Positions 1 through 51,502 are shown, counted from the first letter of the stretch. The stretch: 51,502 nt of DNA from Escherichia coli (GCF_003334255.1 NZ_QOWU01000037.1); one strand, 5' to 3'. Program-made: numbers and translations. Notes: generated by a model from the letters alone, not told the origin.

Positions 1-208
1 ACGCGAGGCATCGTCTTAACGAGGCACCGAGGCGTCGCATTCTTCAGATGGTTCAACCCTTAAGTTAGCGCTTATGGGGATTTGCCCCCCCGGTAGAGTT
101 GCCCCTACTCCGGTTTTCGAGACCGGTCCAATCATCAAACGAAACATAAAATTAATTCACATTATGAGGAAAAGTATCTTTTTTGTACTTGTAAATTCAA
201 AGGCTTAG

Positions 209-1078
<870 letters not shown>

Positions 1079-1097
1079 GTCTTTAAGTGATAAGCAT

Positions 1098-1136
1098 AAA
1101 CCGCAGCACGATCTTGCATACGACGTGCTACGGTTT
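1098..1136. terminator. Imperfect 13-bp hairpin between the convergent GIY-YIG and invertase genes (candidate shared terminator)
   Basis: aaaccgcagcacg (1098-1110) pairs with cgtgctacggttt (1124-1136) with one mismatch and a 13-nt loop. The flanks are only weakly T-rich. Confidence 0.35.
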
Positions 1137-1690
1137 CATTTATCTCCGACCGGAAACTTCTTATACAGTGTCGATATACCAACATCATAGATGATCGCCA
1201 CCTTCTGGCGAGGAACGCCTGATGCAATTAATCGCCCGGCCTGCGCCCATTGTTCTGGTGTAAGTTTGGGACGACGTCCACCAATTCGTCCCTGTGCGCG
1301 AGCAGCCTCCAGTCCAGCTTTTGTTCGTTCAACAATCAGTTCTCGTTCCATTTCAGCCAGGGCCCCCATCACATGAAAGAAAAAACGCCCCATCGGTGTG
1401 CTGGTATCAATAGCATCCGTCAGGCTGCGAAAATTAACGCCACGTTCGCGCAACTCCTCAACCAGAATGACCAGATGCCGCATACTACGCCCCAGCCGCT
1501 CCAGCTTCCAGACAACCAGAGTGTCACCTGCCGATAATGTCCTGAGCAGTTTTTTCAGTCCCGGCCTTTCGGACTTTGTACCGCTTATCTTGTCTTCAAA
1601 AATCAGCTCGCATCCTGCACAGTTCAGCGCATTACGTTGTAGATCTGTGTTCTGGTCATTTGTTGACACACGTACATAGCCAATAAGCAT
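1136..1690 (-). CDS. Serine DNA invertase, Pin/Gin/Cin/Hin (Din) family
   Basis: 184 aa starting MLIGYVRVSTNDQNTDLQRNAL..., with the catalytic Ser in the YVRVST motif and a C-terminal HTH (GISTLYKKF). An AGGGAG Shine-Dalgarno lies 8 nt upstream of the ATG at 1690. It sits next to tail-fibre cassettes as in e14, Mu and P1. Confidence 0.92.
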   Translation of the reverse strand: MLIGYVRVSTNDQNTDLQRNALNCAGCELIFEDKISGTKSERPGLKKLLRTLSAGDTLVVWKLERLGRSMRHLVILVEELRERGVNFRSLTDAIDTSTPMGRFFFHVMGALAEMERELIVERTKAGLEAARAQGRIGGRRPKLTPEQWAQAGRLIASGVPRQKVAIIYDVGISTLYKKFPVGDK

Positions 1691-1744
1691 GGTAGATCTC
1701 CCTGACAAAAGCAGGAATGATGCCATTTGCTTGTTATTTCTGCA

Positions 1745-1770
1745 TTTTCATAAACGTTGGTTTGGGAGAA
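1745..1770. promoter_or_regulatory. Invertase crossover site, invertase-proximal (hix/gix/pix-like)
   Basis: ttttcataaacgttggtttgggagaa. Its reverse complement, ttctcccaaaccaacgtttatgaaaa, matches the site at 3462-3487 and carries the AAACCNNGGTTT core typical of Din-family sites. Confidence 0.75.
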
Positions 1771-2130
1771 GCGGCAAGACGAAATGTGGGAACAGGGGAA
1801 AATCAGATACCGGACATGGCTTCATTTAGTGGGGTGAGGGATTATTACGGAAAACAACTTTTGCCAGGAGGGTTGATACTTCAGTGGCTGACGATTCCAT
1901 CAAGTGCAGCAGCCAACGCTGTAACACTGAATAATGGTAATTATCAGCTGTCAGGCTATAAATGGCCCCAGTCATTTGGTGTCCTGTTTGCTGTGTTTGC
2001 TACAAAAGTTTCTGGCTCGACTAACGAAGCATATGCAATCTCAGTTAATCGTCACTCTACCGATGTAATTGTCACCTGGAATGCCCGTAAGGCTGATGAT
2101 GTCCACATTTTAGGAATTGGGAAATTATGA
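1771..2130 (+). CDS. Alternative tail-fibre C-terminal cassette, silent in this orientation
   Basis: The reading frame is open from the crossover site, with the same LGLGEA codons at its 5' end. It has no start or promoter of its own and is followed by a coupled Tfa gene (ATGA overlap at 2127). Confidence 0.6.
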
Positions 2131-2546
2131 AAATGAAATGGTCACCATCTGTTCAGGGATTTTTCTCTGAAAATAACAGCGATATTCCCGATGATGCTTT
2201 CGATATTGAAGATGCTCTTTATTATGAACTTATGAATGGTCAGAGTACGGGGAAAATTATTATCAATAACCCGGATAACTACCCTGTACTTACTGAATAT
2301 CCAGCGAAGACACAGGAACAGGAAATAGCTGAAGCGGAGGGAATGAAAAGTATACTTATTGAACAGGCCAACGAATACATGAACAGTAAGCAATGGCCTG
2401 GTAAAGCCGCTATTGGTCGTCTGAAAGGTGAGGAACTGGCGCAATATAATTTGTGGCTGGATTACCTGGACGCACTGGAACTGGTCGATACTTCCGGTGC
2501 GCCAGATATTGAATGGCCTACGCCTCCGGCAGTTCAGGCCAGATGA
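2127..2546 (+). CDS. Tail fibre assembly protein (Tfa/U-like), partner of the silent cassette
   Basis: 139 aa. The C-terminal part, [47 protein letters not shown], is typical of the Tfa family. Confidence 0.8.
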
Positions 2547-2781
2547 CGTCCGGCGCGGTGCTGGTATCTGATTCCATCACCGCGTCGATATTACCAACAT
2601 CATATTCAGTCATTTCCGGTTCCGGTGGTGCTATAAACTCTCCGTCAGAATAGAACCAACCGACGCCTGCATCTATATGATCAATATTTATAATTTCGCA
2701 GTTAGAGAATAAATCACCCTCTCCATCCCAGATAATAATATTTTTCACCACGCCATGTTCAATCAGAGCAAAATTACTCAT
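2518..2781 (-). CDS. Short tail-fibre chaperone-like protein, partner of the expressed fibre tip
   Basis: 87 aa. It is translationally coupled to the fibre gene (start codon overlaps the fibre stop at 2781) and has a Tfa-like C-terminal motif, [13 protein letters not shown]. Confidence 0.55.
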   Translation of the reverse strand: MSNFALIEHGVVKNIIIWDGEGDLFSNCEIINIDHIDAGVGWFYSDGEFIAPPEPEMTEYDVGNIDAVMESDTSTAPDVIWPELPEA

Positions 2782-3764
2782 CAGGCATACTCCTCAACAA
2801 TAACTATTCCCGGGGCACCGTCACCTCCCGATTGAGCCTCACTTCCGGCAGGTGCGCAGGCTCCGCCTCCGCCAGCACCAAAGCCCTCAGCTTTACCACC
2901 ACCACGTCCGCTGAATGATGAAGAACTTGCACCACCTATACCGCCTGAACCTAGTGGTGTATCCCCCCCGGTACCACCTGCAACAGCTTTAACAGAGATA
3001 ACCATTGCTCCTGGTGTTTTTGCACTACAGCGAAATGCTCTTAGTACAGTACCGGACGATGTCGGACTGGCACCCCATGAAATACCCTGAATATATGATG
3101 TGTTTGCAGATGCTCCCCCCGCGCCACCGCCTGTACCACCCGGTGCAGTTATCAGGGAACCGAAATAAGTTGTGCCACCTTCACTACCTGAATTTCTTCC
3201 GGCTCCCCCCCCTTTACCTGCAGCACCGATAATAACGTTGACTTCGAAATCATTATCAACCTCGAAAAATGCTTCAATAAATGCACCGCTCAATCCAGCT
3301 CCGGCTGTTGCCTGCTGATTTTCTGTTGTTTCAGGAACCCCACCGCCGCCGCCACCGCCACCAGAGGCAATGACCCTTATCTTTTTTGTCCCTGGTGTTG
3401 GGATATATTTTCCAGAGCTTTTAAAAATATTCGTGTTTAACAAACGACCAGAGAATCTGGCTTCTCCCAAACCAAGGTTTTCGAGAGCCGTTTGCACAGT
3501 GCCATCCGATTTGATATCGCCAAACGGATTCTTGCGGCTTAACAGCAGCGCACGAAGTGCGGTAAGCATCTGGTCATGCCGCCCTTTCTCCAGGCTGGCA
3601 CCGGAGGCCTCCACCACGCTACAAAGTTCTTCCTGCAACATGTCAAAGTAGTCATCATCCAGATCGGTGGCAGGTGTGCCGGTCTGGGGGTTACCACGGG
3701 TAAAACCGTTCTTACCCGCGCCGAACTTATCCTTCTGCGCGGTTTTCGTGTCTATACGATGCAT
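2781..3764 (-). CDS. Tail fibre protein: conserved N-terminal constant part plus glycine-rich variable C-terminus
   Basis: The N-terminus [48 protein letters not shown] is typical of a prophage fibre N-domain. The C-terminal roughly 195 aa are dominated by Gly runs. Confidence 0.8.
3462..3487. promoter_or_regulatory. Invertase crossover site inside the tail-fibre gene (hix/gix/pix-like)
   Basis: ttctcccaaaccaaggttttcgagag. Two imperfectly symmetric 12-bp half-sites flank a central AA. It is inverted relative to 1745-1770 and encodes ..ENLGLGEA.. of the fibre. Confidence 0.75.
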
Positions 3765-3767
3765 GGA

Positions 3768-4352
3768 TTACTCCGGATATTTAAAAATTACGTAGGTATG
3801 CGAAGGGCAGAGTTTGTTAAGCACGCACTCGACAACGGTGTCGCCCCAGATACGCAGTGCGGAATCACAGGGATCGCCACATGTCATCCAGGTGGTGTTG
3901 GTGGCGGCTGGCATGTTGACCTGCCAGTAATACCGCCATTCCGGCGCATTCACTGCGTCAGTACAGGCCGATGAGCAGGTGAACGTGCTTTTATCGTATC
4001 GCGTGATAGTGGCGTCTGGTCTGCCCAGGGCAGCAAGCTGTGCAAGGTAAAAATCCTCATTGATGCCGCCCGCCAGATTAACCTTCGCATCCAGCCGTTG
4101 CTGACGCTGGCGAAGGGTCTGTGTCCCTGCGGGAATACATTCATCCGGCAGACCGCACAGACGCTCCCAGCGGTTTATCAGTTCAGTGGTGGTGCGCGGA
4201 TCCAGCTCCCGCATCAGGGCATCCGCACGCTGATGAACGCGGGTTAATGAAGGTGCCGCACCGGCAATCGCCGGATCGCTGGCTGACCATGCAGGACCGG
4301 GCGGCAACAGTGCCGATAACAGGCGGATGTAATCATCGTTTGTCACGTCCAT
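3768..4352 (-). CDS. Baseplate/tail protein, Mu gp48-like (DUF2313-type)
   Basis: 194 aa. It sits between the baseplate J-like gene and the fibre gene, and its start overlaps the upstream gene. Confidence 0.65.
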
Positions 4353-5401
4353 GAAATCGTCCCCAGAACCGCCAGTTCATTTTTTGCAATGGAGATATTG
4401 TCCGCCGGGGCAAGCAACTGATGGCTGTATTCCCCGTTCGCACCGGAAATCGCCTCACTGATACGCGATACCTTCAGTTCTCCCTGAGGATAACCATCAC
4501 GCAGCAGGAACGAACGCAACTCTGCGGTGATGGCAGCCCGTATTTCCGGTGTGTCCGGCGTCACGCGGATATGAAAATCCACTTTATGCGCCACCGGCCT
4601 GAATACATACAAATCAGAGCCTGCCACCGGGGCCAGTGGCTCAATGTGTTGTCTTGCCGCCGTTTCCGTTGATTCTTCCGGAATGGGATTAATCAGGTCA
4701 CTGCTGGCAATCATCACACCGACAGTTCCCGTTCCCATCCAGTGACGGTATGTCCATGCGCGGGTAATGCCGGGCACTTCTTTAGCCCAGACGACATAGT
4801 CCACGTCAGCCCCGCCCTGCGGCGTCCAGTAATACCGCTCAATGATGCGGGCGCGCCACGTTTCCAGATCTTCAGTATCAAATCCGCCTGTCAGGGTGTC
4901 AGCCACACCGGAAGACGGCAGACCATTCACCGGCGTGACCAGGATTAATGACGTACCGTCGTCAGCGTTACCGACCGCGCCTGAACTTGAGCAGGCGATC
5001 GGCACGCGCAGGACACCACCGGAGCTGGTTGCATCGGCAGTTGCCGTGTACTGAACCAGGTCATCGCGCTGAATAACACTCCCGGCGGTCACCTTCAGGC
5101 CATCGCTGACACCTTCCCAGCGCATATACCCGCTGGCAGCCGTGGCCCCCTTGCGCGGACACCGTTTCATCGCAGCATGTCGCGCCAGCCAGGACTCATC
5201 GCACAGGTCAGGCAGCATGTTCATTGCCAGATAATCGATGTAACCGTAAACCGTATGCAGCGCCGCCGCATACACCTTTGCCCGCACGTCTTCATCCATG
5301 CGCCGGAGCGTGTCGCTGACGTCCAGCCTGGCGAATAAATCGTTACGGAGCATACTGATATTTTCTGCCAGCGTCGGGCGCTGAAATTCACTGTCCGCCA
5401 T
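4343..5401 (-). CDS. Baseplate J-like protein (Mu gp47-like)
   Basis: 352 aa. Size and position are consistent with the Mu-type baseplate block. Confidence 0.75.
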
Positions 5402-5816
5402 GCGTTATCGCACTCCACAGATCATCAAAAGAAATCATTACCGGTCCGTCACGACGCCAGAGAGTGATACTGTTACCCAGTTCATTAATCCCGGTGCGGC
5501 GGATATCCAGATCAATACGGGACACCACGCCATCATCAATCATCCATTGCAGGCATTCGCGGATATACCCCCTTACCGTCTGCACCAGCTGATTGGTCAG
5601 TTTGCTGCGCTGAAGCAGCCACAGTCGGGAGCCGTAACGGTCATTCTGTACCGCAGGCCAGGTATCCCCCCACCATCCCATCGGGACGTCGGCGTTGTCA
5701 TCAGGCTCCGCCCGCCGCCAGGTAAACAGGGAAATCACCACGGAGCGGGTCAGCGGATCCAGCGGTGCGCTGGCGCAGGTGCGTTTACCGTTCACCGTCA
5801 GCCACAGTTCCATCAT
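5388..5816 (-). CDS. Baseplate protein, Mu gp46-like
   Basis: 142 aa. Its position is syntenic with Mu gp46, and its ends overlap the neighbouring genes, consistent with translational coupling. Confidence 0.65.
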   Translation of the reverse strand: MMELWLTVNGKRTCASAPLDPLTRSVVISLFTWRRAEPDDNADVPMGWWGDTWPAVQNDRYGSRLWLLQRSKLTNQLVQTVRGYIRECLQWMIDDGVVSRIDLDIRRTGINELGNSITLWRRDGPVMISFDDLWSAITHGGQ

Positions 5817-6361
5817 GCCTCCATCGCTTTATCCGGTTTGTCGGTGTTACTGCCCTGACCGTTCTCTCTGTGACGATGCCCGTTATAGGCAAGCCGCATC
5901 GCTGACATGGTGGTGCCGCCGGAGTCGCACAGGTCTTTCACCTGTCCGGTCACTTCCAGGTCCATTTCAAAACGTGCTTCAGGTGCATTGCGAAACGTGA
6001 TCGTTTTACCTGCACCGTCCACCACGATCCCCTCCCGGGTCAGCGTCACGGACTGCCCCTGATCGTCATAGACAGCCACCTCGCCCGTCTGCAGCCCTTT
6101 CAGGCGGTAGCGACGGTCCGACACCGTAACAACCACCGCATGAGAACGGTCGCCATCCGGAAACAACACAACCGCTTCCGCACCGCTGTTTGCCCTTGCG
6201 GTAAAACCGTAGGGTTCAAGATGTTCAACCCCGGCTTTGGGTTCACCGGCAATCAGGGACACATCCACGGTCTGACATTTCGTGGCGGCACTGATGCTTT
6301 TCACCACGGCCCGCCCAATCAGGCCGAGGAGTTGTCGCTGCATGGCTTCAATCGTCCTCAT
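5813..6361 (-). CDS. Baseplate assembly protein V / spike (Mu gp45-like)
   Basis: 182 aa. Position is syntenic with Mu gp45, and the composition is consistent with an OB-fold spike protein. Confidence 0.7.
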   Translation of the reverse strand: MRTIEAMQRQLLGLIGRAVVKSISAATKCQTVDVSLIAGEPKAGVEHLEPYGFTARANSGAEAVVLFPDGDRSHAVVVTVSDRRYRLKGLQTGEVAVYDDQGQSVTLTREGIVVDGAGKTITFRNAPEARFEMDLEVTGQVKDLCDSGGTTMSAMRLAYNGHRHRENGQGSNTDKPDKAMEA

Positions 6362-7440
6362 CAGAACGGGTCCTCCTGTACTCTGGCTTTTTTCTTTTTC
6401 CGCGCGCCGGGGGCTTCGGGTTCAGGCAGATAAGCATCAGGCGGGCCGACACGGATTTCCGTCAGGGTGCCGTTCTGGTCCTGAGTAAACGTGACTTCCG
6501 AAACAAGCAGTTCGGTATTGTCGAAACCACAGACCGGATCAAAGACAATCACCCGCTGGTTGGGCTGCCACAGCGTACCGTTACCCTGTCGCCAGCCCTG
6601 CACCACATAGGTGGTTTCATCCGTCCGCGCCGCCCGTTGTCGGGCTTCAAAGTCCGCACGGGCAATACAACCTGCCCCCGTAGCCTGCCCTGTCTGCCTG
6701 ATATACATCGGACGGTAACGGGCAATAAATGCGTCCTCTGTGCGGGCCCGCAGCGCGGTGGTGGTGGCCTCACCGAAATCATCGTCGTTCCCGGCACGCT
6801 GCCCCGCCACCTGGTAAACAGAAAATCGCTCCCGGATACTCTTCTCCGTATCGCAGGAAAGGATGTTTTCCCCGAGTACCAGCGCGGTATGTGCCCGCGT
6901 TGAGCCAATACCGCCAATCACCAGCCTGCCGTGCGGGTCGTCGTAAGCCAGTGCCTGCTGCTGACCGAGTATTTTGTTGATTACCTCAATCACCGTTTCA
7001 CCGTGATCAGGCTGAACATCAGGAATAACACCCGACGGCGCACCGCTGTTCACCACCTCAATGCCGAAAGGCGCAGCAAGCGCCTGCGCAATCTGCACCA
7101 GCGAGCGTCCGTTAAACTGTGTCGGTTCGGCTGCACAGTCAATCAGGTCAGCCGTCAGACTACGTCCGGCAATACCGGTGCTGACCGAACGGGCATCGTA
7201 ACGAACGGGAGTCGCCTCCACCCAGCCGGTGATCACCAGCTCATCACCAATCAGCACTTCCACTTTTGAACCGTTTCTAATGCGCGGCTGAAGCGTGGTG
7301 ATACCCTCATCTCCCGGCCACTGGCGAGTGATCTCCACACTGAAATCCCGCGCCAGCCGTTCAATACCGGCACCGATGCGCACCGATGTCCAGCCATTCC
7401 ACTCCCGGCCATTTACCCGTAGCGTGACATTGTCGTTCAT
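6361..7440 (-). CDS. Baseplate hub / late-control-D-like tail protein (Mu gpP/gp44-like)
   Basis: 359 aa beginning MNDNVTLRVNGREWNGWTSVRI. It follows the DNA-circulation gene as in Mu. Confidence 0.75.
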   Translation of the reverse strand: MNDNVTLRVNGREWNGWTSVRIGAGIERLARDFSVEITRQWPGDEGITTLQPRIRNGSKVEVLIGDELVITGWVEATPVRYDARSVSTGIAGRSLTADLIDCAAEPTQFNGRSLVQIAQALAAPFGIEVVNSGAPSGVIPDVQPDHGETVIEVINKILGQQQALAYDDPHGRLVIGGIGSTRAHTALVLGENILSCDTEKSIRERFSVYQVAGQRAGNDDDFGEATTTALRARTEDAFIARYRPMYIRQTGQATGAGCIARADFEARQRAARTDETTYVVQGWRQGNGTLWQPNQRVIVFDPVCGFDNTELLVSEVTFTQDQNGTLTEIRVGPPDAYLPEPEAPGARKKKKARVQEDPF

Positions 7441-8813
7441 TGCACTGGCACCTTCAGAGGGATCACCGGCACAAAGCCGGGATGCGTAATGGCATTACGC
7501 CGGATAATGTCCGCGTCACGCGCCGCGTTATCAAACCAGGTCGCCGCCAGCACCAGCGCGGGTAAAACCTCATCCGGTGTGCGCTGAATGATCCGTGCAG
7601 ACTGTTCAAGGCGCGTGTTGATATCCGCATTCAGATCTGCTTTCACCCGGCGCAGCGCCAGAAACAGCGCATCACTGGTTGTACGGGACAACTCCTTATC
7701 AATTGCCGTATTCAGTGTGTCGCGAATGTCAGTCAGTTCTTCCCACGTCGGCAGGTCAACCGTGTTTTTCACCGCCGGTGCATTGTTCAGTGCCGGATGC
7801 GTGACGGAAGGCCAGCCAGTGCTCTGCGCAGGTGTTGTTGCCTGCCCCACTGCGGAATTCTGCATCACCGCGGAAGTTGTTGGCGCAGGCAATCGGGTGA
7901 CGGCATACGCCGCTTCACTGATTGCGGTCGTACGAAGGGTGCTGGCAACCACATTACGCTGCTGCGTAGCCGTGGCGGTGGTTTTACTGTCCGTTTTCCA
8001 GACGCCGCGCGGTTGCAGATCGCTGCCGAGGCTGACACCGGAAAGCGTTTTGATCATGGTGACCAGGTCGCTGGCGTTACCATAAAGGCGTTTCCCGGTA
8101 CGCCACATTTTCTGCACCTGCTCAACGAGATTTTTGCCTGACGATGGTGGCGGCAGAAGTACCGAGATATCCCCCTGCAACAGCCTGGCAGCATCCGATA
8201 CGGCAGAATCCACCACTTTCATCGCATCAGAAACATACCCAAGCATTGTGCTGACATTACCAACGACGTCGTTCTGCACGAAATCCGCCACGCCATCGAT
8301 ACTGAAACCTCTGAAGCTGTCACTGATGCAGTCATCCAGTGCAGAACAGGATGACATCAGCGTCTGCGCCGTCGCCGCACCTGAAGTGGGGTAAGAGAGT
8401 TCTCCCGCTTCGACAAACTTCAGGTCAAAGCGGACAATACGCCCTTCACTCTTCGATGTGCTGACCCGAACTTCTCCGTCAACACAGACTTTCAGCTCAC
8501 CGTATGTCGGATGGACAAGCGTGCCGGGACCGGGTTTATTCAGCGCGTCAATCAGGCGATCGCGCTGGTCAAAGCAGTCATCTCCCACCACATAAGCCGT
8601 GATGGACGGGCGAAAAGTGATTTTCCCCAGGTCTTCGGTATAGGGTTTGTCGCGGTTCGGGTATTCATGTGTTTCCACACGGCGACCGGTTCCCGCACTT
8701 TCTTCTTCAACCTTAAACGGCACGCCGCGAAATGACGCGTCCTGAAGTCTGTCACGCCAGCCTGAAGACGACGAAAGTAATGAAGGTCGGGTGGGAAATG
8801 AGGATAAATCCAT
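7437..8813 (-). CDS. DNA circulation protein (Mu gpN/gp43-like)
   Basis: 458 aa. The N-terminal ASFRGVPFKVEEESAGTGRRVETHEYPNRDKPYTEDLGK is characteristic of the DNA-circulation N-domain. Confidence 0.75.
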   Translation of the reverse strand: MDLSSFPTRPSLLSSSSGWRDRLQDASFRGVPFKVEEESAGTGRRVETHEYPNRDKPYTEDLGKITFRPSITAYVVGDDCFDQRDRLIDALNKPGPGTLVHPTYGELKVCVDGEVRVSTSKSEGRIVRFDLKFVEAGELSYPTSGAATAQTLMSSCSALDDCISDSFRGFSIDGVADFVQNDVVGNVSTMLGYVSDAMKVVDSAVSDAARLLQGDISVLLPPPSSGKNLVEQVQKMWRTGKRLYGNASDLVTMIKTLSGVSLGSDLQPRGVWKTDSKTTATATQQRNVVASTLRTTAISEAAYAVTRLPAPTTSAVMQNSAVGQATTPAQSTGWPSVTHPALNNAPAVKNTVDLPTWEELTDIRDTLNTAIDKELSRTTSDALFLALRRVKADLNADINTRLEQSARIIQRTPDEVLPALVLAATWFDNAARDADIIRRNAITHPGFVPVIPLKVPVQ

Positions 8814-8837
8814 AGACTGACCTCAAAAAGGACTGCG

Positions 8838-10745
8838 TTATCGTGGAAAACGAAAAGGGGAATACCCCACATCGTGCGTGATTTTCATCAGGGGATCGGC
8901 TTTGCCCGGTACATCAATTATCTTCATACCTGGCGGAGCATTCTCGAACGTGACTTTCAGCTCGCTGTGCTGTGTCATGGAAGAAGATGGATTCAACAGC
9001 GGAACATTGGGTTTGTACTGACTCAGGCTGGCCTGATACTGCTCGTACTCTTTACGATCAAAAAAAGGCGTCCAGTCTGAAGCCAGAAACAGCCCTTTAT
9101 TATCCAGCCAGTTAACCGTATCTTCAGGAACAACACTTTCCAGAGTATCTTTAACCGGCTCATACATCAGGGTTCCCAGAAAACCATATACCCCGGCCTT
9201 CCCGATAAAGCCGCGGCCTTTCCCCATCAATCCCGTTTCTGCCGATACCTTCCCCAGCGTACGCATCTCTCTGGTCACTGCGGTAATGGATTTGGTAACG
9301 TCAGCAACCCATTTGGTTGCCATAAACAGGGCAATCGCTTTCAGAACAGTTTCCCATCCCCCCATCGCCTGCGCCGTTTCATCCACCACGTGCCAGACTT
9401 TTTTTATGACAGGACCTACGGTTTCCCAGTTATCAATAATGAGGTAAGCGCCACCAACCAGAAGAGCAATCAGCCCCTTAGCAGGCGTCATATTCATCAC
9501 ACCGCCGAGAACTTTCATAATTCTGGACAAAGAGCCTGCAGCGGCTCCCACCGTCAGTAAGGCCAGACCGATTTTAGCAATGGTCTTAACGAGCTCCGGG
9601 TTTTCACGGACAAACGTTCTCACTTCCTCAAGGAGCGGTTTTACCGCTTCAAGACCATCATTAACCTCAGGAAGAAACGTTTCCCCCAGCGTGGAAGAAA
9701 TGGCATCAAGTTGATTTTGCAGAAGTAAAAGCTGGTTTTCCGTCGTCGCTGCCCTCGAAGCATATTCCTTCTGCATCGAACTGCCATACTGCTGGGAATC
9801 CGCAACCCGCCTGAAGTTGGTACGCAACAAATCAAGGTTAGTCAGCAGAGGTGCTATCGCGCCCAGAGACTCTTTCCCGAACAGGGCATTCAGCACAGCT
9901 GCCTGTTTTTCTTTGGGCACTTTAGCCATCGCATCCAGTACAGACAGCATGGTTCCCCGGGCATCTTTCTGCATATCAGCAGCTAATTTCTTCGGATTGA
10001 TCCGCAGAAAACGTAATGCCTGTTTCTGCGATTTTGTCGCGGAATTTCCCGCGGTCAGGGAAAGCATGAAGTTCTTGATCCCTGTGGCGGCAATTTCTGA
10101 CTCCACGCCCATCCCGGCAATGGTTGCCCCCATTGCCGCGATTTCGCCGGAAGCCACACCTGCAACACCACCTAAAGGACCAATACGCGTAACAATATCG
10201 GAGATTTTCTTCGCATTCGCCGGGCCGGTATTACCAAGGTAGTTGATTTTGTCAGCCAGCCCGGCCACTTCATCCTGCGTCATATTAAACGCAGTACGCC
10301 ACTGGGCCATCATCTGCCCGGACTCTTCAGCCGTGGTATCAAAGGCCACGCCCATCTTCACCGCATCAGTGGCAAACTGCATCAGTTCATCACGTGCAAT
10401 CCCGGCCTGACCGCCAGCCGCCACAATTTCCGCGATCCCGTCTGCAGACATGGGAAGCTCAGTAGACAAAGCGCGTACCTGCTCCGTCATGGCCTTAAAC
10501 GCATCCGGCGTATCCAGACCGTCTACCACTTTGCGGACATCAGCCATCTTCGATTCAAGGGTGATGGCTGATTTTACAGGGAGTGCCAGTGCCCCCATTA
10601 TTGCAGTACCCGCCCCGGCAGCGCCCAGAGCAAGGCTGGAGACTTCTTTCTGAAACCCCTTAAGCTGACGCTGCATACCTTTAAGCGGGCCGGACAGCCT
10701 GTCAACGGCGGTGATGATGGCTTTCAGCTGAAAATTATCAGCCAT
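8838..10745 (-). CDS. Tail tape measure protein
   Basis: 635 aa, Ala/Gly-rich with helical repeats and hydrophobic segments. It lies immediately downstream of the chaperone frameshift pair. Confidence 0.85.
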   Translation of the reverse strand: MADNFQLKAIITAVDRLSGPLKGMQRQLKGFQKEVSSLALGAAGAGTAIMGALALPVKSAITLESKMADVRKVVDGLDTPDAFKAMTEQVRALSTELPMSADGIAEIVAAGGQAGIARDELMQFATDAVKMGVAFDTTAEESGQMMAQWRTAFNMTQDEVAGLADKINYLGNTGPANAKKISDIVTRIGPLGGVAGVASGEIAAMGATIAGMGVESEIAATGIKNFMLSLTAGNSATKSQKQALRFLRINPKKLAADMQKDARGTMLSVLDAMAKVPKEKQAAVLNALFGKESLGAIAPLLTNLDLLRTNFRRVADSQQYGSSMQKEYASRAATTENQLLLLQNQLDAISSTLGETFLPEVNDGLEAVKPLLEEVRTFVRENPELVKTIAKIGLALLTVGAAAGSLSRIMKVLGGVMNMTPAKGLIALLVGGAYLIIDNWETVGPVIKKVWHVVDETAQAMGGWETVLKAIALFMATKWVADVTKSITAVTREMRTLGKVSAETGLMGKGRGFIGKAGVYGFLGTLMYEPVKDTLESVVPEDTVNWLDNKGLFLASDWTPFFDRKEYEQYQASLSQYKPNVPLLNPSSSMTQHSELKVTFENAPPGMKIIDVPGKADPLMKITHDVGYSPFRFPR

Positions 10746-11153
10746 GCTTCATCTCCTCATTTATACGGACGGCCTCTGCCTCCAGATCAGCAAAGTGGGA
10801 AATAGCCGTCCGGCGAAGTTCAAGGGGGTTTAATTTCCAGAACCACGCGACATTGTAGAATCGCTTCCGGAGGTCTCTTCCGTCTCCAAGCCGGTAAAAA
10901 AACGCATTACAATCATGCCTGCCTTGAAAATATCCAGCTTCGTCATCTGCGCTGCAGACGAGCGCGGGATCCCGGCCAGAAGCGGGATATATTTCAGCGC
11001 TACCTGACTGTCCATTTTCATACCACCATCAGGTGAAACAGAGAAAGGGAACCCCAGCGCCTCAATCTCGTCATACGTAGGCTCACGTATTTCCAGCACA
11101 TGCAGTGTTTCTTTGTGGGCGATGATCGGTTTTTTAAGTACAAGCTCAATCAC
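10738..11153 (-). CDS. Tail assembly chaperone, predicted -1 frameshift-extended product
   Basis: After the heptamer, the -1 frame stays open for 52 codons and stops at a TGA that overlaps the tape-measure ATG. Confidence 0.6.
10830..11153 (-). CDS. Tail assembly chaperone (short, zero-frame product)
   Basis: 107 aa, located between the tail tube and tape measure genes. It contains a slippery T TTT TTT heptamer. Confidence 0.7.
   Translation of the reverse strand: MIELVLKKPIIAHKETLHVLEIREPTYDEIEALGFPFSVSPDGGMKMDSQVALKYIPLLAGIPRSSAAQMTKLDIFKAGMIVMRFFTGLETEETSGSDSTMSRGSGN
10896..10902 (-). promoter_or_regulatory. Programmed -1 ribosomal frameshift slippery site (T TTT TTT)
   Basis: An A7 run on the + strand equals T7 on the coding strand. 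It is phased X XXY YYZ in the zero frame (cgT TTT TTT acc). Confidence 0.6.
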
Positions 11154-11506
11154 TGGTAATCCCCTTCTTCACCGTGGAACTCAAGATCAACCGTGCCTTC
11201 TTCGGCATTATGGTTCGCTTCGCCGTGCAGCCAGGCAGACGACAGTACATAGACCTGACCGTTCGCCAGCTCGGCAGTGATGGTCATCTCATCAGACGAG
11301 GTGATTTTGCTCACCGGAAAATTCTTCGGCACCTTGAAGGTCCCTTTGACATAGGGCGCACGGTGAGTTTCCTTGCGGTCCACTGAACCGTCCAGGCCGA
11401 TGATGTCATCATTGACCGTCCTGTTCATGGGCACCTCAATGCCGCCGGTCAGCGATAGCTGCTGACCGTCAATTTTGAAATAACAGGTTCCCCCGATACG
11501 GGCCAT
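11150..11506 (-). CDS. Tail tube protein (Mu gpM-like)
   Basis: 118 aa, directly downstream of the sheath gene and coupled to it. Confidence 0.75.
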   Translation of the reverse strand: MARIGGTCYFKIDGQQLSLTGGIEVPMNRTVNDDIIGLDGSVDRKETHRAPYVKGTFKVPKNFPVSKITSSDEMTITAELANGQVYVLSSAWLHGEANHNAEEGTVDLEFHGEEGDYQ

Positions 11507-13002
11507 TATGCAGACTCCTCTGAATACTGAAGACGGAACTGGTTAACCACGGCAAAGACACGCAACTGGTTAACATAGTCAGGCGGGAACAGCGTGTTCA
11601 GGCGGTTCGGATCGCTGGCATCACGCTCCACAACCAGGTACTGCTTAAACAGTTCGTAGTTTTCCACGATCCCCGCACGCTCAAGCTGACGGTAGGTTGC
11701 CAGCAGTTCCCCTTTGATCACCGCCGGTGTGACAATCGCCTGACCGGGACCAAAGCGGGTACCGTCGCTGGCAAGCTTGTGACGCCCGTACTTACTGGTA
11801 ATGACGGATTTCAGTTTGCGCAGCACATACGCGCTGGTATGCAGCGTCTCGCTGTCGAGGTAGCTGTTATCCGCAACACCGTAAGCGTTTTTCCTGTACG
11901 TGGTGACATCACGCTGAATGCGCAGCACCCCGCTTTCGACATACGCCGTTGCCACGCCATGAGACAGCAGGGTCTGTTGTTCGGTCATCGTGAACCGTTT
12001 CCCCTTCGGCGCAGGCAGCATACCCACCAGCTCACCGGTCTGCGTGGGACGTGCCGGATCGTTGCGGATAAACACCGCTGCGCGGGCGGTACGGCTTGCC
12101 GCCAGCTCGTCGGCAGGCGTCTGGGTCTCTTTTTCGTATCCCGCCAGGGTAATGTGCTGCTGGTTAAACTGGTCACCTGCGGTCACCAGTTCTGACAGCG
12201 TGCCGATCTTTGCCGTATACACATGACCATACAGCTGACGCGCATAGCTCCAGCGACCGCTGGTATCGTTCATCTCGGTCACCAGCGTGTTAACGGAGGC
12301 TGTGTCGTTGAACGGCAGGCCGATATAATCAAACGGCTCATCCGCCATTGCAGCCACCGCGCCGGTGAGAACAGGAGCGCCCGTTCCGGCGGTACCCGTC
12401 GCCACGGCAATCTGTACGCCCGCTGGCAGCACTTCGCCCCCACCAAAGCCGTAGTAATTGAGGCTGACAGGAATTTCATTCCCGCAAAGCCCCTTATGAC
12501 GCGCGGTCAGTGTGACCACGCCTGCCGAAGATGAGGCAGTAAACGGCAGGGTCGGAACGGCATTGATGGCATCCTGGATACTGCTGGCAATCGTCGCAAC
12601 GTTATCGCCGTTGGTCACCGGTGCCTGCACGCGGGTACGTCCCACATAAACATTCACCGTGCCGGTTTCGGTTGCCGCGCCGGTCACCGTCAGCGTAACC
12701 GTTGCCGCCGCGCCCGTGGCTTCCGGAACGGCAATCACATACAGCTCGCCAAACGGGTCGGTCTGGCGATAAGCCTCGACCATACGCGCCAGCTGACTTC
12801 CCGCACCACAAATCTGGCGTGCATAGTCTGCCGACGGCATCAGCACCAGACTGTTGGCAACAATCTCTGCACCGTTATTGGCGTGACCAATCAGCAACGA
12901 TGCCCCGCTGTCCTGTGCAGTATTCGCCGCCTGGTTATCCATTTCCGCATAAAACAGCGGAACCAGCGTATTCGACGGAATGGTGTTAAAGCTTATCGTC
13001 AT
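11506..13002 (-). CDS. Contractile tail sheath protein (Mu gpL-like)
   Basis: 498 aa beginning MTISFNTIPSNTLVPLFYAEMDN. The sheath-tube-chaperone-tape measure gene order is conserved. Confidence 0.85.
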   Translation of the reverse strand: MTISFNTIPSNTLVPLFYAEMDNQAANTAQDSGASLLIGHANNGAEIVANSLVLMPSADYARQICGAGSQLARMVEAYRQTDPFGELYVIAVPEATGAAATVTLTVTGAATETGTVNVYVGRTRVQAPVTNGDNVATIASSIQDAINAVPTLPFTASSSAGVVTLTARHKGLCGNEIPVSLNYYGFGGGEVLPAGVQIAVATGTAGTGAPVLTGAVAAMADEPFDYIGLPFNDTASVNTLVTEMNDTSGRWSYARQLYGHVYTAKIGTLSELVTAGDQFNQQHITLAGYEKETQTPADELAASRTARAAVFIRNDPARPTQTGELVGMLPAPKGKRFTMTEQQTLLSHGVATAYVESGVLRIQRDVTTYRKNAYGVADNSYLDSETLHTSAYVLRKLKSVITSKYGRHKLASDGTRFGPGQAIVTPAVIKGELLATYRQLERAGIVENYELFKQYLVVERDASDPNRLNTLFPPDYVNQLRVFAVVNQFRLQYSEESA

Positions 13003-13156
13003 CGGTGTTCACCTTTTTATTCACGCGCCGGATATCACCCGCTGCTTCACGGCGCAGCCAGTAGTTGTTCTCATCAACATTTCGCCCTTCGGCGGGCAAA
13101 AGGTCGCCGCGGGCAGGGTCAGGCACTGACCGCCCTTTAACAGGTTTGACAAACAT
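12986..13156 (-). CDS. Small Mu-like tail-region protein (DUF2635-like, 56 aa); not in the ORF track
   Basis: Hand translation gives MFVKPVKGRSVPDPARGDLLPAEGRNVDENNYWLRREAAGDIRRVNKKVNTDDDKL. It overlaps the sheath start by 17 nt. Confidence 0.5.
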   Translation of the reverse strand: MFVKPVKGRSVPDPARGDLLPAEGRNVDENNYWLRREAAGDIRRVNKKVNTDDDKL

Positions 13157-13164
13157 GAGGATCC

Positions 13165-13725
13165 TCAGGAAGGAAGGGTTATTTCGGTGTGATGTTCGAT
13201 ATCGCCGTCAGGCCCGTTACCGGGCTCGAGATAATCAACATCAATCGCCAGCGTTTGCAGTTCATCCAGACTGTTCAGATCATCCTGCTGGCGGGTATCG
13301 TCTTCAGTCAGCTCGCTGATGACCGAAAAATCGAACTGATAAATCAGCTCATGACGATTCAGATCCAGCAGCGTGCCGCCGTCATAGGTAATCGGGTTAC
13401 CGCACGCTTCCAGGTTCCAGCCCAGCAGGGCCTTAAAGAGCATCTGCCGGACATCGTCCACCACATCATACGAGGCAAACTGACCGCGCTCATCACGCCC
13501 GTTACTCAGTATGACAACCACGGAGAAGCCCTCTTTCAGCTCCTGCCAGTAGTCGGTCTGGCTTTTGTTTTCTCCCGGAGAGTCATCACCCGGTACCACA
13601 TACGCCGCCGGGAGTCTCAGCTTTCCGACCTCCGGCAGATTTTTGAACTGTGCCGCGCCTGCCACCCGGTTTTCAAAATACGGGCAGCGGGCACGCAGCG
13701 CAGCAATAACAGGCGTCAGTTTCAT
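13165..13725 (-). CDS. Tail completion/terminator-region protein (Mu gp37-like)
   Basis: 186 aa, lying between the head-completion genes and the sheath gene. Confidence 0.5.
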   Translation of the reverse strand: MKLTPVIAALRARCPYFENRVAGAAQFKNLPEVGKLRLPAAYVVPGDDSPGENKSQTDYWQELKEGFSVVVILSNGRDERGQFASYDVVDDVRQMLFKALLGWNLEACGNPITYDGGTLLDLNRHELIYQFDFSVISELTEDDTRQQDDLNSLDELQTLAIDVDYLEPGNGPDGDIEHHTEITLPS

Positions 13726-14228
13726 CTGTGTCGTCGCTCCGGCTTCAGTGATTTACGCAATTCCCGCGCCAGAAAATAGCGTGTCCAGCTGCGGTTCTTT
13801 TCAAGCGCTTCCACCATGAAGTTATTACGTGGAGCCAGTCGCCAGCCGCTGCCACCGGATGCACCACGATGATGACTACGACGACGTTTTGCTCCTCCCC
13901 GGACACCAAAAAACAGAAACGCCGGATAGAAGTCACCAGAGATCATCCGGTTCCCCTTCCCGTTGCGCTGGTTAGGGGCAATGCGTGTCATAAAACCGGC
14001 TCGCTTTTTACTGGCTCTCGGCACCATATAACCAATCGAACGAGCCAGGCGTCCGGTCTGATAACCGGGGTTTTCACCCGGTGCCGACCGCGCACGGCGC
14101 ATCACCAGCCGACGGGCATCACGCATATGACGCTGCCCAATCGTGACAAACGCCCGCCGGACACGGGCGCGGTTAAAGCGCATCTCGGCGGGCTGCTGAA
14201 CATCAACGTGAAAAAAGGGAGTCGCCAT
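13722..14228 (-). CDS. HK97 gp10-like head-tail joining protein
   Basis: 168 aa and basic. Position is within the head-tail connector block. Confidence 0.6.
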   Translation of the reverse strand: MATPFFHVDVQQPAEMRFNRARVRRAFVTIGQRHMRDARRLVMRRARSAPGENPGYQTGRLARSIGYMVPRASKKRAGFMTRIAPNQRNGKGNRMISGDFYPAFLFFGVRGGAKRRRSHHRGASGGSGWRLAPRNNFMVEALEKNRSWTRYFLARELRKSLKPERRHR

Positions 14229-14613
14229 TGCTGCCTCCGTGACTCTGCCTACATTCGCCCAGCTCCGTACACTCCAGCAGCAGAAAGCGCCGCGCCCCGT
14301 TCAGATCGCGCTGACGTTTCACCCGGTACACACTGTCACCGCAGACCACCTCATAATCAGCGGTGATCCCCCGGCGGTAACGAATGGTGATGTAATGGGT
14401 GATGGCGTCCCCGGTCTGCGCGGTTTCCTGCCAGGTGGTGGCACTGGTCTGGATAACCTTCGCCCATGTCCGGAACGTAACCGGGTATTGAGGCTCCACG
14501 CCAAAGTTATCCGCGGGCATATCCACCCGCAGGCGGATCAGGACGCGTTTATTCAGTTCACCGGGGTCCGGCAGAATGTAGGTTGCGCTGGTCTGCGCCT
14601 GACGAATTTTCAT
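14203..14613 (-). CDS. Head closure / head-tail adaptor protein
   Basis: 136 aa. The call rests on synteny with HK97-type connector genes. Confidence 0.6.
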   Translation of the reverse strand: MKIRQAQTSATYILPDPGELNKRVLIRLRVDMPADNFGVEPQYPVTFRTWAKVIQTSATTWQETAQTGDAITHYITIRYRRGITADYEVVCGDSVYRVKRQRDLNGARRFLLLECTELGECRQSHGGSNGDSLFSR

Positions 14614-14933
14614 TGCGGAAAGTACCTGTACGGGCCGACAAGCCAGCCAAAACTCTGCGGCATGTCGAGTTTCTCCACTTCCGTAACCGACGAGCGGTTT
14701 TCGTAAAAATGGCTGATAAGCATCAGCATCCCCAGACGAATATCATCCGGCAGGTGCAGCCCGTCCGGATCGCTCTCCGGAATGGTTTCATCCGGTGCAT
14801 AGAGCTTCCGGTTCAGATACGTTTCCGTCCGCTTTTGCGCCGCACAGGCCAGCAGTTGCAGATGGCGGTCATCAGCATCGAAATCCTCATCCAGCCGGAG
14901 TTGGGCTTTAATCTCTTCCATTGTCAGAAGCAT
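14610..14933 (-). CDS. Head-tail connector protein (gp6-like)
   Basis: 107 aa beginning MLLTMEEIKAQLRLDEDFDADD, which is typical of the gp6-like family. Confidence 0.7.
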   Translation of the reverse strand: MLLTMEEIKAQLRLDEDFDADDRHLQLLACAAQKRTETYLNRKLYAPDETIPESDPDGLHLPDDIRLGMLMLISHFYENRSSVTEVEKLDMPQSFGWLVGPYRYFPQ

Positions 14934-14935
14934 AC

Positions 14936-15136
14936 TCAGCCCTCTTTACTGGTCGTGGCTTTTTTCTCTTTTGCCGCTTTACTGCTTTTTGCACTGGTTC
15001 CGCGCTCTGCTAACCCGGCCTGAAGTGCAATCTCCTGCACCCGGGCAGGAAGCGCCCCGTCGTCATACTCACCGGCCCGAATGACCTCAACACGCATACC
15101 GTCCGGTGACCATTTCAGATCTTGTTTCAGGATCAT
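14936..15136 (-). CDS. Hypothetical small head-region protein
   Basis: 66-aa ORF in the operon between the capsid and connector genes, with a Lys/Ser-rich tail. Confidence 0.4.
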   Translation of the reverse strand: MILKQDLKWSPDGMRVEVIRAGEYDDGALPARVQEIALQAGLAERGTSAKSSKAAKEKKATTSKEG

Positions 15137-15185
15137 GATTCTTCACCCGTCAGAACAGGGGGCGCGGTTCCGCGCCCCTGAGTGA

Positions 15186-16391
15186 TTACGCCGCTGCAAT
15201 CTTCAGCAGTTTGATGGCCTGCGAATCGACCAGCATCCCGCCGGTGCGCTTGGTGGTATAAAAACCGACAAACGGTTTATTGGTGTACGGGTCACGCAGA
15301 ATGCGGGTGCCGATACGGTCAACGATGGTGTAACCCCGTTTGAAGTTACCAAATGCAATGGCTTTCGCATCAGCGGCGATATCCGGCATCTGTTCGTTTT
15401 CAGCGATACCGTAACCCGCCAGAGAGGACGGCTGCCCCAGTTCCAGCCCCGGACGCCACAGATAGTTACCCTCGGTGTCTTTCAGCAGACGGATGGCAAA
15501 CAGGCTGTTGTTGTTCATCATGAACTTCGCGCCAGTGCGGTGTGCCTTACGCAGCGTGTAAATCAGTTTGATAATGGCGTCTGCGGTCACCGCGGTCGCT
15601 TCGCCGGATACAATATGCTGAAGTTTGCCGAACGCCCGGACCTTGTCGGTTTCATCAGTGGATTCATACGCCAGGAACCCTTTCGGCTTCTTGGTGCCAT
15701 CGCCTGAGGTAAAGGCAATTTCTTCCTGTTCGGCAAATTCGGTTGCCAGCTCGCTGTTGATCCAGGCCTCCACGTTGAAGAAGGCATCGTCCAGCATTTT
15801 CTGGGTAGCCTGCGGGTTGCCGTAGATTTCCCCCATGAGAGGTTCAATCAGCTCCAGTCTGGAGGTGGCAGTCTGGGATCGCGTATCCGTTTCCCCCACC
15901 CATCCGGAAGCCGTACCGCCCAGATTCACCAGTTTTTTGTAGTCGGAACCGCCAACGGTGATCACCGTGGCTTCCTGACGCATCACCACTTCATCTTTCA
16001 GCAGGTTAAGAATGTTGCGATCCAGTTCTTCCGGCACGGCGTAGCCACCGTCTTCATCGGTACCCACCTGCAATGCCTTACGCTCCAGATCGCGCAGACC
16101 GTCTTCACGGCCTTTACGTAGAAAGCCCACAAACGCCTCTTTATGCTCGGTGGCCAGTTTATTTTGCGCTCCACCTGCCGGACGTTTCAGCTCAAGCAGC
16201 TCTTTTTCAAGGTCGCTTTTGAGATTTTCCAGCTCGCTGAGTTTCCCGTTCAGGGTTTCCACCTGCCCGGCAAGCTTGCCTTTTTCCTGCTCAATCGCAT
16301 CCACGCGCTTGTCGTTCTTTGCTTTGAAGTCGTCAAACTTCTGCTGCAGCTCCTGCGCGACCTGTTCGACATCTTTAATATCAACCGCCAT
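15186..16391 (-). CDS. Major capsid protein, HK97 family
   Basis: 401 aa with an N-terminal coiled-coil delta-domain-like segment, then the capsid core. It follows the prohead protease. Confidence 0.9.
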   Translation of the reverse strand: MAVDIKDVEQVAQELQQKFDDFKAKNDKRVDAIEQEKGKLAGQVETLNGKLSELENLKSDLEKELLELKRPAGGAQNKLATEHKEAFVGFLRKGREDGLRDLERKALQVGTDEDGGYAVPEELDRNILNLLKDEVVMRQEATVITVGGSDYKKLVNLGGTASGWVGETDTRSQTATSRLELIEPLMGEIYGNPQATQKMLDDAFFNVEAWINSELATEFAEQEEIAFTSGDGTKKPKGFLAYESTDETDKVRAFGKLQHIVSGEATAVTADAIIKLIYTLRKAHRTGAKFMMNNNSLFAIRLLKDTEGNYLWRPGLELGQPSSLAGYGIAENEQMPDIAADAKAIAFGNFKRGYTIVDRIGTRILRDPYTNKPFVGFYTTKRTGGMLVDSQAIKLLKIAAA

Positions 16392-16405
16392 CGTATTTCT
16401 CCTGA

Positions 16406-17092
16406 TTAGAAGTTCAGATTTTTCAGTGCATTCAGTGCAGAGCCCACATCCTCAGCGTCGCGCAGGGACAGTGCGCCATAGCCCCCGGCCATGAATGCTT
16501 TGGCCTGGGTACGGGAGAGTCCGACATCACGCAGGACTCTTTCGATTTTTTTCTGTTCGGGGATTTCCCCGCGGGCCAGCGCGTTCTTGACGTCGCTGAT
16601 CCGCGCCTCGTCGTTAGACGGAAACGTCACCAGACTGACTTCCCAGAGGTCGATTTCTTTCAACAGAAAGGCTTCTTTGCTCCGGTCGTATTCCCAGTCT
16701 TTCAGGACGTACCCAATAGAAAGGCCGGTTAACGAACCGGCCTTCATGTGTGCATGTGCGCGTTTTGCGAGGGGATCATCATCAATAAGCAACCGTCCCC
16801 TGACGTAAAGCCCGACATCGTCTTCCTTCATTTCGGTGTAAACACCGATGGGTTCATCCATGCGGTGCTGCCAGAGCAGCGCAGGTAACGCTTTTCTGTC
16901 ACTCCACGCCCGCAGGGAAGCAGCAAATGCCCCGGACATCACCACATCATCGTGGCTGTCCTTTACACCAAAGACGGAGCCATACCCTTCAAACTCACCG
17001 GAGTCACTGACAGATTTCAGACTCAGCGGTACATCAAGACGTTGTTTCGTCTGCATTGGCGTTATCCTTCTGCTTACCGGCTTTACTGCCAT
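16406..17092 (-). CDS. Prohead serine protease, HK97 family
   Basis: The GEFEGYGSVFGVKDSHDDVV motif. The true start may be the internal Met at 17056. Confidence 0.85.
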   Translation of the reverse strand: MAVKPVSRRITPMQTKQRLDVPLSLKSVSDSGEFEGYGSVFGVKDSHDDVVMSGAFAASLRAWSDRKALPALLWQHRMDEPIGVYTEMKEDDVGLYVRGRLLIDDDPLAKRAHAHMKAGSLTGLSIGYVLKDWEYDRSKEAFLLKEIDLWEVSLVTFPSNDEARISDVKNALARGEIPEQKKIERVLRDVGLSRTQAKAFMAGGYGALSLRDAEDVGSALNALKNLNF

Positions 17093-18275
17093 CGGAGGGT
17101 TTCGTGGTCATGTTCATCGGTGTGAGATAGACATCCCCACCGGGACGCGGATTCATATCTTCCAGGTCGCGGCAGTCATTGGGAGAGTAAATTCCCCAGT
17201 TAATCCCGGTGGCGTAGGCTTCAAAACGGGACTTCATATCCCCGCGCAGTAACGCCCCGGCGTTAAATTTGGCGTAATAAACGCCCTGCTTACTTTTTCG
17301 TACCAGTCCGGTGTTGATCCGCTGCTCAATGCGGGTCAGATACGGCACCAGTGAATAGTTGATAAATCCCAGCCCCAGTTCTTCGATATTGTTGAAGGTG
17401 GCGCGATCGGTGTTCTGCACCATGTGCAATGGCACACGGAACAGACGACAGATTTCTTCAAGCTGAAACTTGCGGGTTTCCAGGAACTGGCTGTCCTCGG
17501 CGTTCAGCGCCATCGACTTCCAGTCCAGCCCCATCTCAAGGATCATCGGGCGGTGAGCATTACCAAGCCCGGTGTGACGCTCCTCAAAATCTTTCTTCAG
17601 ACGCTCATAAGCCTGATCCGACAGCGTCTGCTCTGTACGCAACACACCGGACGTCACCGCACCATTGCTGAACAGTCTGGCCCCGTGCTCTTCGGTCGCA
17701 GCTGCCAGCGATATTGCCTCGCGGGCATAGGCGATGGGATTCAGTCCCACCAGACCGTCCAGCGTTAGCGTGCGCACATGCCAGATATCTTCCTGGCTCA
17801 GTACATCCGTGGAGCCGTCCGGGAATGTGACCTGGTAAACCGGTTCCCAGCTACTGTTAAGCTTCGGTACCACACAACCTGGGTCGACGGGCAGCAGTTC
17901 AGCCACTTCGCCAAATGCTTTCACTTTGTAGGCGTAAAAGTTTCCCCGCAGGCACAGACAGGTGACCACCAGCTCCCAGAACTCCTGCGGCGTCATATAG
18001 CCATTGGGATGCGTGGAGATCAGCTTATGCAGACGTTCGCCGGTGGCTCTCTGTTTCAGGCTGCCGTTCAGGTGATACAGGTTGCAGGGCAACATCCCGA
18101 CCGACTCCGCCAGCACCCTGACGCAGGAAAAAACCGCCGTCAGTCGCATGGCCCGCTGGCTGCTGATCTGCTTTCCGGTATAGGTGTCATATGACAGCCC
18201 GATAGCATCCGCCAGCTCTGCTGGCGTGGTCACCGGTGCGTCACTTTTTCGTTGAAATAATCCCGAAAAGAACAC
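17034..18275 (-). CDS. Portal protein, HK97 family
   Basis: 413 aa, located between the large terminase and the protease. Confidence 0.9.
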   Translation of the reverse strand: MFFSGLFQRKSDAPVTTPAELADAIGLSYDTYTGKQISSQRAMRLTAVFSCVRVLAESVGMLPCNLYHLNGSLKQRATGERLHKLISTHPNGYMTPQEFWELVVTCLCLRGNFYAYKVKAFGEVAELLPVDPGCVVPKLNSSWEPVYQVTFPDGSTDVLSQEDIWHVRTLTLDGLVGLNPIAYAREAISLAAATEEHGARLFSNGAVTSGVLRTEQTLSDQAYERLKKDFEERHTGLGNAHRPMILEMGLDWKSMALNAEDSQFLETRKFQLEEICRLFRVPLHMVQNTDRATFNNIEELGLGFINYSLVPYLTRIEQRINTGLVRKSKQGVYYAKFNAGALLRGDMKSRFEAYATGINWGIYSPNDCRDLEDMNPRPGGDVYLTPMNMTTKPSDGSKAGKQKDNANADETTS

Positions 18276-18457
18276 TATTTACCTCCGCCGACAGACGGCT
18301 GTGTACGGTCGAGATATCGCGCCACCAGCCACGACCAGAACAGGCACAGCGCCCCGGCAACAACAAACCCCGCCGGGGGATAAATCAGCCAGGCACCATA
18401 CGCCAGCAAAAGCGCACCCAGCACGCCCACCAGAGGCGCGAGAATCAGCATGATCAT
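18275..18457 (-). CDS. Small two-helix membrane protein (hypothetical)
   Basis: 60 aa and strongly hydrophobic, lying between the TerL and portal genes. Confidence 0.4.
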
Positions 18458-18468
18458 AATTACCTCAG

Positions 18469-20202
18469 TTAAAGCGAGCGGATCCCGTAGGACTCAATGT
18501 GATCAGACAGCGTGTCTTCTTTCTCGTACAGCATGGCTCTGCCAACCGCCATAATCAGCGCAACTGCACCATCAATTTTGTTTTCCGCCTGCTCCTTGAC
18601 GGGCTTCACCACATCATCGTTACCCGGAATGGTTTTGCCGACCACGTTGCCGATACACCAGGTCATGATGGGATTGCCGTCATGATGAAAACGCCCCGAT
18701 TCAATTGCCGCTTCCAGCTCTTTCATCGGGTCGGACATGTTGGTGTAGTTCTGAATGATGGTGATGGGGTTCAGGTCTTCATCCGCAAGGTCATGCGACA
18801 GCCCGGTCGCCCCGAAGGGGTCGATGGGTGACTCACTGACCGGGCTGATTTTGTTCGCCGCTTTGGCCTCCTCGAGGATGTAGCGATAATCCACCTCCGC
18901 ACCATCGGTAACGGTCAGAACGCCCATTTCCACCCATTTCTGAAAGCGCTCGGCTGTCCGGCGATCTTCATTTTTCTCGACGCTGTACACCGTGTCATAC
19001 GGTACCCAGAAGCGCGGAGCCACACTGTAGTAATGCGTTTTACCGTCAATCTCGCGGGTATAAAGTCGCGCCATACTGTTCATATCCAGCTTACGCGCCA
19101 GGTCAAAGGCCAGAATGCACGGCTGCCCCTCAAACTGCTCAAGGGTCAGTGATTTATTCTCGCAGCTCTGCCAGCTCACCAGGTTGAAATACGCCGAACG
19201 CGCCGACACCCAGATATTGAGGTGTTTTGTTTTAAAGACGTTTGCCAGACGGGCGTTATTTTTCGCACGTTGCTGCTGGCTTAACAAAAACTCGCGATAA
19301 ACCGACACACCGATATTCGGGTTAGCTTTTTCAAGTACCTGCGGGTCGGTCCAGTCGTCGCCTTCGTCAACGGTATAGATGATCCCGAACAGTTCATCGT
19401 TGGGCACCGAGCCGTTGAGCATCTCGATGACTTCCCGCCGTTTGTCGTAGCACGGCCCCTCAATGTTGTACCCGGCGGTGGTAATGGCCCACATCAGTGG
19501 CTGGCGTCGCGCCCCCATCCCGGTAAGCATCGTGGTGTAAAGCGCATCTGTGGCGTGCTCGTGATATTCATCCACCACGGCACAGTGGGGTGATGAACCA
19601 TCACCAGGGTTACCGATCAGCGGTTCAAACCGCGCACCATCCTCCGGACGGTTCATGTTTGAGGCGTTAACCTCAATCCCGAACGCTTCCGTCAGCATGG
19701 GTGTGCGTTTACACATCAGTCGTGCCGGACGAAAGACTTCCCATGCCTGTTTCTCCGTCGTGGCACCGGAATACACTTCCGCGCCGAACTCGTTATCACA
19801 GGCAAAACAATACAGGGCAACACCGGCAGAGATTGCCGATTTGCCGTTCTTACGGGGAATTTCGGTATACACCTCCCGGAAGCGGCGCAACCGGGTGCCT
19901 TTATTGACCCAGCCAAACGCACAGCAGATCACAAAGAGCTGCCACGGCTCCAGCGTGATGGGCATCCGTTTAAATGCCCACTCACCCTTGGTGTGCGGCA
20001 ACAGCTGAATAAATTTCGCGGCCCGTTCAGCCAGGTCCTTGTCGAAGCGGTAACGAAACGACTTACTTTTTTCCTCCATCAGGTCATCAAGATGGCGCTG
20101 GCAGGCCTGAATCACAAACTGGCAGGCCACAATCTTTCCGCGCACGACATCACGGGCATACTGATTGGCAGCATTTACGTTGGGGTAAGATTTCCGGCTC
20201 AT
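18469..20202 (-). CDS. Terminase large subunit
   Basis: 577 aa. An ATPase Walker-like segment (IPRKNGKS) is followed by a nuclease domain. Confidence 0.9.
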
Positions 20203-20702
20203 GATTCGATGATTTTCAGAAACGGGTTAGTGGCTTTCTTCTGCCCCGCCAGGCCAATCAGACGCTGGCGGCTGCTGGGGTCGAGTCCGAGCATTGCCCC
20301 CGTACTGCTCATCTCGGACTCCTGTTCTTTTTTGGCGGTCAGCTCCGGATTTTTGACCATACCGCCCATTGCACCGGTGATGGTGTTGCCCTGTCTGGCA
20401 ATATTTTTCACGGCACGTCGCCAGAACTCGTAGGCCACGCACCACCGCTCAAGCACCGCGAGGTCAGTCACGCACAGCAGACCCTGACCGCAGAGTTCTT
20501 TAGTTGTCAGTTGCCACATGATCGTAGCGAGAGGGAGATCTTCTTCAGCGAACCACTCCGGTGGCTCAACACCTTTGATGGGCGTAAAAACAGGTTCATC
20601 TTTATTCAGGGCTCGCTTGCCGGGGTTTCCGGCCAGCGCCTTGCGCGCCGTTGGCTTGGGGCGACGCCCGGAACGCCCCGCCGTTCCAGCCATATGCGGC
20701 AC
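20199..20702 (-). CDS. Terminase small subunit, P27 family
   Basis: 167 aa. The N-terminus [29 protein letters not shown] is typical of the P27 family. Confidence 0.8.
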
Positions 20703-20743
20703 TCCTGGTTAAATTTCATTTTTCGCGGGTATAAAAAAACGAT

Positions 20744-20792
20744 GGGGCGGGCAGTCCGGAAGACGTCAGGTCACAGAGATTTGACCCGCCCC
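20744..20792. other. Candidate cos/packaging-recognition region (GC inverted repeat between HNH and terS)
   Basis: ggggcggg (20744-20751) and cccgcccc (20785-20792) lie in the only intergenic gap of the HNH-TerS-TerL module. Confidence 0.3.
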
Positions 20793-20818
20793 TCCCCTCA
20801 GACAGTTGAGAATTATTA

Positions 20819-21169
20819 TCACTTTAGCCGTTCACGGGCCGTCTTCGCCTTATGGCACGGCCAGCACAGGCTCTGCAGATTACTGTCTGCATCGGTGCCG
20901 CCATGCGCTTTAGGGATGATGTGGTCAACGGTTTTCGCCTCACGCACCACACCAGCACGCAGACATAACTGACACAGGCCTTTGTCACGCTTCAATATGC
21001 GCGCGCGGATACTGTCCCACTTCGAACCGTAGCCGCGCTGATGACGGGATTGCCCCGGCTTGTATTGTTTCCAGCCTTCGCTTTTGTGGCTTTCGCAATA
21101 GCCTGACGGGTCAGTCGTGGTATGGCGGCAGCCGCGAACACGGCAGGCTTTTGGGATTCGTGATGGCAT
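20819..21169 (-). CDS. HNH endonuclease (terminase-associated, HK97 gp74-like role)
   Basis: Cys-rich N-terminus plus VDHIIPKAHGGTDADSNLQSLCWPCHKAKT. The Met at 21169 is chosen as the start. Confidence 0.85.
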   Translation of the reverse strand: MPSRIPKACRVRGCRHTTTDPSGYCESHKSEGWKQYKPGQSRHQRGYGSKWDSIRARILKRDKGLCQLCLRAGVVREAKTVDHIIPKAHGGTDADSNLQSLCWPCHKAKTARERLK

Positions 21170-21289
21170 ATGTACTCCAATGAAGAAGCCACCGACATAG
21201 CCTCCTCCATTCATCGTGAAACTATTTTCATCTACGCAGTCATGAATTCTTTGTAGAGTTGTGATCAATACAACTCACTAATGGAGAGG

Positions 21290-21326
21290 CTTGTCCAACA
21301 CGTTGGACAAGTTTCCTGTTTGATTT
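21290..21326 (+). terminator. Rho-independent terminator-like hairpin with no obvious upstream + strand gene
   Basis: Perfect 9-bp stem cttgtccaa/ttggacaag with a 4-nt loop, followed by tttcctgtttgattt. Confidence 0.45.
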
Positions 21327-21391
21327 ACTGGACACTATAGAAGGACAGAATGCCTTCCTCACTCGAATAACATTAATTAAGGAGGTTCAAC

Positions 21392-21514
21392 ATGTTTCAT
21401 TCCACAAATCATCAGGCTGTAATTATGGCTGTATCAGTTTGTGCCACAGACCTTTTCCGCTTCACTTTGAGCCTGATTCATTTCTACCTGACCGGCTCGC
21501 CTCTATCTTTTTAA
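21392..21514 (+). CDS. Hypothetical 40-aa hydrophobic peptide with a strong Shine-Dalgarno; not in the ORF track
   Basis: AAGGAGG lies 6 nt upstream of the ATG. Translation: MFHSTNHQAVIMAVSVCATDLFRFTLSLIHFYLTGSPLSF. Confidence 0.3.
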   Translation: MFHSTNHQAVIMAVSVCATDLFRFTLSLIHFYLTGSPLSF

Positions 21515-21694
21515 TCCCCGCTTTATCCAAATTGCATTGCCAGAATGCCGACAACAGACTGACATTCAAATCCTGACTACCTCCAATAGTCTGACCGTAC
21601 ACCTATATAGTTTTAAATTTCATCAATCCATTTAACTATCGTTTAATTGTTGTCACATAGGATTCTGCCGTTTTTAACAATGCAGGATAATAAG

Positions 21695-21988
21695 ATGAAA
21701 AAAATGTTGTTTTCTGCCGCTCTGGCAATGCTTATTACAGGATGTGCTCAACAGACGTTTACTGTTGGAAACAAACCGACAGCAGTAACGCCAAAGGAAA
21801 CCATCACCCATCATTTCTTCGTTTCGGGAATTGGACAGGAGAAAACTGTTGATGCAGCCAAAATTTGTGGCGGCGCAGAAAATGTTGTTAAAACAGAAAC
21901 CCAGCAAACATTCGTAAATGGATTGCTCGGTTTTATTACTTTAGGCATTTATACTCCGCTGGAAGCGCGTGTGTATTGCTCACAATAA
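21695..21988 (+). CDS. bor: Bor lipoprotein (serum-resistance moron)
   Basis: MKKMLFSAALAMLITGCAQQTFTVGNKPTAV... includes the lipobox LITGC and is near-identical to lambda/DLP12 Bor as recalled. Confidence 0.9.
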   Translation: MKKMLFSAALAMLITGCAQQTFTVGNKPTAVTPKETITHHFFVSGIGQEKTVDAAKICGGAENVVKTETQQTFVNGLLGFITLGIYTPLEARVYCSQ

Positions 21989-22019
21989 TTGCATGAGTTG
22001 CCCATCGATATGGGCAGCT

Positions 22020-22481
22020 CTATCTGCACTGCTCATTAATATACTTCTGGGTTCCTTCCAGTTGTTTTTGCATAGTGATCAGCCTCTCTCTGAGGGTGAA
22101 ATAATCCTGTTCAGCGGTGTCTGCCAGTCGGGGGGAGGCTGCATTATCCACGCCGGAGGCGGTGGTGGCTTCACGCACTGACTGACAGACTGCTTTGATG
22201 TGCAACCGACGACGACCAGCGGCAACATCATCACGCAGAGCATCATTTTCAGCTTTCGCATCAGCTAACTCCTTCGTGTATTTTGCATCGAGCGCAGCAA
22301 CATCACGCTGACGCATCTGCATGTCAGTAATTGCCGCGTTCGCCAGCTTCAGTTCTTTGGCATTTTTGTCGCGCTGGGCTTTATAGGTAATGGCGTTATC
22401 ACGGTAATGATTAACAGCCCATGACAGGCAGACGATGATGCAGATAACCAGAGCGGAGATAATCGCGGTTACTCTGTTCAT
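22020..22481 (-). CDS. Rz: Spanin inner-membrane subunit Rz
   Basis: [39 protein letters not shown]... is RzpD-like. Confidence 0.9.
22079..22261 (-). CDS. Rz1: Spanin outer-membrane lipoprotein Rz1 (embedded in Rz, +1 frame)
   Basis: [23 protein letters not shown]... has a lipobox and a Pro-rich mature part. Confidence 0.85.
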
Positions 22482-22975
22482 TGCTGACCCCACAAACAGA
22501 TTTCACGCTCAATCTCACGACGAGTCATGAGACCTTTCCATTGCTTACCGCCAGCATATGTCCAGCGACGTAACTGATCACATGCGCCTTTGATATCGCC
22601 CTGGTTTATTTTGCGAAGAAGCGTCGATGTTCTGAAATTGCCAGCACCCACGTTGTAAACGAATGAGTAAAGAGCGCCGCGCGTTGTTTCCGGTATATCG
22701 ACTTCGATGTATGGGTTAATTTGTCTGGCGACAGTGGCAAGGTCTTTATTCAAGAGTGCTTTGCATTCTGCTTTGGTATACGTTTTACCGAGCATGATGT
22801 CTTTTCCTGTATGCCCGTGACATACGGTCCATACACCAACAATATCTTTGTATGGTATGTAGCTGACACCTTCCAGACCATCGTTACCACTTGGGCCAGT
22901 GATTAACACTGATGCTATAGCAATTGCTCCGCCACCAATAGCAGCAGCAACGGCTTTTCGTAATGATGGAGGCAT
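22478..22975 (-). CDS. SAR endolysin (phage-21 R / RrrD-type lysozyme)
   Basis: An N-terminal signal-arrest-release helix ([18 protein letters not shown]) is followed by a T4-lysozyme-like core. Confidence 0.9.
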
Positions 22976-23190
22976 TATTCACCTCTCGCAGCCTTGCGCT
23001 TATCTTCTTTAATCTTGAAATAAAGGTTTGTCAGGTACGTCAGCAGGCCAAATACCAGGCTACCCAGCACACCTATTGCTGCCCACTGTGAGGGCGTGAC
23101 TTTATCGAGCAGCTGTAAAAACCAGTAACCGGCACTACCTGCTGAGGTGCCATAGGCGACACCCGTTGTTAACTTATCCATGGATTTCAT
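22975..23190 (-). CDS. Pinholin (phage-21 S / EssD-type) with dual-start motif
   Basis: [30 protein letters not shown]... has Met1 and Met4 dual starts and two TMDs. Confidence 0.9.
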
Positions 23191-23778
23191 AACCCCACCT
23201 CGCAGACAAAGCGGGTGTAAATTGAGGGAATACAACGTATCGCAAAAAAGCAGAAACGTAACAGACTCGGAGTCAGTGAATAACTCAGGTATTGAGTTAT
23301 CAGCTAATATCGAGACTCAAAAAATGGAAAAACCAGCTCGACGGCGGGTTTAAGCTGTGTGACGAAGTAACCACTCTTAACAGCATAACCAATTTTTTAC
23401 GTACGTAAACCACTGAATGATATTTATGAGAATGCTACCGAGTGTTCAAAACACCACCACAAATACATAAGAAAACCTCAACAAATAACCAATAAATAAT
23501 TTCCGGCGTTATTTTTAGTTAATTTAAATTAAACCATCGAATTATAGACCCCCCATAAATAACAGCCATTAATATAAATTAGCTAATAGGTTTATTTTTG
23601 TTCAAATAAGAGCCATAAATAGGTTTCGATAGAAAAAGTTCAGATAAAAATAGAGATCTACTTCACAAATTAAATGAGAAACTAAAACTTACATCTTGAA
23701 ATAATCACATTGATTAGATGAATATTTATCGCGCAGTGACATCATTTTTTAATAATAGTTCAAAAAAAAGGGCTCACG

Positions 23779-24861
23779 ATGAAAAAATTAACAGTGGCAA
23801 TTTCTGCTGTAGCTGCATCAGTACTGATGGCGATGTCTGCTCAGGCAGCTGAAATTTATAATAAAGACAGTAACAAGCTGGATCTGTACGGGAAAGTTAA
23901 TGCTAAGCACTACTTCTCCTCTAATGATGCAGATGATGGTGATACTACTTATGCCCGTCTTGGCTTCAAAGGTGAAACCCAAATCAACGATCAACTGACT
24001 GGTTTCGGTCAGTGGGAATATGAATTCAAAGGCAACCGCGCTGAATCTCAAGGTTCCTCCAAAGATAAAACCCGTCTTGCCTTCGCTGGCCTGAAATTCG
24101 GTGACTACGGCTCCATCGATTACGGCCGTAACTACGGTGTAGCATACGACATCGGTGCGTGGACTGACGTCCTGCCAGAATTCGGTGGTGACACTTGGAC
24201 TCAAACAGATGTGTTCATGACTGGTCGCACCACTGGTGTTGCAACTTATCGTAACAACGACTTCTTTGGTCTGGTTGATGGTCTGAACTTTGCTGCTCAG
24301 TATCAGGGTAAAAATGACCGCACTGACGTAACTGAAGCTAATGGTGATGGTTTCGGTTTCTCCACTACTTATGAGTATGAAGGATTCGGTGTAGGTGCAA
24401 CCTATGCTAAATCTGATCGCACTAATAATCAGGTTATCTACGGTAACAACGGTCTGAATGCTTCTGGTCAAAATGCTGAAGTATGGGCAGCTGGTCTGAA
24501 ATATGATGCGAACAACATCTATCTGGCCACCACCTATTCTGAAACCCAGAACATGACTGTTTTTGGTAATAACCATATTGCCAACAAAGCACAAAACTTC
24601 GAAGCTGTTGCACAATATCAGTTCGACTTCGGCCTGCGTCCATCCGTTGCTTACCTGCATTCTAAAGGAAAAGACTTGGGTGTTTGGGGTGATCAGGACC
24701 TGGTTGAATATGTTGATGTAGGTGCAACCTATTACTTCAACAAAAATATGTCCACTTTTGTTGACTACAAAATCAACCTGATTGATAAGAGCGATTTCAC
24801 GAAAGCATCTGGCGTTGCTACCGATGATATCGTTGCTGTAGGTATGGTTTACCAGTTCTAA
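23779..24861 (+). CDS. nmpC: Phage-borne general porin (NmpC/Lc family moron)
   Basis: Signal peptide followed by [17 protein letters not shown]... and a C-terminal VGMVYQF. It is a paralogue of PhoE at 41335-42390. Confidence 0.9.
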
Positions 24862-25023
24862 TTTGATTACTAAAAGATATGTTGTGGGAGGCTTTGCCTC
24901 CCCAACATATAAGTGGCTCCCTCAAGCCACTTCCTTTAGAAGCACAACCTTGCTTCTAACTATACAAACCTTCTGTTATATATTACCCTTTATTTTTGGG
25001 GGCGTTTCAACGCCCCATTTTTA
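24862..25023 (+). ncRNA. Highly structured porin 3' region, candidate IpeX-like sRNA
   Basis: Four consecutive near-perfect hairpins (24877-24910, 24911-24932, 24936-24959, 24998-25016), the last with a T-run. In DLP12 the IpeX sRNA is described from the equivalent nmpC-downstream position (recalled). Confidence 0.4.
24998..25023 (+). terminator. Rho-independent terminator of the porin / 3' RNA
   Basis: ggggcg-tttcaa-cgcccc followed by atttttaa. Confidence 0.55.
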
Positions 25024-25049
25024 ATAACTTTTAGTAAATAATTGGCGTA

Positions 25050-25433
25050 TTAATTAGAGTTATTAACAACGATATCCATCTCTAACCGGATATCTAATGC
25101 CATTAACATCCCTTCAATTATGCCCTCAGCCTTCTGTAACCTTTTCCCGATATAACCATCAGAGCAGCAATGCTTACCTGCCAGTGACATGAATGTCATA
25201 CCGACTACATAATAATCTACTAATAAATCGTGCAAATCGCTGTTGTTCTTTTTCAGACGGGCCATGCACCCGCAAATGATCATCGCGTCATCGTCACAAC
25301 ATTGCGGGCGAGATTTTACTTTTGAAGTAATTAATCCCTTAAAACCGGCGGCAATGGACGACCAGGTCACATCTTCATGATTATTAGCCGCCCACGCTCC
25401 CCAACGCTCAAGAACCATCTGAATATCACGCAT
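25050..25433 (-). CDS. Late antiterminator Q (DLP12 QuuD-type)
   Basis: [24 protein letters not shown]... is a 127-aa form. The Met at 25433 is preferred as the start. Confidence 0.85.
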
Positions 25434-25518
25434 CAACTTACTCCACAAAAATCAGACCAGAACGCCAATTACAAGCAAAAATCAACAAAACAGTATTAGT
25501 TGATTGTTATCTCTGACT

Positions 25519-25659
25519 TCATACTCCTGCTCCTGTCAGGGTTTTGGCGTAATTCTTCAGTATTCGGTAATCGGTCAAAACAGAACCGGGGAAACGATAT
25601 AAGCGCAGACGCCCCCAGCGGTGGCGAAGAAGTTCTGCCATATTAAACTCAAACATCAT
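25519..25659 (-). CDS. ylcG: YlcG-like small protein (46 aa); not in the ORF track
   Basis: Hand translation gives [46 protein letters not shown]. There is an ATGA overlap with the rusA stop. Confidence 0.6.
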
Positions 25660-26018
25660 TCATTCCCCATTTCGGTGATGGTCAGTTCCAGCCTCCCACC
25701 TTTGGTAACAGGCATCTTCACAACACGGTAATCAACGACCTGAGCATCATCCAGCCAGAAACCTGCTTTGGTGAGTGCGTCAAAAGCGGCTTTTTGCAGA
25801 TTATCCAGGTCACGGCGACGGCGATCCGGCATGTGGCACTCAATACGGATTTTCACTGGCATAGCCAGGCCGATATCCAGCATGGAGCCTTTGATGATTC
25901 GGGCGACGTTATCGCGGTATGCCTGCCCTTCTGCGCTGACGTGCGTGCGCCCGCGATTATGGCGGTAATAGCGATTATTGCTCGGAGGCCAGGGTAATGT
26001 GATGCTGTAGGTATTCAC
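25656..26018 (-). CDS. rusA: Holliday junction resolvase RusA
   Basis: [38 protein letters not shown]..., 120 aa. Confidence 0.9.
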
Positions 26019-26305
26019 GCCTTAATTACCCCCTCTTTCAGCCAGATAACCTGCGTTCTCGCCATACCTTCCAGCGCGCATTCTTTTGCATATCCAGCGT
26101 CAACAAAATGCGTGCGGCGGTCGATTTCGTCGTGGCAGGCAGAACATGCAATGGTGGCAATCAGGTCTGGCGGTTTCGTACCGGTGCCGCACAATCCAGT
26201 CAGCCGGATATGTGCCAGTACAGACGTTTCAGGGTTGCCATTACATACGCCAGGGATTCTTACCTGGCATTCCCGACCACGCGCTGCTTTTCTCAAATCA
26301 GCCAT
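26015..26305 (-). CDS. ybcO: YbcO-like (DUF1364) putative nuclease
   Basis: [34 protein letters not shown]...[10 protein letters not shown] Cys/His metal-binding pattern is present. Confidence 0.75.
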
Positions 26306-26468
26306 GATTCCTCCTTGCTGCCAGTCGCAACCATTTTTTATCAACCAGGCTAGCGGTATATCCGAGCAGTGTTGGTATTTCGGATGGTTTCAGCTCAGGC
26401 TTACGCTTACGACGATTTGGTACTCTGTAGATGTGTCCGTTCATGACACGAATAAGCGGTGTAGCCAT
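26298..26468 (-). CDS. ninE: NinE (56 aa); not in the ORF track
   Basis: Hand translation gives [56 protein letters not shown]. Both ends overlap the neighbouring genes. Confidence 0.65.
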   Translation of the reverse strand: MATPLIRVMNGHIYRVPNRRKRKPELKPSEIPTLLGYTASLVDKKWLRLAARRNHG

Positions 26469-26923
26469 TACGCCTCCTGCTTGTCGCGCAGCAGCTGGAA
26501 CTCGCAGCTCTGCGGAATAGTCAGGTGGCAGCCAATATTCATCGCCCAGGCTTCAACCTTACACAGGAAGACATACATCTCTCCGCTATCAAGATTGGAG
26601 GTATGACGTAATGACTGAATGGTGGTGATTTCACCGGTTACGACATCAACCAGTTCTTTGGTTTCATAACCGAGATAAGTGTGTTTGAGAGCATCTTTTA
26701 CCCAAGCTGGAGTGGCGAACGTTTTACCCCTGCTGATGAGGTATTCACTGATTTCGCTGTACCACATGTGGCTGAGTGCATTCTGGGAAAGACTGCGTCT
26801 CTCGCGCCACGGTTTAAGCACCATGCGAAAGCATTTGCCGTCCTCCAGATAAGGCTGGATCTGCTGGCCGATAGCGGTGAAGTTACCGCGATGCAATTTG
26901 ATACCATCTTGTGGGAGGTTCAC
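26468..26923 (-). CDS. ybcN: YbcN-like (DUF1367) nin-region protein
   Basis: GTG start with a GGAGG Shine-Dalgarno. [39 protein letters not shown]... matches DLP12 YbcN as recalled. Confidence 0.8.
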
Positions 26924-27110
26924 GCTTCACCTCCGCAGAGATCAAACGCTGGATGCAAAATATCGCAGGTGCATTTCTGCATCTGTGAATGGAGAAGAGA
27001 GGTTGGATTGTATGTGCGCATAAACGTCCCCGTTTAGCGCAGAAGTCACCGGAGTTGTTCAGGCTCCGATGACATGATTATGGCGGGTTGATTATGGAAA
27101 ATCAATCAAG

Positions 27111-27620
27111 CTATGTTTCATCGGCGAGGTCATCATCTGTGACAATCATGAGGTTAAAGAATGAAATAATGTTTAACCACTGCGAGTAAATATCGCTCGT
27201 CATGCTGGTTAGCTCCTCTCCGTGAAAGAAGGCATCAGGCCCAACCTCATAGTTGAGCTCTTCAAAAAGCTCCATGTTTAATTGGCTAATAAAGAATTGC
27301 TTCAGACCTTTCATTGCATCCTGATTGTTGGTATCTGAGTAATTTATTATGCTCCCCATTGCCATGTTCAAACATCGAACAATATTGGCTGCGTCATGAA
27401 AGCTCCAGTCAGCCCCTTTCTTTCCTTTTGAGTATGAATTCGCTCTCTCAGCGCAAGCTTTTAATGTCTCGTACAAATACTGCTTTCCTTGCAACTGCAA
27501 AGCTTTTTCGGATGTGGCCCTGCTAGCTTCTGAGGATCGCCATGCTAAATAAGTTGCTACCGCAGATGCGATAGCTGCAATCGCAGAAACTGCATCTATA
27601 CCGTTATCCCAACCAGACAT
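27111..27620 (-). CDS. AT-rich moron: N-terminally membrane-anchored protein of unknown function
   Basis: 169 aa. One TM helix (GIDAVSAIAAIASAVATYLAW) is followed by a helical soluble domain. Base composition is clearly AT-richer than the flanking nin genes. Confidence 0.6.
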   Translation of the reverse strand: MSGWDNGIDAVSAIAAIASAVATYLAWRSSEASRATSEKALQLQGKQYLYETLKACAERANSYSKGKKGADWSFHDAANIVRCLNMAMGSIINYSDTNNQDAMKGLKQFFISQLNMELFEELNYEVGPDAFFHGEELTSMTSDIYSQWLNIISFFNLMIVTDDDLADET

Positions 27621-27646
27621 AAAAACCCCCTCGATTATTTGAGGGG
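27621..27646 (-). terminator. nin-region intrinsic terminator abutting the moron start codon
   Basis: On the minus strand: cccctc-aaataatc-gagggg then TTTTT, followed directly by the ATG at 27620. The descending stem arm doubles as the only Shine-Dalgarno-like sequence. Confidence 0.5.
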
Positions 27647-27669
27647 ATTATACCTTCAAAGTTTCCGCG

Positions 27670-27864
27670 CTACCCATTCATAACTAAAGCTTTTGCTTTC
27701 CAATGAGAAAGCGCGCTATGTTCGCTAGAACCTGTTTCGACTATATGGCGCCCCCAGGAATCTCCCCATGCTCTCCACGTTGACTTGCCGGTTTGGACTA
27801 CTGTGACAACATACTCTTTGCCGTCGATGTTAACTTCATGCTGCACTGGTGATTGTGATTTCAT
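27670..27864 (-). CDS. Hypothetical small protein (64 aa from MKSQ; 73 aa if started at 27891)
   Basis: AGAGG lies 8 nt upstream of the ATG at 27864. No recognisable motif. Confidence 0.45.
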   Translation of the reverse strand: MKSQSPVQHEVNIDGKEYVVTVVQTGKSTWRAWGDSWGRHIVETGSSEHSALSHWKAKALVMNG

Positions 27865-27915
27865 TTTCAAACCTCTGCTTATCGTTGACATCGCAATTAT
27901 GCTGTCACGACATAA

Positions 27916-28722
27916 TCACTTCGCCTCCTGCTGCGGTGCTGCTGCGATCATGGCCTTCCATTGGTGGTCTGGGCTCCATAATCTACCGCCATCTTCACAC
28001 TCTTCCTGCGCCTGATGGTACGCCTCACGCATTTCTGGAGTTGGCTCCTTAGGAACCAGCACCCAACCATCCGGAATCACCGGAGAGTTGCTGACGGGCG
28101 ACTCGGAAATTTTTGGCGAAGAATCTAGGGCTGGCGCGGTCTGCATGGTGGTGGGCGACTCGGCTTTTTCGGCACCCTGAAGCATGGCGTCGCGGCATCC
28201 GTCATACGCTTCTTTCATAGCATCACGCACCCATCCGACAGGTTTCTGCTCAGTCAACTCACACCATTTCTCGAATGTGGGCACAGATACCGGAACTGGC
28301 GGTGCTGCATAAAGCGCCTGACAACTCCAGCCAGACCAGTGAGCACCCTCCGCTCTCTCATCATCTTCAGGGCGAACAAGCGTGACTTCGCTCGGGTGTT
28401 TCCTGTGTGACCACAGCCAGGCTACGGTTTCGGCATTGGCTGGCTCTGGCGGGGCGGAGTAAAAATACTCATCCTCAATCCCATCAACGGGCTTTGAGAA
28501 GCCGATAAAATCACCATAATGCCAAGGATAGGGGCCGTATGGCTCAGAGGTCACACGACGCCACCGGTGAATGGCAGGCTCCGCTTCGAGCGATGCCAGC
28601 GCGATACGCAGTGCCGCCAGCGTGTTGCTGTCGCCTTCGTCCAGACCGAACGGGATTTCATCTCTGGCTGCTTCCATGTCGGCAATTTTCTGCTGCAGCC
28701 ATTGTTTGGTAATAGTGCTCAT
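27916..28722 (-). CDS. Hypothetical nin-region protein (268 aa)
   Basis: Long ORF coupled to the upstream gene, acidic and Pro/Trp-rich. Typical of variable lambdoid accessory genes. Confidence 0.55.
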   Translation of the reverse strand: MSTITKQWLQQKIADMEAARDEIPFGLDEGDSNTLAALRIALASLEAEPAIHRWRRVTSEPYGPYPWHYGDFIGFSKPVDGIEDEYFYSAPPEPANAETVAWLWSHRKHPSEVTLVRPEDDERAEGAHWSGWSCQALYAAPPVPVSVPTFEKWCELTEQKPVGWVRDAMKEAYDGCRDAMLQGAEKAESPTTMQTAPALDSSPKISESPVSNSPVIPDGWVLVPKEPTPEMREAYHQAQEECEDGGRLWSPDHQWKAMIAAAPQQEAK

Positions 28723-29132
28723 GATGCCTCTCCTTTACCGGATGCGGCGGCGATCAGCTTCTGCGCCTGCTGAATGTCAGGATTGCCTGCAATCATCACT
28801 TCTGGCGCGTCACAGTCACCGCCAAGGTCAAGAATGCGCTCATGTCCGGTACGCAGGCAGGATTTGTATCCTGAAACCGTCTGCTTGAGCGATTCGGTCA
28901 GCACAGCAATCCTCTGGTCTTTGGCTTCCAGCTCATCCAGCAGCGCCAGCACTGTGGCTGGGTTGGCTACGGAGTTCAGCGCGTTCAAGGCAGTGATATC
29001 TGCATCAAGCTGAGTTCCTTCTGCCAGTGAGATATCGAAAATGTCATCAGGCGGCATAACACTAAGGCGCTCATGTGCACCAACTGCTGCCTCAGCGATT
29101 TCACGTAATGCGCGTTTGTCGATGTTGCTCAT
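28719..29132 (-). CDS. Ead/Ea22-like family protein
   Basis: MSNIDKRALREIAEAA... N-terminus and a coiled-coil middle, as in Ea22-like proteins. Confidence 0.6.
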   Translation of the reverse strand: MSNIDKRALREIAEAAVGAHERLSVMPPDDIFDISLAEGTQLDADITALNALNSVANPATVLALLDELEAKDQRIAVLTESLKQTVSGYKSCLRTGHERILDLGGDCDAPEVMIAGNPDIQQAQKLIAAASGKGEAS

Positions 29133-29147
29133 TCTTCATCCTCCAAC

Positions 29148-29360
29148 TCAGATACGGCGTCCATTACATCTGAGCCGCGAATGGTTTCGAATGCCACACA
29201 AGACCATTTCAAAGCACAGGCGCTCATGCGGGTGCGGAGATTGCCAATACTTGAAGCCAGGACGATGCGAATAGCCCTGCATCGCATAAAACTCTCCGGC
29301 CAATTCAATGGCGGCATCCACCAGTTCACGGTTTGTCATTGGTTTGTCGATGTTGCTCAT
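29148..29360 (-). CDS. Hypothetical protein sharing the MSNIDK 5' module; possibly frameshifted
   Basis: 70-aa ORF. An overlapping frame (29129-29329) ends in a plausible acidic C-terminus that is coupled to the next gene. Confidence 0.35.
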   Translation of the reverse strand: MSNIDKPMTNRELVDAAIELAGEFYAMQGYSHRPGFKYWQSPHPHERLCFEMVLCGIRNHSRLRCNGRRI

Positions 29361-29557
29361 TGGGCGGCCTCCTGGATTAACTTTTCGAGAATGGCATCAA
29401 GGGCTTTCCGTTTTCCGATATACCCGCCACCAACCCACTCTCCACGAAGCAAGGCGTAATATTTCCCGTCGTCTTCGTGATACGGTCCTCGGATAGACCA
29501 GTCGGTTGTGATGGCGTCGATAGCCTTTTTAGTTTCTGCGAAATCCATCATGCTCAT
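29357..29557 (-). CDS. Hypothetical small protein (66 aa from MSMMD)
   Basis: The chosen start sits immediately after the ren stop. The longer ORF-track version would overlap ren. Confidence 0.45.
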   Translation of the reverse strand: MSMMDFAETKKAIDAITTDWSIRGPYHEDDGKYYALLRGEWVGGGYIGKRKALDAILEKLIQEAAQ

Positions 29558-29847
29558 ACCCCTACCCTCCCCCAAACCATCAACACCCGCTTCATCGCGG
29601 CACTCTGGCGACACTCCTTAAAAATCAGGTTAGTGCTCACCTTTCCTTCCCGTTCTTCCCTGGTAGCGAATCTGTAATACACCGTTCGCCAGACCTTACC
29701 ATCTATGACCAAGATTCCTGCCCGCGCCATTTTAGCCGCAGCCTGATTTATGCTGGTTACTGTTGCGCCTGTTACCGCGGCAACGTCCAGCGCACAGAAG
29801 CTCTTATGCGTCCCCAGGTAATAAATAATTGCCTCTTTACCCGTCAT
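29554..29847 (-). CDS. ren: Ren (Rex exclusion-escape protein of lambda)
   Basis: MTGKEAIIYYLGTHKSFCALDVAAVTGATVTSINQAAAKMARAG... closely matches lambda Ren as recalled. Confidence 0.85.
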   Translation of the reverse strand: MTGKEAIIYYLGTHKSFCALDVAAVTGATVTSINQAAAKMARAGILVIDGKVWRTVYYRFATREEREGKVSTNLIFKECRQSAAMKRVLMVWGRVGV

Positions 29848-30545
29848 ACACTTGCTCCTTTCAGCCCAAACTTAGCTTTGATTTCTGCGATCTTCGCCAG
29901 AGCCTGTGCACGATTTAGAGGTCTACCGCCCATAACAGGAAGTTGTTTTACTGGTTCAGGTATCGTCTCACCACGGTTAATTCGCGCTGTCATACAGGTC
30001 AGTTCATCGGCAGCCTTGCGCCGTAATTCCGCGTCAGTCAGCGCATTGGCCCGCATGTTCTGGTACAAGTTGGTAACCAACCAGTAATGCGCGTTCGATT
30101 TCCACGGATAAGACTCTGCATCCGGATACAGGCCACGCTTCCGGCAATACTCGTAAACCATATCAACCAGCTCGCTGACGTTTGGCAGCCCGGCGTTAAC
30201 AGATGCTTCTTCCCGGCACCAGGCGACAAACTGCCCGGGTGATGGCAGGAATGGTCGATTCTGCCGACGGGCTACGCGCATTCCAGCGTTAACCTGTTCC
30301 ATTGTGGTGATCCCGTTTTCCCGGAAAGCCAGAACCCACTGGCGACGGATTTCGTTCAGTTCATTCTGGTCACGGTTAGCCAGGCTCGCCGGGAAAGTTG
30401 CCAGTAACTGGCTGAACACACCGTTGATGATCTGCGCTACCTGCTGTACCTGTGGCTTTTCGTCGTACTGTTCCGGCATGTTGTTGGCGATCCGGCGCAT
30501 CTGCTCACAGTCAAAGTTAACCATCTGTGCGGCGATGTTTTTCAT
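29844..30545 (-). CDS. P: Replication protein P (DnaB loader), lambda type
   Basis: 233 aa, near-identical to lambda P as recalled (MKNIAAQMVNFD.EQMRRIANNMPEQYDEKPQVQQ...). Confidence 0.95.
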   Translation of the reverse strand: MKNIAAQMVNFDCEQMRRIANNMPEQYDEKPQVQQVAQIINGVFSQLLATFPASLANRDQNELNEIRRQWVLAFRENGITTMEQVNAGMRVARRQNRPFLPSPGQFVAWCREEASVNAGLPNVSELVDMVYEYCRKRGLYPDAESYPWKSNAHYWLVTNLYQNMRANALTDAELRRKAADELTCMTARINRGETIPEPVKQLPVMGGRPLNRAQALAKIAEIKAKFGLKGASV

Positions 30546-31471
30546 AGCTCCACCCCGTAAATCCAGTCAGTGTTCGTCAGGTCGAGTTTTGGTTTGCCGG
30601 CTGTCACGCCAGCCTGTTGCTTGTTTCGGTTGATTTCGAGCTGGGTCCACTTGTCGCGGAGTTTGGCCGGACTTAGCACGTTACCGGACCAGAAGTTGTC
30701 CTGGCATGCCCAGCGGAACAGCACGCACATGTCGCGGTGGTTACGTCCGTCACGTTCACGCATCAGGCGGATATCGTTAGCCCACCCAGCAAAATTCGGT
30801 TTTCTGGCTGATGGCGCGATGGTCTTCACCATGTCAAACATCCACTCTGCGGCGGTCAGGTCTTCTGCTGTCCCCCACTTGCTGCCGCTCTGAATTGCAG
30901 CATCTGGTTTCACCACAGGAAGATCGTTTTCTGGTTGGTCAGAGGATTCGCCAGAATTCTCGGACGAAAAAGGTTTTATATTGTCTTTTGTTAGTTTGTC
31001 TTTTGTGTTTACCTGATTCGGGTAAACGCCTTTACCTGATTTGGGTAAACTTTTTTTACCTGATTCAGGTAAATTTACCTCTTTCAGGTAAACTTTATTT
31101 TTCTTACCTGATTCGGGTAATGTTGACCATTCACTGACCACATTATTAATGCCGGTATTCCGCCCGCTCTGAATAAAAATCCCACGCTTTACCAGAACAC
31201 TTTTTGCAGCAGAACACTTGTGCGGCAATATCCCGGTTAATTCGGAAAGTTGCTCGTTGCTAACCCAATCCAGTTTTTTATTAAAGCCATATGTTTTGCG
31301 CATGACAGCCAGAAAGACCAGAAGCTGGTGCTGTGTTAATCCGGCCAGCATCACAGCTTCCAGCAACTCATTTGCAATGCGCGTATAACCATCATCGAGA
31401 TCTGCCACGCGCGGCTCCTTTTGTGCCGCATCCGGCACTGGAAAATTGAATATCTCAGCAGTGTTTGCCAT
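30542..31471 (-). CDS. O: Replication initiator O (novel N-terminal DNA-binding half, lambda-like C-terminal P-interaction half)
   Basis: The start MANTAEIFNF.. aligns with the lambda O start MTNTAKILNF and has a GGAGGA Shine-Dalgarno. The C-terminal SENSGESSDQPENDL..NTDWIYGVEL is lambda-like. Confidence 0.9.
   Translation of the reverse strand: MANTAEIFNFPVPDAAQKEPRVADLDDGYTRIANELLEAVMLAGLTQHQLLVFLAVMRKTYGFNKKLDWVSNEQLSELTGILPHKCSAAKSVLVKRGIFIQSGRNTGINNVVSEWSTLPESGKKNKVYLKEVNLPESGKKSLPKSGKGVYPNQVNTKDKLTKDNIKPFSSENSGESSDQPENDLPVVKPDAAIQSGSKWGTAEDLTAAEWMFDMVKTIAPSARKPNFAGWANDIRLMRERDGRNHRDMCVLFRWACQDNFWSGNVLSPAKLRDKWTQLEINRNKQQAGVTAGKPKLDLTNTDWIYGVEL
31008..31121. repeat. Origin iterons (five copies of TTACC-N8-GGTAA) inside the O gene
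   Basis: Copies start at 31008, 31031, 31055, 31074 and 31103 (tttacctgattcgggtaaac and variants). An AT-rich tract at 30968-31007 lies on the O-downstream side, as in ori-lambda. Confidence 0.8.
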
Positions 31472-31557
31472 AATTCCTCCCGCAATGAGTGTGTTACGAT
31501 TTGCACCTGAAAGTCGGTTCTGTTCCAGCAGACCGGCTTTCGCCATTTCTGAACCTG

Positions 31558-32097
31558 TCATATCGCCCCCAGCATGGTAGTAACCATCGCCATCAATGGA
31601 CCAGCCAGATCTGGGTCCACACGAAACATCGACACAATACCTTCACTAATTTCCTTCAGTTTCTGGTGGCGTGGTGCGTTGAGAATGACAGCCTGTTTTG
31701 CCTCACTGAGTTCCTTTTCCATTTCAGCCAACCTAGCCATGAAGCTATCCTGCTCAACCAGGTAACCGCGATATTCCAGCGGTAGTACCGCCAGAATTGC
31801 CGGGGTCAGTTCACGCACGTTATTTCGGTATTTTTCAGAATCGAATTTGTTATCGAGGAAGCGGAACAGCTTCTGGCGTGCACGGCTGACATCATCAGGG
31901 AAATCGATGGTGCCGCCGCCCTGCTCCCGATACTCATTCACAATGAGTGTGGCAACGACATCCTGATTATCTACAGCCGACCAGGCGCGGACGGCATCAC
32001 GGATTTTTTCGTGGCCTGGCACCTGTTTTGTTTGAGAACGATTTATCACCGCAGTCGGGCTAAATCCGCTAGTCTGTTGGTATGTAAGTGGTTGCAT
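31558..32097 (-). CDS. YdaT-like protein (CII-position regulator of Rac-type immunity regions)
   Basis: EYREQGGGTIDFP and LTPAILAVLPLEYR resemble Rac YdaT motifs. It lies directly after the cro-like gene. Confidence 0.65.
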   Translation of the reverse strand: MQPLTYQQTSGFSPTAVINRSQTKQVPGHEKIRDAVRAWSAVDNQDVVATLIVNEYREQGGGTIDFPDDVSRARQKLFRFLDNKFDSEKYRNNVRELTPAILAVLPLEYRGYLVEQDSFMARLAEMEKELSEAKQAVILNAPRHQKLKEISEGIVSMFRVDPDLAGPLMAMVTTMLGAI

Positions 32098-32141
32098 AAT
32101 TGACTCCTTTAGTTTGAATTGACTGTTAAGTTGATTGCTTA

Positions 32142-32154
32142 TTGTTAAAGAGCG
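32142..32154 (-). promoter_or_regulatory. Consensus boxA element just downstream of cro (nutR position)
   Basis: The minus strand reads CGCTCTTTAACAA. GCTCTTTAACAA equals the rrn boxA consensus. It starts 13 nt after the cro-like stop codon. Confidence 0.6.
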
Positions 32155-32166
32155 TGAAATGGAAAT

Positions 32167-32397
32167 TTAAGCTGCGTTCTTTTCGGTGTGTGGAAACAAC
32201 TTCGGAAGATCCGGGCGAATCTGGTATGCCTTCACTACTCCACCAGTAGCCGTAACAATGCTGCCGACATGTTCAGGGGATACCTTTGCTTTGTTGTGAA
32301 GCCACTTATAGACGGCCTGCTGTGAAACTTCGCAAGCAGCGCCCAGTTTCTTTTGTGAACCAACGATATTGATCGCTGTTTTGATAGCTGGGTTCAT
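32167..32397 (-). CDS. Cro/YdaS-like HTH repressor
   Basis: 76 aa. HTH (KKLGAACEVSQQAVYKWLH), a GGAGG Shine-Dalgarno, and divergent orientation from the S24 repressor. Confidence 0.75.
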   Translation of the reverse strand: MNPAIKTAINIVGSQKKLGAACEVSQQAVYKWLHNKAKVSPEHVGSIVTATGGVVKAYQIRPDLPKLFPHTEKNAA

Positions 32398-32424
32398 AAC
32401 AACCTCCGTGGTTAATTTGAATCA

Positions 32425-32453
32425 AGATTAAAACTATGGTTGTTTTTAGTCAA
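32425..32453 (-). promoter_or_regulatory. Putative pR (TTGACT-17-TAATCT) with a 17-bp operator in the spacer
   Basis: -35 at 32448-32453 and -10 at 32425-32430 on the minus strand. The palindromic operator aaaactatggttgtttt at 32430-32446 fills the spacer. Confidence 0.5.
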
Positions 32454-32466
32454 CAACCATTTTCGT

Positions 32467-32495
32467 TTGATGGAATAAAACCTTGGTTGTACATT
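32467..32495 (+). promoter_or_regulatory. Putative pRM (TTGATG-17-TACATT), giving a leaderless repressor mRNA
   Basis: The -10 ends 6 nt before the ATG at 32502. No Shine-Dalgarno is present. An operator-like aaaaccttggttgtaca (32477-32493) overlaps the promoter. Confidence 0.4.
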
Positions 32496-32501
32496 TGGAC
32501 T

Positions 32502-33191
32502 ATGAAAACAACACTCTCAGAAAGACTTAAAGAAGCCAGATTAGCGCGAGGCCTTACACAAAAGGCGCTTGGGGATTTGGTCGGGGTTAGCCAGGCTGCT
32601 ATTCAGAAAATCGAAACAGGGAAAGCTAATCAAACAACTAAAATCGTGGAGATCGCGAACGCTTTGGGTGTGCGCGCAGAATGGTTATCTTCTGGCGTTG
32701 GAAATATGTCAGACAGTACAGTGCAACCAATACAATCAACTGTCAGCCATTCCAAATACTTCAAGATTGACGTTCTTGATATAGAAGTCAGTGCTGGGCC
32801 GGGAGTCATCAACCGTGAGTTTGTAGAAGTTCTACGCTCGGTTGAGTACTCGTTTGACGATGCTCGTCACATGTTCGATGGTAGGAAGGCGGAAAATATC
32901 CGCATCATTAACGTGCGTGGTGACAGCATGTCAGGAACGATCGAACCAGGTGATCTGCTGTTCGTTGATATCACAGTTAAATCTTTCGACGGTGATGGTA
33001 TCTATGCGTTTCTGTACGACGACACAGCCCATGTAAAGCGCCTGCAAATGATGAAGGATAAGCTGCTGGTCATCTCTGATAACAAAAGCTACTCACCGTG
33101 GGACCCGATCGAGAAAGACGAGATGAACCGGGTGTTCATCTTCGGTAAGGTTATTGGGAGCATGCCGCAGACATATAGGAAGCATGGGTAG
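32502..33191 (+). CDS. CI-type prophage repressor (HTH plus S24 LexA-like autocleavage domain)
   Basis: MKTTLSERLKEARLARGLTQKALGDLVGVSQAAIQKIETGK... followed by GDSM..(Ser) and ..VKRL (Lys) peptidase S24 motifs. Confidence 0.85.
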   Translation: MKTTLSERLKEARLARGLTQKALGDLVGVSQAAIQKIETGKANQTTKIVEIANALGVRAEWLSSGVGNMSDSTVQPIQSTVSHSKYFKIDVLDIEVSAGPGVINREFVEVLRSVEYSFDDARHMFDGRKAENIRIINVRGDSMSGTIEPGDLLFVDITVKSFDGDGIYAFLYDDTAHVKRLQMMKDKLLVISDNKSYSPWDPIEKDEMNRVFIFGKVIGSMPQTYRKHG

Positions 33192-33312
33192 TACCAATTA
33201 AAAATTATCAACTGGGCATTGTGCTCATTCAGTAAAGAACTAATTCCTATCTTTGCTCTAGGTAGTAATATTAAGCCACCGCAATAATATCTTTACCTAA
33301 CGGCGTAAGAAT

Positions 33313-33339
33313 CCCGGTCACCGTGCCGGGTTTTCTTTT
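33313..33339 (+). terminator. Rho-independent terminator after the repressor gene
   Basis: cccgg-tcaccgtg-ccggg followed by ttttcttttg. Confidence 0.6.
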
Positions 33340-33464
33340 GCCCTCCCCTCATCACACACACCGTTAAAAAAACCACCATAACCTCGCTTCAGTTATCGCT
33401 ATGCGATTCAAGTCACAAAATAAATCCATCCTAAATACAACCAGTTATATCTAAAACAACCAAT

Positions 33465-33509
33465 AAAACAACTTTTGTTGTTGACGATAAAACAACTATA
33501 GTTTTAAAT
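33465..33509 (+). promoter_or_regulatory. Putative pL (TTGACG-17-TTAAAT) with two 17-bp operators
   Basis: aaaacaactatagtttt (33489-33505) lies in the spacer and aaaacaacttttgttgt (33465-33481) abuts the -35, 24 bp centre to centre. They share AAAAC-N7-GTTTT with the pR operator. Confidence 0.5.
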
Positions 33510-33786
33510 AAGTTCATCGCAACAACACAACGATACGGCAACTACCTGATTCACCGTTGCGATGACCGCTTAGATCCGCAGTTTGAATTTCAGCAGGCTT
33601 CGGGGAGTGCGAGGGGTGAAACGGACGCGTGAACGTCGGTGTGACCAGCTGAAATTAACTCAACATTTCATACCTTAGTCGCTTCAACGAGGCGGCTTAG
33701 TTATGACAACCGGCGGCCATCCACCGCCTGAATACGCGCAGAAGTCTCTATATGTTCAGCAGCCCAGCTTACGGGCAGGAGTTTTT

Positions 33787-33993
33787 ATGGTTCATCAACA
33801 TTATGGAACGCAGACCGTTAATCGAGGTGCGGTCATGCCAGGAATGCTGGTCAAACACAAAGATGGTACCTGGACTGCATCAGCTAATTTACGCGGACGG
33901 CTTTATCTGCATCGCGGCATCGAGTGCACTTATACCCGTGATTTGCTCGTGGAAGTTTTTCTCGACGGACGCGGTAACGGCCTGAATCACTAA
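33787..33993 (+). CDS. Hypothetical first protein of the pL operon (68 aa from MVHQ)
   Basis: AGGAG lies 5 nt upstream of the ATG at 33787. It is not Arg-rich and shows no resemblance to N, Kil or CIII. Confidence 0.4.
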
Positions 33994-34068
33994 TCCCCTT
34001 TCCTGTTTTCCTAATCAGCCTGGCATTTCGCGGGCGATATTTTCACAGCCATTTTCAGGAGGTCAGCC

Positions 34069-34365
34069 ATGAACGCTTATTACATTCAGGATCGTCTTGA
34101 GGCTCAGAGCTGGGCGCGTCACTACCAGCAGATCGCCCGTGAAGAGAAAGAGGCAGAACTGGCAGACGACATGGAAAAAGGCCTGCCCCAGCACCTGTTT
34201 GAATCGCTATGCATCGATCATTTGCAACGCCACGGGGCCAGCAAAAAAGCCATTATCCGTGCGTTTGATGACGATGTTGAGTTTCAGGAGCGCATGGCAG
34301 AACACATCCAGTACATGGTTGAAACCATTGCTCACCACCAGGTTGATATTGATTCAGAGGTATAA
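34069..34365 (+). CDS. gam: Gam (RecBCD inhibitor), lambda type
   Basis: [44 protein letters not shown]... is near-identical to lambda Gam as recalled. Confidence 0.95.
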
Positions 34366-34370
34366 AACGG

Positions 34371-35156
34371 ATGAGTACAGCACTCGCAACGCTGGCAGGG
34401 AAGCTGGCTGAACGTGTCGGCATGGATTCTGTCGACCCACAGGAACTGATCACCACTCTTCGCCAGACGGCATTTAAAGGTGATGCCAGCGATGCGCAGT
34501 TCATCGCATTGTTGATCGTCGCCAACCAGTACGGCCTTAATCCGTGGACGAAAGAAATTTACGCCTTCCCTGATAAGCAGAACGGCATCGTTCCGGTGGT
34601 GGGCGTTGATGGCTGGTCCCGCATCATCAATGAAAACCAGCAGTTTGATGGCATGGACTTTGAGCAGGACAATGAATCCTGTACATGCCGGATTTACCGC
34701 AAGGACCGTAATCATCCGATCTGCGTTACCGAATGGATGGATGAATGCCGCCGCGAACCATTCAAAACTCGCGAAGGCAGAGAAATCACGGGGCCGTGGC
34801 AGTCGCATCCCAAACGGATGTTACGGCATAAAGCCATGATTCAGTGTGCCCGTCTGGCCTTCGGATTTGCTGGTATCTATGACAAGGATGAAGCCGAGCG
34901 CATTGTCGAAAATACTGCATACACTGCAGAACGTCAGCCAGAACGCGACATCACTCCGGTTAACGATGAAACCATGCAGGAGATTAACACTCTGCTGATC
35001 GCCCTGGATAAAACATGGGATGACGACTTATTGCCGCTCTGTTCCCAGATATTTCGCCGCGACATTCGCGCATCGTCAGAACTGACACAGGCCGAAGCAG
35101 TGAAAGCTCTTGGATTCCTGAAACAGAAAGCCACTGAGCAGAAGGTGGCAGCATGA
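34371..35156 (+). CDS. bet: Bet (single-strand annealing recombinase), lambda type
   Basis: [44 protein letters not shown]... is near-identical to lambda Bet as recalled. Confidence 0.95.
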
Positions 35157-35833
35157 CACCGGACATTATCCTGCAGCGTACCGGGATCGACGTGAGAGCT
35201 GTCGAACAGGGGGATGATGCGTGGCACAAATTACGGCTCGGCGTCATCACCGCTTCAGAAGTTCACAATGTGATAGCAAAACCCCGCTCCGGAAAGAAAT
35301 GGCCTGACATGAAAATGTCCTACTTCCACACCCTGCTTGCCGAGGTTTGCACCGGTGTGGCTCCGGAAGTTAACGCTAAGGCGCTGGCCTGGGGAAAACA
35401 GTACGAGAACGACGCCAGAGTCCTGTTTGAGTTTACTTCCGGCGTGAATGTTACTGAATCACCGATCATCTATCGCGACGAAAGTATGCGCACCGCCTGC
35501 TCTCCCGATGGTTTATGCAGTGACGGCAATGGCCTTGAGCTGAAATGCCCGTTTACCTCCCGGGATTTCATGAAGTTCCGGCTCGGTGGTTTCGAGGCCA
35601 TAAAGTCAGCTTACATGGCCCAGGTGCAGTACAGCATGTGGGTGACTCGAAAAGATGCCTGGTACTTTGCCAACTATGACCCGCGCATGAAGCGTGAAGG
35701 CCTGCATTATGTCGTGATTGAGCGGAATGAAAAGTACATGGCGAGTTTTGACGAGATGGTGCCGGAGTTCATCGAAAAAATGGACGAGGCACTGGCTGAA
35801 ATTGGTTTTGTATTTGGGGAGCAATGGCGATGA
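35153..35833 (+). CDS. exo: Exo (5'-3' dsDNA exonuclease), lambda type
   Basis: [52 protein letters not shown]... is near-identical to lambda Exo as recalled. Confidence 0.95.
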
Positions 35834-36012
35834 CGCATCCTCACGATAATATCCGCGTAGGCACGATCACTTTCGTCTACTCCGTTACGAAGCGAGGCTG
35901 GGTATTTCCCGGCCTTTCTGTTATCCGAAATCCCCTGAAAGCACAGCGGCTGGCTGAGGAGATAAATAATAAACGGGGAGCTGTATGCACAAAGCATCTC
36001 CCGTTGAGTTAA
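35824..36012 (+). CDS. Lambda orf61-like small early protein
   Basis: [51 protein letters not shown], in the same position after exo as in lambda. Confidence 0.7.
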
Positions 36013-36176
36013 GAACGAGTATCGAGATGGCACATAGCCTCGCTCAAATTGGAGTCAGGTTTGTGCCAATACCAGTAGAAACAGACGAAGAATTTCATAC
36101 GTTAGCCGCATCCCTTTCACAAAAGCTGGAAATGATGGTGGCGAAAGCAGAAGCAGATGAGAGAGACCAGGTATGA
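35985..36176 (+). CDS. Lambda orf63-like small early protein
   Basis: [34 protein letters not shown]..., syntenic with lambda orf63. Confidence 0.7.
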   Translation: MHKASPVELRTSIEMAHSLAQIGVRFVPIPVETDEEFHTLAASLSQKLEMMVAKAEADERDQV

Positions 36177-36256
36177 CAACCACTGAATGCATTTTTCTGG
36201 CAGCGGGCTTCATATTCTGTGTGCTTATGCTTGCCGACATGGGGCTTGTTCAATGA
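36173..36256 (+). CDS. 27-aa hydrophobic peptide ORF; not in the ORF track
   Basis: MTTTECIFLAAGFIFCVLMLADMGLVQ. Both ends are coupled by ATGA overlaps to the neighbouring ORFs. Confidence 0.3.
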   Translation: MTTTECIFLAAGFIFCVLMLADMGLVQ

Positions 36257-36468
36257 CACCTCAGCAAGAAAACGCCCTTCGCAGCATTGCCCGTCAGGCT
36301 AATTCTGAAATCAAAAAAGCCAGACAGCAGTTTCCGGATAAAAACGTCGATGACATTTGCCGTAGCGTACTAAAGAAGCACCGCGAAACGGTAACGCTGA
36401 TGGGATTCACACCGACTCATTTAAGCCTGGCGATCGGCATGTTGAACGGCGTCTTTAAGGAACGGTGA
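36253..36468 (+). CDS. Hypothetical early protein (71 aa from MTPQQ)
   Basis: The ORF is coupled to the preceding small ORF and is followed by a terminator. Confidence 0.5.
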   Translation: MTPQQENALRSIARQANSEIKKARQQFPDKNVDDICRSVLKKHRETVTLMGFTPTHLSLAIGMLNGVFKER

Positions 36469-36490
36469 ACATGAAAAGCAAAATCATCAG

Positions 36491-36511
36491 GGAGCTACAG
36501 GCTCCTTTTTT
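36491..36511 (+). terminator. Rho-independent terminator inside the pL operon (tL-like)
   Basis: ggagc-tacag-gctcc followed by TTTTTT. Confidence 0.6.
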
Positions 36512-36566
36512 ATTGTTCGCATTCACCCTCAAGCGTATTAACCAACAATTCAGGGATTAATGGAAG

Positions 36567-36785
36567 ATGGCAGACATCATTGATTCAGCATCAGAAATTG
36601 AAGAATTACAGCGCAACACAGCAATAAAAATGCACCGCCTGAACCACCAGGCTATATCTGCCACTCATTGTTGTGAGTGTGGCGATCCGATAGATGAACT
36701 AAGACGTCTGGCCGTTCAGGGTTGTCGGACTTGTGCAAGTTGCCAGGAGGAGATCGAACTTAAGAACAAACAATGGGGATTGTGA
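36567..36785 (+). CDS. TraR/DksA-family C4 zinc-finger protein
   Basis: CCECGDPID...CRTCASCQ, a four-Cys motif in a 72-aa protein. Confidence 0.75.
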   Translation: MADIIDSASEIEELQRNTAIKMHRLNHQAISATHCCECGDPIDELRRLAVQGCRTCASCQEEIELKNKQWGL

Positions 36786-36833
36786 TGGCCTCAAAGCAGC
36801 AAATTTCAACATCAGTCCAACTGAGGTGTAAAA

Positions 36834-37112
36834 ATGTTCAGAATCATTTTTCCTAACACCTGGTACGTCGACCACCACGGCACTCCCTGCAAAATCCTGC
36901 GTTCTACCCACAACAAAGTTCACTACATCCGAAAAGGCAGAACATGTATCGCCAGCATGTTCCGCTTTAATCATGACTTTGAACCTGTGAATAAAGCTGA
37001 TGCAGATCGGATAGCAGAAGAGATCGAAACGGCAGAACACATTAAGAAGTTACGTGACATGCGTTCAAAAAGCAGAGGTAACCATGGAATCATACAGCCT
37101 CACACTCGATGA
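36834..37112 (+). CDS. Hypothetical early protein (92 aa)
   Basis: ORF in the operon upstream of xis. No motif recognised. Confidence 0.45.
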   Translation: MFRIIFPNTWYVDHHGTPCKILRSTHNKVHYIRKGRTCIASMFRFNHDFEPVNKADADRIAEEIETAEHIKKLRDMRSKSRGNHGIIQPHTR

Positions 37113-37434
37113 GGCCTGTCAGTTTCTCAAGATATCCAGACCTACCGCTACCAACTGGATACGAACAGGCCGCCTACAGGCAACACGCAAAGACCCCACT
37201 AAACCAAAATCTCCTTACCTCACAACGCGACAAGCCTGCATTGCGGCGCTTCAGTCTCCGCTGCATACTATCAAGGTGAGCGCGGGTGATGGCATAACAG
37301 AGGAAAGAAAATGTCACTCTTCCGCAGAGGTGAAATATGGTACGCCAGTTTCACATTGCCGAACGGTAAAAGATTTAAACAGTCTCTTGGAACAAAGGAC
37401 AAAAGGCAGGCGACAGAACTCCATGACAAGCTAA
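37084..37434 (+). CDS. xis: Excisionase, P22 type
   Basis: [45 protein letters not shown]..., 116 aa. It overlaps the int start by 124 nt, as in P22-type modules. Confidence 0.8.
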
Positions 37435-38474
37435 AGGCTGAAGCATGGCGGGTCAGCAAACTTGGTGAAATACCTGATATAACGTTCGAGGAAGCGTGTG
37501 TCAGGTGGCTTGAAGAGAAAGCACATAAAAAATCACTGGACGATGACAAAAGCCGGATCGGATTCTGGCTTCAACATTTCGCAGGAATGCAACTAAGAGA
37601 CATTACTGAATCAAAAATTTATTCAGCAATGCAGAAAATGACGAACCGGCGTCATGAGGAAAACTGGAAACTCAGGGCAGAAGCATGCAGAAAAAAAGGG
37701 AAACCTGTTCCAGAATACACGCCAAAACCAGCGTCCGTTGCAACGAAGGCTACGCATCTTTCATTTATAAAGGCCCTACTAAGAGCCGCAGAGCGTGAAT
37801 GGAAAATGCTGGATAAGGCACCAATTATTAAAGTGCCTCAACCAAAGAATAAACGGATCCGCTGGCTGGAGCCCCATGAAGCACAAAGGCTGATTGATGA
37901 ATGTCCGGAGCCATTAAAGTCTGTTGTTGAATTTGCACTGGCAACAGGCTTAAGACGCTCGAACATCATCAACCTTGAATGGCAACAAATAGATATGCAG
38001 CGCCGGGTGGCATGGATAAACCCGGAAGAGAGTAAATCAAACCGCGCAATCGGCGTTGCGCTGAATGATACTGCATGTCGCGTTTTGAAAAAACAAATCG
38101 GGAATCATCACCGTTGGGTATTTGTGTACAAGGAAAGCTGTACCAAACCAGACGGAACGAAAGCGCCAACAGTAAGGAAGATGCGGTATGACGCAAACAC
38201 AGCCTGGAAAGCAGCGCTGAGGCGGGCTGGTATTGATGATTTCAGATTTCACGACTTGAGACACACCTGGGCAAGTTGGCTGGTTCAAGCCGGAGTCCCG
38301 TTGTCAGTGTTACAGGAAATGGGAGGCTGGGAGTCTATCGAAATGGTTCGTCGATATGCTCACCTTGCACCTAATCACCTTACCGAACACGCACGGCAAA
38401 TAGACTCGATCCTGAACCCATCGGTCCCAAATTCGTCCCAGTCAAAAAATAAGGAAGGTACTAATGATGTGTAA
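37311..38474 (+). CDS. int: Tyrosine integrase, P22/SfV type (thrW-specific)
   Basis: 387 aa beginning [38 protein letters not shown]..., with catalytic R..HDLRHTW..Y motifs. The stop is 14 nt from the tRNA 3' end. Confidence 0.95.
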
Positions 38475-38488
38475 CTTATTGATTTAAA

Positions 38489-38564
38489 TGGTGCCGATAA
38501 TAGGAGTCGAACCTACGACCTTCGCATTACGAATGCGCTGCTCTACCAACTGAGCTATATCGGC
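38489..38564 (-). tRNA. thrW: tRNA-Thr (anticodon CGT)
   Basis: The reverse complement, GCCGATATAGCTCAGTTGGTAGAGCAGCGCATTCGTAATGCGAAGGTCGTAGGTTCGACTCCTATTATCGGCACCA, folds as a cloverleaf with a TTCGTAA anticodon loop and a CCA end. Confidence 0.95.
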
Positions 38565-38678
38565 CCTGAAAGGACATGTTCACGAACGTGAATCACGGTG
38601 GACAAGGTTAAAACTAACCGGGCGATGCGTCAATGGCCTTGTGAATCAAATGGCTACTTTTGCATCACCCGGTTTTAT

Positions 38679-39932
38679 TTACGCACGAATGGTGTAATCA
38701 CCAATGCCGATCCACTTGTAAGTGGTCAGTGCTTCCAGCCCCATTGGGCCACGCGCGTGGAGTTTTTGTGTGCTTACCGCCACTTCCGCACCCAGACCAA
38801 ACTGGCCGCCGTCGGTAAAACGCGTAGAGGCGTTAACGTAAACAGCGGACGAATCCACTTCGTTAACAAAACGCTGGGCGTTGCGCATATCGCGGGTCAG
38901 GATCGCATCGGAGTGTTGTGTGCCGTGTTCACGAATATGGGCGATGGCATCGTCAAGATCGCTGACGATTTTGACGTTCAAATCTAATGACAGAAACTCA
39001 TCGTCATACTCTTCGGCTTTAACAGCAACCACCTTCGCAGGGCCTGCCTGCAACTGCGCCAGTGCAGCTGCATCTGCGTGTAATGTCACGCCGCTTTCCG
39101 CCATTTGTTTGCTTAATGCGGGCAGGAAGCTATCGGCGATGTTTTTATTCACCAGCAACGTTTCAACCGTATTACATGTGCTCGGACGCTGAGTTTTCGC
39201 GTTGACGATCACTTTTAATGCTTCAGCGATCTCTACACTTTCATCAACGTAAATATGGCATACGCCTATACCACCTGTGATCACCGGGATTGTCGACTGT
39301 TCACGGCACAGTTTATGCAAACCAGCGCCACCACGCGGGATCAGCATGTCGATGTATTTATCCATACGCAGCATTTCACTGACCAGCGCACGGTCAGGAT
39401 TATCAATCGCCTGCACGGCACCCGCCGGTAAGCCGCAGGATTTCAGGGCGTCCTGAATCACCGCCACCGTTGCAGCGTTAGTGCGACACGTTTCTTTGCC
39501 ACCGCGCAGGATCACCGCATTACCGGTTTTCAGGCACAGCGAAGCGACATCAACCGTCACGTTCGGGCGCGCTTCATAAATCACGCCAATAACCCCCAGC
39601 GGTACGCGACGACGCTCAAGACGCAGGCCGCTGTCCAGTACGCCGCCATCGATTACCTGCCCCACCGGATCGGCGAGGTTGCACACCTGACGTACATCGT
39701 CGGCAATGCCTTTCAGCCGTGCGGGCGTCAGTGCCAGACGGTCAAGCATCGCTTCGCTAAGGCCATTGGCTCGCGCGTCAGCAACATCCTGGGCGTTAGC
39801 GTTGAGGATGATTTCGCTTTGTGCTTCCAGTTCATCGGCGATTTTTTCCAGCACGCGATTTTTTTCGCGGCTGGAGAGTTGCGCTAATTTATACGAGGCT
39901 TGCTTCGCGGCAATGCCCATTTGTTCCAGCAT
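38679..39932 (-). CDS. proA: Gamma-glutamyl phosphate reductase
   Basis: 417 aa beginning [38 protein letters not shown]. Confidence 0.97.
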
Positions 39933-39943
39933 CAGCCTGCTCC

Positions 39944-41047
39944 TTAACGGGTAATCATGTCATCACGGTGAACGGCAACCGGGCCGTATTCATATCCCAG
40001 TATTGCATCAATTTCTTGCGAGTGGTGTCCGGCAATACGGCGTAATGCATCGCTGTTGTAACGACTGACGCCGTGGGCGATATCGCGGCCTTCGAGGTTG
40101 CAAATGCGGATGACTTCACCACGCGAGAAATTGCCAGTCACGCTTTTAATGCCTTTCGGCAACAGGGAGCTGCCGCGTTCCAGAATGGCGGCAGTTGCCC
40201 CTTCATCTACCGTGATTTCACCCGCCGGCGGCGCACCGAAAATCCAGCGTTTACGGTTTTCAAGCGGAGTCGCCTGGGCATGGAACAGCGTACCGACGGA
40301 AATGCCTTCCATCACATCACCAATAACGCCCGGCTTGCTGCCCGCGGCAATAATGGTGTCGATACCCGCACGGCAAGCCACGTCAGCGGCCTGCAATTTG
40401 GTACTCATGCCGCCAGTTCCGAGGCCTGAAACGCTGTCACCGGCAATCGCGCGCAGTGCGTCATCAATGCCGTAAACATCTTTAATCAGTTCTGCCTGCG
40501 GATTGCTGCGCGGGTCAGCGGTATACAAACCTTTTTGATCGGTCAGCAGCAACAGTTTATCGGCACCCGCAAGAATCGCCGCCAGCGCAGAAAGGTTATC
40601 GTTATCGCCGACCTTAATCTCTGCCGTAGCGACAGCATCGTTCTCATTGATTACCGGAACGATATTGTTATCGAGCAACGCTCGCAGGGTGTCGCGGGCG
40701 TTCAGGAAGCGTTCACGGTCTTCCATATCAGCACGGGTCAGCAGCATTTGCCCGACGTGAATGCCATAAATCGAAAACAGCTGTTCCCACAGTTGAATCA
40801 GTCGACTCTGCCCTACCGCCGCCAGCAGTTGTTTCGAGGCGATGGTCGCTGGCAGTTCCGGGTAACCCAGGTGCTCACGTCCGGCGGCGATCGCGCCCGA
40901 CGTCACAATAACAATCCGATGCCCGGCGGCATGTAACTGCGCGCACTGGCGAACAAGTTCAACGATATGGGCACGGTTCAGACGGCGCGATCCGCCTGTT
41001 AGCACACTGGTGCCGAGTTTTACCACCAGCGTCTGGCTGTCACTCAT
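39944..41047 (-). CDS. proB: Glutamate 5-kinase
   Basis: 367 aa from [19 protein letters not shown]. The ORF-track N-terminal extension is rejected. Confidence 0.97.
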
Positions 41048-41235
41048 GATTCTCTGCCATTCAATTTTAGGAAAAATGATATCAAACGAACGTTTTAGCA
41101 GGACTGTCGTCGGTTGCCAACCATCTGCGAGCAAAGCATGGCGTTTTGTTGCGCGGGATCAGCAAGCCTAGCGGCAGTTGTTTACGCTTTTATTACAGAT
41201 TTAATAAATTACCACATTTTAAGAATATTATTAAT

Positions 41236-41253
41236 CTGTAATATATCTTTAAC
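41236..41253 (+). promoter_or_regulatory. Pho box in the phoE promoter
   Basis: ctgtaatatatctttaac resembles the CTGTCAT-A(A/T)A(A/T)-CTGT(C/A)A(C/T) PhoB site and lies about 80 bp upstream of phoE. Confidence 0.5.
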
Positions 41254-41334
41254 AATCTCAGGTTAAAAACTTTCCTGTTTTCAACGGGACTCTCCCGCTG
41301 AATATTCGCGCGTTAATTAAAATCAGGAATGAAA

Positions 41335-42390
41335 ATGAAAAAGAGCACTCTGGCATTAGTGGTGATGGGCATTGTGGCATCTGCATCTGTACAGGCTGCA
41401 GAAATATATAATAAAGACGGTAATAAACTGGATGTCTATGGCAAAGTTAAAGCCATGCATTATATGAGTGATAACGCCAGTAAAGATGGCGACCAGAGTT
41501 ATATCCGTTTTGGTTTTAAAGGCGAAACACAAATTAACGATCAACTGACTGGTTATGGTCGTTGGGAAGCAGAGTTTGCCGGTAATAAAGCAGAGAGTGA
41601 TACTGCACAGCAAAAAACGCGTCTCGCTTTTGCCGGGTTGAAATATAAAGATTTGGGTTCTTTCGATTATGGTCGTAACCTGGGGGCGTTGTATGACGTG
41701 GAAGCCTGGACCGATATGTTCCCGGAATTTGGTGGCGATTCCTCGGCGCAGACCGACAACTTTATGACCAAACGCGCCAGCGGTCTGGCGACGTATCGGA
41801 ACACCGACTTCTTCGGCGTTATCGATGGCCTGAACTTAACCCTGCAATATCAAGGGAAAAACGAAAACCGCGACGTTAAAAAGCAAAACGGCGATGGCTT
41901 CGGCACGTCATTGACATATGACTTTGGCGGCAGCGATTTCGCCATTAGTGGGGCCTATACCAACTCAGATCGCACCAACGAGCAGAACCTGCAAAGCCGT
42001 GGCACAGGCAAGCGTGCAGAAGCATGGGCAACAGGTCTGAAATACGATGCCAATAATATTTATCTGGCAACTTTCTATTCTGAAACACGCAAAATGACGC
42101 CAATAACTGGCGGCTTTGCCAATAAGACACAGAACTTTGAAGCGGTCGCTCAATACCAGTTTGACTTTGGTCTGCGTCCATCGCTGGGTTATGTCTTATC
42201 GAAAGGGAAAGATATTGAAGGTATCGGTGATGAAGATCTGGTCAATTATATCGACGTCGGTGCTACGTATTATTTCAACAAAAATATGTCAGCGTTTGTT
42301 GATTATAAAATCAACCAACTGGATAGCGATAACAAATTGAATATTAATAATGATGATATTGTCGCGGTTGGCATGACGTATCAGTTTTAA
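41335..42390 (+). CDS. phoE: Phosphoporin PhoE
   Basis: [38 protein letters not shown]..., 351 aa. Confidence 0.95.
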
Positions 42391-42398
42391 TGAATATT

Positions 42399-42419
42399 GC
42401 CGGATGTGATGCATCCGGC
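42399..42419. terminator. Hairpin between convergent phoE and crl
   Basis: gccggatg-tgatg-catccggc. Confidence 0.45.
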
Positions 42420-42428
42420 ACATTTCAC

Positions 42429-42887
<459 letters not shown>

Positions 42888-44132
42888 TTAACACAAGCGT
42901 TTTTCGATCCAGTCGGTGATTTCCTGAAGACCTTTGTCAAAATTCCGATACACCGGGTTAAATGGGATCTCTAATAATTTACCGTCAGCAGATGATGAGG
43001 TGATTAAGCGTGAGTCCTCTTCCGGGCTGAACGGATCGTTCTTCCAGTAGCCTGATAACATTGGCGTTGGGCAGCGACGTCCCAGCAATCCTTGCACTTT
43101 TAATGAATAGCGATTCAGCTCCACGCGCAACGCTTCATCGGAAGCATCATGCATCCCCAAACGACTGGCCAGAACGTCAAGATACATTTCCGGCACCTGT
43201 TGCTGGCACTTAAAATCACTCAACAGGGTATGAACTACCGGACCAAGACAGGCAACCGCTTTCAGACGCGGCGATTCAAGGTATGCCAGACGCACGGCAA
43301 CGTTAGCGCCGAAACGGAAACCAAAGGCCGCGACGCGAGTGTGATCCACCCACGGTACGTTAGGCAGCGCCTTTAAGACGTGCTGATGCAACAGGCTGGA
43401 GTCCTGGGTGAGCTTCCATTTTGAAGAAAAGCCCACCGACGGCATATCAATAGTCAGCATCGCAATGCCGCGCGGCGCAAAATAACGTTCATACAGGCTG
43501 TAATAGTCCGTCTGCATCGCATCCAGACCACCACACATTAATACCGTCGGGAACGGGCCATCGCCTTTCGGCATATGCAAAAAGCCGGTGATGGGCGCAC
43601 CGCCGGGTACGGTAAACTCCATCTGCCGCATCGTGCCCGGTAGACGCTGAGCGGCCTCTTCATAGGCGCGGTTTGACAAAGCCTGCGCTTGCTCGGCCAG
43701 GTCATCTCCTTTCAGATGAGGATAGGCGGCAATGTTGTACAACGTAGCCGCATGCAGCCAGTGACGACCACTGAGTTGCGGATCGTCTTCCGCACAGGCT
43801 TTTTGTTGCCACACCATCGCCTGGGTGGCCCACTCATAAATCCAGTTGCCGCCACGGTAGCCAATCACCGTATCGTATAAATCATCGTCGGTACGTTCGG
43901 CATCGCTCATCACAATACGTGCCTGGACGTCGAGGATTTCGCGTGGGTCAATGCCGCGCCAGATCCACATCAGACGGTTAATCATGCGATACCAGTGAGG
44001 GATGGTTTTACCATCAAGGGCCGACTGCACAGGCGGTTGTGCGCCGTGATTAAAGCGGCGGACTAGCGTCGAGGTTTCAGGATGTTTAAAGCGGGGTTTG
44101 AACAGGGTTTCGCTCAGGTTTGCCTGTGTCAT
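42888..44132 (-). CDS. frsA: Fermentation/respiration switch esterase FrsA
   Basis: [43 protein letters not shown]..., 414 aa. Confidence 0.97.
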
Positions 44133-44223
44133 GGATGCAGCCTCCAGAATACTTACTGGAAACTATTGTAACCCGCCTGAAGTTAAAAAGAACAACGCCC
44201 GGCAGTGCCAGGCGTTGAAAAGA

Positions 44224-44682
44224 TTAGCGACCGGAGATTGGCGGGACGAATACGACGCCCATATCCCACGGCTGTTCAATCCAGGTATCTTGCGGGATAT
44301 CAACAACATAGTCATCAACCAGCGGACGACCAGCCGGTTTTGCGAAGATGGTGACAAAGTGCGCTTTTGGATACATTTCACGAATCGCAACCGCAGTACC
44401 ACCGGTATCCACCAGGTCATCAATAACGATGAAGCCTTCGCCATCGCCTTCTGCGCGTTTCAGCACTTTAAGCTCGCGCTGGTTGTCGTGATCGTAGCTG
44501 GAAATACAAACGGTATCGACATGACGAATACCCAGTTCACGCGCCAGTAACGCACCCGGTACCAGACCGCCACGGCTTACGGCAATAATGCCTTTCCATT
44601 GTTCAGAAGGCATCAGTCGGCTTGCGAGTTTACGTGCATGGATCTGCAACATGTCCCAGGTGACGATGTATTTTTCGCTCAT
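44224..44682 (-). CDS. gpt: Xanthine-guanine phosphoribosyltransferase
   Basis: [39 protein letters not shown]..., 152 aa. Confidence 0.97.
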
Positions 44683-44942
44683 GTGAAGTGTCCCAGCCTG
44701 TTTATCTACGGCTTAAAAAGTGTTCGAGGGGAAAATAGGTTGCGCGAGATTATAGAGATCTGGCGCACTAAAAACCAGTATTTCACATGAGTCCGCGTCT
44801 TTTTACGCACTGCCTCTCCCTGACGCGGGATAAAGTGGTATTCTCAAACATATCTCGCAAGCCTGTCTTGTGTTGACAACATTTTCTGCTAACCCTGTGA
44901 CCTGCAATACTGTTTTGCGGGTGATCGACAAGGAGACTTAAC

Positions 44943-46400
44943 GTGTCTGAACTGTCTCAATTATCTCCACAGCCGCTGTGGGATATTTTTGCCAAAATCT
45001 GTTCTATTCCTCACCCGTCCTATCATGAAGAGCAACTCGCTGAATACATTGTTGGTTGGGCAAAAGAGAAAGGTTTCCATGTCGAACGCGATCAGGTAGG
45101 TAATATCCTGATTCGTAAACCTGCTACCGCAGGTATGGAAAATCGTAAACCGGTCGTCTTACAGGCCCACCTCGATATGGTGCCGCAGAAAAATAACGAC
45201 ACCGTGCATGACTTCACGAAAGATCCTATCCAGCCTTATATTGATGGCGAATGGGTTAAAGCGCGCGGCACCACGCTGGGTGCGGATAACGGCATTGGTA
45301 TGGCCTCTGCGCTGGCGGTTCTGGCTGACGAAAACGTGGTTCACGGCCCGCTGGAAGTGCTGCTGACCATGACCGAAGAAGCCGGTATGGACGGTGCGTT
45401 CGGCTTACAGGGCAACTGGTTGCAGGCTGATATTCTGATTAACACCGACTCCGAAGAAGAAGGTGAAATCTACATGGGTTGTGCGGGGGGTATCGACTTC
45501 ACCTCCAACCTGCATTTAGATCGTGAAGCGGTTCCAGCTGGTTTTGAAACCTTCAAGTTAACCTTAAAAGGTCTGAAAGGCGGTCACTCCGGCGGGGAAA
45601 TCCACGTTGGGCTGGGTAATGCCAACAAACTGCTGGTGCGCTTCCTGGCGGGTCATGCGGAAGAACTGGATCTGCGCCTTATCGATTTCAACGGCGGCAC
45701 ACTGCGTAACGCCATCCCGCGTGAAGCCTTTGCGACCATTGCTGTCGCAGCTGATAAAGTCGACGTCCTGAAATCTCTGGTGAATACCTATCAGGAGATC
45801 CTGAAAAACGAGCTGGCAGAAAAAGAGAAAAATCTGGCCTTGTTGCTGGACTCTGTAGCGAACGATAAAGCTGCCCTGATTGCGAAATCTCGCGATACCT
45901 TTATTCGTCTGCTGAACGCCACCCCGAACGGTGTGATTCGTAACTCCGATGTAGCCAAAGGTGTGGTTGAAACCTCCCTGAACGTCGGTGTGGTGACCAT
46001 GACTGACAATAACGTAGAAATTCACTGCCTGATCCGTTCACTGATCGACAGCGGTAAAGACTACGTGGTGAGCATGCTGGATTCGCTGGGTAAACTGGCT
46101 GGCGCGAAAACCGAAGCGAAAGGCGCATATCCTGGCTGGCAGCCGGACGCTAATTCTCCGGTGATGCATCTGGTACGTGAAACCTATCAGCGCCTGTTCA
46201 ACAAGACGCCGAACATCCAGATTATCCACGCGGGCCTGGAATGTGGTCTGTTCAAAAAACCGTATCCGGAAATGGACATGGTTTCTATCGGGCCAACTAT
46301 CACCGGTCCACACTCTCCGGATGAGCAAGTTCACATCGAAAGCGTAGGTCATTACTGGACACTGCTGACTGAACTGCTGAAAGAAATTCCGGCGAAGTAA
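44943..46400 (+). CDS. pepD: Aminoacyl-histidine dipeptidase PepD
   Basis: GTG start. MSELSQLSPQPLWDIFAKICSIPHPSYHEEQLAEYIVGWAKEKG..., 485 aa. Confidence 0.97.
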   Translation: MSELSQLSPQPLWDIFAKICSIPHPSYHEEQLAEYIVGWAKEKGFHVERDQVGNILIRKPATAGMENRKPVVLQAHLDMVPQKNNDTVHDFTKDPIQPYIDGEWVKARGTTLGADNGIGMASALAVLADENVVHGPLEVLLTMTEEAGMDGAFGLQGNWLQADILINTDSEEEGEIYMGCAGGIDFTSNLHLDREAVPAGFETFKLTLKGLKGGHSGGEIHVGLGNANKLLVRFLAGHAEELDLRLIDFNGGTLRNAIPREAFATIAVAADKVDVLKSLVNTYQEILKNELAEKEKNLALLLDSVANDKAALIAKSRDTFIRLLNATPNGVIRNSDVAKGVVETSLNVGVVTMTDNNVEIHCLIRSLIDSGKDYVVSMLDSLGKLAGAKTEAKGAYPGWQPDANSPVMHLVRETYQRLFNKTPNIQIIHAGLECGLFKKPYPEMDMVSIGPTITGPHSPDEQVHIESVGHYWTLLTELLKEIPAK

Positions 46401-46412
46401 TTATTTGATTTG

Positions 46413-46444
46413 CTGCCGGATGGCGTTTAATCGCCTTCCGGCAG
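46413..46444. terminator. REP-like hairpin / terminator between pepD and prfH
   Basis: ctgccggatggcg-tttaat-cgccttccggcag forms a 12-bp stem with one mismatch, followed by ttt. Confidence 0.55.
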
Positions 46445-46456
46445 TTTCATCCTTCA

Positions 46457-46981
46457 TTATCCTTCGATAAAAGCCATCCCTGTAAATGTCCGTCGCGGGT
46501 TGCCACGTTCAATCTGGTGATGGAACATTCGCCGCTGCGATTTCAGCGCCGCGCTATTTTCCTGTTGCTGTTGCTCCAGCTTCCAGGCAATCAGCAATCG
46601 TGCCAGCCGCTTGTTAGCATGCTGACTACGCTCTGACTGAACCTTCACGCTAATACCGGATGCCAAATGCGTGGCGCGTACCGCCGAGTCGGTTTTATTG
46701 ACATGTTGACCGCCCGGCCCCGACGAACGCAGCGTCTCATAACGGATTGCATCCGATTGTTCCTGCTCATCAGCGGTAAAACGCCCAATGCCCAGAAACC
46801 AGTTTTTGCGCCCATGATGAGGCCGATACGGACTCGGACAAATCCACTGAATAGTGCCACACCAGCTTTCGCTTAATGCCCATGCGTTATCGCCATCGAG
46901 AGAAACCAGCGCCGAACGCAGTGTGTCAGAGTAGCGGCCCGTTTCTGTTTCCAGCACCGTTACCGCGACGTCTTGCCGGGT
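46457..46981 (-). pseudogene. prfH: prfH (RF-H peptide chain release factor homologue), 5'-truncated
   Basis: Homology begins at ..[19 protein letters not shown] and runs to the normal C-terminus, including [13 protein letters not shown]. The N-terminal roughly 35 aa of full-length PrfH are missing. Confidence 0.8.
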
Positions 46982-46994
46982 AAAAACGACCAAC

Positions 46995-47180
46995 AGAGAA
47001 GAACGCTGCGCCAATCGGGTAGCCGCGTCCGGGGTGTAAATCTGGCATCCCCACTACGCGCTGCATGTTGGGTAAATTTGCCGTGGTGTGTAATTGTTGG
47101 ATCGCTAAACTCTCGATCCACAGGTCATCAGATGCGATGGTAAATACCGCATCGGATAAGGGACGAATATATTTGCCCAT
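46995..47180 (-). pseudogene. ykfJ: RtcB-family RNA ligase N-terminal fragment (ykfJ-type remnant)
   Basis: [62 protein letters not shown], after which the frame runs out of homology into prfH sequence. Confidence 0.75.
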
Positions 47181-47193
47181 GTACCATTCCATT

Positions 47194-47320
47194 TATACTC
47201 GTCATACTTCAAGTTGCATGTACTGCGACTGCGTTCGTTCACCCCAGTCACTTACTTATGTAAGCTCCTGGCGATTCACTCGCTTGTCGCCTTCCTGCAA
47301 CTCGAATTATTTAGAGTATA
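47194..47320. repeat. ERIC (IRU) element, full-length 127 bp
   Basis: Contains both classic ERIC primer regions: caccccagtcacttactt (reverse complement of ERIC2) and atgtaagctcctggcgattcac (ERIC1R with one mismatch). The ends tatactc...gagtata are palindromic. Confidence 0.85.
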
Positions 47321-47497
47321 TAAATATAAAAATCAGGAAATGGCAGACGAATCCAGGGCAAGAAAAAAAGAATTAATCCTGGAAAGGTCTGCAAAGAGTC
47401 ATTGATAAAGGATTTGTCATGATTTACCTCCTTGCAGTTTGTGGAATCAGAAAACGCGCACATACCAGGCGGGCGTTATTTTCATTGCAAGCTGGAT

Positions 47498-47950
47498 TTA
47501 ATGTTGCGGTTTATATCGCATATAAAAATTAGTAAACCACGCTCCCCGGCATTCAACGCGCTGCTGCTTAACTGTCTGAAAACCATAACGTTCAAAAAAG
47601 GGTTTTGCGGTTATGCTTGCGTCCACCGTAAGTTCGGATTCAGACTTAATCAAAGGTTTTAACAAAGCGCTGGCAACCCCACGGCGGGTGTATTCAGGGT
47701 CAACAAATAACATATCGATATAATGTTCAATGCGGGAAATAAAACCAACCGGTTGTGCATTAATGATCGCAACCCACACTTGTGATTTCGCGAGTTTCTC
47801 CTTCCAGCGAGATTCGTCAATCTGCGCCCAGGCGGAAATTTGTTGTGGTGAATAATGCTGACTGGCGGTCATCGTAACCGCTCTAATGAAAATAGCGCAT
47901 AGTTGCTGAAAATCGCCAGGCTGATAGTTTCTTATTTGTATGTTATTCAT
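47498..47950 (-). CDS. yafP: GNAT acetyltransferase YafP
   Basis: MNNIQIRNYQPGDFQQLCAIFIRAV..., 150 aa, the last gene of the dinB operon. Confidence 0.9.
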   Translation of the reverse strand: MNNIQIRNYQPGDFQQLCAIFIRAVTMTASQHYSPQQISAWAQIDESRWKEKLAKSQVWVAIINAQPVGFISRIEHYIDMLFVDPEYTRRGVASALLKPLIKSESELTVDASITAKPFFERYGFQTVKQQRVECRGAWFTNFYMRYKPQH

Positions 47951-47959
47951 AATATAAAT

Positions 47960-48358
47960 TCAAAAACGCATGCGAAACGCTTCTGCCATTTTCCCAATTT
48001 TATGCATTTGGTTGTTATCTCGAGCCAGTTTATGAGGTTCAGGTTTCAGAATGGCAATGAGCAACCATGCTTGCTCATCAAACGCCCCCTGACAATATAC
48101 CAAATGCGCTTCGTCATTCGTTCTGCTGAATTGGCGCAACTGTGGCGGAAATGGATTATTCTCATTTGCCAGATGAATATGAGCAACTCGCTCAAATTTG
48201 ATTAATGGCCAGGTAAAGGAGTCGTCGTAGAGTGCATCGCGACCAAATATATCTGGCAAAACACCGTCACGCTTATAGGAAATAAAATCCGCCGTTAACG
48301 CATCAAGTTCCTCTGCTGTAAGTTGCAGGCGAATAAGTTTTGTTTTGAATACCCGCAT
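47960..48358 (-). CDS. yafO: YafO ribosome-dependent mRNA interferase toxin
   Basis: MRVFKTKLIRLQLTAEELDALTADFISYKRDG..., 132 aa. Confidence 0.9.
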   Translation of the reverse strand: MRVFKTKLIRLQLTAEELDALTADFISYKRDGVLPDIFGRDALYDDSFTWPLIKFERVAHIHLANENNPFPPQLRQFSRTNDEAHLVYCQGAFDEQAWLLIAILKPEPHKLARDNNQMHKIGKMAEAFRMRF

Positions 48359-48360
48359 CC

Positions 48361-48654
48361 TTATTCCTTAAAGTCATTGAAATCATCATCCGTCATATCA
48401 TTAAGATATTGTTCAGCGCGGCGTGTAATTTCCTCTAATCTTGCAGCACTTGGACGGAAGCGCGCCTTTATGGGCTTTTTCTCCTCTTGTTCAGCAAGCA
48501 TGTCCATTAACGCTTCGAATGCGCTGGCACTTAAGAGATATCCTGCGGGGCGATTATTAGAAAGAACCGCAACCGGTTGATCAATAAAGTATTTAGCTGG
48601 GTTTTTACGTAACTCAGTGATATTGACCGATTTTTCAGCGAGAATTCGATGCAT
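48361..48654 (-). CDS. yafN: YafN antitoxin (Phd/YefM family)
   Basis: MHRILAEKSVNITELRKNPAKYFIDQPVAVLSNNRPAGYLLS..., 97 aa. Confidence 0.9.
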   Translation of the reverse strand: MHRILAEKSVNITELRKNPAKYFIDQPVAVLSNNRPAGYLLSASAFEALMDMLAEQEEKKPIKARFRPSAARLEEITRRAEQYLNDMTDDDFNDFKE

Positions 48655-48705
48655 ACAGTGATACCCTCATAATAATGCACACCAGAATATACATAATAGT
48701 ATACA

Positions 48706-49758
48706 TCATAATCCCAGCACCAGTTGTCTTTCCATTTGCGGGTCAAGCAACGTCACATGCAGCCCCACCAGACGCACACCGCGCCCGCCGCGGCGTTCAT
48801 CCCAGGTTTTACGCGCGGTGGCGATTAGATCAGCTTTATTCAGCCGCGGCCAGACGTGCTCCTGGGTGGTTTGCTGAAAATCGTCGAACTTTAATTTCAC
48901 CCCCTGGCGAGCAATCAGTAAATCAGGTTTTACCTTTGCCAGACGGCGTTCAAGTTCCGGATACAGCCGCTCGATAATCGCTTCACATTCAGACCAGTGA
49001 TGAATATCTTCCGCCATCGTGCGTTCCACGCCGACGGATTTTCGCAACCGTTCGCTGTTAACATCGCGTTCGTCAATCCCCTGACTACGCTCCCACAAAA
49101 TGCGGCCAAATTTGCCAAAGCGTTTAAGCAGCATCACCAGATCACACTTTTGTACATCACCGCAGGTCCGCAGCCCCATCGCTTCCAGTTTTGCCGCTGA
49201 GACTTTGCCGACGCCGGGGATTTTTGCCAGCGGTAAGGTTTGTAAAAATGCCGGAACTTCTGCCGGCGTAATCACAAACTGGCCGTTGGGTTTATTCATG
49301 TCGGAGGCGATTTTGGCGAGAAACTTTACTGGTGCCACGCCCGCAGACGCCGTCAGTTGCAGCTCGTTGAAGATTGTCTGGCGGATTTCCTGGGCGATGA
49401 GGGTCGCAGAACCGTGGCAATGGACGCTATCGGTGACATCGAGATAAGCCTCATCCAGTGACAACGGTTCAATGCGCGAGGTGTAGCGCGAGAAGATTTC
49501 ACGGATATGATTTGAGGCTTCTTTGTAGGCGTCAAAGCGCCCCGGAAGCAAGGTGAGATGTGGGCATAATTTGAGCGCCATCCCTGTCGGCATAGCGCTA
49601 CGTACGCCAAATTTACGCGCGGGATAATTGGCGGTGCTGATCACCCCCCGACGTTCGCGGCTGCCGCCAATAGCAATAGGGATATCGCGCAGGGCGGGAT
49701 TGTCGCGCATCTCCACTGCGGCGAAAAAGCAGTCCATATCCACATGAATAATCTTCAC
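48706..49758 (-). CDS. dinB: DNA polymerase IV (start uncertain: GTG 49758 or GTG 49770, no ATG)
   Basis: ..[31 protein letters not shown]... through ...[14 protein letters not shown] matches K-12 DinB as recalled, except for the first 2-3 codons. Confidence 0.93.
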
Positions 49759-49771
49759 TTTCTTATGCACC

Positions 49772-49787
49772 CTGTGGATTTATACAT
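49772..49787. promoter_or_regulatory. Candidate LexA (SOS) box upstream of dinB
   Basis: CTGTggatttatACAT matches 7 of the 8 conserved positions of CTGT-N8-ACAG. It ends 2 nt upstream of GTG 49770 and 14 nt upstream of GTG 49758. Confidence 0.4.
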
Positions 49788-49816
49788 ATAAAGAGATTAT
49801 ACACACAAAAGCAAAA

Positions 49817-50587
49817 TCAGTAAGTGCCGCGTTTATTCGGATTCACGCTAAACTTCCGTAAAGCATTACCCGACTTAAGCACCTTTGAAGCTTGCTCATT
49901 AGCTGAGGCTGTGAAGGTGCTTTTTCCATTCTCAACTTTGACACTTTTACCACAATTGATACGGGCTTGAAGTTGCTCATTAGTGAGTTCACTCGTAGAG
50001 CGATTATATAACTCCTGACACAGCAACATACCATTACCTAAACTTGTTGTAGTGTTACCTGTATTCTTCTTAGAAGTTGCACCACCATCATTCGTGGTAG
50101 CTGTTTTGCCAGTAGCTGCTGAGACATCAGTTTGTCCTACGATTGAACGAAACTCTACACCTTGGAAGGTCATCTGAATACGAAGACCGTTAGCAATGGT
50201 ATGCTCTTTACTCGCTTTAAACTGAGTAATGATACTATCAGTGATAGCTATTCCATCTCTACAAACAATAGTGATGATTTGCTTCTGGTCTCGCCATTGT
50301 TCAACCGTAGAAATAAAGGTTTCTACAAGTTGCCCCTGTCTGGTTAATAGAACTGAACCCGTCGAATCAACCACTACAACACCGCTAATAGAGATGGTCT
50401 TAGGTGCTCTCTGAACATTATCAGTGATAGTTTGCCCCGATTGCATAGCCTGAGTTGTCACCATCATCGGTGAGTCATAGTCCATCTGTTCAGTAGCTGT
50501 TAAGGCAAGAAAAGATTCTACATTATCTCTAAGGTGAAAATAGATACCATCTTTACCTGAGTATCTAATTTGCTTTGTGTCAAACAT
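49817..50587 (-). CDS. Low-GC orphan protein; N-terminal domain resembles phage tail-hub / DNA-circulation-N-like folds, then a Thr/Asn/Gly linker and a small C-terminal domain
   Basis: 256 aa. The pattern ..[25 protein letters not shown].. parallels the ..HEYPNRDKPYTEDLGKITFRPSITAYVVGD.. logic of the Mu gpN-like protein at 7437-8813. The similarity is weak and judged by eye only. Confidence 0.5.
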
Positions 50588-50684
50588 TGTTGTTATTCCT
50601 ATTCTGTTAAGCGTGAGCTACGTGAAATCTTGAACCGCCCCGGAAATCCTGGAGACTAAACTCCCTGAGAAAGAGGTAAACAGG

Positions 50685-51011
50685 ATGACTAAAAATACTC
50701 GTTTTTCCCCCGAAGTCCGTCAGCGGGCGATTCGTATGGTTCTGGAAAGTCAGGATGAATATGACTCACAGTGGGCGGCAATTTGTTCCATTGCCCCAAA
50801 GATTGGCTGTACGCCGGAGACTCTGCGTGTCTGGGTTCGCCAGCATGAGCGGGATACCGGGGGCGGTGATGGAGGGCTCACCACCGCTGAACGTCAGCGT
50901 CTGAAAGAGCTGGAACGTGAAAATCGTGAACTGCGCCGCAGTAACGATATCCTTCGCCAGGCTTCCGCTTATTTTGCGAAGGCGGAGTTCGACCGCCTCT
51001 GGAAAAAATGA
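50685..51011 (+). CDS. IS629 OrfA (HTH transposase subunit)
   Basis: [105 protein letters not shown]. Confidence 0.9.
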
Positions 51012-51425
51012 TGCCACTGCTGGATAAGCTGCGTGAGCAGTACGGGGTCGGACCGGTATGCAGCGAACTGCATATTGCCCCGTCAACGTATTACCATTGT
51101 CAGCAACAGCGACATCATCCGGATAAACGCAGTGCCCGTGCGCAGCACGATGACTGGCTGAAGAGAGAGATACAGCGCGTATACGATGAAAATCATCAGG
51201 TGTACGGTGTGCGTAAAGTCTGGCGTCAGTTGTTACGGGAAGGAATCAGGGTGGCCAGATGTACAGTGGCGCGCCTCATGGCGGTTATGGGACTTGCCGG
51301 TGTTCTCCGGGGTAAAAAGGTCCGCACTACCGTCAGCCGGAAAACCGTTGCCACAGGTGACCGCGTAAACCGTCAGTTCGTGGCAGAACGTCCTGACCAG
51401 CTGTGGGTGGCTGATTTTACTTACG
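51008..51425 (+). pseudogene. IS629 OrfB (DDE transposase), truncated before the catalytic core
   Basis: [46 protein letters not shown]... The native continuation VSTWQGF is replaced by unrelated sequence from 51426. Confidence 0.8.
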
Positions 51426-51502
51426 GTGTGCCCGGAGTTCAGGGCGGGCATGGATGCTTAAATGAACCGCGAGTCTGTCTGGAATATTGAACCGGTAACT
51501 CA

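Follow-up and report, generated by a model that had tools for sequence, protein, structure and literature searches.

The analysed stretch of DNA, hereafter the window, comprises 51,502 nucleotides of Escherichia coli (GCF_003334255.1, NZ_QOWU01000037.1) and carries dinB, the gene of DNA polymerase IV, close to its last positions. The gene lies on the minus strand, is followed by yafN, yafO and yafP, and is preceded by a phage tail gene and an insertion sequence (IS). The features of this region are as follows, the names of the three yaf genes being taken from the collinear K-12 and G1/2 annotation:

47498–47950, minus strand: yafP, downstream of dinB
47960–48358, minus strand: yafO, downstream of dinB
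48361–48654, minus strand: yafN, downstream of dinB
48706–49758, minus strand: dinB (DNA polymerase IV), rebuilt, 350 aa from GTG 49758 (MKIIHVD...), from the ORF list
49770, minus strand: alternative GTG start of dinB, which would yield 354 aa
49770–49789, plus strand: LexA-box-like motif CCCTGTGGATTTATACATAT, containing CTGT-N8-ACAT at 49772–49787
49796–49824, minus strand: promoter-like signal from a relaxed scan, with -35 CTTACT (49824–49819), a 17-bp spacer and -10 TATAAT (49801–49796)
49817–50587, minus strand: gene of a Dit-like tail protein, 256 aa (PF21821, E=1.2e-17; PHROG 3721, E=3e-127), the last gene of the element described below
50588–50630, minus strand: remainder of that element lying between the Dit-like gene and the point of IS insertion, recognized by identity with scaffold L014
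50631–51502, plus strand: IS3-family IS (IS1203/IS629-like) with ORFs at 50685–51011 and 51008–51490, interrupting the element between its tape-measure and Dit-like genes

On the minus strand, the sequence leading into dinB reads, 5' to 3', TAC TGA (the stop of the ORF 49817–50587), TTTTGCTTTTGTGTGTATAATCTCTTTATATGTATAAATCCACAGG, and then GTG CAT AAG AAA GTG AAG ATT ATT CAT GTG GAT ATG GAC, in which the first GTG (49770) and the second (49758) are both in frame with the gene. If opened at the farther-upstream GTG, the ORF extends over 48706–49770, and an in-frame TAA stop is located directly upstream, at 49782–49780. The earlier note on this DNA had claimed that the ATG of dinB is absent and that these two GTG codons are the only possible starts, which is indeed what the sequence contains, and the K-12 5' sequence that it gave agrees with the actual one. 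In K-12, the 5' region of dinB is ...CACTGTATACTTTACCAGTGTTGAGAGGTGAGCAATGCGTAAAATCATTCATGTGGAT, and the upstream sequence CACTGTATACTTTACCAGTGTTGAGAGGTGAGCA runs into ATG CGT AAA ATC ATT CAT GTG GAT. The native ATG, the GAGG Shine-Dalgarno (SD) sequence and the LexA box are all missing from the 5' end of dinB in the window, and the native start and SOS-box sequences CACTGTATACTTTACCAGTG and ATGCGTAAAATCAT have no copy anywhere in its 51.5 kb.

The remainder of the protein was expected to be reference-like to its end, and it is: from K3 to the C-terminus, 349 of 349 residues are identical to K-12 DinB. The junction precedes the codon of the N-terminal catalytic Asp (D8 in K-12 numbering), the polymerase is complete from there, and the 350-aa product of the identical L014 sequence is annotated with IMS-family Pfam domains. 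This 350-aa form is called by PGAP in GB089 and NC101 and by the gene caller of the assemblies collection; in other genomes with the element, PGAP places the start of DinB at M9 instead. The 58 bp at 49759–49816, described earlier as AT-rich and adjoining a low-GC orphan ORF, have a G+C content of 29%, and the ORF 49817–50587 one of 41% (dinB, 54%; whole window, 51%). The ORF itself is no orphan, as it encodes the phage Dit-like tail protein (Pfam PF21821), for which PGAP gives the name ‘phage baseplate protein’.

When window positions 49600–50000 were compared by megablast with 5426 complete E. coli genomes, the dinB part was matched in 5417 of them. Nearly all of these matches run only from 49749 (perfect) or 49755 (with mismatches) downward; query coverage reached at least 80% in four genomes, and 79% in four more. 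The near-isogenic genome G1/2, which has in common with the window a prophage at thrW at 100% identity, is 99.992% identical to window positions 37145–49749 (1 mismatch in 12,605 bp). This identity ends exactly at 49749, beyond which G1/2 continues with the native dinB start, the SD sequence, the LexA box and lafU. The proposal that the native initiation region has been replaced is thereby borne out, the promoter, LexA box, SD sequence, ATG and codon 2 being gone, but the note was wrong to locate the break at the start codon. The real breakpoint is the AT at 49748–49749, between codons 4 and 5, 12–14 nt inside the ORF, and the AAG ATT (K, I) above the junction is element sequence that resembles the native AAA ATC. 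The identical junction recurs, base for base, in independent genomes and assemblies and is, for this reason, not a product of chance.

Above 49749, the window contains one end of an insertion of approximately 11.5 kb that lies between lafU and dinB, as read in GB089, APEC O18 and several assemblies; this size was found in more than 10 genomes and assemblies. The last position of the window (51502) falls inside the IS, and the recombinase gene and attL were read in other genomes, attL being absent from the window. The genes of the element are, in order:

gene 1: a 514-aa large serine recombinase (LSR)
gene 2: a 227-aa coiled-coil protein
gene 3: a 181-aa resolvase/invertase-family protein, on the other strand
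gene 4: an HTH protein (HTH_36) of approximately 313 aa, with matches to PHROG replication initiators (E=1e-10)
gene set 5: variable small ORFs (Dam, HNH)
gene 6: a 688-aa tape-measure protein
last gene: the 256-aa Dit-like tail protein listed above

Three domains of the 514-aa recombinase score above the gathering thresholds, namely PF00239 Resolvase (residues 4–163), PF07508 Recombinase (193–276) and PF13408 Zn_ribbon_recom (295–355), and the protein matches the PHROG 95 integrase (E=3e-73). The family is characterized by an N-terminal catalytic serine motif, Y-x-R-x-S-S/T-x-x-Q, to which the N-terminus MRKVYSYIRFSSTKQ..., with its motif YIRFSSTKQ, conforms by inspection. Searched by tblastn among 50,697 phage records, the recombinase was at best 34% identical to its matches, which were YbcK-like recombinases of lambdoid phages, and approximately 24% identical to the integrases of Gram-positive phages. 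GTDB species representatives and IMG/VR yielded no close relatives, only Clostridia sequences at 22–31% identity, and a sequence search of the PDB returned none at E<=0.001. At 90% identity the recombinase falls in a cluster of 334 members, the next relative being 39% identical. Within the databases compared, it is an isolated lineage, and this serine integrase has apparently not been described before.

The only virion-type proteins found in the element are the tape-measure and Dit-like proteins, and no capsid, portal or terminase gene was detected in it. The Dit-like protein is approximately 70% identical to a protein of virulent Ounavirinae (SUSP1/2, mistaenkt, EcSzw-2, Sf15) whose gene directly follows that of the tape-measure protein; the tape-measure protein of the element aligns collinearly with its SUSP2 counterpart, at 28% identity. 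The element also has the compactness of satellites (approx. 10–18 kb, an integrase with a replication module, and an incomplete virion set). Taken as a whole, its size of approximately 11.5 kb, the integrase, the replication initiator and two tail genes of virulent-phage type point to a possible satellite-like or interference element. Models of defence systems gave only weak coiled-coil or HTH noise with its proteins, and no RNA family was found at 49500–50700 with E<=1. A sibling element with the same core and a different serine recombinase was observed in strain a7, between yciI and tonB.

The attachment sites could be delimited by comparing the empty site with both ends of the insertion. 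Two of their features lie in the window:

49724–49774, minus strand: proposed attR, extending approximately 25 bp to either side of the core, with the host half B' at 49724–49747 (inside dinB) and the P arm at 49750–49774
49748–49749, no strand: crossover (central) dinucleotide AT, palindromic and common to attB, attP, attL and attR

The sequences around this dinucleotide are given below, the inverted form being that in which the recombinase end of the element adjoins dinB and the direct form, that of the window, the one in which the Dit-like end does so:

attB: core ..CGTAAAATC-AT-TCATGTGG..; in K-12 and G1/2, ..GCA ATG CGT AAA ATC-AT-T CAT GTG GAT..
attL: core ..CGTAAAATC-AT-GATTTTCAC..; in GB089, APEC O18 and SCU-484, ..ATG CGT AAA ATC-AT-GATTTTCACTTCCTAAAACACCC..
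attR: core ..GTGAAGATT-AT-TCATGTGG..; in the window, GB089, L014 and others, ..GGGTGCATAAGAAAGTGAAGATT-AT-TCATGTGGAT.., where GGGTGCATAAGAAAGTGAAGATT is the P arm on the minus strand
junctions of the inverted form, exactly at AT: ..ATGCGTAAAATC-AT-AATCTTCACTTTCTTATGCACCC.. and ..GGGTGTTTTAGGAAGTGAAAATC-AT-TCATGTGGAT..

Since attB, attL and attR differ right beside the dinucleotide (C/T at -1, T/G at +1), the exchange must lie within AT; there is neither a target duplication nor a longer common core at the three sites. When the P' arm (GGGTGTTTTAGGAAGTGAAAATC, from GB089 and NC101) is reverse-complemented, it agrees with the P arm at 17 of the 25 core-proximal positions, against 8 of 25 for the two arms of attB. 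The attP reconstructed from the attL and attR sequences is accordingly a pseudo-palindrome centred on AT, its half-sites being given an extent of approximately 25 bp by analogy with the A118 integrase (PMC3783163, PMC3556126). Among the phage records, the GTDB species representatives and IMG/VR, neither a free phage nor a circular molecule bearing an intact attP was found, and no candidate for a recombination directionality factor was identified in the element. The locus combines the features of serine integration: the recombinase domains, the serine motif, a 2-bp exchange, the symmetry of attP, and an empty attB identical up to the crossover.

The two arms also explain why the reading frame survives. 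Both carry an in-frame GTG AAR ATY just before AT, so that the ORF is rebuilt as M-K-I-I-H-V-D... whichever way the element lies, and the rebuilt DinB loses R2 alone in either orientation. In the inverted form, the counterpart of GTG 49758 is the sole start, as a TAG stands two codons before it; in the form found in the window, the second GTG (49770) is open as well.

We thus arrive at a reading to which we give a probability of approximately 90%: a phage-derived element of approximately 11.5 kb has been inserted by its large serine recombinase between codons 4 and 5 of dinB, the site in the window is its attR, and dinB has been taken off its SOS promoter. The 514-aa recombinase would insert the element into ..ATG CGT AAA ATC-AT-T CAT GTG.., and in the orientation of the window the gene's own SOS promoter would no longer drive dinB-yafNOP. 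Transcription of dinB would then start from a weak promoter in the element end (CTTACT-17-TATAAT) or result from read-through, and translation would open at GTG 49758, behind a less favourable ribosome-binding site and with GTG in place of ATG. Pol IV would probably be less abundant, with little or no LexA control.

In the relaxed scan, CTTACT-17-TATAAT has 9 matches out of 12, the same as the native PdinB (TTCTCA-16-TATACT), and is a candidate substitute promoter for dinB; against it, a stricter scan of the minus (dinB) strand returned no sigma-70 promoter and no terminator, and no terminator was found by scanning between the tail gene and dinB. The predicted SD pairing is -3.9 kcal/mol for GTG 49758 and -1.9 for GTG 49770, versus -7.1 for the native ATG. 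As the native initiation region has been replaced, the expression and SOS control of dinB-yafNOP may well differ from those in K-12, and yafN, yafO and yafP would share the altered upstream control of dinB if they are co-transcribed with it, as the earlier note has it.

A different reading concerns LexA. It had been suggested that CTGT-N8-ACAT could serve as a LexA box, and dinB might, despite the attR junction, be kept under effective SOS control by LexA bound there. The motif (CTGTGGATTTATACAT) is indeed present at 49772–49787 on the plus strand, the box that contains it (49770–49789) would span approximately +1 to +20 of the candidate TATAAT promoter at 49801–49796, and only 2.5% of arm shuffles reach its score. 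It is not, however, a good box. Its right half is CAT, with a T for the G of CAG, a G that 56 of the 60 symmetrised half-sites of known boxes possess, and the palindrome of CTG and CAG is therefore broken. Its heterology index (HI), computed with an approximate matrix, is approximately 15.6, outside the range of all 30 known boxes (2.2–12.5); the native dinB box scores 9.2 with the same approximate matrix, which was built from 30 E. coli LexA boxes, the dinB box alone being verified against the sequence. Eight sites in the 51.5-kb window score as well or better. Moreover, the motif partly overlaps the recombinase-binding arm, which could account for its conservation. The allele of APEC O18 (CCCTGTATATTTATACATGC) has an HI of 11.9, within the range of weak known boxes. 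The motif is probably not a functional LexA operator in the window allele, and strong LexA control through it is unlikely, while weak binding of LexA is conceivable; effective SOS control of dinB by this route is, in our view, improbable.

The displaced control signals of dinB have not been lost. In genomes with the direct orientation, the native 5' end is kept approximately 11.5 kb away, at attL, in front of the recombinase gene, with PdinB, the LexA box, the SD sequence and ATG CGT AAA ATC. There, PdinB and the SD sequence precede a 9-codon ORF (MRKIMIFTS*), and the recombinase gene follows 60 nt further on, with a promoter-like TTCACT-15-TATAAT of its own. A LexA-like box at this gene (TACTGGATAAATATACAGAT; HI 5.4–6.4, approximate matrix), the last two bases of which are the AT of its ATG, is conserved in five of five loci and is the sole strong box in the 11.5-kb element. 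The recombinase is predicted to be SOS-induced, which could come about through this box on its ATG and, in the direct orientation, through PdinB reading in. In the inverted orientation, the same box and a TATAAT lie approximately 60–75 bp upstream of the GTG of dinB (TTCATC-18-TATAAT, with the box in the spacer), and dinB may there keep SOS control.

Among the 5426 complete E. coli genomes, 26 carry the recombinase gene, with one matching place per record, and in every copy for which the neighbourhood was read or the dinB junction matched, the element lies between lafU and dinB. The Dit-like end adjoins dinB, as in the window, in eight genomes and the recombinase end in the other 18, so that the upstream sequence is not the common allele; the earlier note had named the opposite outcome, a common allele with documented LexA regulation, as one that would refute it. 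The eight assemblies returned for the exact window protein comprise six direct and two inverted copies. NC101 (inverted) and SCU-484 (direct) contain the same 5.5-kb deletion derivative of the element (0 mismatches and 1 gap in 5558 bp), with flanks that are 99.9% identical and elements in opposite orientations, and the recombinase gene of TUM9757 (inverted) is 100% identical to that of GB089 (direct). A palindromic central dinucleotide is reportedly, after the work of Ghosh et al. in 2003 and Smith et al. in 2004, a condition that permits insertion in either orientation. Indeed, AT is its own reverse complement, which accounts for the two orientations here, through re-integration or inversion in situ. 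That the central dinucleotide alone sets the orientation in which a serine integrase inserts is stated in PMC3783163 with reference to Ghosh 2003 and Smith 2004. The coexistence of both forms in close relatives implies a recently active recombinase.

Inversion could also be ascribed to a small Hin-like invertase or to RecA acting on the terminal inverted repeats, instead of the large serine recombinase. The element does encode a 181-aa protein of the resolvase/invertase family, and its ends are imperfect inverted repeats. Nevertheless, the inverted form has its breakpoints precisely at the AT of both attL and attR; the host halves are unrelated (8/25), which denies a Hin-type enzyme the pair of sites that it needs; RecA would require longer repeats than these, of 25 bp and 68% identity; and a palindromic dinucleotide is the very condition under which serine integrases lose polarity. 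On the breakpoints, the host halves and the short repeats we rejected this explanation, whose chances appear slim.

The copy in the window has undergone a further change. The IS, which is 99.8% identical over 872 bp to annotated IS3-family copies and whose transposase is directed away from dinB, is inserted at 50630/50631, 43 bp upstream of the tail gene, and the element may be truncated in this genome. Scaffold L014 is 100.000% identical to window positions 39817–50630 (10,814 bp); beyond that point, where the IS lies in the window, L014 has the tape-measure gene, and it carries the complete element without the IS. The window thus represents that lineage plus a later IS event. No IS is present at the corresponding position in L014, GB089 or APEC O18, and the arrangement of Dit-like gene and IS was found in no complete E. 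coli genome. The IS3-family insertion would, in addition, be expected to stop transcription from the long same-strand operon of the element from running on into dinB.

The proximity of the IS, just 0.9 kb from the junction (50631–51502), and the single phage gene visible in the window could suggest an accidental junction, in which a deletion or rearrangement caused by an IS joined what was left of a prophage to a dinB truncated at its 5' end. However, the junction is identical in sequences free of the IS (L014, GB089, L016 and L018–L021), the far end of the element preserves the missing 5' end of dinB, and the junction is the centre of a pseudo-palindrome with a precise 2-bp exchange. For the dinB junction this explanation is refuted, with very little probability left to it; the IS arrived independently and afterwards. 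One might also envisage that the upstream region of dinB simply varies between alleles or phylogroups, this version having a documented regulation of its own, since dinB serves as an MLST locus on account of its variability (PMC9782041) and the codons after the junction still read K-I-I-H-V-D. This view retains practically no credit and is refuted by the empty-site comparison and the reciprocal junction: 5417 genomes match the dinB part and only 8 have the junction (18 the inverted one), the divergent stretch belongs to one end of an 11.5-kb insertion encoding a recombinase, and the near-isogenic G1/2 lacks the insertion and has a K-12-type start.

Insertion by the large serine recombinase is a mechanism of a known kind, namely integration of this type of element inside a gene, as at comK (A118/phi10403S), spsM (SPbeta) and sigK (skin). 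A 2-bp crossover and a pseudo-palindromic attP are hallmarks of the A118, phiC31 and Bxb1 integrases (PMC3556126, PMC3783163). In A118 and phi10403S, as here, a large serine recombinase places an element of phage type within the coding sequence of a host gene, comK, the attP is a pseudo-palindrome of approximately 50 bp, the attB is barely symmetric and shares little sequence with attP, and the crossover is 2 bp long (PMC3556126, PMC3783163). The recombinase of the present element is nonetheless merely a distant relative of the A118-type integrases (approx. 24% identity to integrases of Gram-positive phages). Furthermore, comK is split and inactive until excision, whereas the dinB ORF is whole and receives its start codon from the element; and the A118/phi10403S core is GG, non-palindromic and used in one orientation, whereas that at dinB is AT and occurs in both. 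In Bacillus subtilis, SPbeta (SprA, in spsM) and skin (SpoIVCA, in sigK) are likewise elements with large serine recombinases located in genes, the expression of which depends on the state of the element. These act as excision-dependent on/off switches of sporulation, whereas dinB is not interrupted in frame and is disconnected from its promoter. The experiments on Bxb1 and phiC31 integrases with mutated central dinucleotides, which tied the orientation of integration solely to that dinucleotide (Ghosh 2003 and Smith 2004, as cited in PMC3783163), used engineered sites; here, the palindromic core is apparently natural, with both orientations present in close relatives.

The SOS connection also has a precedent, as Guerin et al. 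are said to have described in 2009 that a LexA box at the integron integrase gene intI links recombination to the SOS response. IntI is, however, a tyrosine recombinase, whereas in the present element the predicted box overlaps the ATG of a serine recombinase and PdinB is captured in one orientation. What sets the element apart from the comK, spsM and sigK cases is the target, the first codons of an SOS gene, together with the rebuilt ORF, the palindromic core, the predicted LexA box and the capture of PdinB. No earlier description of the element, or of dinB as an attachment site, was found in the literature searched. As attB and attP can be precisely defined as 50-bp sites and the core is naturally palindromic, the system may be of interest for the study of mobile elements and for genome-engineering tools.

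A broader and decidedly tentative proposal, which we regard as doubtful when both of its parts are required to hold, is that the element is at once an SOS-wired switch of Pol IV, invertible or excisable, and a new E. coli satellite of virulent FelixO1-like (Ounavirinae) phages. The satellite part comes from the fact that, among the genes of a virulent phage, the element has copies of the tape-measure gene and of the next tail protein gene alone. A possible parallel is the PLE of Vibrio cholerae, an island of approximately 18 kb with a large serine recombinase as integrase and a replication initiator, which is a satellite of the virulent myophage ICP1. The likeness consists in a compact island with these two functions, the two virion proteins of the E. 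coli element resembling those of virulent Ounavirinae. The gene content is otherwise unrelated, and the likeness is a lead rather than grounds for classing the element with PLE. The switch part comes from the difference between the two orientations in the SOS signals upstream of dinB. If it is true, the direct orientation would place dinB behind the tail-gene end, without a good LexA box, and give PdinB to the recombinase, whereas the inverted orientation would place dinB beside the LexA box and TATAAT promoter of the recombinase; the orientation would then set the damage-inducibility of a mutagenic polymerase and of the yafNO toxin–antitoxin pair.

DinB is the SOS-induced translesion polymerase behind much of stress-induced mutagenesis, and in the orientation seen in the window its gene would be off LexA control and would have a weaker start. 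The carriers of the element include the widely used NC101, NGF-1 and APEC O18, in which the level of Pol IV, damage-induced mutagenesis and the expression of yafNO may differ from those of K-12. Accordingly, results obtained on dinB in K-12 should be carried over to element-bearing strains with caution.

The dinB element is found in several differing versions of the variable dinB–pepD neighbourhood, as both the state of rtcB–prfH and the presence of yafN–yafO vary among its carriers. Between yafP and pepD, the window (46980-47330) displays a decayed, K-12-like ykfJ/prfH arrangement in which rtcB and prfH are fragmented; rtcB–prfH is intact in strains GB089, APEC O18 and NC101. Moreover, GB089 and several assemblies lack yafN–yafO, so that yafP directly follows dinB. 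The window also carries a prophage at thrW:

window 13500-38564, prophage with terminase, portal, capsid and tyrosine integrase, adjoining tRNA-Thr(CGT)
window 38489-38564, tRNA-Thr(CGT), thrW

Strains G1/2, G6/7 and G8, from human faeces, carry prophages that match this one at 100% identity over 24.9 kb; their dinB site is empty.

In the window, the dinB element is visible only up to an insertion sequence that splits it between its tape-measure and Dit-like genes, and within which the window ends:

window 49817-50587, minus strand, Dit-like gene of the dinB element
window 50631-51502, plus strand, IS3-family insertion sequence (IS1203/IS629-like)

Scaffold L014, otherwise identical, has no IS3-family copy at this position. 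The second transposase ORF of the window copy (51008-51490) stops early relative to IS1203 orfB.

At attL, the junction retaining the native dinB promoter, the native start opens a 9-codon ORF, ATG CGT AAA ATC ATG ATT TTC ACT TCC TAA (MRKIMIFTS*), which stops about 55 nt upstream of the recombinase ATG. In all copies examined, a LexA-box-like sequence, TACTGGAT(A/G)AA(T/C)ATACAGAT, overlaps the ATG at which the large serine recombinase begins. This box is strong (approximate heterology index 5.4-6.4) and predicts SOS control of the recombinase.

L001:739-768 (GB089), 9-codon ORF at attL; same in loci L004 and L006
L001:806-825; L003:9693-9712; L004:20047-20066; L005:20047-20066; L006:9047-9066, LexA-like box at the recombinase start in these element-bearing loci

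A related element was identified elsewhere in E. coli:

L022 (E. coli a7, NZ_CP122496.1) 11900-24250, sibling element of about 11 kb between yciI and tonB

Its core is that of the dinB element (invertase, Dam, HTH/replication-like protein, tape-measure protein and Dit-like protein), whereas its serine recombinase is a different one, of 506 aa, placed at the opposite end. E. coli commonly carries serine recombinases that share 38-39% identity with that of the dinB element; one cluster at 90% identity comprises 4181 members. The pattern looks like a family of elements exchanging integrases and target sites.

The only virion genes in the dinB element encode the tape-measure protein and the protein encoded directly after it, an adjacent pair resembling the same neighbouring pair in virulent FelixO1-like myophages (Ounavirinae). 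The regions concerned, besides window 49817-50587, are:

L014:7761-10771, dinB element
L023 (phage SUSP2) 6740-9777

The Dit-like protein shares about 70% identity with its Ounavirinae counterpart, and the tape-measure protein 28% with its FelixO1-like counterpart, collinear end to end. Together with the constant size of approximately 11.5 kb, the integrase and a replication-initiator-like gene, this gene pair suggests that the dinB element may be a satellite or interference element directed at virulent phages.
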